Part shown: one piece after another, positions 1 through 64,000 of the stretch | Layout: every line of letters starts with the position of its first letter | How positions within the stretch are numbered: position 1 is the first letter of the stretch | Origin: an uncultured Candidatus Izemoplasmatales bacterium | GTDB taxonomy: Bacteria > Bacillota_I > Bacilli_A > Izemoplasmatales > Hujiaoplasmataceae | DNA length: 64,000 nt | NCBI GenBank assembly: GCA_964544325.1 | Contig: CAZJAP010000002.1 | Location: forward strand, 17,335 to 81,334 | Direction: 5' to 3' | Translations under genes and position numbers: made by a program | Notes under the pieces: generated by a model | The model's database searches: none | The model's input: the letters and a program-made list of their open reading frames with translations, nothing else | Told to the model about the DNA's origin: nothing

Positions 1-447
1 GTTAAAAATTAATTTCCCAGTACTTTCATATGGAGAAAGTAATTTTTCTAGTTTTTCCTCTAGGCTTTTATTTGTTTTTTTATGTTTATAATAGTATATT
101 CCTTCTTCATTTTTCCTAAAAACTTGATGCTTATATAAAGAATCTTTATACTGTAAGTCCTTAAAATCGGATGACGTGTTTGAAAATAAGCAATACACTT
201 TATTATCATCAACTATGAAATCATAATTTTCTGAAAGTGTAATTTCATGTTCAAACTCGTATGTTAAGTTGATATTTTTTCTAATTTCTTTTTCCGGATG
301 GTAGAGATGAGATAAAATAATATCACGAAAAAGGGAGTTTTCCTCTCCAAGTCCAGAATTCAGATATAAAGATGTAAAGGGATCGTTTAAAGCCGCAAAG
401 CGACGACAACGATTATAGTTAAGTATTGCATTTGCGTTTACTAACAT
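1..447 (-). CDS. hypothetical protein, first 149 codons only (C-terminus lies beyond the window start)
   Basis: Minus-strand frame is open from ATG at 447-445 (MLVNANAILNYNRCRRFAALNDPFTS...) to the window edge. AGGAG RBS lies at about 452-456. It is absent from the ORF track because it has no in-window stop. The LNDPF motif faintly recalls DUF2971-type proteins (weak guess). Confidence 0.5.
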   Translation of the reverse strand, partial: MLVNANAILNYNRCRRFAALNDPFTSLYLNSGLGEENSLFRDIILSHLYHPEKEIRKNINLTYEFEHEITLSENYDFIVDDNKVYCLFSNTSSDFKDLQYKDSLYKHQVFRKNEEGIYYYKHKKTNKSLEEKLEKLLSPYESTGKLIFN

Positions 448-459
448 GTTTACTCCTAA

Positions 460-936
460 TTATAGTGAATTGGCAATAGCTATAAACTCTCTTTGCATAA
501 TATTTTGTGCGTAAATAAAATTAGAATCATGGTTATCTAAAATATTAAAAGCTTCAGGAATAGTTAAATAATTGATTTCTAATTTTAAATCTTGTTCTTC
601 AGAAGTGAAAACAGGCAAAGCTTTTTCTTCTTCCTTAATACTACATAAAAAATAATGAGTTTCCCAAGTTGACTCAGGAAAATATTCTTTGATAATTAAT
701 GTTTTTTTGATTATTTGGCTTTCAAAGCCAGTTTCTTCTAAAACTTCTCTAACAACTGCCTGTTCAGGTGTCTCGCCTTTTTCAATTCCACCTCCAGGCA
801 ACATATAATAATCTAAAGTTTTTGTATGTAGAAACAATAGAGAGTCTTCACGAAGAATAATCGCTCTAGCAGAGCGATGAATATTTTTACTTATGTCTTC
901 TTTTGTTAAGTTATCTGCGAATATTTCGATAATCAT
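460..936 (-). CDS. NUDIX hydrolase
   Basis: 158 aa; Nudix box GGGIEKGETPEQAVVREVLEETG. Confidence 0.85.
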   Translation of the reverse strand: MIIEIFADNLTKEDISKNIHRSARAIILREDSLLFLHTKTLDYYMLPGGGIEKGETPEQAVVREVLEETGFESQIIKKTLIIKEYFPESTWETHYFLCSIKEEEKALPVFTSEEQDLKLEINYLTIPEAFNILDNHDSNFIYAQNIMQREFIAIANSL

Positions 937-1570
937 TCATATCTCCTAAAATATACTTTACTGGTTTGTGGAAAAAATCAACAAAAATCCCTATAAAAAC
1001 TAAGGCTATAAAAGTGTTTGGCCCGATAAAGAAATAAGATTCTTCATGAGAAAACAATAAACCGACAATAATTGTGCTTACTAAAGCAATAGCTTCTCCA
1101 ATTAATTTACCTTTACCAAAACTAATTTTAAATTTTCTAGCAATCGCCAAGCAAAATTGATCTAATGCCGGTAGAGGATAATCACACATAATAATCATAT
1201 TTAAACCAATAGATACAAAAACTAAGGCTAGAAAAACATAACTGATATTGTAAATTAAAGATAACTGAGTTACATCAGGTACAACTAGTAATAAAAGGTC
1301 TATTACCAAACCGATATAAAAACTTATAACAATAGGGAAAAATAATAATAAATCTGGTTTTTTCTTTTCAATTATGTAAGCTATAGAAATTAATAATATT
1401 GCCATAATTGGTGTTAAATATCTATAATCTAAAGGAATTCCTTCATAAAAATTACGATTAAGAGCATCCCATGATCCCATACCCAAATTACTTTTTTGAA
1501 ATAAAGAAACGCTAAAACCTAATATTGATAAACCTAAAATGTATATAAGTGGTTTTTTTATTCTTTTCAT
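911..1570 (-). CDS. YczE-like integral membrane protein
   Basis: 219 aa, multiple hydrophobic segments. N-terminal LGFSVSLFQKSNLGMGSWDALN resembles the YczE/COG2364 family. Confidence 0.55.
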   Translation of the reverse strand: MKRIKKPLIYILGLSILGFSVSLFQKSNLGMGSWDALNRNFYEGIPLDYRYLTPIMAILLISIAYIIEKKKPDLLLFFPIVISFYIGLVIDLLLLVVPDVTQLSLIYNISYVFLALVFVSIGLNMIIMCDYPLPALDQFCLAIARKFKISFGKGKLIGEAIALVSTIIVGLLFSHEESYFFIGPNTFIALVFIGIFVDFFHKPVKYILGDMNDYRNIRR

Positions 1571-1601
1571 ATATCCTCTTCTTTATAAAGCTGAGCAAGT
1601 T

Positions 1602-1627
1602 GAAAAAGCTATCGATAAAGATAGCTT
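1602..1627 (-). terminator. rho-independent terminator after lon
   Basis: Hairpin aagctatc(1606-1613)/gatagctt(1620-1627) overlaps the lon stop, followed by a T-run on the minus strand. Confidence 0.55.
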
Positions 1628-3947
1628 AATCTAGCAAGGCAATTTTTGTAACATCATCAATTGTTTTGGCAAAATGGATTTTCAAGACATCTTGAACTTC
1701 TTTTGGAATATCTTCAACATCTTTTTCATTACCTTCAGGAATAACTATTTCTTTTAAACCTGTTCTGGCGGCAGCAATTGATTTTTCCTTTAATCCGCCA
1801 ATTGGTAAAACTCTACCATTTAAAGTGATTTCTCCAGTCATTCCAATATAACGGTTAACTTTTCTATTTGTCATAATAGAAATTAAAGCTGTAGCGATAG
1901 TTACACCAGCTGATGGCCCGTCTTTAGGTATTGCACCTTCTGGAACATGAATATGAAAATCATTTTTTTCTAGAAGTTCTGGTTTTATTTTTAATTTATT
2001 AGCATTACTCTTAACATATGATAAAGCGGTCATGGCTGATTCCTTCATCACATCACCTAAATTACCTGTTAAGACAAGATTATTTTTACCTTCATAATAT
2101 GTAGCTTCAACCTCTAAAGTGTCACCGCCGGCCATTGTGTACGCTAGACCGGTAACTACACCTATCATATCTTGTTTAGATACTTGATTATTTTTATACA
2201 AAGGTTTCCCTAGATATTTATTGAGGTTATCTTGCTTAATTGTAATGTTATCCAAATTCTTTGTAAGTATTTGTTTGATGGCTTTTCTAACTATAGAACC
2301 AATCAAACGTTCTAATTGTCTTACGCCAGCTTCTCTAGTGTAATCTCTAATAATTGTTTTAATAGCAGCATCTGTTATAGACAATTTTTTCATTTGTAAT
2401 CCGTGACTTTTAATCTGTTTTTCAATTAAAAATTGTTTAGCGATATAGAATTTTTCTATTTCAGTATATGAACTAAGTTCAATAACTTCCATTCTATCTC
2501 TTAGTGGTGCCGGTATATTTTGTAGATAATTGGCAGTTGTAATGAAAATAACTTGTGATAAATCATAATCCTCTTCAACATAATGATCGCTGAAAAATTG
2601 ATTTTGTTCAGGATCTAATACTTCTAACAAGGCTGATGAAGGGTCAGATCTATCAGTCATAGCCAACTTATCAATTTCATCAATTAAAAAGACCGGATTA
2701 ACTACTTTAGCTTTAATCATTCCGTTGATTATTCTACCTGGTAAAGCACCTACATAAGTACGGCGATGGCCTCTGATTTCAGCTTCATCATGAACTCCAC
2801 CTAAACTAGTTTTAACAAATTCTCTGTTTAAAGCATTAGCAATTGATTTTGCCAATGAAGTTTTTCCAACTCCTGGAGGCCCAGCTAAGCAAAGTATTGT
2901 TTGAGGATTCTTACCAGTTAACATCTTAACAGATAGATATTCAATTATTCTTTCTTTAACTTTTTCTAAGCCAAAATGAGCGCTTTCTAACTTATCTATC
3001 GCAACATTTATATCTTCTTCATCTTTTGTGGTTTTTGCCCACGGAATAGATATTAATGTTTCTAAATAAGTTCTTACAACATTTGATTCGCTTGAATTTG
3101 GTGAAAGATATTCATATCTTTTTAGTTCTTTTAAAGCTTTATCCTTAACCTTAGGCGGCATATCTGATTCTTCAATTTGTTCTAAAAACTTTTGCGCGTC
3201 GCTTTGTTTAGAGTCACCTAATTCTTCTTGAATCGCTCGCATTTTTTCGCGGAGATAATACTCTTTTTGATTTTGGTCAGTTGATTTTCTAACACTTTCA
3301 TTGATTTTGTTTTCGATTGATTGTAAAGTTTTTTCTTTTTCAATATCTTCAAGCAAATATTTCAAACGATTGTTAATTGACATTTCTTTAAGATATTTGA
3401 TTCGTTCATTTTCCGGAATTCTTAATTCGGAAGCAATTAAATCAGCCAATTGTTCAGATGTAATTCCCTTGTTTAAAGACTCGATTACTTTTTTAGAATC
3501 TCTAAAAATAAATTTTGCGTTTTCAACAATCTCTTTGGTAACCATCTTTAATAAGACTTGTTCTTCATTCAAATCATCTTGAATGAGTAAAAGAGATGTA
3601 AAATCAATAAGATAAAACGGCTCTTTAGCTACTAAATCATTTAATTTTACTCTTGTTAATGGTTCAAATTTTATTTTATAATTACCATTTGGTAATTTGA
3701 TTTTAACACTGATTCTTGCTAGTATTCCTACTTCAATAAAATCAGAGAATTCGGGTTCTTCAATCATTGGATTTTCTTGAAAAACTAATAGAACATGTCC
3801 ATCACGATTATTTTCAGCTTCTTGAATTGCATTTTTACTGAAATCACGACCGATTTCAACTCTGATATCCGATGCAGGTAAGAATACAACGCCTCTTACT
3901 GCAATTACCGGTAAATGATCGGAAAATATTTTTTTCGGATTATACAT
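1626..3947 (-). CDS. lon: ATP-dependent Lon protease
   Basis: Walker A GPPGVGKTS, catalytic-Ser motif KDGPSAGV, LON N-domain. Start moved to ATG at 3947 (MYNPKK...), preceded by AGAGGTG RBS; the track's GTG at 3962 lies inside that RBS. Confidence 0.95.
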   Translation of the reverse strand: MYNPKKIFSDHLPVIAVRGVVFLPASDIRVEIGRDFSKNAIQEAENNRDGHVLLVFQENPMIEEPEFSDFIEVGILARISVKIKLPNGNYKIKFEPLTRVKLNDLVAKEPFYLIDFTSLLLIQDDLNEEQVLLKMVTKEIVENAKFIFRDSKKVIESLNKGITSEQLADLIASELRIPENERIKYLKEMSINNRLKYLLEDIEKEKTLQSIENKINESVRKSTDQNQKEYYLREKMRAIQEELGDSKQSDAQKFLEQIEESDMPPKVKDKALKELKRYEYLSPNSSESNVVRTYLETLISIPWAKTTKDEEDINVAIDKLESAHFGLEKVKERIIEYLSVKMLTGKNPQTILCLAGPPGVGKTSLAKSIANALNREFVKTSLGGVHDEAEIRGHRRTYVGALPGRIINGMIKAKVVNPVFLIDEIDKLAMTDRSDPSSALLEVLDPEQNQFFSDHYVEEDYDLSQVIFITTANYLQNIPAPLRDRMEVIELSSYTEIEKFYIAKQFLIEKQIKSHGLQMKKLSITDAAIKTIIRDYTREAGVRQLERLIGSIVRKAIKQILTKNLDNITIKQDNLNKYLGKPLYKNNQVSKQDMIGVVTGLAYTMAGGDTLEVEATYYEGKNNLVLTGNLGDVMKESAMTALSYVKSNANKLKIKPELLEKNDFHIHVPEGAIPKDGPSAGVTIATALISIMTNRKVNRYIGMTGEITLNGRVLPIGGLKEKSIAAARTGLKEIVIPEGNEKDVEDIPKEVQDVLKIHFAKTIDDVTKIALLD

Positions 3948-4085
3948 ATGTTCACCTCTCACATTATTTATTATACAACATATATTTTACCATAATAAAG
4001 AAAAAACTCCTAATATTTTACTATGCTTTTTTTGCGTGAAAATTAAGGAGTTTTTATGATTAAATTATATTATAAATTCGACTAA

Positions 4086-5378
4086 TTATTCTTTATTAGC
4101 TGTAGAAACAATCAAATCCAAAGCTTTTGAATAAGCTATTTCAGCAATGATTGCTGATTCAGGAATAGCTTGTTTAGCTTGTTCCAAAGTAACGTTTTGT
4201 GATTTGTATTGTTCAACAATTTCGTCATATTTAGCTTTTATTTCTTCTTCAGTAGCTGTTAGGTTTTCGCTTTTAGCGATTTCATTGATAACTAATTGCT
4301 CTGATAAAGTCTTTTTAGCTTGTTCTTCTAGTTCTTTTTGATAATCTTCTTCAGTTTTACCCATATATTGTAAATACATATTGAAATCTAAACCATATTG
4401 TTTGATTTGATTTTTTGTATTTTCATTCATATTATGAGCTTCATCTTTTACCATTTCTTCAGGAAGTTCAAATTCAGCGTTTTCAGTTGCTTTTTGAATT
4501 ACTGATTGACGTAAATATTGTTCGTTTTGTTTTTCTTTAGCTGATTTAAGTTCTTCATAGACATGTTTTTTATAGTCTTCTAAAGTTTCGACACCATCTA
4601 AATTTAATTCTTTAACAAATTCTTCATCTAATGCAGGAACAACTCTTTGTTTGATTTCATGAACTTTAACTTGGAATACTGCTTCTTTACCTGCTAAAGT
4701 TTTTTCTTGGTATTCTTCAGGGAAAGTTACGACTACATCTTTTTCTTCTTCTGAAGCCATTCCGATCATTTGATCTTCAAAACCAGGAATGAAGTTACCT
4801 GAACCGATTACTAATTCATAATTTTCAGCAGTTCCACCTTCAAATTTCTCACCATTAACTGAACCAGAGAAATCAAAAACTGCAGTATCTCCTTTTTCAA
4901 TAACGCCACTTTCTTTAACTACCATTTCGGCGTTTTGATCTAATTTGCTATTTATTTCTGTTTCCACTTCAGAGTCGCTTGGTTCAACAGGTAATAAATC
5001 TACTTTAAGATTTTTGTATTCACCAAGTTTAATTTCTGGTCTTACTGCAACTGTTACAGTATAAGAGAAATCTTCTCCTCTTTTGATTTTTGCGACGTCT
5101 AAATCAATTTTAGGTTGAGCTACAACATCAATTTCATTTTCCATAACTGCGTTATAATATGTTTCTTGCAAAACATGTTGAATAGCTTCTTCATATAAAG
5201 ATTCAACACCGTATTTTGCTTCGTAAACATTTCTAGGCGCTTTGCCTTTTCTAAAACCTTTTATTGTTACTTTTTCATTTTCAACAGCAAAAGCATGGTC
5301 TAAACCATGTTCAAATTGCTCTTTAGTTACTTGTACCTCAAAATGTACTCGTGAACCACTTAATTTGTCTATTATCAT
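4086..5378 (-). CDS. tig: trigger factor
   Basis: 430 aa; typical Tig N-terminus (VTKEQFEHGLDHAF, GFRKGKAPRNVYE) and central FKBP-like region. Adjacent to lon, as in many Firmicutes. Confidence 0.92.
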   Translation of the reverse strand: MIIDKLSGSRVHFEVQVTKEQFEHGLDHAFAVENEKVTIKGFRKGKAPRNVYEAKYGVESLYEEAIQHVLQETYYNAVMENEIDVVAQPKIDLDVAKIKRGEDFSYTVTVAVRPEIKLGEYKNLKVDLLPVEPSDSEVETEINSKLDQNAEMVVKESGVIEKGDTAVFDFSGSVNGEKFEGGTAENYELVIGSGNFIPGFEDQMIGMASEEEKDVVVTFPEEYQEKTLAGKEAVFQVKVHEIKQRVVPALDEEFVKELNLDGVETLEDYKKHVYEELKSAKEKQNEQYLRQSVIQKATENAEFELPEEMVKDEAHNMNENTKNQIKQYGLDFNMYLQYMGKTEEDYQKELEEQAKKTLSEQLVINEIAKSENLTATEEEIKAKYDEIVEQYKSQNVTLEQAKQAIPESAIIAEIAYSKALDLIVSTANKE

Positions 5379-5456
5379 TTAAATTCCTCCAAATCTTTTC
5401 ACTTTTACAATTATAACAAATAAGCATTGATAAATCAAACTTTTTACCTTTAAAAT

Positions 5457-6365
5457 TTAGCGATCAAAAAGCCCTTTAAATCTTGAAGGAATTTTTTTGA
5501 TAGACTCTGTCAAAACTCTAGGCAATAATACGACAGCTTCTCCAAAAGCAAGTTTTCTAATTTGGTTCTTTTTCAATCCTTTTATATTCATAAAAAGATA
5601 ATTCCTAGCAATGATACCAACTCTTAATGATAATAGTGCGTTCCCTATACCTTGAGCAAATGATCCTGTAATTGTTTTAAGAAAAGGAATTTCCGCAAGT
5701 GCGTTAGCCCCTGTAGAAGGGAAGAGTTCAGAAAAGTTCATATCTTCTAGTGTTTCAGCTATTATCGCTGTTGATAAAACGTTGACTGATAATTTTCCTA
5801 AAGAATAATAACTAGGTCTAAATCCACATTTTAAAACTAAGTTCTTGATAAGCTTTAAATTTATAGAAATTACAGCTATAGCATCTAATTTCCCGTTTTG
5901 AGAAATTGCGGTTGAAACAAACACAGTTTCTGCATGATGGATAATCATTTTATTTAGCTCTTTTTTTATTGTGTCATCAAAAATTTTTGATAGAGTCTTT
6001 TTCAATAACATCGCATCATTGATGTTATCTTTTATCAAGGTTTTCTCTTCTTCTTTAATGTACTCTTCTTTTAATAAATTATTAGCAACTTTTTTATACA
6101 TTGAATAATTTTTTCTAGCATTTTCTTCTTCACTAAAAAGTTCATCTAAAGAAAAGCTGGGAGAAAAGATAATTAAGATGATTGGTCTTAAAAATAATAT
6201 TGTGAAAAGAATAATAGATATACCATAAAAAACATACTCAAGATAAACATTTATTCGGTTTAATCTTTCACCCAATTCTAAGACAGAACTAACGATGATT
6301 AATATCATGAAAAATACTGCAGCAATACCAAGTGCAATCCAAAAACCTTTACTTATTTTTTTCAT
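5457..6365 (-). CDS. YcjF/DUF697-like membrane protein
   Basis: 302 aa from ATG 6365 (MKKISKGFW), GAAGGTGA RBS upstream. Two N-terminal TM segments, then a domain resembling the DUF697 family (low-level resemblance only). Confidence 0.5.
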   Translation of the reverse strand: MKKISKGFWIALGIAAVFFMILIIVSSVLELGERLNRINVYLEYVFYGISIILFTILFLRPIILIIFSPSFSLDELFSEEENARKNYSMYKKVANNLLKEEYIKEEEKTLIKDNINDAMLLKKTLSKIFDDTIKKELNKMIIHHAETVFVSTAISQNGKLDAIAVISINLKLIKNLVLKCGFRPSYYSLGKLSVNVLSTAIIAETLEDMNFSELFPSTGANALAEIPFLKTITGSFAQGIGNALLSLRVGIIARNYLFMNIKGLKKNQIRKLAFGEAVVLLPRVLTESIKKIPSRFKGLFDR

Positions 6366-7284
6366 ACGATTCACCTTCTTCTTTAATCATATTTAAGACT
6401 AATTCTCTATCTTTATCAATTTGATTGATCAAATCATCTTTGTTCTTAAAGTAAAGTTCATCACGTAAAAATTTAATAAATTTTATATGTATTACTTCAC
6501 CATAAATTTGTTCTTGAAAACCAAAAATATATGATTCTAAAGTAATTTTTTTATCAGTAAAAGTAGGTTTTTTCCCTACGTTAGTCATACTATAATATTC
6601 TTTGTTATTATAGATTACTTTGGTGAAATAAACACCTAATTTAGGCAATAAATAGTTGGTAAAATCAATGTTAGCTGTTGGGTATCCCAATAGTTTTCCG
6701 ATACCATTTCCGTGAATCACTTTACCACTAATCGAATATTCTCGACCTAACAAAAAATTCGCTTGAGCTATTTCACCGTTATTTAAAGATTCTCTAATCC
6801 AAGTAGAGCCAACTTTTAGCCCGTGATAGGTGATTTCTTTGATTACTACCGTCTCAAAATAAGGACATTGTTTTAAGGTGTCCACCTTTCCTTTACTGCG
6901 ATAGCCAAAAGTAAAATCTTCACCAGCAACACATATCTTTATATTTTTTAAAAATTGTTCAATAAAGCCCTCAGGAGTATAACTAATTAAATCGTAAGAC
7001 ACTTTCATAACATACAAGATATCCACATCAAACCTTTTTAAGATTTCGGCTTTGTCTTCTACAGAAGTTAAAAAATAAAACGGTTTATCTTGCATAAAAA
7101 GTCTAATACTCTTATCAAAGGTCAATACTGCTAATTTATATCCCTTTTCTTTTTTAAGAATTTGTCCCTTTTTTATCAATGCTTGATGAGCTTTATGTAA
7201 ACCATCAAAAAAGCCTAAACATAGGATTAGGTTATCTTCTTCAATTTTATCGTTATAATCTAGATATTTTACTTTTAACACCAT
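6349..7284 (-). CDS. ribF: bifunctional riboflavin kinase / FAD synthetase
   Basis: 311 aa; N-terminal FMN adenylyltransferase (LGFFDGLHKAHQ) and C-terminal riboflavin kinase (GYPTANI). Follows truB, as in the conserved truB-ribF pair. Confidence 0.9.
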   Translation of the reverse strand: MVLKVKYLDYNDKIEEDNLILCLGFFDGLHKAHQALIKKGQILKKEKGYKLAVLTFDKSIRLFMQDKPFYFLTSVEDKAEILKRFDVDILYVMKVSYDLISYTPEGFIEQFLKNIKICVAGEDFTFGYRSKGKVDTLKQCPYFETVVIKEITYHGLKVGSTWIRESLNNGEIAQANFLLGREYSISGKVIHGNGIGKLLGYPTANIDFTNYLLPKLGVYFTKVIYNNKEYYSMTNVGKKPTFTDKKITLESYIFGFQEQIYGEVIHIKFIKFLRDELYFKNKDDLINQIDKDRELVLNMIKEEGESYEKNK

Positions 7285-8147
7285 TTCACCGACATTCTCA
7301 TTGTATTTTTTGTTTCATCATAAAAATATATAGCTAAGGGTTCTTTGTCTTTAGTATAGATTATTGTATCAGTTTTTTCTTCAAATAAATCAACATCAAG
7401 AAAACGACCGTGATTTATATATGATTTTATTGTTTCATCAACATAAATTCTAGGTAAATCTAAATAATCAAAAGGATCTTTTAGCTCAACATTTCCTGTT
7501 TTAAGTTCTTCAATAGTTACGCAACTATCTAAATTGAAGTTATTTACTTCTAATCTTCTCAATTCTTTTAAAGCACCAAAATTATGTAATTTTTCGCCCA
7601 AATCTCTAGCAAAAGACCTAATATAAGTCCCTTTTGAAACTTTCATAGTTGCTTTTACTTCAACAATAGAATCTAAGTATTTGACTTCTATATTATCAAT
7701 ACTAAATACTTCTACTTCACGAGCGCCAATTTTTGGCATTTCCATATCTCTTCTAGCAAGTTCATACATTTTTCGTCCTTGAATCTTAATCGCTGAAAAA
7801 GCTGGAGGTATTTGTTCTTGTTTGCCTAAAAATGAATTTAAAGCATTTTCTATATCTTCTTCTTTAACCTTAGAGGCATCAGCTGAATTTAATAATTTAC
7901 CTGTTACATCATCAGTATCGTATGAAGCGCCAATCAAAAAAGTACAAAGATATGTTTTGGTATCATTTTCAAAATATTTAACTAATTTTGTCGCTTTGCC
8001 TATTGCTAGTACCAAAACACCGGTTGCATTAGGGTCTAATGTCCCTGTATGACCGATTCTTTTTGTTCCTAATGATTTTCTAGCAATATTAACGACATCA
8101 TGTGATGTCATTTCCTTTGGTTTATCTACAACTAATACTCCAACCAC
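7275..8147 (-). CDS. truB: tRNA pseudouridine-55 synthase
   Basis: GHTGTLDP catalytic Asp motif; GTG start with AAGGAG RBS. Confidence 0.92.
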   Translation of the reverse strand: MVGVLVVDKPKEMTSHDVVNIARKSLGTKRIGHTGTLDPNATGVLVLAIGKATKLVKYFENDTKTYLCTFLIGASYDTDDVTGKLLNSADASKVKEEDIENALNSFLGKQEQIPPAFSAIKIQGRKMYELARRDMEMPKIGAREVEVFSIDNIEVKYLDSIVEVKATMKVSKGTYIRSFARDLGEKLHNFGALKELRRLEVNNFNLDSCVTIEELKTGNVELKDPFDYLDLPRIYVDETIKSYINHGRFLDVDLFEEKTDTIIYTKDKEPLAIYFYDETKNTMRMSVKWC

Positions 8148-8160
8148 GAGTGCACACTCC

Positions 8161-8412
8161 TTATTTGATGAATTCCAATATATCCTCTTCTAGAATAGTG
8201 CCGGATATTCTTTTAATTTCTTGCTCATCGTCCATCAAAATCAAGGTTGGAACCCCATCGACTTTATTAAGCCTTGCTTTTGATCTTTCTATATCAATAT
8301 CAGAAAATACTAATTTTATATCGGTTAATGAATTTTCTAAATCTTTAAACCTTCTTTTCAAAGCTCGACATTTTCCACAATATCTTGCCGTAAAAAATAC
8401 AATTTTTCTCAT
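8161..8412 (-). CDS. small thioredoxin/glutaredoxin-like protein
   Basis: 83 aa with CGKC redox motif and GVPTL cis-Pro loop. Confidence 0.7.
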   Translation of the reverse strand: MRKIVFFTARYCGKCRALKRRFKDLENSLTDIKLVFSDIDIERSKARLNKVDGVPTLILMDDEQEIKRISGTILEEDILEFIK

Positions 8413-8420
8413 TTTTTACC

Positions 8421-10745
8421 TCATTTAAATTGAATTACAGTAACGCCTAAACCGCCTTCTCCTTCATTACCACGTCGATAACTCTTGATGTGCGGATTTT
8501 TTTTAGCATAACTTTCAACGCCTTTTTTTAAGGCCCCAGTTCCTATGCCATGAATAATATATGCAAACTCAAGGTTATTTAATAAACAATCATCGACAAA
8601 CTTATCTAATTCTAACATTGCTTCTTCATATCTTTTACCATGAAGGTCTAGTTCCACTTTAACGCTTCTTACAGGATTATCTGTTTGAACAGGTTTTAAA
8701 TCAAACTCATCGATCTTATTTCGAGAAACAAACTCGATTTCGTCTTTTTTTACCGTTAGTGTCAAAGCGCCCATAATTATTTCATATTGATCATTTTTTA
8801 ATTCTTTGTTTACTATTCCATTTCTTTGATAAGAAAGCACCTTAACTGTGTCACCTGTTTTAATGTTTTTATCACTAACTTTTTTATATTTTACTTTATG
8901 ATAAAAAGTTTCTTTCACATCTTTTTTAAGTTTAGCTAATTCGTGTTCTTTAAAGAAAGCCGTTTTTTTCATATTATCTAATTCTTCAATAAGTTCTTCT
9001 GCTCGTTTTAAATATTGATTTTGTTTCTCGTTTTGACTTATTTCAAATTCTTTTAAGATTTTATTTTGTCTGATTTTCTCATTTTTTTGTAATTCTTGAT
9101 AATTATTTTTCTCTTTTTCTAAATTTAACATTTTTTCTTTATAGAGAATTATATCTTGATCAAGTTCTAAACTTTGCTTTTCTAATTTTGCGATTAATTT
9201 TGAAACATCGGTATCAAATGATAAAGAAACATTTTCAGCACTCTTACAAATTTCATCATTCAAACCTAGTCTCCGAGCAATCATAATCGCGTTAGAAGTT
9301 CCCGGAACTCCAATTTTTAACCGATAAGTTGGTTTTAAGGTCTCTATATCAAACTCAACTGAAGCGTTGATAGTATTATCCAAATCATAAGCATATGTTT
9401 TTAATTCCGGATAATGGGTGGTAATCATTGAATACAGTTTTTTCTTTCTCAAAAATTCAATAATCGAAATCGCTAAAGAAGCCCCTTCTTTAGGGTCAGT
9501 TCCAGAACCAAGTTCATCAAGCAAAACTAATGAATTATCATCTGCGAATTTAATTATTCTGATAATATTAGAAATATGTGAAGAAAAGGTTGATAATGAT
9601 TGTTCAATTGACTGTTCATCACCGATATCAGCAAAAATATTATTAAAACATATGGTTTGGCTATTTTCACCTACAGGAATTAACATCCCTGATTGAACCA
9701 TAATGCTTAGTAGACCTAAAGTCTTTAAAGCAACGGTCTTACCGCCGGTATTTGGACCTGTAATAATTATATGATGATAATCATGGAAACTAATATTGTT
9801 GCCAACAACAACATCTCTTGGAATCAAAGGATGCTTGGCATTAATAAGATTTATTTTATCCTTAACAATATCCGGACGATTAAAATCATTATTTAATGCA
9901 TATTTAGCTTTTGCAAAAACTATATCAAGATATGTAAAAATATTTAAATTAGAAGTCAACTCATCTGTATATTCAGCTACCTTATAAGTTAAATTACGTA
10001 AAATATTATCTATTTCAGCTGCTTCTTCGACAAAATATCTGGATAAATCATTATTCATTTCTACACATGCAATTGGTTCAATGAATACAGTTTCTCCACT
10101 AGCAGATTGATCATGAACAATTCCTTTTAATGAATTTTTAAATTCACTTTTTACTGGCAAAACAAGACGATTATTTCTTATTGTAATTAAATTATCAGAT
10201 AATTTAGTTTGTTCAGATTTAACTAAACTTTGCATTTTAGAATCTATACGTTCTTCAGTTACTCTTATTTTCTTTCTTACTTCAGCTAATTTTGGTGTTG
10301 CGTTATCGTAAATTTCGCCTTTTTTATCAATTACTCTATCTATCTCTTGCTTAAGTGGAGCTATACTCTCAAGACGTTCATAATAATTGCTTAAATACGA
10401 AAAATCAAGATTTAGACTAATTACTTTTTTAACAAAAGCTATTGTTCTTGATAAAGCTTCTTGATGAGAAACGATTCTAATCAACTCATCAATATTTAAA
10501 ACTGAACCAATCTCTGCTTTTTTAATAATTTCTCTAATATCTAAAACTCCTGTGAGGGGAGTTTCGTCATATCTTTGAATAATAATTTTAGCCTGTTCAA
10601 CTTCAAAAAGTAATCTTTTAATTTCATCCGCATTGGATAGAGGAACTATTTCCAAAACTTGACTTTTCCCCATATCTGTATGCGCGAAATTTTGTAAGAT
10701 TTTTAAAATTTTATCAAATTCTAGTTTTTTAATCTCTGCGTACAT
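8421..10745 (-). CDS. mutS2: endonuclease MutS2
   Basis: 774 aa; Walker A GPNTGGKT, C-terminal Smr domain (LDLHGKRYEEA). Confidence 0.92.
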   Translation of the reverse strand: MYAEIKKLEFDKILKILQNFAHTDMGKSQVLEIVPLSNADEIKRLLFEVEQAKIIIQRYDETPLTGVLDIREIIKKAEIGSVLNIDELIRIVSHQEALSRTIAFVKKVISLNLDFSYLSNYYERLESIAPLKQEIDRVIDKKGEIYDNATPKLAEVRKKIRVTEERIDSKMQSLVKSEQTKLSDNLITIRNNRLVLPVKSEFKNSLKGIVHDQSASGETVFIEPIACVEMNNDLSRYFVEEAAEIDNILRNLTYKVAEYTDELTSNLNIFTYLDIVFAKAKYALNNDFNRPDIVKDKINLINAKHPLIPRDVVVGNNISFHDYHHIIITGPNTGGKTVALKTLGLLSIMVQSGMLIPVGENSQTICFNNIFADIGDEQSIEQSLSTFSSHISNIIRIIKFADDNSLVLLDELGSGTDPKEGASLAISIIEFLRKKKLYSMITTHYPELKTYAYDLDNTINASVEFDIETLKPTYRLKIGVPGTSNAIMIARRLGLNDEICKSAENVSLSFDTDVSKLIAKLEKQSLELDQDIILYKEKMLNLEKEKNNYQELQKNEKIRQNKILKEFEISQNEKQNQYLKRAEELIEELDNMKKTAFFKEHELAKLKKDVKETFYHKVKYKKVSDKNIKTGDTVKVLSYQRNGIVNKELKNDQYEIIMGALTLTVKKDEIEFVSRNKIDEFDLKPVQTDNPVRSVKVELDLHGKRYEEAMLELDKFVDDCLLNNLEFAYIIHGIGTGALKKGVESYAKKNPHIKSYRRGNEGEGGLGVTVIQFK

Positions 10746-10813
10746 ATTCTCTAATCTCCACTGCTTCTATTTTATCACAATTTATGGTAAAATAGAAACA
10801 GGAGTTTTAGACT

Positions 10814-11710
10814 ATGAACTATGTTTTTTCTGTCGATAACAAACATCTCGACAAACTAAAAGATTACTACCATAAAATTCAAGTAAAAACTGATAATCCC
10901 ACTTATTTATATTTGTTTAAAAATGATCATCTTACCATTACGGTATATAAATCTTTGAAAGTAATGTTTCAAGGCGAAGATGCTCTAGATGAATATAATA
11001 AATGGGCTTCTTTGCTTGACTTAGAGCCGATTGAACCAGAGGTTATTATCACTAATTATCATAACCAATATTTTAATTATAAGGTAATCGGTTCCGATGA
11101 AGTTGGTACTGGCGATTTTTTTGGCCCTGTTGTTGTTTGTGCAGCTTATGTCAGGCCTCAAGATTATCCGCTTTTAGAAGATATGGATATTAAGGATTCT
11201 AAAAAAATCTCTGATGAAAAAATTAGGCTAATTGGTGAACAACTTATTAAATTAATTCCCCATCATGTTCTTGTTACTAATAACGAAAAATATAATGAGC
11301 TGATTGATAAAGGCTTTAATCTAAATAAAATAAAAGCTTATTTACATAATCATGCCATAAAAAAAATGGTGGTAAAGTATCCTGATTATCAAAAAATTAT
11401 TCTAGATAAGTTTTGTTCAGAAGAAAACTATTTTAATTATTTAAAAACTGAAGAAACAATTAGTAATATAGATTTTTTAACACAAGCTGAATCTGTTCAT
11501 AAAGCTGTAGCTGTAGCCGCAATTATTGCCAGATATCGATTCCTTATTGAGTTTGATAAGTTAAGCGAAAAACTAAACATCACTCTACCAAAAGGAGCGG
11601 GCCCTGCAGTTGATGCTCTAGCTAAAGTAATTGAATTAAAGTATGGCGATGATATTTTCCCTAAAATAGCAAAATTGAATTTTAAAAATTATTTTAAGAT
11701 AAAAAAATAA
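10814..11710 (+). CDS. rnhC: ribonuclease HIII
   Basis: 298 aa; GSDEVGTGDFFGP active-site motif after an N-terminal DUF3378-like domain. Divergent from mutS2. Confidence 0.88.
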   Translation: MNYVFSVDNKHLDKLKDYYHKIQVKTDNPTYLYLFKNDHLTITVYKSLKVMFQGEDALDEYNKWASLLDLEPIEPEVIITNYHNQYFNYKVIGSDEVGTGDFFGPVVVCAAYVRPQDYPLLEDMDIKDSKKISDEKIRLIGEQLIKLIPHHVLVTNNEKYNELIDKGFNLNKIKAYLHNHAIKKMVVKYPDYQKIILDKFCSEENYFNYLKTEETISNIDFLTQAESVHKAVAVAAIIARYRFLIEFDKLSEKLNITLPKGAGPAVDALAKVIELKYGDDIFPKIAKLNFKNYFKIKK

Positions 11711-11747
11711 GCTTAATTAAACTTTTTAAAAAAGTCAAATTAAGCTT
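11709..11747. terminator. bidirectional hairpin between convergent genes
   Basis: 10-bp arms aagcttaatt(11709-11718)/aattaagctt(11738-11747), with A-run upstream and T-run downstream; the loop is long (19 nt). Confidence 0.45.
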
Positions 11748-11750
11748 TTT

Positions 11751-13823
11751 TTATTGCGGAATGAAAATAAGAATATAATCTGTGCTTTCATCACTTATTA
11801 TGTATCCGGCTGATTCAATAGTATTGGTCAATTCTAGTAACCTTTCTTCTGTTGTTCTTTTGTCAATCAAGATATAGTCAAAAATGATTTCATCTTGATA
11901 GAGATTTCTATTGCTATATTCATACAATATTTCTCTATCGCTTAAATAAGGTGTTAGAAAGCTTGTGGCTAAAACTTTTTTATCTCTTGGTATTTCTATA
12001 AGCGTCTTTCTCATTGTTTTATAAATTTCTTCGCTTTGATAATAATATTTGACAATTCCGGCTCTAATACCAATAGTACTGATTCCTATTGCCATAGAAA
12101 CTGTAACTGAAGCTATAAAGATTATTTTTTTAAACTTACTGACCTTTGTTTTTGGATCAGTAATCAAGATTGTTTCTTGGTCTTCAATATTTTCCTTAAA
12201 AACTAGCATAACGACAAAAATAATTAAAGCCATTGTTCCAAAATAGTATTGGAAGCCAAATTGATGTTGATAAGGGTAGGTTGTTGAGAAATTAATAATA
12301 ATTAAAGGGATAAATAACCAATAATTATTCAATTCTTTATTTAAAAGAGGAATTAATCCAAGTGAAGAAAAAATAATAATTAAATGATATATTTTATTAG
12401 GTGAAAACATAGTTGTTAACAAGTAACTAGGCGATTGAATCACACTTATGACAAGGCCTAGAATACCCTTGTCGGGATATCCGTTTAAGTTATCATAACG
12501 CCAAAACATCGCCCCATCGCCTTGAGAGTTTAATAATTTCGTAATTAAAAGAAAATAAGAAACAGATAAAATCATCATCAAAATCGACATTATAAGATAG
12601 TTTCTTTTTTCTTTCTGGTTTTCATTCTTAAGATTTACAAAAAAGAAATAAACTCCAATGAACAACAAATAAATCCCTGCATCTTCTTTTACCATCAAAG
12701 TCAAAACAAAAGCAATCAATAATTTAATCCACTTTTGTTTTAATGCAAAATAGATTACAAATAATATTAGTGGTGCCAAAAAACAATTTTCATGTAAATC
12801 ATAATAACTACTTGATATTATTGCTGGATTAAACAAATAAAGGGCACTAACAACAATCGTTACTTTATAGTTTAATTTAAAATGTTTAGCAATCAAATAG
12901 ATTGGTATAACCCCAAGACCAACCACAACAGCCTGTAATACTTGTAAGGTTTCAGGAAAGGGGAAAACCATGAAAAAAGGTAACAACAGATAATATATCG
13001 GGGACACATGAACAGCATTATGCGATAATAAAGTTGATCTTTCAATCGTAGTCAACATACCATTAAAATTCTTCATGTTATAAAACATTTGGGTAAAAAT
13101 CCCAAAGTCAAAACCCGGTGAATTTAAAGTTAAGGTCCTATAAACCATGACAACACTGAGTAGTGTAACTTCTATAATGGTAAGAATCAAAATAATTTTA
13201 ATCGCTAATTTTTTGTTTTTAGAAGAATCTCTTTTTTCTTTATTAAAGAACAAAAAGAAAATTAAAACAAAAATGCTTATAAAAGATGCAACTAAAAGTA
13301 ATCTTTGATTATCAGGAATTATTAAGTCATGACTAACCATCGAGATATTTGTTCCTGTATAAATTGGATAATCATAGCCAAGTTTAAATAAAAAAATAAG
13401 AATAATTGCTGATACAAAGATTATATTAATGATATATATGTATAAATTAGCTTTATTTAAACGATTTTTTTCTATTTGAGTAAGAGTATAGAAAAAAAGT
13501 GGAATAGTTAAGATTATTGCGCCAATTGTTATTGAAAAAGCGGGAGCCAATAAAATAAAAATTGTCAAAAATAAAAGAAAAGACATTACGAATAAACCAT
13601 AAAGATCTATTTTTTGAATTCTTTTATGAATGACAATCAAAATTATTAATAAGCTAATTGTAATAGCAATTTGGTAATAAAAATTAGTTAAATCGACTTG
13701 TGTAATGTCATAAAAATTTAATTCAAAATTTCCGAAAATCAAATAAAATGAAGACATTACAAAAAAAGCAATTAAAGTATAAATCGGTATTTGTTTAAAA
13801 ACTGAGGTTTTACTTTCAATCAT
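11751..13823 (-). CDS. large polytopic membrane protein, DUF2079-like
   Basis: 690 aa, more than 12 hydrophobic segments; HVSPIYYLLLPFF resembles the DUF2079 signature. Confidence 0.55.
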   Translation of the reverse strand: MIESKTSVFKQIPIYTLIAFFVMSSFYLIFGNFELNFYDITQVDLTNFYYQIAITISLLIILIVIHKRIQKIDLYGLFVMSFLLFLTIFILLAPAFSITIGAIILTIPLFFYTLTQIEKNRLNKANLYIYIINIIFVSAIILIFLFKLGYDYPIYTGTNISMVSHDLIIPDNQRLLLVASFISIFVLIFFLFFNKEKRDSSKNKKLAIKIILILTIIEVTLLSVVMVYRTLTLNSPGFDFGIFTQMFYNMKNFNGMLTTIERSTLLSHNAVHVSPIYYLLLPFFMVFPFPETLQVLQAVVVGLGVIPIYLIAKHFKLNYKVTIVVSALYLFNPAIISSSYYDLHENCFLAPLILFVIYFALKQKWIKLLIAFVLTLMVKEDAGIYLLFIGVYFFFVNLKNENQKEKRNYLIMSILMMILSVSYFLLITKLLNSQGDGAMFWRYDNLNGYPDKGILGLVISVIQSPSYLLTTMFSPNKIYHLIIIFSSLGLIPLLNKELNNYWLFIPLIIINFSTTYPYQHQFGFQYYFGTMALIIFVVMLVFKENIEDQETILITDPKTKVSKFKKIIFIASVTVSMAIGISTIGIRAGIVKYYYQSEEIYKTMRKTLIEIPRDKKVLATSFLTPYLSDREILYEYSNRNLYQDEIIFDYILIDKRTTEERLLELTNTIESAGYIISDESTDYILIFIPQ

Positions 13824-13855
13824 GTCAATATATCTCCGTTTATTATATTAAAGCT

Positions 13856-14767
13856 TTATTTTTTTCTTAGTCCTTCTAGATAATCATTAAACTCTTTAGG
13901 TAATGGTGCCATGAATTCCATCCATTCTTTCGTCCTTGGATGAGTAAAGCCTAAACTTTTTGCATGTAAAAATTGTCCGAAATCATTTGTTTCAGCACTT
14001 CCATAAACAAAATCATTAACTACAGGATGATTAATATATTTTAAATGAACGCGAATTTGATGAGTTCTTCCTGTTTCTAAAATGCATTTTATTAAAGTAC
14101 AATCGGAAAAAGTCTCTATTACTTCAAAATTTGTTATCGCTTCTTTACCAGATGCGGTAACTGCCATTTTTAAGCGATTCGTTTTATCGCGTCCAATAGG
14201 AGCGTTTATTCTACCTCTTTTATTATTTATAACACCTTCAACTAGAGCTATGTATTCTCTAAAGGTATCTTTTGCCTGAAGTTCTTTAGCAAGAATTTCA
14301 TGAGCATAATTATTCTTAGCTACCATTAATAATCCAGAAGTATCTTTATCTATTCTATGGACTATACCAGGTCGCATCTCACCATTGATATCTGAAAGAT
14401 TTTTAATGTGCCAAAGTAAACCGTTTACCAAAGTATCTTGGTAATGACCCGGAGCAGGATGAACTACCATTCCTGAAGGCTTATTAACTACTAAGACATC
14501 GCTGTCTTCATAAACAATGTCTAAATCCATTTTTGTTGGAATTATCTCAGTTTCTGCAAAATTAACATCAATAATTTCAATAAGGTCATCTACCTTAAGA
14601 CTATAACTCGCTTTAACAATTTGTTGATTGACTAGCACTTTTTGATCAAGGATAAGCTTTTTTATAGTTGAACGACTAAGATTATCTAACTTGTTAGTTA
14701 AAAATTTATCTATTCTATCTAATTGATCCTCGTTAGAAACTTGATATTCAAAAAATAAATCATCCAT
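13856..14767 (-). CDS. rluD: 23S rRNA pseudouridine synthase, RluD family
   Basis: S4 domain N-terminus; HRIDKDTSG catalytic motif. Confidence 0.9.
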   Translation of the reverse strand: MDDLFFEYQVSNEDQLDRIDKFLTNKLDNLSRSTIKKLILDQKVLVNQQIVKASYSLKVDDLIEIIDVNFAETEIIPTKMDLDIVYEDSDVLVVNKPSGMVVHPAPGHYQDTLVNGLLWHIKNLSDINGEMRPGIVHRIDKDTSGLLMVAKNNYAHEILAKELQAKDTFREYIALVEGVINNKRGRINAPIGRDKTNRLKMAVTASGKEAITNFEVIETFSDCTLIKCILETGRTHQIRVHLKYINHPVVNDFVYGSAETNDFGQFLHAKSLGFTHPRTKEWMEFMAPLPKEFNDYLEGLRKK

Positions 14768-15254
14768 TTTTTTCTTCCATCCTTTTTTTCTCTAAAAAGA
14801 ACACATCAACAAAGAATAAGAAAATACCTACGTTTAAAAAAGTATCGGCAATATTAAAAATATACGACCAAATACCAAGAAAATCAATAAAATCAATTAC
14901 TGCGTGATCAATTTGAACTATTCGATCAATCGCATTCCCTATACTTCCAGCTATTAAAAGAGCCAAAGCTATTCTTAATATAGTTTGTCTTTTATCAGAA
15001 AAATCACTTTTATAAAACATATAGCCAAAAATCGCTGAAGCAGCTATAGCGAAAATAATAAAAACCCAGAAATACTCAGTTGCCGCTCCAGGAAGCCCGC
15101 CAAAAACCATACCTGTATTCCTTGTGTAAGTTAAATGGAAAAAATTCCTAATTATAGGTATACTTTCACCTTCAGAAAGATTTGTTGATATAATTATTTT
15201 ACTTGCTTGATCAAGGCCTATTAAACCTAATATTATTAAAATCCATTTTTTCAT
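14760..15254 (-). CDS. lspA: lipoprotein signal peptidase II
   Basis: 164 aa; NTGMVFG, GNAIDR and FNIAD motifs; conserved lspA-rluD pairing. Confidence 0.9.
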   Translation of the reverse strand: MKKWILIILGLIGLDQASKIIISTNLSEGESIPIIRNFFHLTYTRNTGMVFGGLPGAATEYFWVFIIFAIAASAIFGYMFYKSDFSDKRQTILRIALALLIAGSIGNAIDRIVQIDHAVIDFIDFLGIWSYIFNIADTFLNVGIFLFFVDVFFLEKKRMEEKNG

Positions 15255-15265
15255 GTTCTGCTCTC

Positions 15266-15634
15266 CTAAACTTCAAGTAATGGTACAAAGACAAAAATAA
15301 ATAACAAACCTATGATAACATAAAATAGTGCTAAAATCACCTGATTTATTATCGCTAGGCGATTAAAATTATTTTTAAATTTAGGATTCTTTAATGCTAA
15401 AGACTTCAATAGGAAAAAATGGAATATATATGTTAATAAAATCATGATGAATATAATTACTATAATCCATATTGTCAAATAGTATAAATATACTATAGTT
15501 ATTTGAACTATTGCCGCAATGAAAGGCAATGCTATCAATAAAGTATAAATTAAAGCACCATAAATAGCTGAAAAAAGTTGTTTAGAAGAATATTTTTCAA
15601 ACAAATCTTTCCACATTTCTAAGTAATTTTTCAT
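15266..15634 (-). CDS. small membrane protein, unknown function
   Basis: 122 aa, three to four TM segments; its start has a 4-nt ATGA overlap with the stop of the upstream gene. Confidence 0.5.
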   Translation of the reverse strand: MKNYLEMWKDLFEKYSSKQLFSAIYGALIYTLLIALPFIAAIVQITIVYLYYLTIWIIVIIFIMILLTYIFHFFLLKSLALKNPKFKNNFNRLAIINQVILALFYVIIGLLFIFVFVPLLEV

Positions 15635-16716
15635 GGCAACATAACTCCTTCCATATAAGCTATAGGGTCATTAAGGTACGCTATAGCATCGCTAAAACTA
15701 GCGACTGGAACTAGCCATCCAGTTGGGTCAATATTATGTTTTTCACAAGCTCTTAAAGCTTCTAAATAATTATCATAGTAATAGGTTGAATCTAAGTATG
15801 GTATGAAGAAAACGTCAACTTTATTAATCCAAGCAGTAACTATTTTTTGTTCTGTTCCACCAATATATCCAACAGAACCATCATAATTAATTGTTCCTGT
15901 ACCGGCAATCTTTTTACTACTTGTAATATCTTCATCGATTAACATATTATAAATTGCCAAAGTTTGAAGTAAACCTCCACTTGGACCACCGATATTTGAT
16001 TCTTTCTCTGAATAAGTAGGGAAAGTGTCTTCTTTATTGACTAGATAATATTTTTTTAATGTTATACCAAATTTATTAGTTTCTGGATCCTTAGTTAAAA
16101 TTTTTGAGTATTCAATTTCTTCGTTTTTAAAAAAGAACTCATATGAATTTTGTGTTTTACTATATTCAGAAATTAAAGTGAAATCGTCGACTATAACTTC
16201 ATCATCACCAATCATATACAAAAACTCATCTCCAAAGGAAATCTCGTCATAGTAAGATAGATATGTTGCTTTACCATAGACCATTACTTTTTCATAGTAA
16301 TCTATAACAATTTCATCATTAGAGTTCCCGGCTTCTTGATAAGCAACTATAATAGCTGCATTCACAGAATTTTCCTTGTCAAGATAACTTATCTGATTAA
16401 TTTCTTCATTGGTATAATCAGCGTAAGTTCCACCAATTAAATTAGTGTAATTATAATCTGAAAGAGTAGAAATCATAAATTGGAAAAAGGTTGGTCGATT
16501 TATAACGACAATATAAGTTGAAGATATGGTCCCTTCAACTTCTTTATCTTGATTATAATCTATAGTTATTAAACCTTGAACTTCACTTATGCCTCCAGGA
16601 GCGTCAATATAATATGGTATTGGATAAAGGAGGATAAATATAAAGAAAATATAAGGTATAAATAGAACCTTGATAAATGGCCAATATAGTTTATTCAACT
16701 CATCCATTTTGTTCAA
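15631..16716 (-). CDS. YlbL/SepM-like membrane-anchored protease with Lon C-terminal proteolytic domain
   Basis: N-terminal TM; C-terminal [15 protein letters not shown]...KIAGTGTI matches the Lon S16 Ser motif region. Confidence 0.7.
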
Positions 16717-17176
16717 TCCTTAAGTTATAATTTTCTAATTTTCTTACTTTGATTTTAGCCATTTCAAAAAGTCTTCTTGAAGCTTCAAATATATCTTGTT
16801 CCGGATATTTGTGTTCAAGATATATAACTTCTTTAATTCCTGATTGAATTATCAATTTAGCACATTCATTGCAAGGATATAAAGTCACATACATTTTTGA
16901 TCCTTCTAAATCTACCGAAGAATTCAAAATGGCATTAGGTTCAGCGTGAACTACATAAGCATATTTAGAGTCTAAAAATTTATCATTCTTTTCCCATGGC
17001 AATAAATCATCATTACAACCAATAGGAAAACCGTTATAACCAATGCCAACTATGCGATTCTTTTGATTAACAATACAAGCGCCAACTTGAGACACTTCAT
17101 CTTTGGAGCGCATGGATGATAATTGGGCAACGCCCATGAAATATTCATCCCAAGATATATAATCAGTTCTTTTCAT
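16700..17176 (-). CDS. comEB: dCMP deaminase (ComEB-type)
   Basis: HAEPNAI and PCNECAKLI zinc-binding motifs. Confidence 0.88.
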
Positions 17177-17191
17177 TGCTAATACCCACCT

Positions 17192-17695
17192 TTATTCAAA
17201 ATACTTTTTATCATTTTCATCAACCAAATCTAGATCAATATGGCAATAACCACAAGGATTCTTTTTCAGATACTTTTGGTGATAACTTTCTGCTGGATAA
17301 AATTCTCCGGCTTTTTTAATTTCAGTTCTTATGGTTTTTTTATAATTGACTTGGATTTTTTTTAGATATTGATTGATAATATCTAAATCTTCTTGATCGT
17401 TATAAAAAATACCTGTCCGATATTGACGTCCTATATCATTACCTTGACGATTTAATGTAGTTGGATCAATTATTTGAAAGAAATGGTCTAACAAATGATT
17501 AAGAGTAACTTGTAATTCGTCATACTCAATTTTTACTGCTTCAGCATGATTAGACCCATTGCAAACTTGTTCATAAGTCGGATTAGGAAAATCTCCATCA
17601 ATATAACCTACTTCAGTGTTTTTTACACCACTTACCTTATCAAAATATGCTTGAATGCCCCAAAAGCATCCTCCTGCTAAAATTATTTTTTTCAT
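17192..17695 (-). CDS. msrA: peptide methionine sulfoxide reductase A
   Basis: GGCFWG active-site motif at the N-terminus. Confidence 0.92.
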   Translation of the reverse strand: MKKIILAGGCFWGIQAYFDKVSGVKNTEVGYIDGDFPNPTYEQVCNGSNHAEAVKIEYDELQVTLNHLLDHFFQIIDPTTLNRQGNDIGRQYRTGIFYNDQEDLDIINQYLKKIQVNYKKTIRTEIKKAGEFYPAESYHQKYLKKNPCGYCHIDLDLVDENDKKYFE

Positions 17696-18381
17696 ATATT
17701 TTCTCCTATAATTTCATTTATAACATGAGCAGCCAAAGTAATTCCCGCTGCACTTGGACAATAAGCATTGGAACCAAGTGTTTTTTTATCTAAAACTGTT
17801 GCTGGTTTTTCTTCTGAATAGACTACTGGAAAATCAAGAGCATAACCTGCAACTTTAAGCTTCTTACGCATTATTTTCGCCAATGGACAAACACTGGTTT
17901 GATTCATTTTACGAATCCTAATTAAGTCTACTTTAAATTTATTAGCGAAACCCATTGAACTAATAAATTTAATATTATTGTCTAAACAATATTTTGCGAT
18001 ACTTACCTTAGCATCCACATCATCAATACAATCTATTACATAATCAAAGTCTTGATTAATTATTTCTGAAATGTTTTCTTCATTGACTTTTATTAGATGA
18101 GTATTGATATTAATTAAAGGATTAATGTCTAAGGCACGATTTTTAAAAGCATTTACTTTATATTGCCCAACTGTGGATTCTAAAGCAATCAACTGGCGAT
18201 TTAAATTTGTTTCTTCAACCATATCAAAATCAACAACGTCAATTTGATCAAGACCACTTCTAACTATTACTTCAGCGGCATAAGAACCAACCCCACCTAG
18301 GCCAAAAACAATAATTCTTTTCTTCTTTAGAATATTAAATTTTTCTTCTCCAATGAGATTAACCAAGCGATCAAATTTCAT
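17692..18381 (-). CDS. tcdA: tRNA threonylcarbamoyladenosine dehydratase (ThiF/E1-like)
   Basis: GLGGVGSYAAE Rossmann motif, 229 aa; TGA stop overlaps the msrA ATG (ATGA). Confidence 0.8.
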   Translation of the reverse strand: MKFDRLVNLIGEEKFNILKKKRIIVFGLGGVGSYAAEVIVRSGLDQIDVVDFDMVEETNLNRQLIALESTVGQYKVNAFKNRALDINPLININTHLIKVNEENISEIINQDFDYVIDCIDDVDAKVSIAKYCLDNNIKFISSMGFANKFKVDLIRIRKMNQTSVCPLAKIMRKKLKVAGYALDFPVVYSEEKPATVLDKKTLGSNAYCPSAAGITLAAHVINEIIGENI

Positions 18382-18420
18382 TTATAGTTCTCCTAGAAAA
18401 ATGGGCTGCTGAAGCAGCCA

Positions 18421-18861
18421 TTATTTTTTTCTTCGATAATTAAAATTAAAATATTTTCTGCCTAAGTGCAATAATAAATAAGCGAATATAACAATCAATA
18501 TAACAAAAAGATTACCAATATACTTAATTGGTCCATTTAAATAATTATATAAAACAATTATTCCTAAAATTCCAAAAATTGATGTTATTAATAAATAATA
18601 AAACTCTGATGAGTAAGTTGCTTTTACTTGTCGTTTATATTTATCTCTATTTAAAAATAAAATTAATGTTCCCGCAATTAGAGCGACTATATTTATACTA
18701 CCTAAAACTAAAAAATATAGATTCAAGTTTAAATCTTGGTCTACATTAAAAACATAGGTAAAAACCAAGATTAAAGGAATTAATAAAATGATTGTTCCAT
18801 AAAATAAAATAACTCTAATTTCATATTTCGAATATATTCTTGGCCTGATATTCTTTATCAT
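18421..18861 (-). CDS. membrane protein, unknown function
   Basis: 146 aa with four hydrophobic segments; 4-nt overlap with the upstream permease gene. Confidence 0.45.
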   Translation of the reverse strand: MIKNIRPRIYSKYEIRVILFYGTIILLIPLILVFTYVFNVDQDLNLNLYFLVLGSINIVALIAGTLILFLNRDKYKRQVKATYSSEFYYLLITSIFGILGIIVLYNYLNGPIKYIGNLFVILIVIFAYLLLHLGRKYFNFNYRRKK

Positions 18862-19979
18862 GAACCTGTAGCCTCAGAAACGCTATTCTTCATTTTTTCT
18901 TTTCTTAAATCACTAAAGAAGCGATAGATTACTCTAATCGAAGCAGCGATTGGAGAGGCGAAAATAACCCCTAAAGCGCCAAATAAAGAGCCAAAGAATA
19001 ATATCGATATAATAATAACCGTTGGATGAATTGATAGTTGGTGAGACATAATAAGCGGTTGGAAAATATTTCCTTCAAAGAACTGTAATACTACATTCAC
19101 GATTAAAACTAAAAGCGGGCCAGGGCCTGAAGTAGCAATAAATGTATAAACAATTGGCGGTATCGCAGCAATAACAAGACCAAAATATGGAATGATGTTA
19201 GTTACTCCAACTAAAAAGCCAAAGAAGAAATAATACTTTAATCCAATTAATTTATAAACTATAGTAGCCACAGCTCCGAGAACAACCATCAACATTAATT
19301 GTCCGCGTAAATATGCTCCTACTGTTTGATTCAATCTTGAAGCTAATTCCGCTACATTTTTTTCATGTTTTTGCGGAATTATTGATCTGATTCTCTCGTT
19401 GATAACCTCATAATCATTTAAGTAAAATATCAAAAGAATTGGCAATATGGCAAATGCAGTTAAAAATGGTAGTAATGAACTAGTTAATGAACTAATTAGT
19501 TGTGGAACAAATTTATCAACAGTGTCAGCAATAACATTAGTTTCATTGATATAAGCGACAATTTGATCATATAAATCGGTACCAAAAATAAACTCACCCC
19601 GTAAATCATTGTTAATATAATCAACAATAACCGGAAAATCATCAGCAAAGAAGTTTTTGATTTCATCAACGATTAAAGGTGTTAAAAAATAAAAGGCTAC
19701 AAAGATAATACCAACAGTTAGAATAAAGACTAATCCTAAAGAAAAGCCTCTAGGCCCAACACCTTTTTTCTCAAGATATTTTACTAATGGAAAAATAATT
19801 AATGCACTGATGTAAGCTAATGCAATTGGAATTAGTGCAGCTCTTATAGCTCCTAATATCCACAACCAAAAATCTCGGAATTGAATCGCTAGTAAGATTA
19901 TTCCAAATCCGATTAAAATGATTCCCAGATATTTGAGTATTCGATTTAGTTTTTCATCTGAAATTGGTGTTTTTTTCAT
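18858..19979 (-). CDS. AI-2E family transporter (PerM-like permease)
   Basis: 373 aa polytopic protein with the typical AI-2E/UPF0118 layout (IPYFG, FEGNIFQP-type segment). Confidence 0.75.
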   Translation of the reverse strand: MKKTPISDEKLNRILKYLGIILIGFGIILLAIQFRDFWLWILGAIRAALIPIALAYISALIIFPLVKYLEKKGVGPRGFSLGLVFILTVGIIFVAFYFLTPLIVDEIKNFFADDFPVIVDYINNDLRGEFIFGTDLYDQIVAYINETNVIADTVDKFVPQLISSLTSSLLPFLTAFAILPILLIFYLNDYEVINERIRSIIPQKHEKNVAELASRLNQTVGAYLRGQLMLMVVLGAVATIVYKLIGLKYYFFFGFLVGVTNIIPYFGLVIAAIPPIVYTFIATSGPGPLLVLIVNVVLQFFEGNIFQPLIMSHQLSIHPTVIIISILFFGSLFGALGVIFASPIAASIRVIYRFFSDLRKEKMKNSVSEATGS

Positions 19980-20052
19980 AAATTTCTTCCTATCTTAAAG
20001 CAAGATTAATTATACCATAACTAAATTCAAGGCAAAAGGACTTAATGTTTAT

Positions 20053-21360
20053 TTAACAACCACTACAACCAGAACAATCACTATTACATGATTTGCCGGT
20101 AATTTCATCAATAAGATACTGATACAAATCAACCAGTTTAACTTCCACTTGTTCTTTAGTATCAACTGATTTAACGTTTATAATTTGCTTTTTAGCTTCT
20201 TCTTCGCCATAAATCAAATAAAATTTAGGATTAAGTCTATCAGCGATTTTAAATTGAGCTTTTAAACTTTTATTTAAGAAATCATAATCAACAATTAATC
20301 CGCCGTGTCTTAATTCGTTAATTATTCTCAAAGCATCTGTTTGAAAGATATCTCCAATATTAATGAAATAAGCATGAATGTAAGAAGGATTTTCTTCTTT
20401 TTTAATCGATTCTAATGCTAAAAGTAATCTTTCAACTCCAAAAGCAAAACCAACAGCTCCTAATGAAGGGCCTTCTAAAGATTCATACAAATTATTGTAG
20501 CGACCACCACCAACAAGTGTTGATTGTGCTCCTAAAGTTTCCAAATCACTGTCAATCTCAAAAACTGTATGAGTGTAATAATCGAGTCCACGAACTAAAT
20601 TCTTGTCAATCACATAATTTAAACCCAAATTATCTAAAGCATTAATAACTTGATCAAAATGGTAGGCAGCACTTTCGCTTAAATAGTCACATGGTTTTGG
20701 TGCTTTTTCCAATGTTGGACTACCCTTATCAACTTTACAATCAAGTACTCGTAAAGGATTTTCTTTATAGCGACGATTGCAATCTTCACATAAATATTGA
20801 ATGTTATCATCTAAATATTCATTTAGAGCTTTCTGATAATTTTCTTTAGATTCTTTGTCTCCTAAAGAATTAACTCTGACTTGAACATTTTTAATTCCTA
20901 AAGCTTCTAAAAAAGTTGCGGCAAAGTTAATTATTTCAGCGTCAGCTAATGGGCTTAAAGCCCCAATAATTTCAGCGCCAAACTGATGAAATTGTCTTTG
21001 GCGACCTTTTTGCGGTCTTTCATACCTGAACATCGGCCCATAATAATAAAGCTTTAAAGGTAGAAACTCGTCAATATAGAGTTTATTTTCAATCACCGAA
21101 CGAACAACACTAGCTGTTCCTTCTGGCCTTAAGGTATTCATTCTATTTCCACGATCTTCAAAATCGTAAGTTTCTTTCTTAACTATATCAGTGGTTTCGC
21201 CAACTGAACGATGAAACAACTCCGAAGATTCAAAAATCGGAGTTCTAATTTCTGTAAAATTAAATAATTTTGAAACATTTCTCATTACTTCTTCTAATTC
21301 TTGCCATTTTTCAATTTCGTTAGGCAAAATATCTTGTGTTCCTTTTATTCTTCTAATCAT
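20053..21360 (-). CDS. hisS: histidyl-tRNA synthetase with Cys-rich C-terminal tail
   Basis: Class II motifs RPEGTASVVR and YYGPMFRYERPQKGRQRQFHQ. Start moved to ATG 21360 (MIRRIKGTQDILP) behind GGAG RBS. Ends ...GKSCNSDCSGCSGC. Confidence 0.93.
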   Translation of the reverse strand: MIRRIKGTQDILPNEIEKWQELEEVMRNVSKLFNFTEIRTPIFESSELFHRSVGETTDIVKKETYDFEDRGNRMNTLRPEGTASVVRSVIENKLYIDEFLPLKLYYYGPMFRYERPQKGRQRQFHQFGAEIIGALSPLADAEIINFAATFLEALGIKNVQVRVNSLGDKESKENYQKALNEYLDDNIQYLCEDCNRRYKENPLRVLDCKVDKGSPTLEKAPKPCDYLSESAAYHFDQVINALDNLGLNYVIDKNLVRGLDYYTHTVFEIDSDLETLGAQSTLVGGGRYNNLYESLEGPSLGAVGFAFGVERLLLALESIKKEENPSYIHAYFINIGDIFQTDALRIINELRHGGLIVDYDFLNKSLKAQFKIADRLNPKFYLIYGEEEAKKQIINVKSVDTKEQVEVKLVDLYQYLIDEITGKSCNSDCSGCSGC

Positions 21361-21378
21361 CCTGTACTCCTTTTTTTT

Positions 21379-21407
21379 AAAAAGTCGCCCTTTTAGAGAA
21401 GGACGAC
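21379..21407 (-). terminator. rho-independent terminator after the ACP gene
   Basis: 9-bp stem (21384-21392 / 21399-21407, one G-U pair), 6-nt loop, then TTTTT on the minus strand. Confidence 0.7.
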
Positions 21408-21428
21408 AATTTTCAAGCAAGTGATATT

Positions 21429-21689
21429 TTATTCGAAATAATTATCGCTAACTTGTTTTGTAACATAATCAACCAAGTCCTTAACATCTCTCATTTCTGT
21501 AGCTGCTTCATCAGAAATAGTGATTAAGAACTCGCTTTCGATTTGGTTAAATAATTCTAGTGCATCTAAAGAATCAGCGCCAAAATCTTCCGCTAGTCCT
21601 GCGTCTAAGACAACCATTTCCGGTTTAACGCCTAATTCTTGAACAATCATTTCTTTTATCTTTTCAAAGACTTTTTCTTTCTTTTCCAT
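21429..21689 (-). CDS. acpP: acyl carrier protein-like
   Basis: 86 aa from ATG 21689 (MEKKEKVFEKIKEM...), AGGAGG RBS; phosphopantetheine-attachment motif GADSLDALEL. Confidence 0.8.
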   Translation of the reverse strand: MEKKEKVFEKIKEMIVQELGVKPEMVVLDAGLAEDFGADSLDALELFNQIESEFLITISDEAATEMRDVKDLVDYVTKQVSDNYFE

Positions 21690-21754
21690 AATTTCCTCCT
21701 GATTAATATACATTTATTATATTATTTTTTATATCACTAGTCAAATGAGTTTAA

Positions 21755-22198
21755 TCATTCTTTTTCGATAATTATCGTAACTGGGCCTTGATTTATCAAA
21801 GAAACATCCATACTTTCTCCAAAGACACCTTCATAAACTTCTAAACCATAGCTATTTCTTAGTATTTCATTAAATTTTAAATACAAAATATTAGCATCTT
21901 GGTAATTAAGAGCTTTAGTAAAACTAGGTCGATTACTTTTAGATGTATCGCCATAAAGTGTGAATTGAGAAATTGAGAGAATTTTACCATTAACTTGATC
22001 GATTGACTTATTCATTAAGCCAAATTCATCTTCAAAAACTCTTAACCTAGAAACTTTTCTAGCTACATATTCAATTTGCTCAAGACCATCATTTTCTTGA
22101 AATCCTACTAGTAATAAAAAGCCTTGGTCAATACTAGAAACCACTTGGCCTTTTACCTCAACCGAAGCTTTTTTTACTCTTTGACATACTACTTTCAA
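21755..22198 (-). CDS. dtd: D-aminoacyl-tRNA deacylase
   Basis: 147 aa; MKVVCQRV N-terminus and SQFTLYGD motif; follows relA, as in Bacillus. Confidence 0.9.
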   Translation of the reverse strand: MKVVCQRVKKASVEVKGQVVSSIDQGFLLLVGFQENDGLEQIEYVARKVSRLRVFEDEFGLMNKSIDQVNGKILSISQFTLYGDTSKSNRPSFTKALNYQDANILYLKFNEILRNSYGLEVYEGVFGESMDVSLINQGPVTIIIEKE

Positions 22199-22201
22199 AT
22201 T

Positions 22202-24373
22202 TTATATCCTCTCAATCGAATATACATTTTTTACTTTTTGAATATTGGCAACGACACTGTCAAGTTCTAAAACACTACCGATCTCAATTTTCATTCTGAT
22301 TATTCCTTCTTTTATGTCGTTTGATTGAGCTGAGACCTGAACTATTTTCGCCTTAGATGAAGTTGCAGCATTAATTATTTCCGCTAAAATATTATCACGA
22401 TTTAAAACGTTAATTTTTAAATTAGTTAAGTAACGCTTAGTTAAATTATTACCCCAATAGACATCAATTAATCTATTTTTATCAAAATCATTTAAATTTT
22501 TACAATCATTTCGATGAACAACAATACCAGAGTTTCTTGTGATATAACCAACTATTTCATCGCCAAGAATCGGACTACAACAATTGCCAAGCTTTACTGA
22601 AGGTTTATCTAAACCTTCCACAATTACATTGATATCAGAATGAAGATATTGCTTTTTCTTTTCTTGTTCTTTTGAATATTTTTCTAATAAGTCTTGCTCA
22701 GTTAATTCTGGTTTACCAATTATTAAATTAATCGCCCCAATAGGTGAAATAACATTTTTTCCAATTTCATAATAAAGATCTTCTAGTGATTTAACACCCT
22801 TATTTTCAAAATATTTAATCGCTTCTTTATCAGTTAAAGTTATGTTTAAATGTCGCGTTGAAATTTCGCGATCCATTTCTTCTTTACCTTTTTCAATTAA
22901 GAACTCACGACGTTGTCTGTTTAAGAAATTTTTAATTTTACTGCGAGCGTTAGAAGTTTTAGCAATCTTTAACCAGTTATCATTTGGTCCTACTGAATTT
23001 GGAGAAGTTTTTATTTCAACTAAATCTCCAGTTTTTAACGTGTAGTCCAAAGGTCTGATTTTGCCGTTAACAATGGCTCCAACAGTCTTTTCACCAACTT
23101 TTGTATGAATTCTAAAAGCAAAATCTAATGGGGTAGCTCCGGCTGTAAGGTCGATGATTTCTCCTTTAGGAGTAAAAACATAGACATTTGCTTTAAGGAT
23201 ATCGTCTGTGAAGATATCTAAAATTTCTTCATCTGAATCGCTCTCTTCAGTATACTTTATTAATTCAGAATACCATCTTAATTTTGAAGAAACTATATCT
23301 TCAATATTTTTCCTTGAAGACATACCTTTAGTTTCTTTATAAGCCCAGTGTGCAGCAACCCCTTTTTCAGCAATTTCATCCATTTCTTTTGTTCTGATTT
23401 GAATTTCAAAAATCTTACCTTTATTTACCACTGTTGTATGTAAGGATTGATACATATTAGGTTTAGGCATAGCAATGTAATCTTTGAAACGCCCAGGAAC
23501 AGGGATAAAACGAGAATGAACAATACCGATAGCTTTATAACAGTCACTAATACTATTTACAATAATCCTTAGAGCCAACAAATCATGAATCTCTTCAAAA
23601 TCAATTTTTTTGACTTTCATTTTACTATAAACAGAATGGATATTTTTTATTCTACCTTTAATTTCAAAATCAAAATTTTCTTCATTAAGCAGTTCAGTTA
23701 AGGATTTTTCCATATCTTGTACGTCAGATTCTCTACTGCCCTTTTTGTCTCTTAACAGTTTCGCTATACTTTGGTATTCAAATGGATAAAGATATTTAAA
23801 TGACATATCTTCTAGTTCAGCTTTTAATCGATACATCCCTAAACGATGGGCGATTGGCGCAAAAATATCAAGAGTTTCTCTTGATATTCTAGTTCTTCTT
23901 TCATCATCTAAGAAAGATAATGTACGCATATTATTTAATCTATCTGCTAGTTTGACAAAAATAACTCTGATATCTCTAGCCATAGCTAAAACCATTTTTT
24001 GATGGTTTTTTACTTGCTGAGCTGCTTTTGAAATTTGATACTTTAATTGGTCTAATTTTGTTAAACCTTCGACAATATCTGCTACTTCTTCGCCAAACAG
24101 TTCTTTGATTTCGTCATAAGTCGTATCGGTATCTTCTAAAATATCATGTAACAGTCCAGCGGCTATAGTATAAGGGTCAACTTGATATTCCGCTAATGTG
24201 ATTGCTACATCTCGAGGATGAACTATATAAGGTTCTCCTGATTTTCGCAATTGTCCTTTGTGTTTAGAATCTGCATAATCAAAAGCGCTCCTAATAAAAT
24301 CTAGGTGCTTGGGTTGAGAAATATATTTATTTATTTCTACCTTTAACTTTTGAAAATAATCAGCTTCTACCAC
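22202..24373 (-). CDS. relA: bifunctional (p)ppGpp synthetase/hydrolase
   Basis: 723 aa; HD domain (LLHDILEDT), synthetase domain, TGS and ACT regions. Confidence 0.95.
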   Translation of the reverse strand: MVEADYFQKLKVEINKYISQPKHLDFIRSAFDYADSKHKGQLRKSGEPYIVHPRDVAITLAEYQVDPYTIAAGLLHDILEDTDTTYDEIKELFGEEVADIVEGLTKLDQLKYQISKAAQQVKNHQKMVLAMARDIRVIFVKLADRLNNMRTLSFLDDERRTRISRETLDIFAPIAHRLGMYRLKAELEDMSFKYLYPFEYQSIAKLLRDKKGSRESDVQDMEKSLTELLNEENFDFEIKGRIKNIHSVYSKMKVKKIDFEEIHDLLALRIIVNSISDCYKAIGIVHSRFIPVPGRFKDYIAMPKPNMYQSLHTTVVNKGKIFEIQIRTKEMDEIAEKGVAAHWAYKETKGMSSRKNIEDIVSSKLRWYSELIKYTEESDSDEEILDIFTDDILKANVYVFTPKGEIIDLTAGATPLDFAFRIHTKVGEKTVGAIVNGKIRPLDYTLKTGDLVEIKTSPNSVGPNDNWLKIAKTSNARSKIKNFLNRQRREFLIEKGKEEMDREISTRHLNITLTDKEAIKYFENKGVKSLEDLYYEIGKNVISPIGAINLIIGKPELTEQDLLEKYSKEQEKKKQYLHSDINVIVEGLDKPSVKLGNCCSPILGDEIVGYITRNSGIVVHRNDCKNLNDFDKNRLIDVYWGNNLTKRYLTNLKINVLNRDNILAEIINAATSSKAKIVQVSAQSNDIKEGIIRMKIEIGSVLELDSVVANIQKVKNVYSIERI

Positions 24374-24385
24374 AAATTTATCTCC

Positions 24386-24898
24386 TTAATATTGCATTAA
24401 GACTTTAATTGGAAAATCTTTGACTCTTTCTCTACCATTTAAATCAACTAATTCTATCATAAATCCTAATCCAACAACTTTAGCTCCAGCGGTTTCTACT
24501 AATTTAATAGTTGCTTCCATAGTTCCACCTGTCGCTAATAGGTCATCAATAATAACTACTCTGTCCCCTGGTTTAACCGCATCTTTATGCATACATAGAG
24601 TGTTTTTGCCATATTCTAATTCATAATCATAGGTAATAACTTCTCTTGGTAATTTTCCAGGTTTTCTAACCGGAACAAATCCAGCATTTAAAGCATAGGC
24701 TACTGGGGCTCCAATAATAAAGCCTCTTGCATCTGGCCCAATAACTTTGTTAGCATTTAATTCTTTCGAAAAAGCAGTAAGTTCATCAATTGCCTTTCTG
24801 AAAGCTTCAGAATCACCAATAAGAGGTGTTATGTCTTTAAATTGAATACCAGGTATAGGAAAATCAGGTACGTTTTTAATATAATCAGTGTATTTCAT
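24386..24898 (-). CDS. apt: adenine phosphoribosyltransferase
   Basis: PRPP-binding motif VVIIDDLLATGGT. Confidence 0.93.
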   Translation of the reverse strand: MKYTDYIKNVPDFPIPGIQFKDITPLIGDSEAFRKAIDELTAFSKELNANKVIGPDARGFIIGAPVAYALNAGFVPVRKPGKLPREVITYDYELEYGKNTLCMHKDAVKPGDRVVIIDDLLATGGTMEATIKLVETAGAKVVGLGFMIELVDLNGRERVKDFPIKVLMQY

Positions 24899-26999
24899 TT
24901 TTATCCTCCAAAATTTGTTTGAAATAAGTTTTTAATGTGTGATTATCAGTTTGATATATAAAATTAGCATGTTGAAACTTATCAAGTAAATCACTATAAG
25001 TTTTTGATGTATTTAAATCTAATTTAAGTGATTTCCTTTTGATTTGATAAAAATCATTATTCACTTCTAATAAACCAAGCTCACAAAATATTTTTATCGC
25101 ACTAAGATAAGCAAACTCACTAAAATGTTGAAAGTTCAAATCATCTATGGAAAAATGATTAAGTTTTTCAAAATATAAATATATTTTCCCAAGTTCTTTA
25201 CGATCTATAACTTGGTTTAAATTATATTTTCTTTCTTTTGGTAAAACAACAACAGTTTTCTTTTCTTTAAATTCACTGCTGATGTCATTGTTTTCAATAA
25301 TATATGTATCATCATAAACAATAAAATTTTCTCTTAGAAAAGGTGTGATATCTTCATTTGTTTTACGATAATCAAAAATTTGCGGATGCTTACAAACTAT
25401 ATCTTTGATCATTATTTGCAAATTTGAACGGTTACGGTAAGTATTAACATTCAACCCACCACAAATATCAATTATATCCCCAGAATTAAGAATATAATAA
25501 AACTCTAAGCTATTGAAGTCAAGGGCCTCGATAAAATATCCATCGATTTCTAAATGTAATTTAGTATGTTTGTTATTTAAAAGTTGTTTTCTTACCACTC
25601 TTACATTTTTCATAACATAAGAAGCAGTAAAGAAAGATTTATCCTGAATATCTTGAATTGTACTGATTTTTATTTTCGGCAAATAGACTTCCATATCAAC
25701 TTTCAAGATTGGTTTTTCTGTTTTGATTTTGACAGTATTTAAAGCTTTTTTAAATGGTTCAAGATTATCAAGATTGATTTGTAACCCAGCGGCTTGTGAA
25801 TGTCCACCATACCTTTCAAGATACTCTTGATTGTCATTTAACATTTCTAAGATATTGCTATCACCATAAGATCTAGCAGAGCCTTTACCGATATTATCTT
25901 CATCTTTTGTTATCACAATTGTCGGTTTTTGAAATTTCTCTACTAAACGTTGAGCACAAATTCCAATAACACCTTCATGAAGTTTATCAGATGCAACAAC
26001 AATTACAGAATCTAAGGGATTAACTAATTCTTCACAAATTTGAAAAGCATCTTCGGTTAATTTCTTGCGTAAATCGTGATTTTTTTCAATTTCTATAATC
26101 AACTCGTTAGCTCTTTTAATATCATCTGTAATAAGTAATTCTATCGCTTCTTTGGCTTTATTTAATCTACCACTACTATTGATTTTAGGAGCAATCTTAA
26201 AAGCAATCGCAGTAACATTGATTATATCTAAATTGCTATATTCAAGTAGTTTTCTTAATCCAATATTCTTTGTGTGCTTAATTATTTCAATTCCAAGATT
26301 AACCATAGCTTGATTTTCATCTTCCAATGGCATTAAATCAGCAATAGTCCCAACCATTACTAAATCTAGTAAATCGTCGAGATCACTGTTTAAAAGTGCT
26401 GAAGATAATTTATAAGCAACCATTACACCTGCAATTTCTTGGAATGGATAATTTGGACTTAATTTTGGATGAACTATAGCATAAGCTTCTGGTAATTCTT
26501 CTCCAGGCTCATGATGATCGGTAATAATTACATCAATACCTGCAAGTTGTAACTCCTTAACTTCATTAAGACATGTTATGCCGTTATCAACGGTAATTAC
26601 TAATTTTATGTTTGAGGCGATTATCTCTTTTACAGCTCTTTCATTAAGGCCATATCCCTCATTAAATCTGTCAGGTAAATCATATTCAACAAGAGCGGAA
26701 GCTTTTACTAAAGAACGGTAAAGAACAGCAATAGCACTAATGCCATCGCAGTCATAATCACCAAAGATAATTATTTTTTCCTTATTGGAAATAGCATTTT
26801 TAATTCTTTCAATCGCTTTATCCATGTCTCTTAATAAAAAAGGATTATGTAATTCCTCTTTTCCCATTGAGAAAAAAGATTCAAAATTATTTATTTTGCG
26901 ATTTTTCAGTAAGGTTTTAAAAATATCATCACTATCAATAATTCCTTCAGCTAAAATGTCCCATTTATATTTGCTATTAATCAAACAAAACAACTCCAA
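24885..26999 (-). CDS. recJ: single-stranded-DNA-specific exonuclease RecJ
   Basis: DHH motifs GDYDCDGIS and ITDHHEP; conserved recJ-apt-relA order. Confidence 0.9.
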   Translation of the reverse strand: MELFCLINSKYKWDILAEGIIDSDDIFKTLLKNRKINNFESFFSMGKEELHNPFLLRDMDKAIERIKNAISNKEKIIIFGDYDCDGISAIAVLYRSLVKASALVEYDLPDRFNEGYGLNERAVKEIIASNIKLVITVDNGITCLNEVKELQLAGIDVIITDHHEPGEELPEAYAIVHPKLSPNYPFQEIAGVMVAYKLSSALLNSDLDDLLDLVMVGTIADLMPLEDENQAMVNLGIEIIKHTKNIGLRKLLEYSNLDIINVTAIAFKIAPKINSSGRLNKAKEAIELLITDDIKRANELIIEIEKNHDLRKKLTEDAFQICEELVNPLDSVIVVASDKLHEGVIGICAQRLVEKFQKPTIVITKDEDNIGKGSARSYGDSNILEMLNDNQEYLERYGGHSQAAGLQINLDNLEPFKKALNTVKIKTEKPILKVDMEVYLPKIKISTIQDIQDKSFFTASYVMKNVRVVRKQLLNNKHTKLHLEIDGYFIEALDFNSLEFYYILNSGDIIDICGGLNVNTYRNRSNLQIMIKDIVCKHPQIFDYRKTNEDITPFLRENFIVYDDTYIIENNDISSEFKEKKTVVVLPKERKYNLNQVIDRKELGKIYLYFEKLNHFSIDDLNFQHFSEFAYLSAIKIFCELGLLEVNNDFYQIKRKSLKLDLNTSKTYSDLLDKFQHANFIYQTDNHTLKTYFKQILEDKNEIH

Positions 27000-27032
27000 T
27001 TCTTAATTTTAAATGTAAAACCAAAATAGTTA

Positions 27033-28124
27033 CTAATCGATATCCATTTTGATTTGACCATCAAATTTTACTTTTGTATTCTTTTTTACGATTTTTACCC
27101 ATTTAGCACTTCTACCAACACCAACAGCTCTTATGACATTTTCATCAGATAATCTCTTCAGTGTCCTATTAATTGTCGAATCAGAAATTGATGGATGTCT
27201 ATTTCTTATATCTTCTTTTGAAAATACATCACCTAATTTAAAAATAGTATTCTCAACATAGTCAGTTTTATTTATCGAAAGGTCTTGATCATATTTAAAA
27301 TCTCGAGACACATCTTTAAGTTCGACATAGAAACTATTAAAAATATTGATAAAGAAACTCATTAAAGGCATCAAATCAGGTAAACCTTGCTTACTTTGAA
27401 CTAAAATACGATTCATTATATCATCATATTCAGTCTTATATAAATTTAATTTTTGAAAGAAAGAAAGGTAATTAGCAGCTTTAAAGTGATTTTCAACCAT
27501 TAAAATATAAAAAATCAAAACTCCGAGACTGTGATTATATGGCATATCAAAAACTTCCATGCCAATAAAATCAATCATAAAGTTTAAATATAAGAATATT
27601 GGCTCGACACTTTTTTCCTTAGCAATTTTATTTAGATTATCAAGATATTTTTCCAAAACTTCTCTCATCGACTGAGTTTCGGACATAAACATCCCTTTTT
27701 TCTTGCCGAATTTACGGTATTTTAATTTTTCTTTGGTAAGAACATTACTAAATAACAGCATAAATAAATCGTTAATTTCACCTAAATCTAAATTAAACGG
27801 ATCAACATTTTCAATATGAATTTTCCGGAAAATAGATATTAGATTTTTATATAATTGTTCGGATTTATTATTAGCGACTGAAGAATCTAAAAGTAGGGTT
27901 CTATAACGACTTTCTTTGATTTTAAAATCTTGAGAAAAAAAGATTTTAAAGAAATATTCTGAATTTTTCTGAGCTATATCATTTTTTATGTAATCGATAT
28001 TTTTATTAAATATTTCTTCATAAATGGGGTTTTTTCCCATTTCATAGTAAAGGGTTGTAGTATTATTAAACACTTCATGAGTTACAAGATTAACTTTTAT
28101 ACGATCTAAACAATTCATATTCAC
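27033..28124 (-). CDS. Fic/DOC-like protein with degenerate active-site motif and C-terminal winged-helix domain (tentative)
   Basis: 363 aa. The C-terminus DSTINRTLKRLSDENVIRAVGVGRSAKWVK looks like the wHTH of Fic-family proteins. Where HPFxxGNGRxxR is expected, the sequence reads MEVFDMPYNHSLGV. Confidence 0.35.
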   Translation of the reverse strand: MNMNCLDRIKVNLVTHEVFNNTTTLYYEMGKNPIYEEIFNKNIDYIKNDIAQKNSEYFFKIFFSQDFKIKESRYRTLLLDSSVANNKSEQLYKNLISIFRKIHIENVDPFNLDLGEINDLFMLLFSNVLTKEKLKYRKFGKKKGMFMSETQSMREVLEKYLDNLNKIAKEKSVEPIFLYLNFMIDFIGMEVFDMPYNHSLGVLIFYILMVENHFKAANYLSFFQKLNLYKTEYDDIMNRILVQSKQGLPDLMPLMSFFINIFNSFYVELKDVSRDFKYDQDLSINKTDYVENTIFKLGDVFSKEDIRNRHPSISDSTINRTLKRLSDENVIRAVGVGRSAKWVKIVKKNTKVKFDGQIKMDID

Positions 28125-28146
28125 CCTCCTAAAACTTAAAAAATGA

Positions 28147-29370
28147 TTAATTTAAAAATGTAATTACTTTAAGTATAAAATCTTCTTCCCAATCAAAGTT
28201 TGCAAGGTACCAATCACTATCAAGCAAATTATCAAATTCTTGATATTGTTCATAATCAAGAAAATCCATTGTAATGTCACTAAAATAAGTGTTTACAATT
28301 GTTTTATCACCATAACTTTCGGCAATTAGAGGCTCTTTAAAAACGTTAACACCTTGAAGATTATAGCTTTCTAAATTACCTATTACTATGGTATCTTTTA
28401 TTAAACCTGAAGAATCTTCAGCTATTAAAAGACTTAGAAAATGTTCTTTTCCATCACCAAAAATTGTTGTTTTTAAGATATTTCCATAAGTGTTTCCATA
28501 AGAACTATAGCCAAACAAACCACCTGTTAATAAACTATCATTTTCACTTTTGCCAATTATAAAACTTTCAGCAAAATTATTATATACAGCGACATTTTTG
28601 ACAATTCTTTCAACTTCATATCCAGCTGTTATTCCGTTATAATTATGACCGACTAAGCCGCCGATAATTGCAGAATTTGCCAGCGATTCAGCAGATATAT
28701 TAACATCAACTGTATTATCATGAATTCTACCGTTAAAATTTTGACCGATTAAGCCACCGACATAAACATGTTTTTCTCCGATAACATCAATTGTTCCCTT
28801 AACAAAAACATTTGAAATTATTGCTGGTTCAAAAGCGGATACATCAGTTGATAAAAGTTGACTTTTTGCTTGCCCACCTAGAAGTCCGACATAAGATTTA
28901 GAAAAGGTATTAATTACACTAATATCCCCTGATAAAGTAATATTATCCACTTCACCTGAAATTGATCCAGCTAAACCTCCAGCATAGGTAACAAACTCAG
29001 ATTCATAATCAATTAAGAAATCTTTAATTTCTAAATCAAAAACTTCTCCTTCTATTAGACCGAAAAAACCGTTATAAGTATTATCACTAGTAATTTCAAG
29101 ATTGGAAATAACTTTATCATTACCATCAAAAATACCCAAATAAGGATTATTAAAATCTCCTAATGGCAACCAATTTAGCCCTGTCAAATCAAGATCATTC
29201 ATTAAGATATAAGATTTATTCATCTCAATATTTTTAAGTTCATCAACGGTAGTAATTTCAATGAAATTATCACGATCTACTGTAATTACTGGCGCAGTTG
29301 TTCCAGTCGCTTGGAAATTACAACCGACCAAAGCAAACATCAAAAATATAAATAAGAGTAATTTTTTCAT
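28147..29370 (-). CDS. lipoprotein with GLUG-type repeats
   Basis: Signal peptide plus lipobox MKKLLLFIFLMFALVGC. Recurrent GGL[AIVF]G motifs (GGLAGSISG, GGLIGQNFNG, GGLVGHNYNG, GGLFGYSSYG). Confidence 0.7.
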   Translation of the reverse strand: MKKLLLFIFLMFALVGCNFQATGTTAPVITVDRDNFIEITTVDELKNIEMNKSYILMNDLDLTGLNWLPLGDFNNPYLGIFDGNDKVISNLEITSDNTYNGFFGLIEGEVFDLEIKDFLIDYESEFVTYAGGLAGSISGEVDNITLSGDISVINTFSKSYVGLLGGQAKSQLLSTDVSAFEPAIISNVFVKGTIDVIGEKHVYVGGLIGQNFNGRIHDNTVDVNISAESLANSAIIGGLVGHNYNGITAGYEVERIVKNVAVYNNFAESFIIGKSENDSLLTGGLFGYSSYGNTYGNILKTTIFGDGKEHFLSLLIAEDSSGLIKDTIVIGNLESYNLQGVNVFKEPLIAESYGDKTIVNTYFSDITMDFLDYEQYQEFDNLLDSDWYLANFDWEEDFILKVITFLN

Positions 29371-29385
29371 GGTTATTCCCCTTCT

Positions 29386-32055
29386 TTAAAATAATGTTTG
29401 TTGAATAACATTATCATCAAGTTCATCATTATCATCATCTTCTTCTTCATCAGTAAAACGAGATTTTTTTTCTGGAATAATCTCTTCTTCGATTTCTTCG
29501 GTAACTGTAGAACTTGAAATAATTTTTTCCAATTCATTCATCATTTCATCGGTTTCTTCTACTTCCTCTTCTTCGATAACATCAATCAAGTCAATTAAAA
29601 CCTGCTTGTTCTGATGATAATTATTAATTTCAATCATTAATGACAAAGGTTGATTTTTCTTGTCTAAATATGGTATTCCATTTTCATATCTATCTGGTTT
29701 CAACTCAATTGCAGGTATTGCTAAATCTGAGGTTTTAGCAAGAAGTCTAACTGTTAAATATTCTTTTAATCTAAAAATATTCTCAGCCCCCATACCGACG
29801 AAGCGATAAGGATTACTCTGAACAGTTTTTAGATATCTCTTTCCTTTAGCTGGGCGATGACTGTAATCAATATTTGCGACAAATTCTCGTTTTAAACCAC
29901 CACGATTAGTAAGCATCAAAACTTCATCTTTATTAATATTGGTGGTAAATTTAGCTCCGACTAATTTATCATCCCTTAAATTAATCCCCTTAACTCCTTT
30001 AGCGTTTAGGGATTGTATAGCAACTTCTTCTAATGAATATTTTAAAATATAGCCATTTTGAGAAACTAATACTATATCTCTATCAAAACCTTCCCTTAAA
30101 TCAACGCTGACTAACTGATTTAATTTATTTGCTGGAAGGCAATTAAAAGTTCTATTAATTCGTGTCTTTTGGAACTCACTTAAAACCACTCTTTTAATCT
30201 GTCCATCTTGGTTTGCTAAAAGAATGTCTCTTTCATTATCAAATTCATCAATTACTAAATAATCGATAATTACTTCTTTGTCAATTAAATGAGCATAATT
30301 GCCTATATAATCACCTAGATCTCGATATTTCATATCTGGCACTTTATATACCGGTAAAGCAATAAAGTTTCCAAAATTAGTGAAGAAAAGTAATGTATCT
30401 CTTGTATTTACTTCAGACTGTTTTAAAATCATATCTCCTTCTTTAAGGCCTGTTTCACTCATAGTTGCTTGATATGATTTTAATGAAGAACGTTTAATGT
30501 AACCGTCTTTTGATACAGTAAACATGACAAATTCATTTTCGATTAATTCTTGTTCATCAATCTCAACTTTTTGAATTTGTCCAGCTATAACTGACTTTCT
30601 TTCAACTGGATAATTATTTAATATCTCTTCTAATTCTTCAACCACAGCATTCTCAAGTTCATTTTCATTATTTAGAATTTTCTCAAGTTTTTTAATTGTA
30701 TCATTTAATTCTTGGCTTTCTTTTTTCATTTGAGTTACGTCAGTTGTAGATAAACGATATAATTGTAAAGATACAATCGCATCAGCTTGAACTTCAGTAA
30801 ATTCAAAAGTTTCAATAAGACGATTCATTGCGTCTTTTTTACCTAAAGAGCCTCTGATTAAGGCTATTACTTGATCAAGAACACTAACCATTTTTAAGAA
30901 TCCGGAAACGATATGTTTACGTTTTTCAGCTTGAAGCAATTCATAATTAGAGCGGTTTCTAATCATTTCTTTTTGATGTTGTATGTATTGATTAAGAATT
31001 TCATCTAAAGATAATAATTTAGGGCTTCTTTGGCTAATAGCGACCATATTATAGTTATATGTTGTACTTAATTCTGTATTCTTATATAAATACGCTAAAA
31101 CCACTTCAGAAGCAATTTCTTTTTTTAACTTAATTACAATTCTAATACCGTCACGGTCAGATAAATCGTTTACCTCAATTATTCCGTCAATCTTTTTTTG
31201 AATTCTAATATCATCAATTTTACGAACTAAATCAGCCTTATTAACTTCATAAGGAATTTCTGTTATTACAATTGAAGTATCTTCAACTTCAGCTTTAGAT
31301 TTAATAACAATTTTACCCTTACCTGTTTGGAAGGCTTTTTTAATTTCTTTTGTTCCTTCGATTATTGCCCCTGTAGGAAAATCAGGACCAGGTATGATTT
31401 TTATTAATTCTTCTAAATCGGCTTGAGGATTTTTAATTTTAAAAATCGTAGCTTTTAATACTTCGCTTAAGTTATGTGGTGGAATATTAGTTGCATATCC
31501 AGTTGCCATACCTGTAGCGCCATTAACTAATAAATTTGGATATTTAGCCGGTAAAACAACCGGTTCTAATTCGCAGTCATCAAAATTTGGAATAAAGGTA
31601 ACTGTTTTTTTATCAATATCTTTTAGAAGTGCTTCTGCAAAAACTGTTAGACGGGCTTCTGTATAACGCATTGCCGCTGCAGGGTCATTATCAACCGAAC
31701 CATTATTTCCATGCATATCAACAAGCAAAGTTCCTAATTTCCATGGTTGAGACATTCTCACCATCGCATCATAAACACTTGAGTCACCGTGAGGATGATA
31801 TTTACCAATAACTTCCCCAACAATTCTAGCACTCTTCTTATATGGTTTAGTTGAACCCATACCAAGTTCGTTCATCGCAAATAAAATTCTTCTTTGAACT
31901 GGTTTGAGTCCATCTCTTACATCAGGTAAAGCACGATCTTGAATTATATACTTAGAGTATCTTCCAAATCGTTCGCCTACAATGTCTTCTAGATTAACTT
32001 TTAATATTTTCTCTTCAAAATATTCATCGAGTTTCTTCTTAACTGATTTAGCCAC
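29386..32055 (-). CDS. parC: DNA topoisomerase IV subunit A with acidic C-terminal extension
   Basis: RALPDVRDGLKPVQRR and AAMRYTEARL (catalytic Tyr). Probable GTG start at 32055 behind GAAGGTG RBS, overlapping the parE stop; the track's TTG at 32070 is an alternative. Called ParC rather than GyrA from plsY-parE-parC synteny. Confidence 0.88.
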   Translation of the reverse strand: MAKSVKKKLDEYFEEKILKVNLEDIVGERFGRYSKYIIQDRALPDVRDGLKPVQRRILFAMNELGMGSTKPYKKSARIVGEVIGKYHPHGDSSVYDAMVRMSQPWKLGTLLVDMHGNNGSVDNDPAAAMRYTEARLTVFAEALLKDIDKKTVTFIPNFDDCELEPVVLPAKYPNLLVNGATGMATGYATNIPPHNLSEVLKATIFKIKNPQADLEELIKIIPGPDFPTGAIIEGTKEIKKAFQTGKGKIVIKSKAEVEDTSIVITEIPYEVNKADLVRKIDDIRIQKKIDGIIEVNDLSDRDGIRIVIKLKKEIASEVVLAYLYKNTELSTTYNYNMVAISQRSPKLLSLDEILNQYIQHQKEMIRNRSNYELLQAEKRKHIVSGFLKMVSVLDQVIALIRGSLGKKDAMNRLIETFEFTEVQADAIVSLQLYRLSTTDVTQMKKESQELNDTIKKLEKILNNENELENAVVEELEEILNNYPVERKSVIAGQIQKVEIDEQELIENEFVMFTVSKDGYIKRSSLKSYQATMSETGLKEGDMILKQSEVNTRDTLLFFTNFGNFIALPVYKVPDMKYRDLGDYIGNYAHLIDKEVIIDYLVIDEFDNERDILLANQDGQIKRVVLSEFQKTRINRTFNCLPANKLNQLVSVDLREGFDRDIVLVSQNGYILKYSLEEVAIQSLNAKGVKGINLRDDKLVGAKFTTNINKDEVLMLTNRGGLKREFVANIDYSHRPAKGKRYLKTVQSNPYRFVGMGAENIFRLKEYLTVRLLAKTSDLAIPAIELKPDRYENGIPYLDKKNQPLSLMIEINNYHQNKQVLIDLIDVIEEEEVEETDEMMNELEKIISSSTVTEEIEEEIIPEKKSRFTDEEEDDDNDELDDNVIQQTLF

Positions 32056-33988
32056 GTGATACACCTTCAATCATAAAATCATCATCTTCGTTTTCAAAAG
32101 AGACATTATTATCAATCCATTCTTTTCTTGGTTCAACTTTATCCCCCATCAAAACAGAAATTCTTTGATCTGCTTCAGCTAAATCTTCAATTCCTACTTG
32201 AACTAATGTTCTAGTTTTAGGATCCATTGTAGTTTCCCAAAGTTGGCTTGAATTCATTTCTCCCAAACCTTTGTAACGTTGAATAGAGTAATTTTTAAAT
32301 TTTCTACAAATTTCTTCTCTTTCTTCTTCATTCCACGCATAAATACCTTCTTTTTTATTGGAGGTAATCTTGTATAAAGGTGGTTGAGCAAGATATAGTT
32401 TTCCTGCTTCAATTAACTCAGGCATATATCTAAAGAAAAAAGTAATTAAAAGAACTTGAATATGAGCACCATCTGTATCCGCATCTGTCATAATTATTAC
32501 TTTATTGTAATTTGATTTAGTAACATCAAACTCACTGCCAATACCAGCACCAATTGTTGAAATAATGGTTGATATTTCTTCGTTTTTAAAAACTTCTTCC
32601 ATTCTTTGCTTTTCTGCGTTTATTACTTTTCCTCGTAAAGGCAAAATAGCTTGAAACATCCGATCTCTTCCTTGTTTAGCAGAACCACCAGCTGAATCAC
32701 CTTCAACTAAAAATAATTCTTTAATCTCACTATTTTTTGAGCTAGCAGGGGCTAGTTTACCAGAAAGGACGGTTTCTCTTTTTTTGATTTTCTTGACTAA
32801 TCTTGCATCATCTCTAGCTTTTCTTGCGGCTTCCCAAGCATTTCTTGCATTAATAGCTTTTTCAATTAAAGTAGCAGCTGTTTTAGGATTTTCGGTAAGA
32901 TAAACATTGAGTTTATCAGAAACTACAGCTTCAACTGCTGGTCTAGCTTCTGGTGAACCTAACTTATTCTTTGTTTGTCCTTCAAATTGCAAAAGATCTT
33001 CAGGGATTCTCACAGAAATAATCGCTGTTAATCCTTCTCTAACATGTGTTCCTTCTAAAGAAGCATCTCTTTCTTTAATTAAATTCATTCTTCTTGCATA
33101 ATCGTTAAATATTTTAGTAAAAGCGGATTTGAACCCTGTTTCATGAGTTCCTCCATCTTTTGTTCTAACATTATTAACAAATGATATGATATTTTCATTG
33201 AAAGCTTTGGTATAACCGAAAGCTACTTCCACTTCAATTTTTGATTGTGTTCCATAAAAATAAACAGGTTCATGGAGAGGGCCTTTAGTTTTATCGATAT
33301 ATTGAACATATTCTTTAATCCCTTTTTCGAAAACAAAAGTTTGTCTTTGTTTTGAACGATAATCAATGAGTTGCATCTTTAATCCTCTGATTAAAAATGC
33401 ACTTTCTCTAATTCTTTCTTCAAGAGTCTGATAGTTAAAAAGAGTTGTTGAAAAGATTTTTTGATCTGGTTTAAACCATACTTCAGTACCTGTTTTTCTA
33501 GTATCGCCAACAACTTCTAACTCTTTAACTTTTTTCCCGCCATCTTCAAAACGCATCATGTACATTTTGCCATCACGATGAATTGTTACTTGTAAAAATT
33601 CACTTAGAGCGTTAACAACTGAAGCGCCGACACCATGTAAACCTCCGGATACTTTATAAGCTCCGTCAGCTGAAAATTTTCCACCAGCATGTAATTTGGT
33701 AAAAATAACTTCCACACCCGTGATACCTGATGAATGCAAATCAACTGGCATACCTCTTCCATCATCAGTAACAACGATTGAATTATCTTCTTTAACTTCT
33801 ATTTTGATAAAAGTACCAAATCCAGCTAAAACTTCATCAATCGAATTATCTATAATTTCCCATACTAAATGATGAAGGCCTCTAGTGTCAGTTGAACCAA
33901 CGTACATACCTGGTCTTTTCCTGACGGCTTCTAGGCCTTCGAGTATTTGAATGGATTTAGAATCGTATTTGTTGTCTTTTATGTCCAT
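32048..33988 (-). CDS. parE: DNA topoisomerase IV subunit B
   Basis: GHKL ATPase N-terminus (LEGLEAVRKRPGMYVG), Toprim EGDSAGG. Start moved to ATG 33988 (MDIKDNKY) behind AAGGAG. Confidence 0.9.
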   Translation of the reverse strand: MDIKDNKYDSKSIQILEGLEAVRKRPGMYVGSTDTRGLHHLVWEIIDNSIDEVLAGFGTFIKIEVKEDNSIVVTDDGRGMPVDLHSSGITGVEVIFTKLHAGGKFSADGAYKVSGGLHGVGASVVNALSEFLQVTIHRDGKMYMMRFEDGGKKVKELEVVGDTRKTGTEVWFKPDQKIFSTTLFNYQTLEERIRESAFLIRGLKMQLIDYRSKQRQTFVFEKGIKEYVQYIDKTKGPLHEPVYFYGTQSKIEVEVAFGYTKAFNENIISFVNNVRTKDGGTHETGFKSAFTKIFNDYARRMNLIKERDASLEGTHVREGLTAIISVRIPEDLLQFEGQTKNKLGSPEARPAVEAVVSDKLNVYLTENPKTAATLIEKAINARNAWEAARKARDDARLVKKIKKRETVLSGKLAPASSKNSEIKELFLVEGDSAGGSAKQGRDRMFQAILPLRGKVINAEKQRMEEVFKNEEISTIISTIGAGIGSEFDVTKSNYNKVIIMTDADTDGAHIQVLLITFFFRYMPELIEAGKLYLAQPPLYKITSNKKEGIYAWNEEEREEICRKFKNYSIQRYKGLGEMNSSQLWETTMDPKTRTLVQVGIEDLAEADQRISVLMGDKVEPRKEWIDNNVSFENEDDDFMIEGVSRG

Positions 33989-34095
33989 AATCTCGCTCCT
34001 TGATAAGTCTATACTCATTATAACAAATTTTATGAGTTTTATCTTTATTTTTTCATAATTTTTTGGTATAATTTTTAGAAATTGGAGGTTTTAAA

Positions 34096-34716
34096 GTGAT
34101 TAAATATCTATTTCTAATAATCGCCTACTTAATCGGTTCTATACCGTTTTCATATATCCTTGGAAAATACATTAAAAAAGACGATATTCGTAAACACGGA
34201 AGCGGCAATTTAGGTACTACAAACGCATTTAGAGTTTTTGGAGCATTAGTCGGTATTTCTGTTCTCGTACTCGATACTTTAAAAAGTGGTATTTTTGTTT
34301 TACTAGCTAAAGAATTAGCAAACAACTATGACATGTTTCCGGCAATAATCTATGGTGCTGTTGCGGTCATAGGACATATTTTCCCTGTGTGGATGAAATT
34401 TAAAGGCGGAAAAGGCGTGGCTTCGGCTTTCGGTATTTTACTGTTTTTCTATTGGCCGATACCAATCTCTTTACTACCGGTATTTGTTATAACTCTATTA
34501 ATTTCTAAATATGCCTCTTTATCTTCAACCGTTGTTACTATCTTAGCGTTTTTAAGCGGGCTTGTTCTTTACTTAGTTGGCGGTACACCAATTGATTTAG
34601 TTTTTGTAATTACTACTGGTCTTTTAATGTTATTGATTATGTTTAAACATCGTTCAAACTATCGTCGCATTCTTGATGGTAATGAAAACAAAATTATTTT
34701 TAAAAAGAAGAATTAA
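34096..34716 (+). CDS. plsY: glycerol-3-phosphate acyltransferase PlsY
   Basis: GSGNLGTTN motif; GTG start behind GGAGG; TGgTATAAT extended -10 at 34064-34072. Confidence 0.9.
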   Translation: MIKYLFLIIAYLIGSIPFSYILGKYIKKDDIRKHGSGNLGTTNAFRVFGALVGISVLVLDTLKSGIFVLLAKELANNYDMFPAIIYGAVAVIGHIFPVWMKFKGGKGVASAFGILLFFYWPIPISLLPVFVITLLISKYASLSSTVVTILAFLSGLVLYLVGGTPIDLVFVITTGLLMLLIMFKHRSNYRRILDGNENKIIFKKKN

Positions 34717-34752
34717 AAAAAATATGGTTCCTTATGTAAGGAACCATTTTTT
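34715..34752. terminator. bidirectional rho-independent terminator (plsY / yneF-like)
   Basis: Perfect 10-bp stem 34724-34733 / 34738-34747, flanked by an A-run upstream and a T-run downstream. Confidence 0.8.
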
Positions 34753-34966
34753 ATTTTGCTTGTTTCATTGAAGCCATAACTTGTCTCACTTGTTTCTCAG
34801 AAGGTTTTCTTCCCATTTGTGACAGCATAGCTCTAATCATTTGTTCATTAATAGGTGGATTTTTTTCTAAATATTTTTTAAAGTAATTTCTCGCAATGAA
34901 AAACCCAGCGACTGCGCCACCTAGTAGCGCGACAACTATTAATACTATTGCTAACCATAATTCCAT
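34751..34966 (-). CDS. yneF: UPF0154 (YneF-like) small membrane protein
   Basis: 71 aa from ATG 34966 ([17 protein letters not shown]...[12 protein letters not shown]...), closely matching the YneF family pattern; AAGGAG RBS. Confidence 0.8.
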
Positions 34967-35061
34967 AATTTTAAACACTCCTTTAAACAACATAGATATT
35001 TTATCAAAGAATTGAGACTATTTCAAGAACTATATTTTGTAACTTTTATTTTTATTTATTA

Positions 35062-35090
35062 TTTACAAATTAACAAATGATTGTTATTAT
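35062..35090 (+). promoter_or_regulatory. sigma-A type promoter for the ferredoxin gene
   Basis: TTTACA (35062-35067), 17-nt spacer, TATTAT (35085-35090). Confidence 0.5.
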
Positions 35091-35128
35091 ATATGTGTAT
35101 ATAAAAGTTTCTTATAAGGAGGATAAAA

Positions 35129-35299
35129 ATGCCTAGAGTTATTTTAGACACTTGCATTGCATGTGGAACTTGTAAAGAAAATTGCCCTGTAGATTGCATC
35201 TCAGAAGGTGATATCTACGTAATCGATCAAGATGCTTGCATCGACTGTGGAGTTTGTGAAGCAAATTGCCCTGTAGATTGCATCGTAATTGCTGATTAA
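35129..35299 (+). CDS. fdx: 2x[4Fe-4S] ferredoxin (56 aa)
   Basis: Not in the ORF track (too short). Translation is MPRVILDTCIACGTCKENCPVDCISEGDIYVIDQDACIDCGVCEANCPVDCIVIAD, with two CxxCxxCxxxCP clusters. AAGGAGG RBS sits 6 nt upstream and a terminator follows. Confidence 0.9.
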   Translation: MPRVILDTCIACGTCKENCPVDCISEGDIYVIDQDACIDCGVCEANCPVDCIVIAD

Positions 35300-35317
35300 T
35301 TTCAAATCAATAAAAAA

Positions 35318-35345
35318 ATAACGGATAATTTCCGTTATTTTTTTT
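35318..35345 (+). terminator. rho-independent terminator after the ferredoxin gene
   Basis: Stem ataacgga/tccgttat (35318-35338) followed by a T8 run; the upstream A-run may also let it serve the convergent marR gene. Confidence 0.75.
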
Positions 35346-35363
35346 AACGCCTTGAAACATATA

Positions 35364-35807
35364 TTATTTAAAATATGAGGAGAGCTTTTCTAAAGATTCA
35401 ATTAATAATTCATCTTTTTCTAATTCTAAATCCTCAAAAATTGAATCAATCATTTCGCGGTGAAATTCATCATGCTCTTTTAAGACTTCTAGAGCTTTTG
35501 GTAAAAGAGTAACCATTACTTTTCTTCTATCTTCTGAATCTCTTTGCCTTGAAACATATCCTTTTTGAAACAAAGTGTTAATAGCAGTAGTTAAAGATCC
35601 TATTGTAATCCCTAATTTTTTAGCAACATTAGACATTGTCGCTTCTTCAGAATTTTGAATTGCTTCTAAAACATGAACTTCACTCATTGATAACTTGATA
35701 CCTTTATCTTTTAAGTTTTGTCCTTCCATAGTCAAAATACGATTAAATATTTCAACAAGCAATTCATTGATTATCTCTCGAGCACTTTCACGATCATACT
35801 TTTTCAA
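35364..35807 (-). CDS. MarR family transcriptional regulator
   Basis: 147 aa; wHTH segment MSNVAKKLGITIGSLTTAINTLFQKGYVSRQRDSEDRR. Confidence 0.85.
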   Translation of the reverse strand: MKKYDRESAREIINELLVEIFNRILTMEGQNLKDKGIKLSMSEVHVLEAIQNSEEATMSNVAKKLGITIGSLTTAINTLFQKGYVSRQRDSEDRRKVMVTLLPKALEVLKEHDEFHREMIDSIFEDLELEKDELLIESLEKLSSYFK

Positions 35808-36639
35808 TATATCCTACTCCCATCGTTCCTGGACCTGCATGACAACCTACTACTGGTGTTAGAGGTATAAGTAAAACGTCATCTAATCCATGACCCTCCA
35901 ACTCGTCCTTTAAATCCAACATTTCTTCCATATTATTAGTATATACTATAAATGGAATCACATTCTTATCTTTAACTTCTTTCAAAAATCTTTGTTTTAA
36001 TTCTTCTCTAGCTTTTGAAGTCGTTCTAATCTTATCTAATGTTTCAACTTTACCTTCTTTACTTAAATGCAATAAAGGTCTTAATTTTAACAATGATCCT
36101 AAAGCTCCAGCAACATTGGAAAGTCTTCCGTTCTTAACCAGATACTTTAAAGTATTTACAGTAATATATACATGATTATTATCGCGAATTTGATCTAGTG
36201 CAAGAATAATTTCTTCCATAGATTTATTTTGATCGGCCATTTTTTTTGCAGTCATAGCCATTAATGCTTCAACATAGGTTAATGATAAAGAATCATATAC
36301 AATAACATCAATATCAATCATTTTCGCAGCCAAAACAGCGTTTTGATATGTGCCACTCAATTGTTTTGAAATAGTAATAACAAGCAATTTATTATATCCT
36401 GCTTCTTTCATTTCCTCATACATTTCTAATATTTTACCAGTAGAAGTTTGAGCGGTTGAAATATCTAAATCCGGATTTTTTTCTAATCTATTATAGAAAT
36501 CATCACTACTAATTTCTATAAAATCTTCGTATTCTTCTTTACCAATATTTAGTAAAGATCTAAATTTTCTAATTTCTTTATCGTGTACTAAATAATCAAT
36601 TCCCGAATTTCCGCAAACTGCAACACCAATCTTGTCCAT
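35794..36639 (-). CDS. DegV family fatty-acid-binding protein
   Basis: 281 aa; DegV pattern (STAQTSTG, LSGTYQNA); overlaps marR by 14 nt. Confidence 0.85.
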   Translation of the reverse strand: MDKIGVAVCGNSGIDYLVHDKEIRKFRSLLNIGKEEYEDFIEISSDDFYNRLEKNPDLDISTAQTSTGKILEMYEEMKEAGYNKLLVITISKQLSGTYQNAVLAAKMIDIDVIVYDSLSLTYVEALMAMTAKKMADQNKSMEEIILALDQIRDNNHVYITVNTLKYLVKNGRLSNVAGALGSLLKLRPLLHLSKEGKVETLDKIRTTSKAREELKQRFLKEVKDKNVIPFIVYTNNMEEMLDLKDELEGHGLDDVLLIPLTPVVGCHAGPGTMGVGYIEKV

Positions 36640-36665
36640 TTTAATCTCCTAATTTTTATTTTAAT

Positions 36666-36680
36666 TTCAAATAGTTTGAA
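36666..36680. promoter_or_regulatory. palindrome TTCAAA-TAG-TTTGAA in the degV-marR leader (candidate operator)
   Basis: Perfect 6-bp arms, read directly. It lies between a TGtTAAAAT extended -10-like box and the degV RBS on the minus strand. Confidence 0.3.
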
Positions 36681-36736
36681 CATCAAATGATATTTTAACA
36701 CGAAAATTATTAATTGACAAGTGTAAAGTGATAAAG

Positions 36737-36763
36737 AAAATAAAAAAGAGCAATAAGCTCTTT
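36737..36763 (-). terminator. rho-independent terminator after yqfO
   Basis: Stem aaagagc/gctcttt (36745-36763) overlaps the stop codon, then a T-rich run on the minus strand. Confidence 0.6.
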
Positions 36764-37526
36764 AATAGTTTGTAAAAGGATTTGTATTTACTGCTGATTT
36801 TATAAATTCAACTTCAGAAAATTCTTTGCTTAAAAACCTTATGATTGCATCAACAAAGATTTTTTCTGCATGATGACCAATATCAATGATTGTTAGTCCC
36901 AATTGAATAGCATCTAAAGCGGTATGATAAGTGACATCTCCAGTCAAATAGACATCACAATTCTTCATTTTGGCTTGATACATATGTTTGGAACCAGATC
37001 CGCCAGAAATACCTATTTTTGAAATTGTTCGATCTGTTCTTCCAATTACTTTTACATTATCAATCTCTAATTTTTTCTTAAGATTTTTTAAAAAGTCTTC
37101 AAAGGTACAAGGTTCTATATCTCCGAATCTTCCAATCATTACTTCATCATCGAGCAGCATAGGGTTTTTAATTCCTAAAATAGAAGCAAATTCGTCGTTC
37201 ATTCCCCCTTCTGCTGTATCGTAATTTGTATGAGCAGAATAAACGGTTATATTGTGTTTAATTAAATTTTTGATTATCCAACCTCTAGGAGTATCAAAAA
37301 CAATCTTATCCAAAGGATTAAATATTAAAGGATGATGAGAAATGATCATATCAGCTTTCTTTTCAATCGCTTCTTTTACAACCTCTTTAGTGACATCAAG
37401 AGTTACTAAGATTTTTTTAGCAACAGAATTTAACGTTCCAACTTGTACACCAACATTATCCCAATCATAAGCTAAGTCTTTAGGATATTTTGTTTCAAAA
37501 TACTTGATTATATCAATCAAATTCAT
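36762..37526 (-). CDS. yqfO: Nif3-family dinuclear metal-centre protein
   Basis: 254 aa; ISHHPLIF motif and C-terminal GHH; follows trmK, as in Bacillus yqfN-yqfO. Confidence 0.85.
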   Translation of the reverse strand: MNLIDIIKYFETKYPKDLAYDWDNVGVQVGTLNSVAKKILVTLDVTKEVVKEAIEKKADMIISHHPLIFNPLDKIVFDTPRGWIIKNLIKHNITVYSAHTNYDTAEGGMNDEFASILGIKNPMLLDDEVMIGRFGDIEPCTFEDFLKNLKKKLEIDNVKVIGRTDRTISKIGISGGSGSKHMYQAKMKNCDVYLTGDVTYHTALDAIQLGLTIIDIGHHAEKIFVDAIIRFLSKEFSEVEFIKSAVNTNPFTNY

Positions 37527-38173
37527 TTGATAACCTCCTTAAGTTCTTTAATCCGTTTTTCTATTGTCAAAACTGCTTTTTCAGTTTTGGCATTTTTTTT
37601 AGCCATAAGTAATTTGTCTATTAATTTCGCAATCATTTCTTTTAAAAACAAAGATTTACTTTTTATAATAAGTGGGCCAAATTCCATTTCAATATTAGAT
37701 AAAGTCATTTCACCCTTCTCTAAAACCATCAACTGATAATACTTATTTTTTTCTTTAATTAGTTCTTCAGCAGTTATTTTCCAATAATTTTTAGAGAGAA
37801 ATTCTCTTAAAATGCTATTTTCAGAATTAGCAATTAAGATTAATCTTTTGACATTATGTAAATCAGCATTTTCAAGAATGCTGACAATCATTCTACCACC
37901 CATACCTAAAATGCTAACTATATCCACTTCAGAATTAAGGTAAGTCAAGCCTTCAGCAAATACAGGAATAACAGATTCGTTAAGATTTGCGTTTTTAATA
38001 TTCTTAACAGCATTTTCGTAAGGTCCAATTTTATTATCGGAAGCATATGCTTTTTTTACTAAATCATTTTCTACCGCATAAATTGGCAATAAAGCGTGGT
38101 CAGTCCCGCAATCAGCTAAGCAATTGTATCCCTCAAGGTATTTGCTAGCTTTTTGAAGTCTTAACGATATCAT
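37523..38173 (-). CDS. trmK: tRNA (adenine22-N1)-methyltransferase
   Basis: 216 aa; [12 protein letters not shown] motif; conserved position after sigA. Confidence 0.8.
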
Positions 38174-39423
38174 TGATGTGAGCCTTGATGAAAATCTTTA
38201 AGTTTTTTTGAACGATTTGGACTTCTTAATTTTCTAATGGCTTTGGCTTCAATTTGTCTAATTCTTTCTCTAGTTACGTTAAATTCTTTACCAACTTCTT
38301 CTAAAGTGCGACTTTTTCCATCTAATAAACCAAATCTCATTCTCAAAACCTTTTCTTCACGATCGGTCAAAGTTTCAAGAGCAGCATCCAATTCTCTTTT
38401 TAGCATTTCCTTTGAAGTAAATTCATATGGAGTAAGAATATCATTATCAGGAATAAAATCTCCTAAACTTGAATCTTCTTCCTCTCCTACTGGTGATTCT
38501 AAAGATATTGGTTCTTGAGCAGTTTTTTGAATGCTTTGAACTCTATCAACTGTAATCCCCATTCTTTCAGCCACTTCTTCAGGAGTAGGTTCTCTTTCTA
38601 ACTCTTGTGTCAAGGTTCTTTGAGTTCTAACCATTTTATTAATAGTTTCAACCATATGAACTGGAATTCTGATTGTTCTCGCTTGATCGGCAATAGCTCT
38701 AGTTATCGCTTGTCTAATCCACCATGTTGCATAAGTTGAGAACTTATAACCTTTGGTATAATCAAATTTACCAACAGCTTTCATAAGTCCCATATTACCT
38801 TCTTGAATTAAATCAAGGAACTGCAAACCTCTAGAAACATATCTCTTAGCTATTGATACTACTAATCTAAGATTTGCTTCGACAAGTTTTTGACTTGAAA
38901 AATCGCCTTTTTTAAAAATATCTTCATATTCTGCTAATTCTTCAGGGGAAATATAATCATTGTTTCTTAAACGTTCATCATATTCTTCTCTAACTTTTTT
39001 TGCTCGATCAATTAAAGTAGCTAATTCATATTCTTCTTCACCCGTTAGTAAGTCTACACGGCCGATTTCCTTTAAATACATTCTAACTGGATCATCAACT
39101 TTTATTGATACGCTAGAATCAAAAACTTTTTCTTTCATTAAGTCTTCTTCGATTTCTTTAGAGTAATCTCTAATCATATCAATATCAGAAGCTTTTACAT
39201 CCTCTTCTCCTAATTCTTCAAGACTAATCTGATTGTTATCTTCATTCTTGATAAAATCAAAAATTTCATCAGGTAAAATCCCTTTACTAGCTAATGCATT
39301 AAGAACATCTTGAAAAACCGGATCAGTCTTACGAACGTTTAAAAAGATATCTTTAACAGTCAGTTTAGAGTTTTCTTCATAAATCTTCGAAAGTTTATCA
39401 ATTATTTGTTGTTTTTTTGACAT
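38170..39423 (-). CDS. sigA: primary RNA polymerase sigma factor
   Basis: Region 2.4 [13 protein letters not shown]; region 4.2 [20 protein letters not shown]. Confidence 0.95.
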
Positions 39424-41215
39424 GTCTTTTCCCCCTTATGGATATAGCGTTTTGTCGCAATTCCAGAATTTTGTTCATTATTCCATTTTCTTCTTCTTTA
39501 GAAAGGGCTTCAGTGTTTAACCTTTCTTGTAATGCGTTTGCTTCTGATTCATATTTATTAATAATTAATGTTTCCAAGCAATCATTAAGTTCTGTTTCAT
39601 TATAGAAACTATTTGTAGTTATTCTGAATAATTTAAGTTCTTCCTCAGTCAAATCATTTAAATCTTTTTTTATTTGCATTTCATTGATTTTAACTTTACC
39701 GTGATAAAGTGCTGTTAAAGTCAATAAAAAAGTCTTTAAACGATTGTCATCTATTTTTATCATATCAAGTCGATCATTGATTAAACTTCTTGATTCTTCA
39801 TAAACAGCATAATAGTTTATGATAGTTTTTGCAGCTTTTTCAATCGACTTTTGAGTCAAACGTTTTTCATTTGCACTTTTTGTTATAGATAGTTGCCTTT
39901 GTTTTATATTATTTCTTCTGGCATTTTCCGCTTGTAAGTTATGGTAATCCGCAAGTATATCCTCATAATTTACATGAGTATCATTGCTGAATTTTTTCAA
40001 GTATATTTCTCTAATGGTCGAACTAGCAACTCTATCTAAATATTCAAAAATCGCTATTTTAGCTTTTTCTATTTCCGAAGGTTTTGATAAATCTTTTTTT
40101 GAAACAATTATTTCATAAACAAAATCGTACTGATCTAAAAGATTGTTTTTTAAAAGATTCCTGAAATTCTCTGCAGAATATTTTTTTATGTAATCATCTG
40201 GGTCGAGACCATTTGGCATTAAAGCGACCTTTACATCTAATCCAACCTGTCCTAATAATACTAAAGCTTTATAAGCGGCTTTAACTCCAGCCTCATCGCC
40301 ATCATAACAAACTACGACTGTTTCACTATATTTTTTTATTAATCTAGCTTGGCTGATTGTAAGTGCGGTTCCCATTGAGCAAATAGCCTCTTTTACACCG
40401 GCTTTATGAGCGCTCATTACATCAAAAAAGCCCTCCATTAAAACAATTCTTTTATTTTGGTTGATATATGGGATAGCTTTATCAAGATTAAACAAAACAT
40501 CTGATTTAGAGAATATTTCCGTTTGTGTAGAATTGACATATTTAGCGACATTTTCCTCATTATTAAATATTCTTCCGCTGAAGCCAACTGTTTTACCTAA
40601 TTCATTATTAATAGGAAACATAATTTTATTACGAAAAGCATCATAATAATCGTTATTATTCTTTCCTACCAAACCTAAATCTATTAACTCATAATCATGA
40701 AAATCTTTTGATAAAGTTTCATGAAGCAAATTACCTTTTCCTGGAGCTAAACCGATTTCAAAATACTTTAAAATTTCTTCATCAAAACCTCGATTTTTCA
40801 AATAATTTAAAGCATTTGATCCAGTATCTAAATTTAATAATTGTAAAGAGAAAAATTGTTTAGCTAATTCATTAATGCGAAAATATTTCTCAGAATTATC
40901 AGATCTTTCAATATAGTCGTTCTGATCTGGAGTAATTCCATATTTTTCTGCAAGATAGTTTACCGAATCCCAGTAATCAAGATGTTTATATTTAGATATA
41001 AATTGAACAACATTACCTTTTTCACCACAACCGAAGCAGTTGAATAACTGTCTTTCCTTCGAGACAAAAAATGATGGTGTTTTTTCATTGTGAAAAGGGC
41101 AAAGACCTTTCATGCTTTTGCCCGATTGATGCAATGATACAAATTCAGATACGACATCAACTATATCAGCTGTATTAATTATTTCATCTACTTTTTTCCT
41201 ACTGAATCTGGCCAT
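39398..41215 (-). CDS. dnaG: DNA primase
   Basis: Zinc ribbon [11 protein letters not shown]...CFGCGEKGN; Toprim EGFFDV and DGDEAG. Confidence 0.95.
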
Positions 41216-41226
41216 TATCTACCTTT

Positions 41227-42615
41227 CTATAAAAATTCTTTTTTTAAGTAAGCAGTTAATTCTTCTATTTTCACTCTAACTTGTTCCATAGAATCTCTAT
41301 CTCTCACAGTTACAGTATTATTTTCCAAAGTTTCGTTATCGATTGTAACGCAATAAGGTGTTCCAATAGCGTCAGCACGACGATAACGTCTTCCTATATT
41401 TCCAGCGTCATCATAAAAAGCAACAAAATCTTTTAACAATATTTCAAAAACTTCTTCTGCTTTTTCAGTGTGATATTTTTTTACTAAAGGTAAAACATTT
41501 ACTTGATAAGGAGCTAACTCTTTATTGATTTTAAGTAATGTTCTAACTTCTCCGTTTTCTAAAGTTTCATCTTCCAAGTTATCTAATAATAGAGCTAAGA
41601 ATAATCTTTCCACACCCAATGAAGGTTCGATAACATAAGGGAAATAAGATTCATTGGTCAAAGGATCAAGATACTCAAGATTTTCACCAGAAAATTCTTG
41701 ATGTTGTTTTAAATCATAATCTGTTCTTGAAGCAATACCCCAAAGTTCATCAAAACCCCATGGAAAATTATATAAAACATCTGTGGTAGCATTTGAATAG
41801 AAAGATAGTTTTTCCTTTGGATGATTATAGAATTGCAGATTCTCTTCTTTTAAACCGATTTCTAGTAAAAATTCTTTAGCGTAACTTTTCCAAAAATCAA
41901 ACCACTCAATTTCTGTTCCCGGAACACAGAAAAATTCTAACTCCATTTGTTCAAACTCTCTAGTTCTAAACACAAAATTACCCGGAGTAATTTCATTTCT
42001 AAAAGATTTACCGATTTGGCCAATTCCAAAAGGAACTTTCTTTCTTGAAGTTCTAACAACATTTTTGAAATTTAAAAAGATTCCTTGAGCTGTTTCAGGA
42101 CGTAAATAGATTTCATTATTACTATCTTGAGTAACACCTTGTGATGTTTTAAACATCAAATTGAATTCTCTAATTTCTGTATAATCAAAACCGCCACAAT
42201 TTGGACAGTGAATCTTATTTTCGATAATGTAATCATACATTTTTTGGTAATCCCAGCCATCGGCATCGACTTTACCTTTAGTAGCCTGAGAAATCAAATT
42301 ATCTGCACGATGTCTCGTTTTACAACTTTTACAATCCATCAAAGGATCCTTAAACCCACTTACATGTCCTGTCGCTTCCCATACTTTTGGATTAAGTAAA
42401 ATAGAAGAATCAATTCCGACATTTAATTTATTTTGTGAAACGAATCGTTTCCACCAAAATTGTTTAATATTATTTTTTAAACTAACACCTAAAGGGCCAT
42501 AATCCCAAGTGTTAGCTAATCCTCCATATATTTCTGAGCCTTGATAAACAAAGCCATATCTCTTAGCATAAATATTAAGCTGTTCAATAGTATATTTCAA
42601 AGTAATTTCCTCCAT
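41227..42615 (-). CDS. glyQS: glycyl-tRNA synthetase (dimeric GlyQS type)
   Basis: [18 protein letters not shown] and class II motifs. The ATG at 42615 lies inside a GGAGG; TTG at 42600 (7 nt after that GGAGG) is an alternative start. Confidence 0.92.
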
Positions 42616-42639
42616 TTTTTCGCATACTAACTCATTTTA

Positions 42640-42668
42640 ATTATACTCTTTTTATAAATTTAAGTCAA
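42640..42668 (-). promoter_or_regulatory. sigma-A type promoter for glyQS
   Basis: Minus strand TTGACT (42668-42663), 17-nt spacer, TATAAT (42645-42640). Confidence 0.6.
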
Positions 42669-42703
42669 ACCGATATCATAGTAAAATAATTAAAAAGAAC
42701 TTA

Positions 42704-43420
42704 TTAATAACCAATAAGTCCTCTTAACATTTTTCTTGACTTTGATTGATAATTTAAATGATACTCGTAATACTCGTCAATCAACTCTCTGATTTGAATC
42801 AAGAGTGATGAATCGATATTTATTTTTGGTTCTTTATTTATGTCATGATAATATAACTTGCTGATAGCTAATACTACTTCGCTTGAGTAATATTTATCCT
42901 TAATATGTTTAACGCATAAGGTTCCGCCTTCAACAATAGAAAACAATAAATTATTAGTTTCTTCACACTTCATACAAACATTTAAAACCGGATTCACTCC
43001 CAGCAAATAAAGAAGTTTCAGTTCAAACATATTGATATAAGGAATGTAATCATCAGATTTAACTATTATCTCTAATATTTTTAATAAAAATAAATATAAT
43101 TTTTGATGATCATGCTCGTGGGTTGAGAAATAGTAAACTAATTCCATTACAAACTGCATATAAGTATACTTTTCCAAATTATCATTCACTTGAGAGTAAC
43201 TAGAAATAATTTCTCCATCTCTTAGTACTTTTAAGTTTTTACCACCAACAATTAATTTTACATGATTTAAGACCTTAGTTAAATTTAAATAAGGACTTTT
43301 AATCGTTTTACTACCATGTACTAAAACACTTTTTAGTCCTTCTTCAGTATATAGATAAATTATTTCTGAACTTTCCTTATAACTGATTTTCTTAAGAATA
43401 ATTCCTTGATATTCTTCCAC
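42704..43420 (-). CDS. recO: DNA repair protein RecO
   Basis: 238 aa; OB-fold N-terminus (GIILKKISYKESSEIIYLYT), Cys cluster CMKC...C; era-recO synteny. Confidence 0.8.
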   Translation of the reverse strand: MEEYQGIILKKISYKESSEIIYLYTEEGLKSVLVHGSKTIKSPYLNLTKVLNHVKLIVGGKNLKVLRDGEIISSYSQVNDNLEKYTYMQFVMELVYYFSTHEHDHQKLYLFLLKILEIIVKSDDYIPYINMFELKLLYLLGVNPVLNVCMKCEETNNLLFSIVEGGTLCVKHIKDKYYSSEVVLAISKLYYHDINKEPKINIDSSLLIQIRELIDEYYEYHLNYQSKSRKMLRGLIGY

Positions 43421-43433
43421 AAAGAAATCCTTT

Positions 43434-44324
43434 CTAATCTAAATCTTTATAACCATAAGTTTTGAGATAATATTCTCTATTACGCCAATTCTCTTCAACT
43501 TTACAAAATAGTTCTAAATAAACCTTGGTTTTTAATAGGCTTTCAATATCGTTTCTAGCAGCTGAACCGATTCTTTTTAACATAGAACCGCCCTTGCCGA
43601 TTATTATTCCTTTTTGAGATTTTCTCTCTACTACAATAGTAGCTAAAATTTCTGTAATGTTTTTCTTAGTTTTATATGATTCTAAGTAAACCATAACTGA
43701 ATGCGGAACTTCTTCGTGAGTGAATTCAAGAATTTTCTCACGAATAAATTCTTGAATTAAAAACGTTTCAGGTCTATCAGAAATTTCTCCGTCAGGATAA
43801 TATTTTGGTCCTTCTAAAAGGTGTTTTTTAATATCTAATAATAAGAGGTCGACATTGTCACCTTTTAAAGCAGAAATGCCAAATACGCCTGCGAATTCAA
43901 AAGCCTTTTTATAAACATCTAATGCTTGATTTAAACGATCAAAATCTGTAATTGTATCTAGTTTATTAACAATTAAGAAAACTGGAGTTTTAATGGATTT
44001 AAGTTTTTCCATAATTTCTAGGTTATAGTTTAAAACATCATCATATGCATTAATCATAAATAAGACTAAATCAACTGATTTGACTGTAGATAAAGCTGAA
44101 GAACTCATATATTCCCCAAGTTTAGTTTTTGCTTGGTGAATACCTGGTGTATCCAAAAATATAATTTGAGAATCATCGCTATTATAAATACCAGAAAATA
44201 CGTTTCTGGTAGTTTGCGGTTTATTTGAAACAATTGCGACTTTTTGTTTAAGAACTTGATTTAAAAAAGTTGATTTACCAACATTTGGCTCACCAATAAT
44301 TGAAACAAAACCACTTTTAAACAT
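43434..44324 (-). CDS. era: GTPase Era
   Basis: G1 GEPNVGKST, G3 DTPG, NKLD, C-terminal KH domain. Confidence 0.95.
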   Translation of the reverse strand: MFKSGFVSIIGEPNVGKSTFLNQVLKQKVAIVSNKPQTTRNVFSGIYNSDDSQIIFLDTPGIHQAKTKLGEYMSSSALSTVKSVDLVLFMINAYDDVLNYNLEIMEKLKSIKTPVFLIVNKLDTITDFDRLNQALDVYKKAFEFAGVFGISALKGDNVDLLLLDIKKHLLEGPKYYPDGEISDRPETFLIQEFIREKILEFTHEEVPHSVMVYLESYKTKKNITEILATIVVERKSQKGIIIGKGGSMLKRIGSAARNDIESLLKTKVYLELFCKVEENWRNREYYLKTYGYKDLD

Positions 44325-44716
44325 TACAAATCCTCTTTAGAAAAACCATAAGGTAATAAGTCTTTATTGAGTAATTCCTTAATGTCACCCTTGCTATTTG
44401 CAAAGTAAACTTTTGCATCAGGTTCCATTAACTCAGTCATAACTTGCCTGCATGCTCCACAAGGCGATACAAAATAATCCTTATCGGTATATACCATTAT
44501 TGCCTCAATATCTTCTTTTTTAACGCCTTTTGAATATGCGCTAAAAAGAGCTGATCTTTCTGCACAATTAGAAAGACCGTAAGATGCGTTTTCGACATTA
44601 ACCCCTTTTATAGTTTCACCATTCTTTAATTTTAATACTGCTGAAACGCGAAAATGCGAATAAGGTACATAAGCATTTTTAATATTTTCTTTAGCTAACT
44701 TATATAATTCTTTCAT
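44324..44716 (-). CDS. cdd: cytidine deaminase
   Basis: CAERSAL and PCGACRQ zinc motifs. Confidence 0.92.
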
Positions 44717-45153
44717 TTGTTCCTCCTATATTTTGATAGTTCTAATATATTTTCTTGTAAAGCGAACATTTCTTTCTCTTCACTTTCCGTTTGATGATCA
44801 TAACCTAAACAATGTAAAAAGCCATGAACGCAAAGAAAAGCTAATTCTCTTTCAAAATTATGTTCATAATTCTTAGCTTGTTCAATAGCTTTATCAATTG
44901 AAATAAAAATATCACCAATTTCATTAGTAAAATCATCATTTTCAAAACTTAAGACATCTGTAGCTTTATCAATATCTCGATAGTTTTTATTCATTTCTTG
45001 GATTTCTTCGTTATTAACTAAAACAACATTAATAACCATTTTCTCTGAAATTTTTAAATATTTATCAGCGGCTTTAAGGCTTTTTTTTATAACTTTATTA
45101 TATTTTTTTTGATTATTATAATTATTAAACACATTAATTTTTATCATTTTCAA
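44713..45153 (-). CDS. ybeY: rRNA maturation endoribonuclease YbeY
   Basis: [11 protein letters not shown] metal-binding motif; TGA stop overlaps the cdd ATG. Confidence 0.92.
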
Positions 45154-46102
45154 ACCTCTTGATAATCGTTTGAACTAATGGGTGTCTAACAACATCCAAT
45201 TCATCAAAGTATAGAATCTTTATATCATCAACGTTTTTCAATATATGTGAAGCTTTTACGAGTCCGGATAACATATTTGATGGCAAATCACTTTGGGTTA
45301 TATCACCTGTAACAATCATTTTCGAACCAAAGCCAAGTCTAGTTAAAAACAACTTCATTTGGTTGATTGTCGTATTTTGGGCTTCATCTAAAATAACATA
45401 AGCATTTTCTAATGTTCTTCCTCGCATATATGCTAATGGAGCTATTTCAATTATTCCTTTTTCAATAAATTCTGTACTTTGTTTAACACCTAAAATTTCA
45501 TACATCGCATCGTATAAAGGCCTTAAATAAGGATCAATCTTTTCTTTCAAGTCTCCTGGTAAGAAGCCTAGTTTTTCTCCAGCTTCAACGGCAGGTCTAG
45601 TTAAAATTATTTTTTTAATTTGATTGTCTTTTAGTTTTTTAAGTGCCGACAATACAGCTAGGTATGTTTTACCAGTACCTGCTGGACCGATACCAAAAAC
45701 AATTGCGTTGTTTTCAATCGCTTCTAGATAAAGTTTTTGATTAATTGTTTTCGGAAATATTGGTTTGCCTGTATAAGTTTTTATTACTTCTTTTCTGCTC
45801 AAAAATAAGCTGATAATTTCTTGATTATCAATTTTACCAACTGTGTGATAAAGATATATTACATCTCTTTCGTTGAAAACTATATTATTTCTTATAAGCG
45901 CAATCATAATTGCAAATATTTTTTGCAATTTTGTGATCTTATCTTCATCTTCAGAATCAACTAAGATTTCTTCGTTATTTGAATAGATGTTGACTTTAAG
46001 CAATTTCGATAACAATTTAATGTTTTTATCATTAACTCCAAGAAGATCAACTAATTCATTAAGGTTATTTATTTCAGGATCAATTTTCACTATATTTGTC
46101 AC
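45134..46102 (-). CDS. phoH: PhoH-like ATPase
   Basis: Walker [10 protein letters not shown], Walker B ILDEAQN; GTG start. Confidence 0.9.
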
Positions 46103-46247
46103 AAATATTAGTCTCTCCTATCATTTAGATTTCCATTTTTTTAATTCCAATAGCATTTTCTGTTAATAAATTTTGAACTGTTATTACCATATAATACTTA
46201 TATAATAATTATATCACAAAGCTAATATAAAAAAGAATTTGAAAGAG

Positions 46248-46278
46248 AAAAAATAATGACAATTCAAGAGAATTGTCA
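46248..46278 (-). terminator. rho-independent terminator after rpsU
   Basis: Stem tgacaattc/gaattgtca (46257-46278), 4-nt loop, T-run on the minus strand. Confidence 0.75.
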
Positions 46279-46292
46279 GAATTTATCAATAA

Positions 46293-46466
46293 TTATTTTT
46301 TACGAGTTTTGTTAGCGCGTTGTTTTAATTTTTTTGTGACACTTGGTTTTTCGTAATACTCTTTTTTACGGGCTTGAGCAAGATTTCCCGAACGAGAAAC
46401 GTCACGTTTAAAACGTCTAAGTGCATCTTCAATTGTTTCGTTTTCTCTAACGACAGTTTTAGCCAT
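46293..46466 (-). CDS. rpsU: 30S ribosomal protein S21
   Basis: 57 aa from ATG 46466 ([21 protein letters not shown]...), RBS AAGGGGTGA. The track's start is an upstream extension. Confidence 0.93.
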
Positions 46467-46634
46467 TGCTTTCACCCCTTTTCTTACCATTTAGTATTAT
46501 ACTAAATATTAAAGAAAAAGTAAACTTATTTTTTTTGAAAATATATTTAAATATGGCCTATTTTATGGTAAAATTATACAAGATATACAAATTTGGAACT
46601 TTAAATCAAAAATCTATTAAAAGGAGTGATAGTC

Positions 46635-47282
46635 ATGGATAATAATATGTTGTTTTTAATGCTTGATACTCAAGGAATAATTATCCTTTCAGTAATCGCT
46701 CTTTTAGTTTTAATTCTTTTAGGAATAATTATTTCTAACAGTAAATATAAGGCTAGATATAGACGTTATTATAAAAAAATCGATAAAGATATCAATAAAA
46801 AATATAATGGTAATATGCTTATAGAAAATTTAGTAAACAAATATACCAAAGACAATACCAACACATATAAATCTTTGAAACAAAAAGGCAAAGTATTAAC
46901 TAAAAAATATTTGAACTACTACTTTACAAAATTACCCGAGTTGGTACTTTTAAAAAGTTTTATTTCATCTGATAAAAATAAAAGTGAATTAATTATATAT
47001 TTAATGGATGAAAATGAACGATTGCTATATCAATGGAATAAAAGCAAAAAAGTTAAAGGTTTAATTAAGGCAATAAATAAGTATCAAATGCTTATGCCAA
47101 TGATTGCTTTTCTATATGAACTACCACTTAATATTAATGAATCTAAGCCTTACCGTTTAGTTAACCATGATAATGATAATATTTTGTCATATGATATTGT
47201 AAAAAATACTAAAAAATTCAATAAGAAGCATAAAAAAGTAAAAACAAAAGAAAAGAATAAAAAGAATAAAAAGAAAAAATAG
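46635..47282 (+). CDS. membrane-anchored lysine-rich protein, unknown function
   Basis: 215 aa from ATG 46635 behind AAGGAG. One N-terminal TM segment, a very basic body and a poly-K tail (KKHKKVKTKEKNKKNKKKK). No family recognised. Confidence 0.5.
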   Translation: MDNNMLFLMLDTQGIIILSVIALLVLILLGIIISNSKYKARYRRYYKKIDKDINKKYNGNMLIENLVNKYTKDNTNTYKSLKQKGKVLTKKYLNYYFTKLPELVLLKSFISSDKNKSELIIYLMDENERLLYQWNKSKKVKGLIKAINKYQMLMPMIAFLYELPLNINESKPYRLVNHDNDNILSYDIVKNTKKFNKKHKKVKTKEKNKKNKKKK

Positions 47283-47311
47283 CTCAAATCATAATTGATT
47301 TGAGCTTTTTT
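47274..47311. terminator. bidirectional rho-independent terminator (K-rich gene / mtaB)
   Basis: 11-bp stem agctcaaatca/tgatttgagct (47281-47306), with A-run before and T-run after. Confidence 0.8.
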
Positions 47312-47313
47312 AT

Positions 47314-48603
47314 TTATACCAATTCCCCAATATTATATGGCTTATCAGGACTAATCACTTTTACGTCAACTTCTTTTCCTAAACAATCTTTATTTCCTTT
47401 AAATTTAAGAGATATATAGTCTCTTGAATGTCCAACTAAGTAACCATCTTTTTCTTGTTCGGCAATCACCCTAACAATTTTTCCAACACTGTTTTTTACA
47501 TGTTCTGTCATTAGATTATTGCTTAATTCAATAAGTTTATGTACTCGTTCTTTTTTGATATGGCCATCTATTTGATTAGGCATTTTATCAGCAATAGTTC
47601 CTTTTCTTCTTGAATAAGGGAAGACGTGGAGTTCTTGAAAGCCAACTGATTTAATAAAAGCAAAACTTTCTGCAAAATCTTGATCCGTTTCTCCAGGAAA
47701 ACCCACTATTATATCTGTGGTAAAAGCGACGTCAGGTATTTGACTTCTAATTTTATCTAATGAAGCTCTAAACTCATCAGTGGTATACTTTCGATTCATC
47801 GATTTGAGAATTTTATCTGTTCCTCCTTGTAAAGGAACATGAAGGTGATGAACAATTTTTTCGGAATTTTTGATTACTGTTAAAATTTCATCATCAATTT
47901 CTGTAATCTCAATTGAAGAAATTCGAATTCTTTTTAAGCCATCGATTTTTTCTAAATCCCTTAAAAGCGATGCAAAGCTATAATCAGATAAATCTTCTCC
48001 ATAACCACCAGTGTGGATACCTGTTAAAACAACTTCAATATGTCCGTGTTTAACTAATTGATTAACTTCTTCGATAATCATTTCTTTACTCTTAGATCTT
48101 ATTCTGCCTCTAGTATATGGGATAATACAGTAGGTACAAAAATTATTGCAGCCATCTTGAATTTTTAAGAATGCTCTTTTTTGAGTTTTAAAATCATTAA
48201 TAGAAAGAGAATCATATGCTTCGTTTTTTTCTAAATCACTAGTTATATTGATTGGTTTTCTATCAACCAAATATTTCTCTAAATAGGTAATGATTTTTTC
48301 TCTATTTTTTGTTCCTACGACAATTTTAACACCATCAATATCCATCATTTCATCAGCTTTTAGTTGTGATAAACATCCCATAACAATAACGATAGCTTCA
48401 GAATTTTTATGATAAGGACGACGGATGATTTGTTTTGACTTTTTTTCGCCTGTATTTGTAACCATACAAGAGTTTATGATAAAAATATCGCTATAATCAT
48501 CAAAGTCTACTATCTCATATCCTTTAGCGATAAATTGTTCCATGACTGCTTCTGTTTCATAAGAGTTAACTTTACAACCCAACGTGTAAAAAGCTACTTT
48601 CAT
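47314..48603 (-). CDS. mtaB: tRNA t6A37 methylthiotransferase (radical SAM)
   Basis: 429 aa; CNNFCTYC radical-SAM cluster, N-terminal UPF0004 Cys triad, TRAM C-terminus; follows rsmE, as in Bacillus. Confidence 0.88.
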   Translation of the reverse strand: MKVAFYTLGCKVNSYETEAVMEQFIAKGYEIVDFDDYSDIFIINSCMVTNTGEKKSKQIIRRPYHKNSEAIVIVMGCLSQLKADEMMDIDGVKIVVGTKNREKIITYLEKYLVDRKPINITSDLEKNEAYDSLSINDFKTQKRAFLKIQDGCNNFCTYCIIPYTRGRIRSKSKEMIIEEVNQLVKHGHIEVVLTGIHTGGYGEDLSDYSFASLLRDLEKIDGLKRIRISSIEITEIDDEILTVIKNSEKIVHHLHVPLQGGTDKILKSMNRKYTTDEFRASLDKIRSQIPDVAFTTDIIVGFPGETDQDFAESFAFIKSVGFQELHVFPYSRRKGTIADKMPNQIDGHIKKERVHKLIELSNNLMTEHVKNSVGKIVRVIAEQEKDGYLVGHSRDYISLKFKGNKDCLGKEVDVKVISPDKPYNIGELV

Positions 48604-48607
48604 TGTG

Positions 48608-49327
48608 TTATTCCTCCGTAAGATAGCGGAAAATTGACGCTACATAGATTGCAGCTGTTTCTGCTCTTAGTATTGTTTTACCTAACGAAATACTTGTAAA
48701 CCCTGATTTTTCTAAACTTTTAATTTCCTCATCACTAAATCCGCCTTCAGGACCAATTAAAACAAGTGTGCTCTCGTTTGCGTTAAATGGTTCAAGTACA
48801 GATTTGATATTATTGTTTTCTTCACGAGCGTAACAAAAATACTTGTGATCATAATTTAAACTTTTTAAATCTTCAAGCTTTAAATAATCAGCTATTTCAG
48901 GTATCATTGTTCTTTCTGATTGTTCGCTAGCTTCCTTTAAAATTGTTTGATATCTTAACTTTTTTTTAGAAAAATCATCTAATTTAATAATTGATCTCTT
49001 TGTTTTTAAGGGAATAACCTTATTTACACCTAGTTCTGTTACTTTCTGTAAAATCAGTTCGAAATTATCTTTTTTGATTAAACTTATTCCTAAATCAAGG
49101 TTTAAAGGTTTCCAGTCACTTTTGATTTCATCGATTATTTCTAAAACAATGCTTTTTTTGTCAATACTAGTAATCATAGATAGATAAAGTGAACCATCAT
49201 AAGTATTTAAGATAAGTTTATCATTTAATTTATTTCGCATGACATCTTTAATATGATGGACATCTTGTCCATCAATAACAACTATATTTTCTTTAATTTG
49301 ATTTCTATCTATAAAGTATCTTTGCAT
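48608..49327 (-). CDS. rsmE: 16S rRNA (uracil1498-N3)-methyltransferase
   Basis: 239 aa from ATG 49327 (MQRYFIDRNQ...); C-terminal GPEGGFSDEE and LGKTILRAETA motifs. Confidence 0.88.
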   Translation of the reverse strand: MQRYFIDRNQIKENIVVIDGQDVHHIKDVMRNKLNDKLILNTYDGSLYLSMITSIDKKSIVLEIIDEIKSDWKPLNLDLGISLIKKDNFELILQKVTELGVNKVIPLKTKRSIIKLDDFSKKKLRYQTILKEASEQSERTMIPEIADYLKLEDLKSLNYDHKYFCYAREENNNIKSVLEPFNANESTLVLIGPEGGFSDEEIKSLEKSGFTSISLGKTILRAETAAIYVASIFRYLTEE

Positions 49328-49372
49328 ATTATCACCAAATCTATCATACCAAAAATAACCTTTAAATACTAG

Positions 49373-49399
49373 AAAAAACAACCGAAACTTTCGGTTGTT
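49373..49399 (-). terminator. rho-independent terminator closing the padR-jetABC-like operon
   Basis: 9-bp stem aacaaccga/tcggttgtt (49377-49399), 5-nt loop, T6 run on the minus strand. It starts 20 nt after the SMC-like gene's stop. Confidence 0.8.
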
Positions 49400-49418
49400 T
49401 TAATAAATTTATTGATTT

Positions 49419-52400
49419 TTATATATCAGTTTTGATTACTTCATAAGCTCTTGCAATTTTACCATCTCTTAATGTAACTATGGTTGTATCTGTATATTTG
49501 GATAATACTTCCATTTTTTGTGGTGGAGTAGCTAAAAGGATTTGTACAGGCAATTGTTTAATAAACTTCATCATTGCTTTAATTCTTGAAGTATCCATCT
49601 TATCGAAAACTTCATCGAAGAGAATTAAACCGATTGAATCATTGTTAATTCCTCTAGCAGCTTGTTCGAAAACTCTAACAAAGGATGCAAGTGTAGCAAC
49701 ATAGAATGGAACTTGAGTTTCCCCACCACTCTTTTCTTTAAATACCTTAGAATAAAGATATCGATCTTGGGCTGTGTTAGAAATCGCAATATCATAATCC
49801 ATGTAAGTTCTATAATCGGTAAATTTATTGACTGAACCTTGAGAATTCAAGTCTTCTGAAGCTAAATTTATAAATAATTCTTCTAATTGTCTTTGATATT
49901 TTCTTTCAAAATCATAGTTGAAAATTTCTTCACCAGTTTTCATTGATTCATCGCTTAAGACCATATCATAGTATTCGCCATACTCTTTTGATTTAGGGAA
50001 AATAAATTCATAAGTGTCTTCACCAAAATGAATATTTTTTAAAGTTTCATTGATCTTGGATATTTCCTCTTGAGCTGAAACTATATAGTTTCTTAGTTTG
50101 GCAATAAAATCTTCTTTAAATAATTTCTCAGCAGTTTCTCTTGCTTCTCTTACTTTTGTTTCATATTTAACAAGTTCTGATTTAACTAATTTATCCAATT
50201 CATCTAAGTATTCTTGCATATAGTCTAAGCCATATTTATAACTTAAATTATATTTTGAAGTATAACGAATCTGTGAATTTTTAAGAGAGTCTTCTAAGTT
50301 TATAATATTATTTAATTCTGATTCGATTTTAGCTTGATAATCTTCAGAGATTTGATTTATATTTGTTGATTTTTTAAGTTCAATTTGATATAAATCAAGA
50401 GCTTCTTTTTTAGCGACGAGATTTTCGTTTGAATCAAGTTTTTCGGTAATAGCTTTGATACTAGTTTCAATTTCTAGTAATTCATCATGAGCTTTAAGTT
50501 CATCGCTATCCAATTTTCCTTGTTTTAAGTAAGCTTTTTCACGATTAGTATTCAAATTTCTAATCTCTTCTTTAACTTCTTCATATTCTTTTCTTAGTTC
50601 TGATAAATCTTCTTGAGGTACATTCTTTTTCTTAAGAGCTAAAGCTTTTCTCTTATCTTTTAAAGCGTCAAGCGAATAATATGTTTTCAACATATTGATA
50701 AATGCTTCTAAATTAAGAGCTGAAAGTGCATTATTTTCTTCACTTATCATTTGAATTTTATCTGATATTTCTTGATGTTTATCCTTTAGTTCTTTAGCTT
50801 TTTGTCGCCAGTTTTCTAGTTGTTGATTCCGAGCTTTCTTACCAATAAATGGTTTTTCTGTTTTGTTATATAAAGATCTTACAGTATATGAACGATAGAC
50901 CATACCGCTATTAGTAATAGCTTGAGGATATTTTTCTAGCTCATTTACATCATCTACCATGATAAGATTACCACAAATCATATTTACATAATGTTCAGCA
51001 TCGATATTATCTGACGAAATTATTGAAGCTAGAGAGTTTTCTCTAAAATTTGTGAAATGTTGGATTTTTTTAGTATTTACTAAACCGATGCCATAAATAT
51101 CTAAACTATCCTTAATTTGATTATAAACATTTAAAGCTTCGTCAAAATATCTTGGTTCCACAATTAAATTAAATCTCTGCTGTCCTAAGTAATCTTCAAT
51201 AGTATTAGCCCAGTCACTGTCAGTTATTTCCAATAATTCACAAAGAATATGAACTTTAATTTCTTTACCATATCTCTTTAAGACTCCTTCTTCAATTTTA
51301 GCTTGAAGTCTTTTAATCATTGGATTATATCGAAGTTGATTGTTTTCTAAATCTTTTAAAGTAAGATAAACTTCATTAATTTCCTTTACAATATCATCAC
51401 GAACTTGTTGGTATCTTCCTAAACTGACTTTATTATTGTCTTCGATGTCTTTTAAACTTTTATTTATAGTTATTAACTTAAGTTTTTGATCTTCATAATT
51501 TTCATCATCAATTTTATCTAAATCAATTCGTTCAAGTTCATTATAAACTTTGTTATTAAATTCACTTTTCAGCTCTTTAATAACTTGTTTCATCTTTTTA
51601 ACTTTTGTTGTTGCATAATTTCTAAGTTCTACTTGTTGATCAATTTTCTTAGTTAATTCAGAAATTTCTTTATCATAAATTTCTGTAGCTTTAAAACTGT
51701 CGTTATTTTTCAACATTGAATAAATTTCTCTAGAACGATCATCTAAAATTTCAAGTTGCGAATTGATTTCTTCAATAAGTTTCTTGTTTTGTTCTTTACT
51801 TATTTCAATTTTCTCTTGTTTTTTATTTACTTGATCAATTTTGTTTTTCAGTGATTCGACTTCTAAAAGTTCTAAGAAATATTCATAGAATTGTTTTTGA
51901 TCTTGATTATTTTTTATTTCTTCATATAGATGTTTTATATGATCTAGATCATTAACTTTTTCTTTAATAATTTTTAATGTCGCTTCTAAATCTCTATATG
52001 CATGAATAGATTCCTTTATTGATTCAACATCCAGTTCTTTTTCTTCCAAAAGATAGCGATAAATAAAATCTTTTACGTCTGGAATCGGTTTAAATGCTAA
52101 GGCTTTTGGTAAAAGTGAGAAATAATTTTCATTAATTGAACCAAATAGTGATCTGAAAGCTAATTTAGCTTCACGTCTTGTCAAGTAAACTTTATTAGCT
52201 TTTTTAGTTTTCTTAAAATTAACTGTTGTTAAAATTTTACCTTCTTCATCAATAAATAGTGATTCTTCAATTTGACCATCATATTCATAAAAAATTACTT
52301 TTGGTTGTAAAATATCGCCAAAAACATCAATAACAGTACCTACAGTAAAGTATTTTGCTTTCTTTTCATCATAGAACTCCAAAGCGACGTGACCGGTAGT

Positions 52401-52658
52401 ATCACATTCTCTAAGATATTCTTGGTTATCTGTACCAAGTTTACACTTTACATAGCCGCGTAAATCTCTTTTGCTTTTTTCATTTGCAGCTATATTGAAT
52501 ATTTGATCCCCTGCTGTTAGAACAAAAGCAATAGCATCCACTATAGTAGACTTACCAGTTGCGTTTTGACCAGTAATTAATGTATTGTTTTTAATGTGAA
52601 GAGTTTCGTTAGCAAAATAATGCCAATTAATTAATCTAATTTTAGTTAATTTCTTCAT
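49419..52658 (-). CDS. SMC-like ABC ATPase, JetC/MksB-like
   Basis: 1079 aa from ATG 52658 (MKKLTKIRLINWHYF...), GAAGGTG RBS. Walker A GQNATGKST; C-terminal signature SGGETQ and Walker B LILFDEVFDKMD. About 900 aa of K/E-rich, coiled-coil-like sequence lies in between. Confidence 0.8.
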   Translation of the reverse strand: MKKLTKIRLINWHYFANETLHIKNNTLITGQNATGKSTIVDAIAFVLTAGDQIFNIAANEKSKRDLRGYVKCKLGTDNQEYLRECDTTGHVALEFYDEKKAKYFTVGTVIDVFGDILQPKVIFYEYDGQIEESLFIDEEGKILTTVNFKKTKKANKVYLTRREAKLAFRSLFGSINENYFSLLPKALAFKPIPDVKDFIYRYLLEEKELDVESIKESIHAYRDLEATLKIIKEKVNDLDHIKHLYEEIKNNQDQKQFYEYFLELLEVESLKNKIDQVNKKQEKIEISKEQNKKLIEEINSQLEILDDRSREIYSMLKNNDSFKATEIYDKEISELTKKIDQQVELRNYATTKVKKMKQVIKELKSEFNNKVYNELERIDLDKIDDENYEDQKLKLITINKSLKDIEDNNKVSLGRYQQVRDDIVKEINEVYLTLKDLENNQLRYNPMIKRLQAKIEEGVLKRYGKEIKVHILCELLEITDSDWANTIEDYLGQQRFNLIVEPRYFDEALNVYNQIKDSLDIYGIGLVNTKKIQHFTNFRENSLASIISSDNIDAEHYVNMICGNLIMVDDVNELEKYPQAITNSGMVYRSYTVRSLYNKTEKPFIGKKARNQQLENWRQKAKELKDKHQEISDKIQMISEENNALSALNLEAFINMLKTYYSLDALKDKRKALALKKKNVPQEDLSELRKEYEEVKEEIRNLNTNREKAYLKQGKLDSDELKAHDELLEIETSIKAITEKLDSNENLVAKKEALDLYQIELKKSTNINQISEDYQAKIESELNNIINLEDSLKNSQIRYTSKYNLSYKYGLDYMQEYLDELDKLVKSELVKYETKVREARETAEKLFKEDFIAKLRNYIVSAQEEISKINETLKNIHFGEDTYEFIFPKSKEYGEYYDMVLSDESMKTGEEIFNYDFERKYQRQLEELFINLASEDLNSQGSVNKFTDYRTYMDYDIAISNTAQDRYLYSKVFKEKSGGETQVPFYVATLASFVRVFEQAARGINNDSIGLILFDEVFDKMDTSRIKAMMKFIKQLPVQILLATPPQKMEVLSKYTDTTIVTLRDGKIARAYEVIKTDI

Positions 52659-53247
52659 TTTCTTCACCTTCGTTCTTATCTTCAATATTAGCGATAAGAT
52701 TATAAACATCATTTATTGCTTGAGTGTTGATTGCTAACAAAATCGTTGGATAAATAACAATCTTTGTATTTGCTTTAGTAATATCTCCAAGAGGTTCAAT
52801 TAAATTTAATCTTCTATAAATCCTTAAAATCTTGACTAAATCTGTTTTGTTGATTTTTTTCTTAAGTTCTAAAGAATCATAATATGTGTGTATTTCATCA
52901 ACTTTAATAACGATATTATCATTGATAGATGTTTTAACAAGATGTTGATGATAAAGAATTCTTAAAATAAGGAGTACTAAAGTTTCATCTTTTTTAAGTC
53001 TAAGCAAGTTGCTACCCTCACGGTTTATTAGTTGGACAGCGCCTAATTCTCTATCTAAAACTATTTCAAAATCAATAACGTCAAAATACTCATCAAAATA
53101 ATTTTTAAAACTTAAAATAAAATAATACATTTCTTTATTGTCTTCTTTATCTCTAGCTATAAAACTATTTTGTAAAAGCTTGAGGCATGTTCTTGCAAAT
53201 AATTGTCTCTGGCCCATATTTAAGTCATCAAATTTTTCTAAAATCAT
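52642..53247 (-). CDS. MukE/KITE-like subunit, JetB/MksE (DUF4194)-like
   Basis: 201 aa with an acidic tail. Size, its position between the 472-aa gene and the SMC gene, and segments such as VLDRELGAVQLIN and RLKKDETLVLLILRIL fit the DUF4194 pattern (by eye only). Its 3' end overlaps the SMC gene by 17 nt. Confidence 0.6.
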   Translation of the reverse strand: MILEKFDDLNMGQRQLFARTCLKLLQNSFIARDKEDNKEMYYFILSFKNYFDEYFDVIDFEIVLDRELGAVQLINREGSNLLRLKKDETLVLLILRILYHQHLVKTSINDNIVIKVDEIHTYYDSLELKKKINKTDLVKILRIYRRLNLIEPLGDITKANTKIVIYPTILLAINTQAINDVYNLIANIEDKNEGEENEEIN

Positions 53248-53249
53248 TT

Positions 53250-54668
53250 TTAATACCCCCTAATTATTTCAAAATCATCAAGTTCAAATCTCTTATTATT
53301 AATTTTTTCATATAATGGATTAATTGCGTAATCAAGTTCTTCTCCGGCATAAACTAATATGTAAAGCAATCTTATTATCGATTCATCGCTCATATCATCG
53401 CGAAGAATTTCAGATGCCTTTATCAATTTATTGTTTCTGAAATATTCTTTCAAATATTTAGCGATTACATCTTCTGAATAATTTGTTTCAAATTCATTGT
53501 AGAATTCTTCTTGAAGTCTTCTATCTGGTCCGCCATTATTTTCTACAAGGTATTGAGCATCGGACCTTCTATAAATTCCTCTTGGAGTATAAACTGATCT
53601 AGAGGATAATTGTTGATAAGAGTTGATGTTAAATAGTGGTGAAATATCATTCATAGCCTTGTGAGTTTTATTGTTTCTAATGTTTTTCCCAGTATATTTC
53701 AATATTCTGCTTAATTTCGTTATAACATTTTCGTCATCTGATAATAAAAATTTAATTTTAGCTATTGTAGTATTTACATATACTTTATTCTTTTCATCAA
53801 TTTCATCGATAATATAGGAAATAGAATTATAGATATCAATTATGTCATCTATTTTCTTGTTTGCTTTAATCATCGCGATGTCAGGGTCATTATGATTTTT
53901 AACTAGGTATTCTTTGCTAATGATTTCCATTATTAAAGGATTTTGTTGATATTCCTCTAGTTTTCTAACGATATCAACTCGATATTTATTGATATTATCG
54001 CTAGTTTTAAGTCTTCTATATGCTTGATCAACTAATTCTACCTTATAGTTTACTAATAAATTAATAAGGTCTTTTATTTCGCTATTTTCAACAATTGATC
54101 GAATATAGTATTTAAGTCTTGAATCAAGTTTTCTAATTTCTCTAACAAAAGCAACAGTATTTTTATAAACTTGATCTATGGTAAGTGCATATTCACCATG
54201 ATCATTAGTAAGTAGCGAATAGACTGTAAAAATATATCCTCTAAATTCATGGGCTTCACTCTCTTCACCGTAATAAGAATCATTGGCGATTTCTTTCAAA
54301 GCTTCTATTACAGTAATAGCGTAATCACGAAAGTTAAGAATCTCTTCATAATCATTATTGACATCTATGTCAATCCACTCACATTCTTCAAGTCTTCTAA
54401 GAATTTGATTAGCGCGATCTCTGTTAGTAATTAAAGAGCCCTCTTCCCCCTCTTCAATCTCTTCTTCATAATCGTCATCTAATGGATTAATATCTAAATA
54501 ATCAATAATGGCTTGTTTTGCAATATTTTTATCAATTCCTAGAATTGAACCTTGTTCATATACTTTAAACAATTCTAAAATGCAACTAACATAAACACGA
54601 TGGTTTTTGCTTGATAAAACACTAAAAAATTGTTTTGGTATTATATCAAATACATTCATTTTTCTCAC
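53250..54668 (-). CDS. kleisin-like subunit, JetA/MksF (DUF3375)-like
   Basis: 472 aa (or 469 from ATG 54659). It is first in the structural gene order and kleisin-sized. The N-terminal FFSVLSSKNHRVYVSCILELFKVY resembles JetA/MksF N-terminal wHTH regions (by eye only). Confidence 0.55.
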   Translation of the reverse strand: MRKMNVFDIIPKQFFSVLSSKNHRVYVSCILELFKVYEQGSILGIDKNIAKQAIIDYLDINPLDDDYEEEIEEGEEGSLITNRDRANQILRRLEECEWIDIDVNNDYEEILNFRDYAITVIEALKEIANDSYYGEESEAHEFRGYIFTVYSLLTNDHGEYALTIDQVYKNTVAFVREIRKLDSRLKYYIRSIVENSEIKDLINLLVNYKVELVDQAYRRLKTSDNINKYRVDIVRKLEEYQQNPLIMEIISKEYLVKNHNDPDIAMIKANKKIDDIIDIYNSISYIIDEIDEKNKVYVNTTIAKIKFLLSDDENVITKLSRILKYTGKNIRNNKTHKAMNDISPLFNINSYQQLSSRSVYTPRGIYRRSDAQYLVENNGGPDRRLQEEFYNEFETNYSEDVIAKYLKEYFRNNKLIKASEILRDDMSDESIIRLLYILVYAGEELDYAINPLYEKINNKRFELDDFEIIRGY

Positions 54669-54671
54669 ATC

Positions 54672-55022
54672 CTAACTTTCTCTAAAGTACTTAAAATTAC
54701 CACCAACTAAAGATGATAATGTATTTTCAATCATGACCCAATCTTTTCTAAACTCTTTAATAGCTTTTTTACCTTTTGGAGTGATTTGATAATAACGTCT
54801 ACTCATTCCTTTTTTATTTTTACCAGTATAAGAAGTTACCATTTTTTCTTTAACTAATCTTTTTAGTGCAATGTAAAGAGTAGCTTCATTCAGTTGAAAG
54901 TTATTTTCACTAACAACTTCTATTATTCGTGTCATTTCATAACCATAACTATCAAATTTAGATAAAATTGAAAGAATTATATAATCAGTAAATCCGCGAA
55001 CAAATTCGCCTGAGTTAGTCAT
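54672..55022 (-). CDS. PadR family transcriptional regulator
   Basis: 116 aa; FVRGFTDYIILSILSKFDSYGYEM...LYIALKRLVKEKMVTSY...RRYYQITPKGK is a typical PadR wHTH; RBS AAGGGGGTGA. Confidence 0.85.
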   Translation of the reverse strand: MTNSGEFVRGFTDYIILSILSKFDSYGYEMTRIIEVVSENNFQLNEATLYIALKRLVKEKMVTSYTGKNKKGMSRRYYQITPKGKKAIKEFRKDWVMIENTLSSLVGGNFKYFRES

Positions 55023-55061
55023 TATCTCACCCCCTTTATATAATCTTTTTATATATAGTCT

Positions 55062-55105
55062 TGTTATGTATTATCTTATTATAGATATTTTGTTTATACA
55101 TAACA
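55062..55105. promoter_or_regulatory. 10-bp perfect inverted repeat (candidate PadR operator)
   Basis: tgttatgtat (55062-55071) and atacataaca (55096-55105), 24-nt spacer with a nested TATCT/AGATA palindrome. The promoter-proximal arm begins 7 nt downstream of the -10 box. Confidence 0.4.
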
Positions 55106-55112
55106 TGTTTAT

Positions 55113-55141
55113 ATTATAACTCTTAAGGTATAGGTTGTAAA
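55113..55141 (-). promoter_or_regulatory. near-consensus sigma-A promoter of the padR-jetABC-like operon
   Basis: Minus strand TTTACA (55141-55136), 17-nt spacer, TATAAT (55118-55113). Confidence 0.65.
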
Positions 55142-55190
55142 TAGAAAATCTGAAATTTATTTATTTTTTTATCATTACATTCTTTAGCAT

Positions 55191-55218
55191 AAAAAAAAGG
55201 CAGTCATTTTGACTGCCT
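55191..55218 (-). terminator. rho-independent terminator after dnaJ
   Basis: 9-bp stem aggcagtca/tgactgcct (55198-55218), 3-nt loop, T8 run on the minus strand. Confidence 0.85.
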
Positions 55219-55226
55219 AATTTGTT

Positions 55227-56351
55227 TTATGTTCGATTAAAATTTGATTTGAAACGATCCCACCAATTTTTTTGTGGAGTCGCTTTGTCCTCTACTCTAA
55301 TTAAATCTTCAAATATCTTTTTTTGTTGCGGGCTTAACTTTTGTGGTGTTACAACAGTAATAATAACGTGTTGATCACCTAATTGCTTAGTTCTAATGTT
55401 TGGCGCACCTTTACCTTTTATTCTAAATTTAGATTCAGATTGAGTTCCTGATGGAATTTTAAGAAGAACCGGTCCATAAACCGTATCGACTTTAATTTCT
55501 GTACCTAAAGCAGCTTGGGCAAAAGTGATTGGAACATTAACAATAATATCATCACCTTCACGAATATATTTATCTGAAGGTTTAACTTCAAACACAATAT
55601 ATAAGTCACCGTTAGGACCGCCATTTGAACCTTTATTACCAAAGCCTTCTAAACGAATTTGTTGCCCGGTTTCTATGCCTTTCGGAACTCTAATTTCAAC
55701 TTCTTTAGTTATTCTTTCAACACCTTCACCGTTACAATTATGGCATTTATTAATTATTTCTTTTCCTGAGCCTTTACATGTAGGACAAATTGTTTGAGTT
55801 TGTGTTCTACCAAATAATGTTTGTTGTTCAACTATAACTGCTCCTGAACCACCACATCTAGAACAAACCTTAATATCTTTTTTGCTTTCCGCTCCAAGAC
55901 CATGACATACATGACATTCATCATATACAGGGATTTTTACTTTTTCAGTTTTTCCAAAAATTGATTCTTCAAAACTTATCGTCATCCTTCTTTGAATATC
56001 AGATCCCTTGTGCGGTCTATTTGTTGCTCGAGATGTTCTTTGACCGCCACCGAAAAAGGCACTGAAAATATCTCCAAAATCAAACCCTTCGAATCCCGCT
56101 CCGCCAAAACCACCTTGACCGAAACCTCCATTAGCAGCTTGATGTCCGAATTGATCATACTGACTTCTCTTAGTTTGATCACTTAAAACATCATATGCCT
56201 CTTGAACTTCTTTAAATTTAGCTTCAGCATTGTCTTCAGTCGAAACATCTGGATGATATTTCTTCGCTAATCTTCGATACGCTTTTTTTATTTCATCATC
56301 TGAGGCTGTTTTGCTAACGCCTAAAACCTCATAGTAATCTCTTTTATCCAT
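55227..56351 (-). CDS. dnaJ: chaperone DnaJ
   Basis: 374 aa from ATG 56351 ([12 protein letters not shown]), HPD motif, G/F region, four CxxCxGxG zinc-finger repeats. Confidence 0.95.
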
Positions 56352-56393
56352 TAAACCACCTCGAGCCTGTGGCAAAAACTAATTTGCCAAATC

Positions 56394-58854
<2,461 letters not shown>

Positions 58855-58859
58855 TTTCC

Positions 58860-59870
58860 TTACTCCTCTTCATATAATTTTTGGATGTGTTTAGCTAGAT
58901 ATTTCATTAAAGGAATAACTCTACGATAATCCATTCTTGTTGGCCCTACTAAAGAAATAGTTCCTTTTTCTCCATCAACTGTATCATAGGATGAAGAAAT
59001 TACTGTACAATCTTGCATTGAAGTAACCCGGTTCTCAGTACCGATTTTTACCGATATTCCTTCCGTGTCAGCGTCAATAATTTTGAATATTTCATGATTT
59101 TCAATTGTAGAAATAAATTCTCTTAACTTTTGAATATCATTAAATTCGGGTTGATATAACATATTTGACTGACCAGTCAAATAATATTTTGCTTGGGCAA
59201 ATTTTGAAAATGCTTCAATAAAAGAATCAACAATTGTTTCTCTGTATTTAAGCAACTCTTTAATATGACTATGTTGAATTTCATAATGAAGCTTTTCAGA
59301 TACTTTTGAAATCGGTGTATTAACTAACATTTCATTCAACAAATCAATTACTTTAATCAATTCTTCTAAGTCAATGTCTTCATCAATTGTTATTTGTTTA
59401 GATTCAACATGGCCAAAATTAGTGATTACTAAAATCAAAGCTTGATGACTTGAAATTGGGACTAATTGAACTTTCTTTACTTTTGAATGATAAGCATTTG
59501 GGCCTAAAGAAATTGCTGTACAATTAGTAGCTTGAGATAATAAATCAATAGCTTCTTTAATTAATTCATCTCTTTCAAAATCCTTATTGCTAAATAATTT
59601 TTCAAACTCAAAATAACCATCAGTTTCCTCTTCGAGGTTTTTTACGATAGTTTCTATATAATATCGATACCCTTTTTCAGAAGGTATTCTCCCGGAAGAC
59701 GTATGAGTTTTTTCGATATATCCTAAATCCTCTAAGACGCCCATTTCGTTTCTTACTGTAGCAGACGATACATTCAATAATTCGGCTAAAGTTTTAGATC
59801 CGATAGGTTCAGCGGATTTTACATATTCATCGACAACCATCTTCAAAATTATTTCTTGTCTTTTTGTCAT
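58860..59870 (-). CDS. hrcA: heat-inducible transcription repressor HrcA
   Basis: 336 aa from ATG 59870 (MTKRQEIILKMVVDEYV...); wHTH SSATVRNEMGVLEDLGYI; first gene of the hrcA-grpE-dnaK-dnaJ operon. Confidence 0.93.
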   Translation of the reverse strand: MTKRQEIILKMVVDEYVKSAEPIGSKTLAELLNVSSATVRNEMGVLEDLGYIEKTHTSSGRIPSEKGYRYYIETIVKNLEEETDGYFEFEKLFSNKDFERDELIKEAIDLLSQATNCTAISLGPNAYHSKVKKVQLVPISSHQALILVITNFGHVESKQITIDEDIDLEELIKVIDLLNEMLVNTPISKVSEKLHYEIQHSHIKELLKYRETIVDSFIEAFSKFAQAKYYLTGQSNMLYQPEFNDIQKLREFISTIENHEIFKIIDADTEGISVKIGTENRVTSMQDCTVISSSYDTVDGEKGTISLVGPTRMDYRRVIPLMKYLAKHIQKLYEEE

Positions 59871-59881
59871 AAAACCACCCT

Positions 59882-59908
59882 TTAGCACTCTTCTATTTCG
59901 AATGCTAA
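59882..59908. promoter_or_regulatory. CIRCE operator, promoter-proximal copy
   Basis: TTAGCACTC-N9-GAATGCTAA, one mismatch to the consensus TTAGCACTC-N9-GAGTGCTAA. It ends 12 nt upstream of the hrcA ATG. Confidence 0.85.
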
Positions 59909-59912
59909 AGTT

Positions 59913-59941
59913 ATTATACTAAAGCTTATTAGCAATGTCAA
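59913..59941 (-). promoter_or_regulatory. consensus sigma-A promoter of the hrcA operon
   Basis: Minus strand TTGACA (59941-59936), 17-nt spacer, TATAAT (59918-59913). Confidence 0.75.
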
Positions 59942-59955
59942 GTGTTGAGTGCTAG
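59929..59955. promoter_or_regulatory. CIRCE operator, distal copy overlapping the -35 box
   Basis: TTAGCAATG-N9-GAGTGCTAG, three mismatches to the CIRCE consensus; 9-nt spacer retained. Confidence 0.65.
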
Positions 59956-59981
59956 TTTTTTGCAAATAAAAACGTTTTTAT

Positions 59982-60009
59982 AAAAAAATAAAGCCAAATA
60001 TTTGGCTTT
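59982..60009 (-). terminator. rho-independent terminator after the MBL-fold gene
   Basis: 9-bp stem aaagccaaa/tttggcttt (59990-60009) overlaps the stop codon, followed by a T7 run on the minus strand. Confidence 0.7.
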
Positions 60010-60637
60010 AATTTAGATTTGAAAAATAAGGATTTATTTGTAAAATATCCGATAACCTTCCACCCTTACCGTGGCCTGGATAAACAATAGAATTTTTAGG
60101 TAATATTTTTTTGATTTTCTTTAATGACGAATAAATTTTTCCCATATTCCCTGTTGGTAAGTCTGTTCTACCAATACTGTCAAAAAATAAAGTATCTCCA
60201 GAGAAAAAATGTTGATTATACACTAATCCAATAGAACCTTTAGTATGCCCGGGAAGATGAACTACATTAAGTTTTTCCTTAACAAAATCGATTGTATCAT
60301 TTTCCTCAATTGTGACTACTTTGATATTTTTAGATAAAATGAAATCGTCTCTAAACATTATTGAGAGATTTAAATTCGGATCATAAAGAAAATCCTTCTC
60401 ATCTTCATGAATATAAACAGGAATTTTTTCATCCATTATCATTTTTAAATCTTTGATATGATCATAATGACCGTGAGTTAGAACGACAGCAATAAGTTGC
60501 AAATCATAATTTTTTAAGTGGTTGATTATTGCTTGACCGCTGAAACCAGGATCTATGACTAATGCTTTGCCTTCTTTAGCCAAAATATAGGTATTTACAT
60601 CCATATTTTTGCTGGCATATTTCGTAATATTTATCAT
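60008..60637 (-). CDS. MBL-fold metallo-hydrolase
   Basis: THGHYDH (HxHxDH) motif; ATG 60637 overlaps the glk TGA stop (ATGA). Confidence 0.85.
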   Translation of the reverse strand: MINITKYASKNMDVNTYILAKEGKALVIDPGFSGQAIINHLKNYDLQLIAVVLTHGHYDHIKDLKMIMDEKIPVYIHEDEKDFLYDPNLNLSIMFRDDFILSKNIKVVTIEENDTIDFVKEKLNVVHLPGHTKGSIGLVYNQHFFSGDTLFFDSIGRTDLPTGNMGKIYSSLKKIKKILPKNSIVYPGHGKGGRLSDILQINPYFSNLN

Positions 60638-61560
60638 TTTACTAGATAACACGCTCCAAACATTCCAGCTTCATTTCCTAAGGTAGCTATTTCAAAATTA
60701 GTATGATCAATAAATCCACGAACCAAAGGATAATAATGCTTTTCAATTAGTTTAATTATAAAGATTCCGGCATTAGAAATGCCTCCGCCAATAATAAAGA
60801 TATCGGGATTGATTATGTATGAAACTTTTGCTAAAACTCTAGCTAAATATTCCATTGCTTTATCAATAATCTCAAAGGCCAATTCATCACCTATTTTTGC
60901 GTAATCAATGACTTTTTTCGCGCTGAAATTAGGATATTTTCTTAAAGGAGATGGTTTATCGCTTCTAACAAGATATTCTTTTGCTAATCGTACAATTCCT
61001 GTTGCGGATGCTACAGTTTCTAAACATCCTTTCTTGCCACAATTACACTGAAGTTCAAACATATTATCAATATAAGTATGCCCTACTTCTCCGGCCACAC
61101 CATTTATACCATCTACGACCCTACCATCAATGATTACTCCTCCACCGATACCGGTTCCTAAAGTAATCATAAAGGCATTTTTATAACCTCGAGCAACACC
61201 TTTGTAGATTTCTCCTGCTGCGGCTAAATTAGCATCATTAGCTACTTTGATGATAATCTCAGGATCATTGATTAGTTTTATAAATTCATCTTCTAGATTC
61301 TTTCTGGTCCAACCAAGATTAACACATTTTAAAATCACATTTTTAGTTACAGGGCCAGGAACTCCAAATCCGATAGCGCGTATTTCCGATATCGTTAATT
61401 TTTGTTTAAGTAAATTAGCAATGTCTGAAAGAATATATTCGCCGTGGTTAAGCTTATTTGTTCTTAGATTGTAAACCTCAAGAAGTAGACCATCTAAATC
61501 AAATAAGCCGATTTTAATCGACGTACCTCCTATATCTATTCCAAGATTGTACTTTCTCAT
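60634..61560 (-). CDS. glk: ROK family glucokinase
   Basis: 308 aa from ATG 61560 (MRKYNLGIDIGGTSIK); ROK zinc motif CNCGKKGCLE; RBS GAGGTGGAG. Confidence 0.85.
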   Translation of the reverse strand: MRKYNLGIDIGGTSIKIGLFDLDGLLLEVYNLRTNKLNHGEYILSDIANLLKQKLTISEIRAIGFGVPGPVTKNVILKCVNLGWTRKNLEDEFIKLINDPEIIIKVANDANLAAAGEIYKGVARGYKNAFMITLGTGIGGGVIIDGRVVDGINGVAGEVGHTYIDNMFELQCNCGKKGCLETVASATGIVRLAKEYLVRSDKPSPLRKYPNFSAKKVIDYAKIGDELAFEIIDKAMEYLARVLAKVSYIINPDIFIIGGGISNAGIFIIKLIEKHYYPLVRGFIDHTNFEIATLGNEAGMFGACYLVK

Positions 61561-61591
61561 CAATCTCCACCTCAAATAACTTACTTATAAA

Positions 61592-61613
61592 GAAAAAGTA
61601 TCCTTATGGATAC
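61592..61613 (-). terminator. weak rho-independent terminator after rpmG
   Basis: 6-bp stem gtatcc/ggatac (61598-61613), then a T-rich run on the minus strand. Confidence 0.45.
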
Positions 61614-61624
61614 AAATCTAGCGA

Positions 61625-61774
61625 TTATTTTTTTTCTTTGTGAACAGTTGTTTTACGACACGTTGGACAATATTTTTTTACTTCCATTTTATCTGGGTGT
61701 GTCTTTTTGTTTTTTGTTAGTTGGTAATTCTCTGAATTGCACTCTGTGCATTTTAAAGTAAATTGAACTCTCAT
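61625..61774 (-). CDS. rpmG: 50S ribosomal protein L33
   Basis: Not in the ORF track. Translation is [49 protein letters not shown], with CxxC...CxxC zinc ribbon; GGAGG RBS. Confidence 0.92.
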
Positions 61775-61894
61775 AAACTTAATCCTCCATTCAATACTAT
61801 TCTATTCTATAATTTTAAGTCTAAAAAATCAAGTATTTTCGATATTAAATTATCCTGTGAAATCTATCAAAAAAATATCTGATTAATAATCTTT

Positions 61895-61929
61895 AAAAAA
61901 AAAGGGCGCTACATAAATTTATGTAGCGC
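61895..61929 (-). terminator. rho-independent terminator after serA
   Basis: GC-containing stem gcgctacat/atgtagcgc (61906-61929), T9 run on the minus strand. Confidence 0.85.
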
Positions 61930-61942
61930 AAATAAGGAGTTG

Positions 61943-63100
61943 TTAGATTACTCTAACTCTATTTATACCTTCTACATTCTCAAGATTGTTAACTAATCCT
62001 AAGGAAATTTCTTTGTCTATATCAAAAGCATAATAAGCGTAATCCCCTCTTACTTTTGTAATTCGAGATTTTATTAAATTATCTAAATCGCCTAAAATCT
62101 TATCGATTTCTCTTGCGATTGAAGGTTGATTTTTCGCTAAAATTATAACTCTTGTTTTTGTTTCTTTTGGTTCCAATTTAACATTTGGATAATTTACAGA
62201 ATTTACAATTTCGCCTTTTTCAATATATCCCATCAACTGTTTAGCTGCCATAATCGCACAATTATCTTCAGATTCTTCAGTTGAAGCGCCTAAGTGAGGA
62301 AAAGCAATAACATTATCCATGTTTGCGACATAGTAATCCGGAAAATCAGTAACATATTTTCTTAATATACCTTTTTCTAAAGCTATTTTTAAATCTTCAT
62401 CATTGACTAATAAATCTCGACTGAAGTTTAATAAAACTGCACCTGTTTTAATTTGGGTAAATACTTGTTGGTTAATCATATGTTTAGTTGAATCAAGAAG
62501 CGGTAAATGTAAACTGATAAAATCAACTATAGGATATGATTCTTCTAAATTATTATTTATCTCTATACCAGGATTAAGTAATGATTTGGCTTCTTCACTA
62601 ATATAAGGATCATAACCAATAACTTTCATTCCTAAAGAATCACATGCATTAGCTACTTTTCCCCCGATTGCTCCTAAGCCAACAACTAATATTGTTTTGC
62701 CGAGAATTTCATTTCCAGCAAAAGCACTTTTAGCTTTTTCTATTGATTTTAAAATATTTTCATCACTTTTATTATTTTTAACCCATTCAATACCGCCAAT
62801 TAAATCTCTGGCTGTTAATAGCATTCCGGCAATAACTAGTTCTTTAACTCCGTTGCTATTAGCGCCAGGTGTATTAAAGACTACAATTCCTAAATCTGCC
62901 ATTTTATCTAATGGTATATTATTTACTCCTGCACCAGCTCGAGCTATTGCTAATAAATTGTCATTGACAATATATTCATGCATATTAGCACTTCTAACTA
63001 ATAATAAATCAGCTTGTTCAGGATTAGCGATTACTTCATATTTATTTGTAAAAGTGTTTAACCCTAAAGGTGATATTTTATTAAGATAACTTACTTTCAT
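61943..63100 (-). CDS. serA: D-3-phosphoglycerate dehydrogenase (short form with C-terminal ACT-like domain)
   Basis: 385 aa; NAD-binding VGLGAIGGKVA, 2-hydroxyacid dehydrogenase catalytic region; 4-nt overlap with serC. Confidence 0.8.
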   Translation of the reverse strand: MKVSYLNKISPLGLNTFTNKYEVIANPEQADLLLVRSANMHEYIVNDNLLAIARAGAGVNNIPLDKMADLGIVVFNTPGANSNGVKELVIAGMLLTARDLIGGIEWVKNNKSDENILKSIEKAKSAFAGNEILGKTILVVGLGAIGGKVANACDSLGMKVIGYDPYISEEAKSLLNPGIEINNNLEESYPIVDFISLHLPLLDSTKHMINQQVFTQIKTGAVLLNFSRDLLVNDEDLKIALEKGILRKYVTDFPDYYVANMDNVIAFPHLGASTEESEDNCAIMAAKQLMGYIEKGEIVNSVNYPNVKLEPKETKTRVIILAKNQPSIAREIDKILGDLDNLIKSRITKVRGDYAYYAFDIDKEISLGLVNNLENVEGINRVRVI

Positions 63101-64000
63101 CCAAGAATCTTCCTTTCAAATTTAGTCATAAAATCGACTAATGCTTTTACACCTTCTAAAGGCATAGCATTATAGATAGAAGCTCTCATACCGCCAACAG
63201 AGCGATGACCTTTTAAGTTTACTAGGCCAGCTTCAGTAGCTTCTTTGATGAATTGTGCATTAATTTCTTCACTATCAGTAACGAAAGTTACGTTCATTAA
63301 GGAACGATCCTTCTTTTCAACAGTACCTTTAAACAACTTAGAATTATCTAAAAAATCATATAAAATCTTAGCTTTTTCTAGATTTCTAACATACATAGCT
63401 TCTACTCCACCATTAGCTAAAAGATGTTTGAAAACCAAACCGCAAATATATATACCATAAGTTGGTGGTGTGTTATATAAAGAGTCTTTATCAGCATGAA
63501 TTTTGTAACTTAGCATTGTAGGACAATACTCGACTAAATCATCTCTTAATAAATCGTCTCTAATAATAACAATTGTTGTTCCTGCAGGGCCGATATTTTT
63601 TTGAGCACCAGCAAAAATCAAAGCAAATTTAGTTACATCTACAGGTTCTGATAATATATTAGACGACATATCTGAAACTAAATCTTTACCTTTTGTATTA
63701 GGAAGTTCAGTTATTCTTGTTCCTCTGATGGTATTATTTTGACAGATGTAAACATAGTCACTGTTAGGATCAATATTAAGATCAGATAAATCAGGTACAT
63801 ATGTAAATTCTTTATCTTCAGAACTAGCAACTTTATTTACTTTAACATATTTAGCGGCTTCTTTAATGGCTTTTTTAGTCCATTCACCAGTATGGATATA
63901 GTCAGCTACTTTGTTCTTCATTAAATTGAGTGGAACCATTGAAAATTGTAAATGTCCACCACCTTGTAAAAATAGCACTTTATAATTATCAGGTATATTC
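63097..64000 (-). CDS. serC: phosphoserine aminotransferase, N-terminus beyond the window end
   Basis: Frame stays open to the window edge (...NIPDNYKVLFLQGGGHLQF...); PLP-Lys region GAQKNIGPAGTTIVIIR. The track's start is an internal GTG. Confidence 0.88.
   Translation of the reverse strand, partial: NIPDNYKVLFLQGGGHLQFSMVPLNLMKNKVADYIHTGEWTKKAIKEAAKYVKVNKVASSEDKEFTYVPDLSDLNIDPNSDYVYICQNNTIRGTRITELPNTKGKDLVSDMSSNILSEPVDVTKFALIFAGAQKNIGPAGTTIVIIRDDLLRDDLVEYCPTMLSYKIHADKDSLYNTPPTYGIYICGLVFKHLLANGGVEAMYVRNLEKAKILYDFLDNSKLFKGTVEKKDRSLMNVTFVTDSEEINAQFIKEATEAGLVNLKGHRSVGGMRASIYNAMPLEGVKALVDFMTKFERKILG

Follow-up and report, generated by a model that had tools for sequence, protein, structure and literature searches.

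A padR-jetABC operon of the type I Wadjet lineage without jetD in Izemoplasmatales: a possible chromosome-organising complex

The DNA-folding motor of Wadjet type is normally paired with a nuclease that destroys plasmids, and in loci of the wall-less order Izemoplasmatales it is found without it. What could such a motor do on its own? We analysed one of these loci in a stretch of 64 kb, here called the window, where a padR gene is followed by jetA, jetB and jetC. The window contains unbroken housekeeping genes, nearly all on the same strand and with uniform GC skew. The closest homologues are from Candidatus Izemoplasmatales, in agreement with the Mollicutes-like housekeeping setting noticed in an initial annotation.

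The four genes are co-directional and tightly spaced or overlapping, as first described, see Table 1. The gap between padR and jetA is 3 nt (12 nt if the ATG start below is used), the gap between jetA and jetB is 2 nt, and jetB and jetC overlap by 17 nt. In JetA the methionine at position 4 does not vary across 16 homologues, and a length of 464-470 aa is the rule among homologues, so the true start is probably the ATG at 54659 rather than the GTG. The protein is of kleisin size, as was claimed, and belongs to a kleisin family; its length is then probably 469 aa and not the 472 aa first given. The open frame of jetC extends upstream to 52712, while the homologues begin at MKKLTK. The hairpin behind jetC has a folding energy of -13.6 kcal/mol (z = -4.76, none of 200 shuffles folds as well) and the next gene is rsmE, with a probable true start at ATG 49324; a strong terminator followed by rsmE had been noted before. 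On the other side, the terminator of the heat-shock genes is predicted to shield padR-jetABC from upstream transcription. From the promoter to the final terminator the only genes are padR and jetABC, and the four form one operon.

Table 1. Features of the padR-jetABC operon and its boundaries, in window coordinates.
Feature	Coordinates	Strand	Description
Intrinsic terminator of the hrcA-grpE-dnaK-dnaJ unit	55198..55218	minus	9-bp stem with 5 G-C pairs, then eight T
Sigma-70-type promoter	55113..55141	minus	TTTACA 55141..55136, 17-nt spacer, TATAAT 55118..55113
Candidate PadR operator array	55047..55103	minus	TATRYATAA boxes 55102..55094, 55087..55079, 55072..55064, 55057..55049
padR	55022..54672	minus	116 aa, opens the operon; winged-helix regulator of the PadR family, short and single-domain
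jetA	54668..53250	minus	472 aa from GTG; kleisin subunit, MukF/MksF analogue
jetB	53247..52642	minus	201 aa; KITE subunit, MukE/MksE analogue
jetC	52658..49419	minus	1079 aa from MKKLTKIRL; SMC-like ATPase, MukB/MksB analogue
Operon-ending intrinsic terminator	49369..49401	minus	12-bp stem, 3-nt loop, T run; 18 nt past the jetC stop

Profile searches assign all four proteins. PadR matches Pfam PF03551 over the entire 75-position model (2.5e-19, 69.5 bits against a cut-off of 27). JetA matches PADLOC JetA1 over residues 3-470 (2.1e-107) and Pfam PF18982 (JetA/DUF5716; 2.8e-73, 247 bits against a cut-off of 26.2), which takes the place of PF11855 (DUF3375), the kleisin family suggested at first. 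JetB matches PADLOC JetB1 over its full length (1.7e-57) and Pfam PF13835 (DUF4194; 1.6e-26, 93 bits against a cut-off of 32.7), while its score with the MksE family PF21980, 24.3 bits, is under the cut-off of 27. JetC matches PADLOC JetC1 over residues 1-1069 (9.9e-303), together with Pfam AAA_29 (6e-18) and SbcC_Walker_B (6.5e-22). It also aligns end to end with the E. coli JetC (PDB 8AS8, 5e-15), a match that is weak in identity (58 bits in phmmer across about 1060 residues). None of the operon proteins matches the Muk/Mks models of NCBIfam. The three subunits belong by sequence to the Jet type I models and not to the Mks families, and the Jet-like identities proposed initially are borne out.

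The ATPase motifs reported for the SMC protein are all present: Walker A GQNATGKST, the signature SGGETQ and Walker B LILFDEVFDKMD. All three are unchanged in each of 44 members of the clade described below. Among these sequences 353 of the 1079 JetC columns are invariant, and conservation is highest in the heads and the hinge. As judged from these features, the window encodes a complete kleisin-KITE-SMC complex of the type I Wadjet lineage, predicted to be ATPase-competent.

The initial annotation found no JetD in the 64 kb, and our searches extend this absence. A profile built from three JetD proteins gave a best E of 0.06 against six-frame translations of the window and 67 related loci. In a Pfam scan of 44 window ORFs (most of its 56 ORFs of at least 120 aa) Toprim domains were found only in ParE and DnaG, and neither PF09983 nor PF11795 was found. 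JetD is absent within about 10 kb of the module in all 66 Izemoplasmatales species recovered. Against a protein collection the JetD profile obtained 64 hits and none from Izemoplasmatales, a weak negative from a word-index-limited search. In every JetD-bearing system examined jetD lies directly 3' of jetC, and plasmid-borne type I systems likewise include it. In some lineages extra genes do follow jetC, for thioredoxin-like lipoproteins or surface proteins, and the insertions found 5' of padR in Izemoplasmatales loci are unrelated cargo. No nuclease gene is conserved as a neighbour across the loci of the 66 species.

How the module is inherited was followed in a set of 66 GTDB species-level loci, including the complete genomes WC30, B36, zrk2 and OW818673. 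In all 66, padR-jetABC lies between dnaJ and rsmE, and wherever the contig is long enough the order is hrcA-grpE-dnaK-dnaJ-[variable]-padR-jetABC-[variable]-rsmE-mtaB-phoH. The jetA, jetB and jetC frames are intact in every complete locus. Identities of JetA, JetB and JetC range from 59 to 90% and track those of PhoH, HrcA and MtaB (Pearson r 0.81-0.98). To the nearest relatives, dN is 0.07-0.11 for JetABC, 0.06-0.11 for DnaK and DnaJ, 0.18-0.23 for MtaB and 0.32-0.39 for RsmE; dS is saturated, which makes formal dN/dS values unreliable. The JetABC proteins diverge in step with their housekeeping neighbours, at a dN like that of DnaJ. These comparisons show vertical inheritance and strong purifying selection.

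In the JetC tree, a clade with 100% bootstrap unites Izemoplasmatales with P0122, P0123 and P0124, three sister lineages among the low-GC Bacilli, and every member examined is without JetD. One of the sister lineages has jetABC right after dnaJ and without padR. In P0123 sepF abuts jetC without an intergenic gap and is followed by ileS, a linkage that points to a possible cell-cycle role. The nearest sister of the clade, P0152 (74% bootstrap), has jetABCD in a defence island, and P0125 and P0127 (37% identity) have jetABCD in defence or mobile contexts. Mapped on this tree, gene content shows a single loss of JetD, in the ancestor common to Izemoplasmatales and the three sister lineages.

According to a published study (bioRxiv 10.1101/2023.11.03.565488), F919 of the E. 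coli JetC is the JetD-docking residue. The equivalent residue of the window protein, F913, is still phenylalanine, as it is in 35 of 44 clade members; the other 9 have leucine or methionine, and P0124 has isoleucine. We count the retained phenylalanine against a role on the chromosome.

The operon was also described initially as PadR-controlled. This is backed by the array described below and by a strict linkage: padR is directly 5' of jetA in every locus reaching that far (61 of the 66), and its orthologue group is limited to the clade (139 hits, 59-99% identity). The promoter matches 11 of 12 consensus positions, the best score of the region, and 56 of 60 related loci have TTTACA-N17-TATAAT 5' of padR. 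Behind it lies a conserved operator-like array. In the window its boxes follow a 15-nt phase and fill the interval that separates the -10 element from the ribosome-binding site (GGGGGTG, 55034..55028). The boxes are near-palindromic 10-mers of the TTATGCATAA type. Across 59 loci, counted from where the -10 element begins, they fall at +16, +31, +46, +61 and +76; the spacing is exactly 15 nt in 93 of 134 cases and 30 nt in 12. Each promoter has 2-6 TATRYATAA boxes, compared with 0.068 per random 75-nt window, and the distance from the -10 element to the ATG changes in steps of about 15 nt among loci. The canonical PadR operator is a single ATGT-N8-ACAT dyad, and the spacing of the array is unlike it. 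In the literature searched, no paper names PadR alongside Wadjet, MksB or JetC.

The control itself is a prediction from these sequences. PadR, made from the first cistron, probably binds the box array described above and would repress its own operon. Repression would serve either to keep a fixed dose of a potentially toxic DNA compactor or to allow its release upon a ligand or stress.

We propose, at somewhat better than an even chance, that padR-jetABC encodes a domesticated, PadR-autoregulated, MksBEF-like loop extruder that acts on the chromosome. After the loss of JetD, JetABC would have been retained among the core genes of the chromosome. Two JetC dimers bridged by JetA would load on DNA and extrude loops, helping to compact, organise or segregate the chromosome instead of cutting plasmids. 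We infer loop extrusion and chromosomal action by analogy with related complexes. JetABC probably turned to chromosome organising because JetD is gone from the locus order-wide, the neighbourhood is one of heat-shock genes, the operon has its own repressor and evolution is slow as in housekeeping genes. Three readings had been left side by side by the initial annotation: a condensin-type MksBEF, a defence module with its nuclease in trans and an effector-less mode. The first is favoured by the fixed core site across the order, vertical inheritance, housekeeping rates, the single loss of JetD and the sister lineage where sepF abuts jetC. Against it we count that characterised type I JetABC has not been demonstrated to organise chromosomes. 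A dedicated repressor with several operator sites also counts against it, as it hints at conditional expression, which is seen more often in accessory or stress functions than in a constitutive condensin.

The strongest competitor, although we consider it fairly unlikely, is that JetABC restricts plasmids or other small circles without cutting, by compaction, silencing or sequestration, and that PadR switches it on when needed. Such restriction has been proposed for Smc5/6 against viral episomes. An operon under a repressor would suit an accessory function that can be induced. In published work JetABC alone senses DNA shape and size and stalls on small circles. Cultured Izemoplasma is also said to degrade and use extracellular DNA. 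However, plasmid restriction has been demonstrated for no nuclease-free Wadjet, and in the systems tested both JetD and the contact of JetC F919 with it are needed in vivo. The order-wide conservation and DnaJ-like rate suit a housekeeping role better, and the sepF linkage again points to the cell cycle.

Less probable still is an anti-plasmid Wadjet with its nuclease elsewhere in the genome, either a relocated JetD or another enzyme recruited to stalled JetABC. The docking phenylalanine kept in most of the clade would fit this, and effector swapping seems possible because two JetD-less type I loci adjoin other nuclease-like genes, RmuC in P0128 and HD and NERD genes in Haloplasma. On the other hand, the residue is substituted in the remaining members and in P0124, the 66 species share no neighbouring nuclease gene, and jetD is nowhere separated from jetC in the JetD-bearing systems examined. 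The profile search of the protein collection, weak as a test, also speaks against it, as does the contrast between a core locus that evolves slowly and vertically and the defence-island settings of the JetD-bearing relatives. A functionless Wadjet remnant decaying after effector loss would account for the lack of JetD, which in characterised systems is the executing subunit, but this is hardly credible and already contradicted by the intact frames, the invariant ATPase motifs and JetC columns, and the low dN.

The chromosome-organising reading has a bolder form, in which JetABC without JetD is the main or sole chromosome-folding SMC of Izemoplasmatales, and possibly of the sister lineages, and has superseded Smc-ScpAB. 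We consider this unlikely, between the two plasmid-directed alternatives in probability. If true, it would be a second, independent takeover in the style of MukBEF, within Bacillota and starting from the Wadjet type whose biochemistry is best understood, and the JetD-bearing sister lineage survives to be compared with it.

Among known systems, type I Wadjet JetABCD (E. coli GF4-3, PDB 8AS8/8BFN/8Q72; P. aeruginosa PA14, PDB 8DK1-3) has the same protein families, the jetA-jetB-jetC order and the overlapping or abutting cistrons of the window operon. However, it has jetD, where the window operon has none and an added PadR regulator, and it is found in defence islands and plasmids, whereas the window module occupies a fixed core site and evolves vertically and slowly. 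MksBEF of Pseudomonas aeruginosa, the functional model adopted here, shares the three-subunit kleisin-KITE-SMC make-up without MksG/JetD. It differs in that the window proteins fit JetA1, JetB1 and JetC1 and not the Mks families, and that the loss of JetD in the window lineage is independent, within Bacillota and with a JetD-bearing sister lineage identified. MksBEF is also described as scattered by horizontal transfer, while the window module is vertical across an order. MksBEFG of Corynebacterium glutamicum and EptABCD of Mycobacterium smegmatis are, like the window operon, chromosomal members of the Wadjet family in Gram-positive hosts, but they keep the MksG/EptD nuclease and restrict plasmids.

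MukBEF, too, is a Wadjet-like SMC complex that became fixed as chromosomal organiser in a single lineage; it replaced Smc-ScpAB, and its gene order and sequences differ from those of the window operon. To our knowledge, no PadR-type regulator is involved in MukBEF. The PadR autorepressors B. subtilis PadR and L. lactis LmrR are, like the window protein, short winged-helix proteins encoded beside their presumed targets, and their AT-rich sites over the promoter have ATGT/ACAT cores, as in the window. They use a single dyad, whereas loci of the window type have two to six boxes in strict 15-nt phase.

The padR-jetABC module is real, and the initial annotation described it correctly. The three structural proteins all match the type I Wadjet models of PADLOC over their full length, in line with the proposed type I-like jetA-jetB-jetC identity, and the suggested profile searches of these proteins gave matches to PF18982, DUF4194 and AAA_29/SbcC_Walker_B, see Table. 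The JetC of the window can also be aligned end to end with the E. coli JetC structure (PDB 8AS8). Of the protein sizes reported at first, those of PadR, JetB and JetC hold, but the 472 aa of JetA are probably 469 aa, starting at ATG 54659, since Met4 of the longer frame is invariant among homologues, most of which are 464-470 aa long. The jetC gene starts at 52658, downstream of the first ATG that its open frame offers. The strong terminator noted directly 3' of the SMC gene was also found. The mechanical rsmE ORF (48608-49381, TTG at 49381) extends into this terminator; the homologue alignment begins at MQRYF, and therefore rsmE probably starts at ATG 49324, leaving 94 nt of intergenic sequence.

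Table. Features of the module and the plus-strand genes of the window. E-values are given after the family names.
Feature	Position	Strand	Details
dnaJ terminator	55218..55198	minus	upstream bound of the unit
Promoter	55141..55113	minus	TTTACA-17-TATAAT, near-consensus
Boxes	55102..55094, 55087..55079, 55072..55064, 55057..55049		candidate PadR operator
padR-jetABC unit	49419..55022	minus	four co-directional genes
padR	55022..54672	minus	116 aa; Pfam PadR 2.5e-19
jetA	54668..53250	minus	Pfam PF18982 2.8e-73; PADLOC JetA1 2.1e-107, full length
jetB	53247..52642	minus	201 aa; Pfam DUF4194 1.6e-26; PADLOC JetB1 1.7e-57, full length
jetC	52658..49419	minus	1079 aa; Pfam AAA_29 and SbcC_Walker_B; PADLOC JetC1 9.9e-303, full length
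Terminator after jetC	49401..49369	minus	12-bp stem, -13.6 kcal/mol, z = -4.8
rnhC	10814-11710	plus
plsY	34096-34716	plus
Lys-rich membrane ORF	46626-47282	plus	218 aa

To search for the missing nuclease, a JetD profile was built from three JetD proteins encoded immediately after jetC in type I systems on plasmids. Against the window and 67 related loci, translated in six frames, its best match had only E = 0.06, and the Toprim domains among the Pfam-scanned window ORFs belong to ParE and DnaG only, so the initial statement that the 64 kb contain no JetD stands. We also considered a JetD concealed in the variable gaps flanking the module, and rejected it: the ORFs in the gaps are other cargo and none matches the profile. 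As the defining nuclease was searched for and left no trace at the locus, the module is outside the JetABCD class. Judged by its sequence, it does not belong to the Mks family either. The module represents a lineage of type I JetABC, most likely with an MksBEF-like mode of action.

The Pfam scan took in 44 window ORFs, the majority of the 56 that measure 120 aa or more, and found housekeeping families only, as expected from the housekeeping region described earlier. They include lon, tig, ribF, truB, mutS2, rnhC, rluD, lspA, hisS, dtd, relA, apt, recJ, parC, parE, plsY, degV, trmK, sigA, dnaG, glyS, recO, era and phoH; mtaB, rsmE and hrcA-grpE-dnaK-dnaJ were assigned via the Pfam families of their orthologues in the locus of WC30, a complete Izemoplasmatales genome. 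Only three real-looking genes among the 56 ORFs are on the plus strand, and the GC skew is negative across the entire window. The nearly one-stranded genes and the uniform skew identify the window as core chromosome from a single replichore, its genes running in the direction of replication.

In B. subtilis the order is dnaJ-prmA-rsmE-mtaB; in the corresponding part of the window (48608-56375) padR-jetABC stands where prmA would be, and none of the window ORFs scanned resembles prmA. The stretches 27033-29370, 911-1570, 15266-15634 and 18421-18861 contain several ORFs without a Pfam family (363, 219, 122 and 146 aa), and a 407-aa ORF between recJ and parC matches only a GLUG motif. Neither Rfam matches at the gathering threshold nor tRNA genes were found in the 64-kb window. 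According to Rfam there is no T-box leader ahead of hisS (20053..21420) or the glycyl-tRNA synthetase gene (41227..42615), although Bacillota commonly have such leaders.

JetA has hundreds of homologues at 59-98% identity, and the named ones are labelled Candidatus Izemoplasmatales, Izimaplasma, Mycoplasmatota or Tenericutes. In public records these genes carry the label "Wadjet anti-phage system protein" although the system has no effector, which is an annotation issue. Scanning GTDB with one genome for each species gave 66 loci, all of this kind, among them the complete genomes WC30, B36, zrk2 and OW818673. Their accessions are CP134495.1, NZ_CP168077.1, CP076020.1 and OW818673.1, respectively. 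Every locus with enough flank has the order hrcA-grpE-dnaK-dnaJ-[0-9 kb variable]-padR-jetA-jetB-jetC-[0-6 kb variable]-rsmE-mtaB-...-phoH; where the flank suffices padR is always directly 5' of jetA, and the padR-jetABC block is uninterrupted in all related loci. The variable gaps carry unrelated cargo, such as ~156-aa thioredoxin-like lipoproteins, a 1622-aa surface protein, radical-SAM enzymes and transporters.

The dnaJ-padR gap is a cargo hotspot of 0-9 kb (e.g. L015:206-9639, L025:4416-9639 and L035:5708-9630, in the coordinates of these related loci), with a 294-aa radical-SAM protein in many lineages, a 2291-aa surface protein, an AAA ATPase, and a ~220-aa protein paired with a ~480-aa membrane protein. 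The jetC-rsmE gap measures 0.6-6 kb in some relatives. Directly 3' of jetC many Izemoplasmatales lineages have a lipoprotein-like ORF of ~156 aa that contains a Cys-x-x-Cys motif and on visual inspection resembles thioredoxin (e.g. L037:15302-15772, L045:15356-15826, L048:7054-7527), which is absent from the window.

The identity of JetA, JetB and JetC to the window proteins parallels that of PhoH, HrcA and MtaB (Pearson r 0.81-0.98). To the nearest relatives, dN is 0.07-0.11 for JetA/B/C, 0.06-0.11 for DnaK and DnaJ, 0.18-0.23 for MtaB and 0.32-0.39 for RsmE. A formal dN/dS was rejected, dS being saturated (>1 or not computable) even against the closest relatives, and the comparison is therefore one of dN. 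All 44 complete JetC sequences share the same Walker A, signature and Walker B residues, and the heads and hinge are best conserved. These data show vertical inheritance under strong purifying selection; the pattern is not that of a defence island, where turnover would be expected. A plasmid or phage origin was discarded: JetC is 25-30% identical to its best matches on plasmids.

To place the loss of JetD, JetC was searched exhaustively using 50%-identity cluster representatives. Izemoplasmatales form a single representative (67% identity), followed by clusters at 48%, 45% and 42% and then at 37% or less. Three of these relatives by JetC have no jetD: P0122, with hrcA-grpE-dnaK-dnaJ-jetABC and no padR; P0124, with DUF1189-jetABC; and P0123 (45% identity; L073:6244-11887), where sepF follows jetC without a gap and is followed by ileS, which places a Wadjet motor lacking JetD at the tail end of a cluster of division genes. 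P0125 and P0127 (37%) have jetABCD adjoining restriction or mobile genes, and P0152 has jetABCD and then AbiE. In a neighbour-joining tree, Izemoplasmatales, P0122, P0123 and P0124 group with 100% bootstrap, and P0152 is the sister of this JetD-free clade (74%). In the simplest history jetD would have been lost once at the base of the clade, the module would then have settled beside dnaJ, and padR would have been gained later, in the ancestor of Izemoplasmatales.

Haloplasma contractile also has jetABC without jetD and branches elsewhere (0% support with this clade); HD and NERD genes lie downstream (L075:7973-15342). Another JetC relative without jetD, P0128, has RmuC after jetC and an AlkZ-like gene upstream (L077:5021-11909). 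RmuC and HD/NERD may be alternative effectors.

The PadR orthologue group is restricted to this clade (139 matches). The promoter TTTACA-N17-TATAAT upstream of padR is kept in 56 of 60 loci, and its -10 element is followed by an array of TATRYATAA boxes that often form the perfect palindrome TTATGCATAA. Counted from where the -10 element starts, they lie at +16, +31, +46, +61 and +76, with a spacing of exactly 15 nt in 93 of 134 cases and of 30 nt in 12; there are 2-6 per promoter, compared with 0.068 per random 75-nt window. The distance from the -10 element to the ATG varies by steps of ~15 nt. The window alone gives no significance (TTATRYATAA occurs once, 1.64 expected by chance); the signal lies in position and phase across species. 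We infer from these patterns that PadR autorepresses through cooperative binding across the interval between the -10 element and the ribosome-binding site. Negative autoregulation exerted by the first gene of the operon would make sense for a complex that compacts DNA when in excess; equally, the module could be induced by some signal. Our literature search found no paper linking PadR with Wadjet, MksB or JetC, and none on Wadjet or MksBEF in Izemoplasmatales.

Because the complex is complete and its ATPase under selection, the module appears to be an active SMC motor. Regarding Smc-ScpAB, the SMC signature/Walker B pattern is in none of the retrieved loci, and the Pfam families SMC, ScpA and ScpB are in none of the window ORFs scanned. 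Without JetD, the extrusion-then-cleavage of the characterised type I systems would be impossible. By analogy, we lean towards an MksBEF-like function of the JetD-free JetABC; the core-genome position, the DnaJ-like substitution rate and the sepF linkage in a sister lineage fit this model. Restriction or silencing independent of a nuclease would be compatible with a repressor, but it has no Wadjet precedent and we regard it as unlikely.

In vivo, the type I systems characterised so far depend on JetD and on the contact that it makes with JetC F919 (bioRxiv 10.1101/2023.11.03.565488); JetD binds at the so-called larynx of the JetC head. The equivalent residue is F913 in the window, and 44 clade members have F (35), L (7) or M (2). 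We rejected this docking residue as a discriminator, since Phe is retained in most members and the sample is too small to decide; non-Phe residues (Leu/Met, Ile, Tyr, Tyr) favour confirmed JetD-free lineages, again in a small sample. The retained Phe would suit an anti-plasmid system with its nuclease in trans, as would the differing nuclease-like neighbours of other JetD-free loci. However, no nuclease neighbour is conserved across the 66 species, and a six-sequence JetD profile gave 64 matches in the protein collection with none from Izemoplasmatales, a weak negative because of the word-index prefilter; we find this explanation improbable. Other roles, e.g. in DNA repair or stress response, share the small remaining probability. 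A non-functional remnant is contradicted by the conservation data and has practically no chance of being correct.

New here are the vertical fixation of the module across a whole order, a dated single loss of JetD with a living JetD-bearing sister lineage, the linkage to dnaKJ and sepF, and what appears to be a dedicated PadR with a candidate operator array phased at 15 nt. They raise the questions of which changes JetABC must undergo once it no longer serves as an immune sensor, whether the chromosome is a target of a Wadjet motor and how the dose of this motor is controlled. Given the sister and the nested series of nuclease-free relatives, these questions are directly testable by comparison and JetD add-back, and the hosts WC30, zrk2 and B36 have complete genomes and isolate-style strain names.

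The closest functional precedent for a JetD-free JetABC is P. aeruginosa MksBEF. In the prevailing view MksBEF and MukBEF derive from defence machines, have lost the nuclease and now organise chromosomes; the review that gives the MksBEF account suggests a similar history for MukBEF. For these two the intermediates are gone and the sequences far diverged, whereas the present case is well sampled and belongs to type I Wadjet, for which structures have been solved and both loop extrusion and cleavage reconstituted; here a JetD-bearing sister survives and is followed by nuclease-free modules after dnaJ without PadR, beside sepF, and order-wide with PadR.
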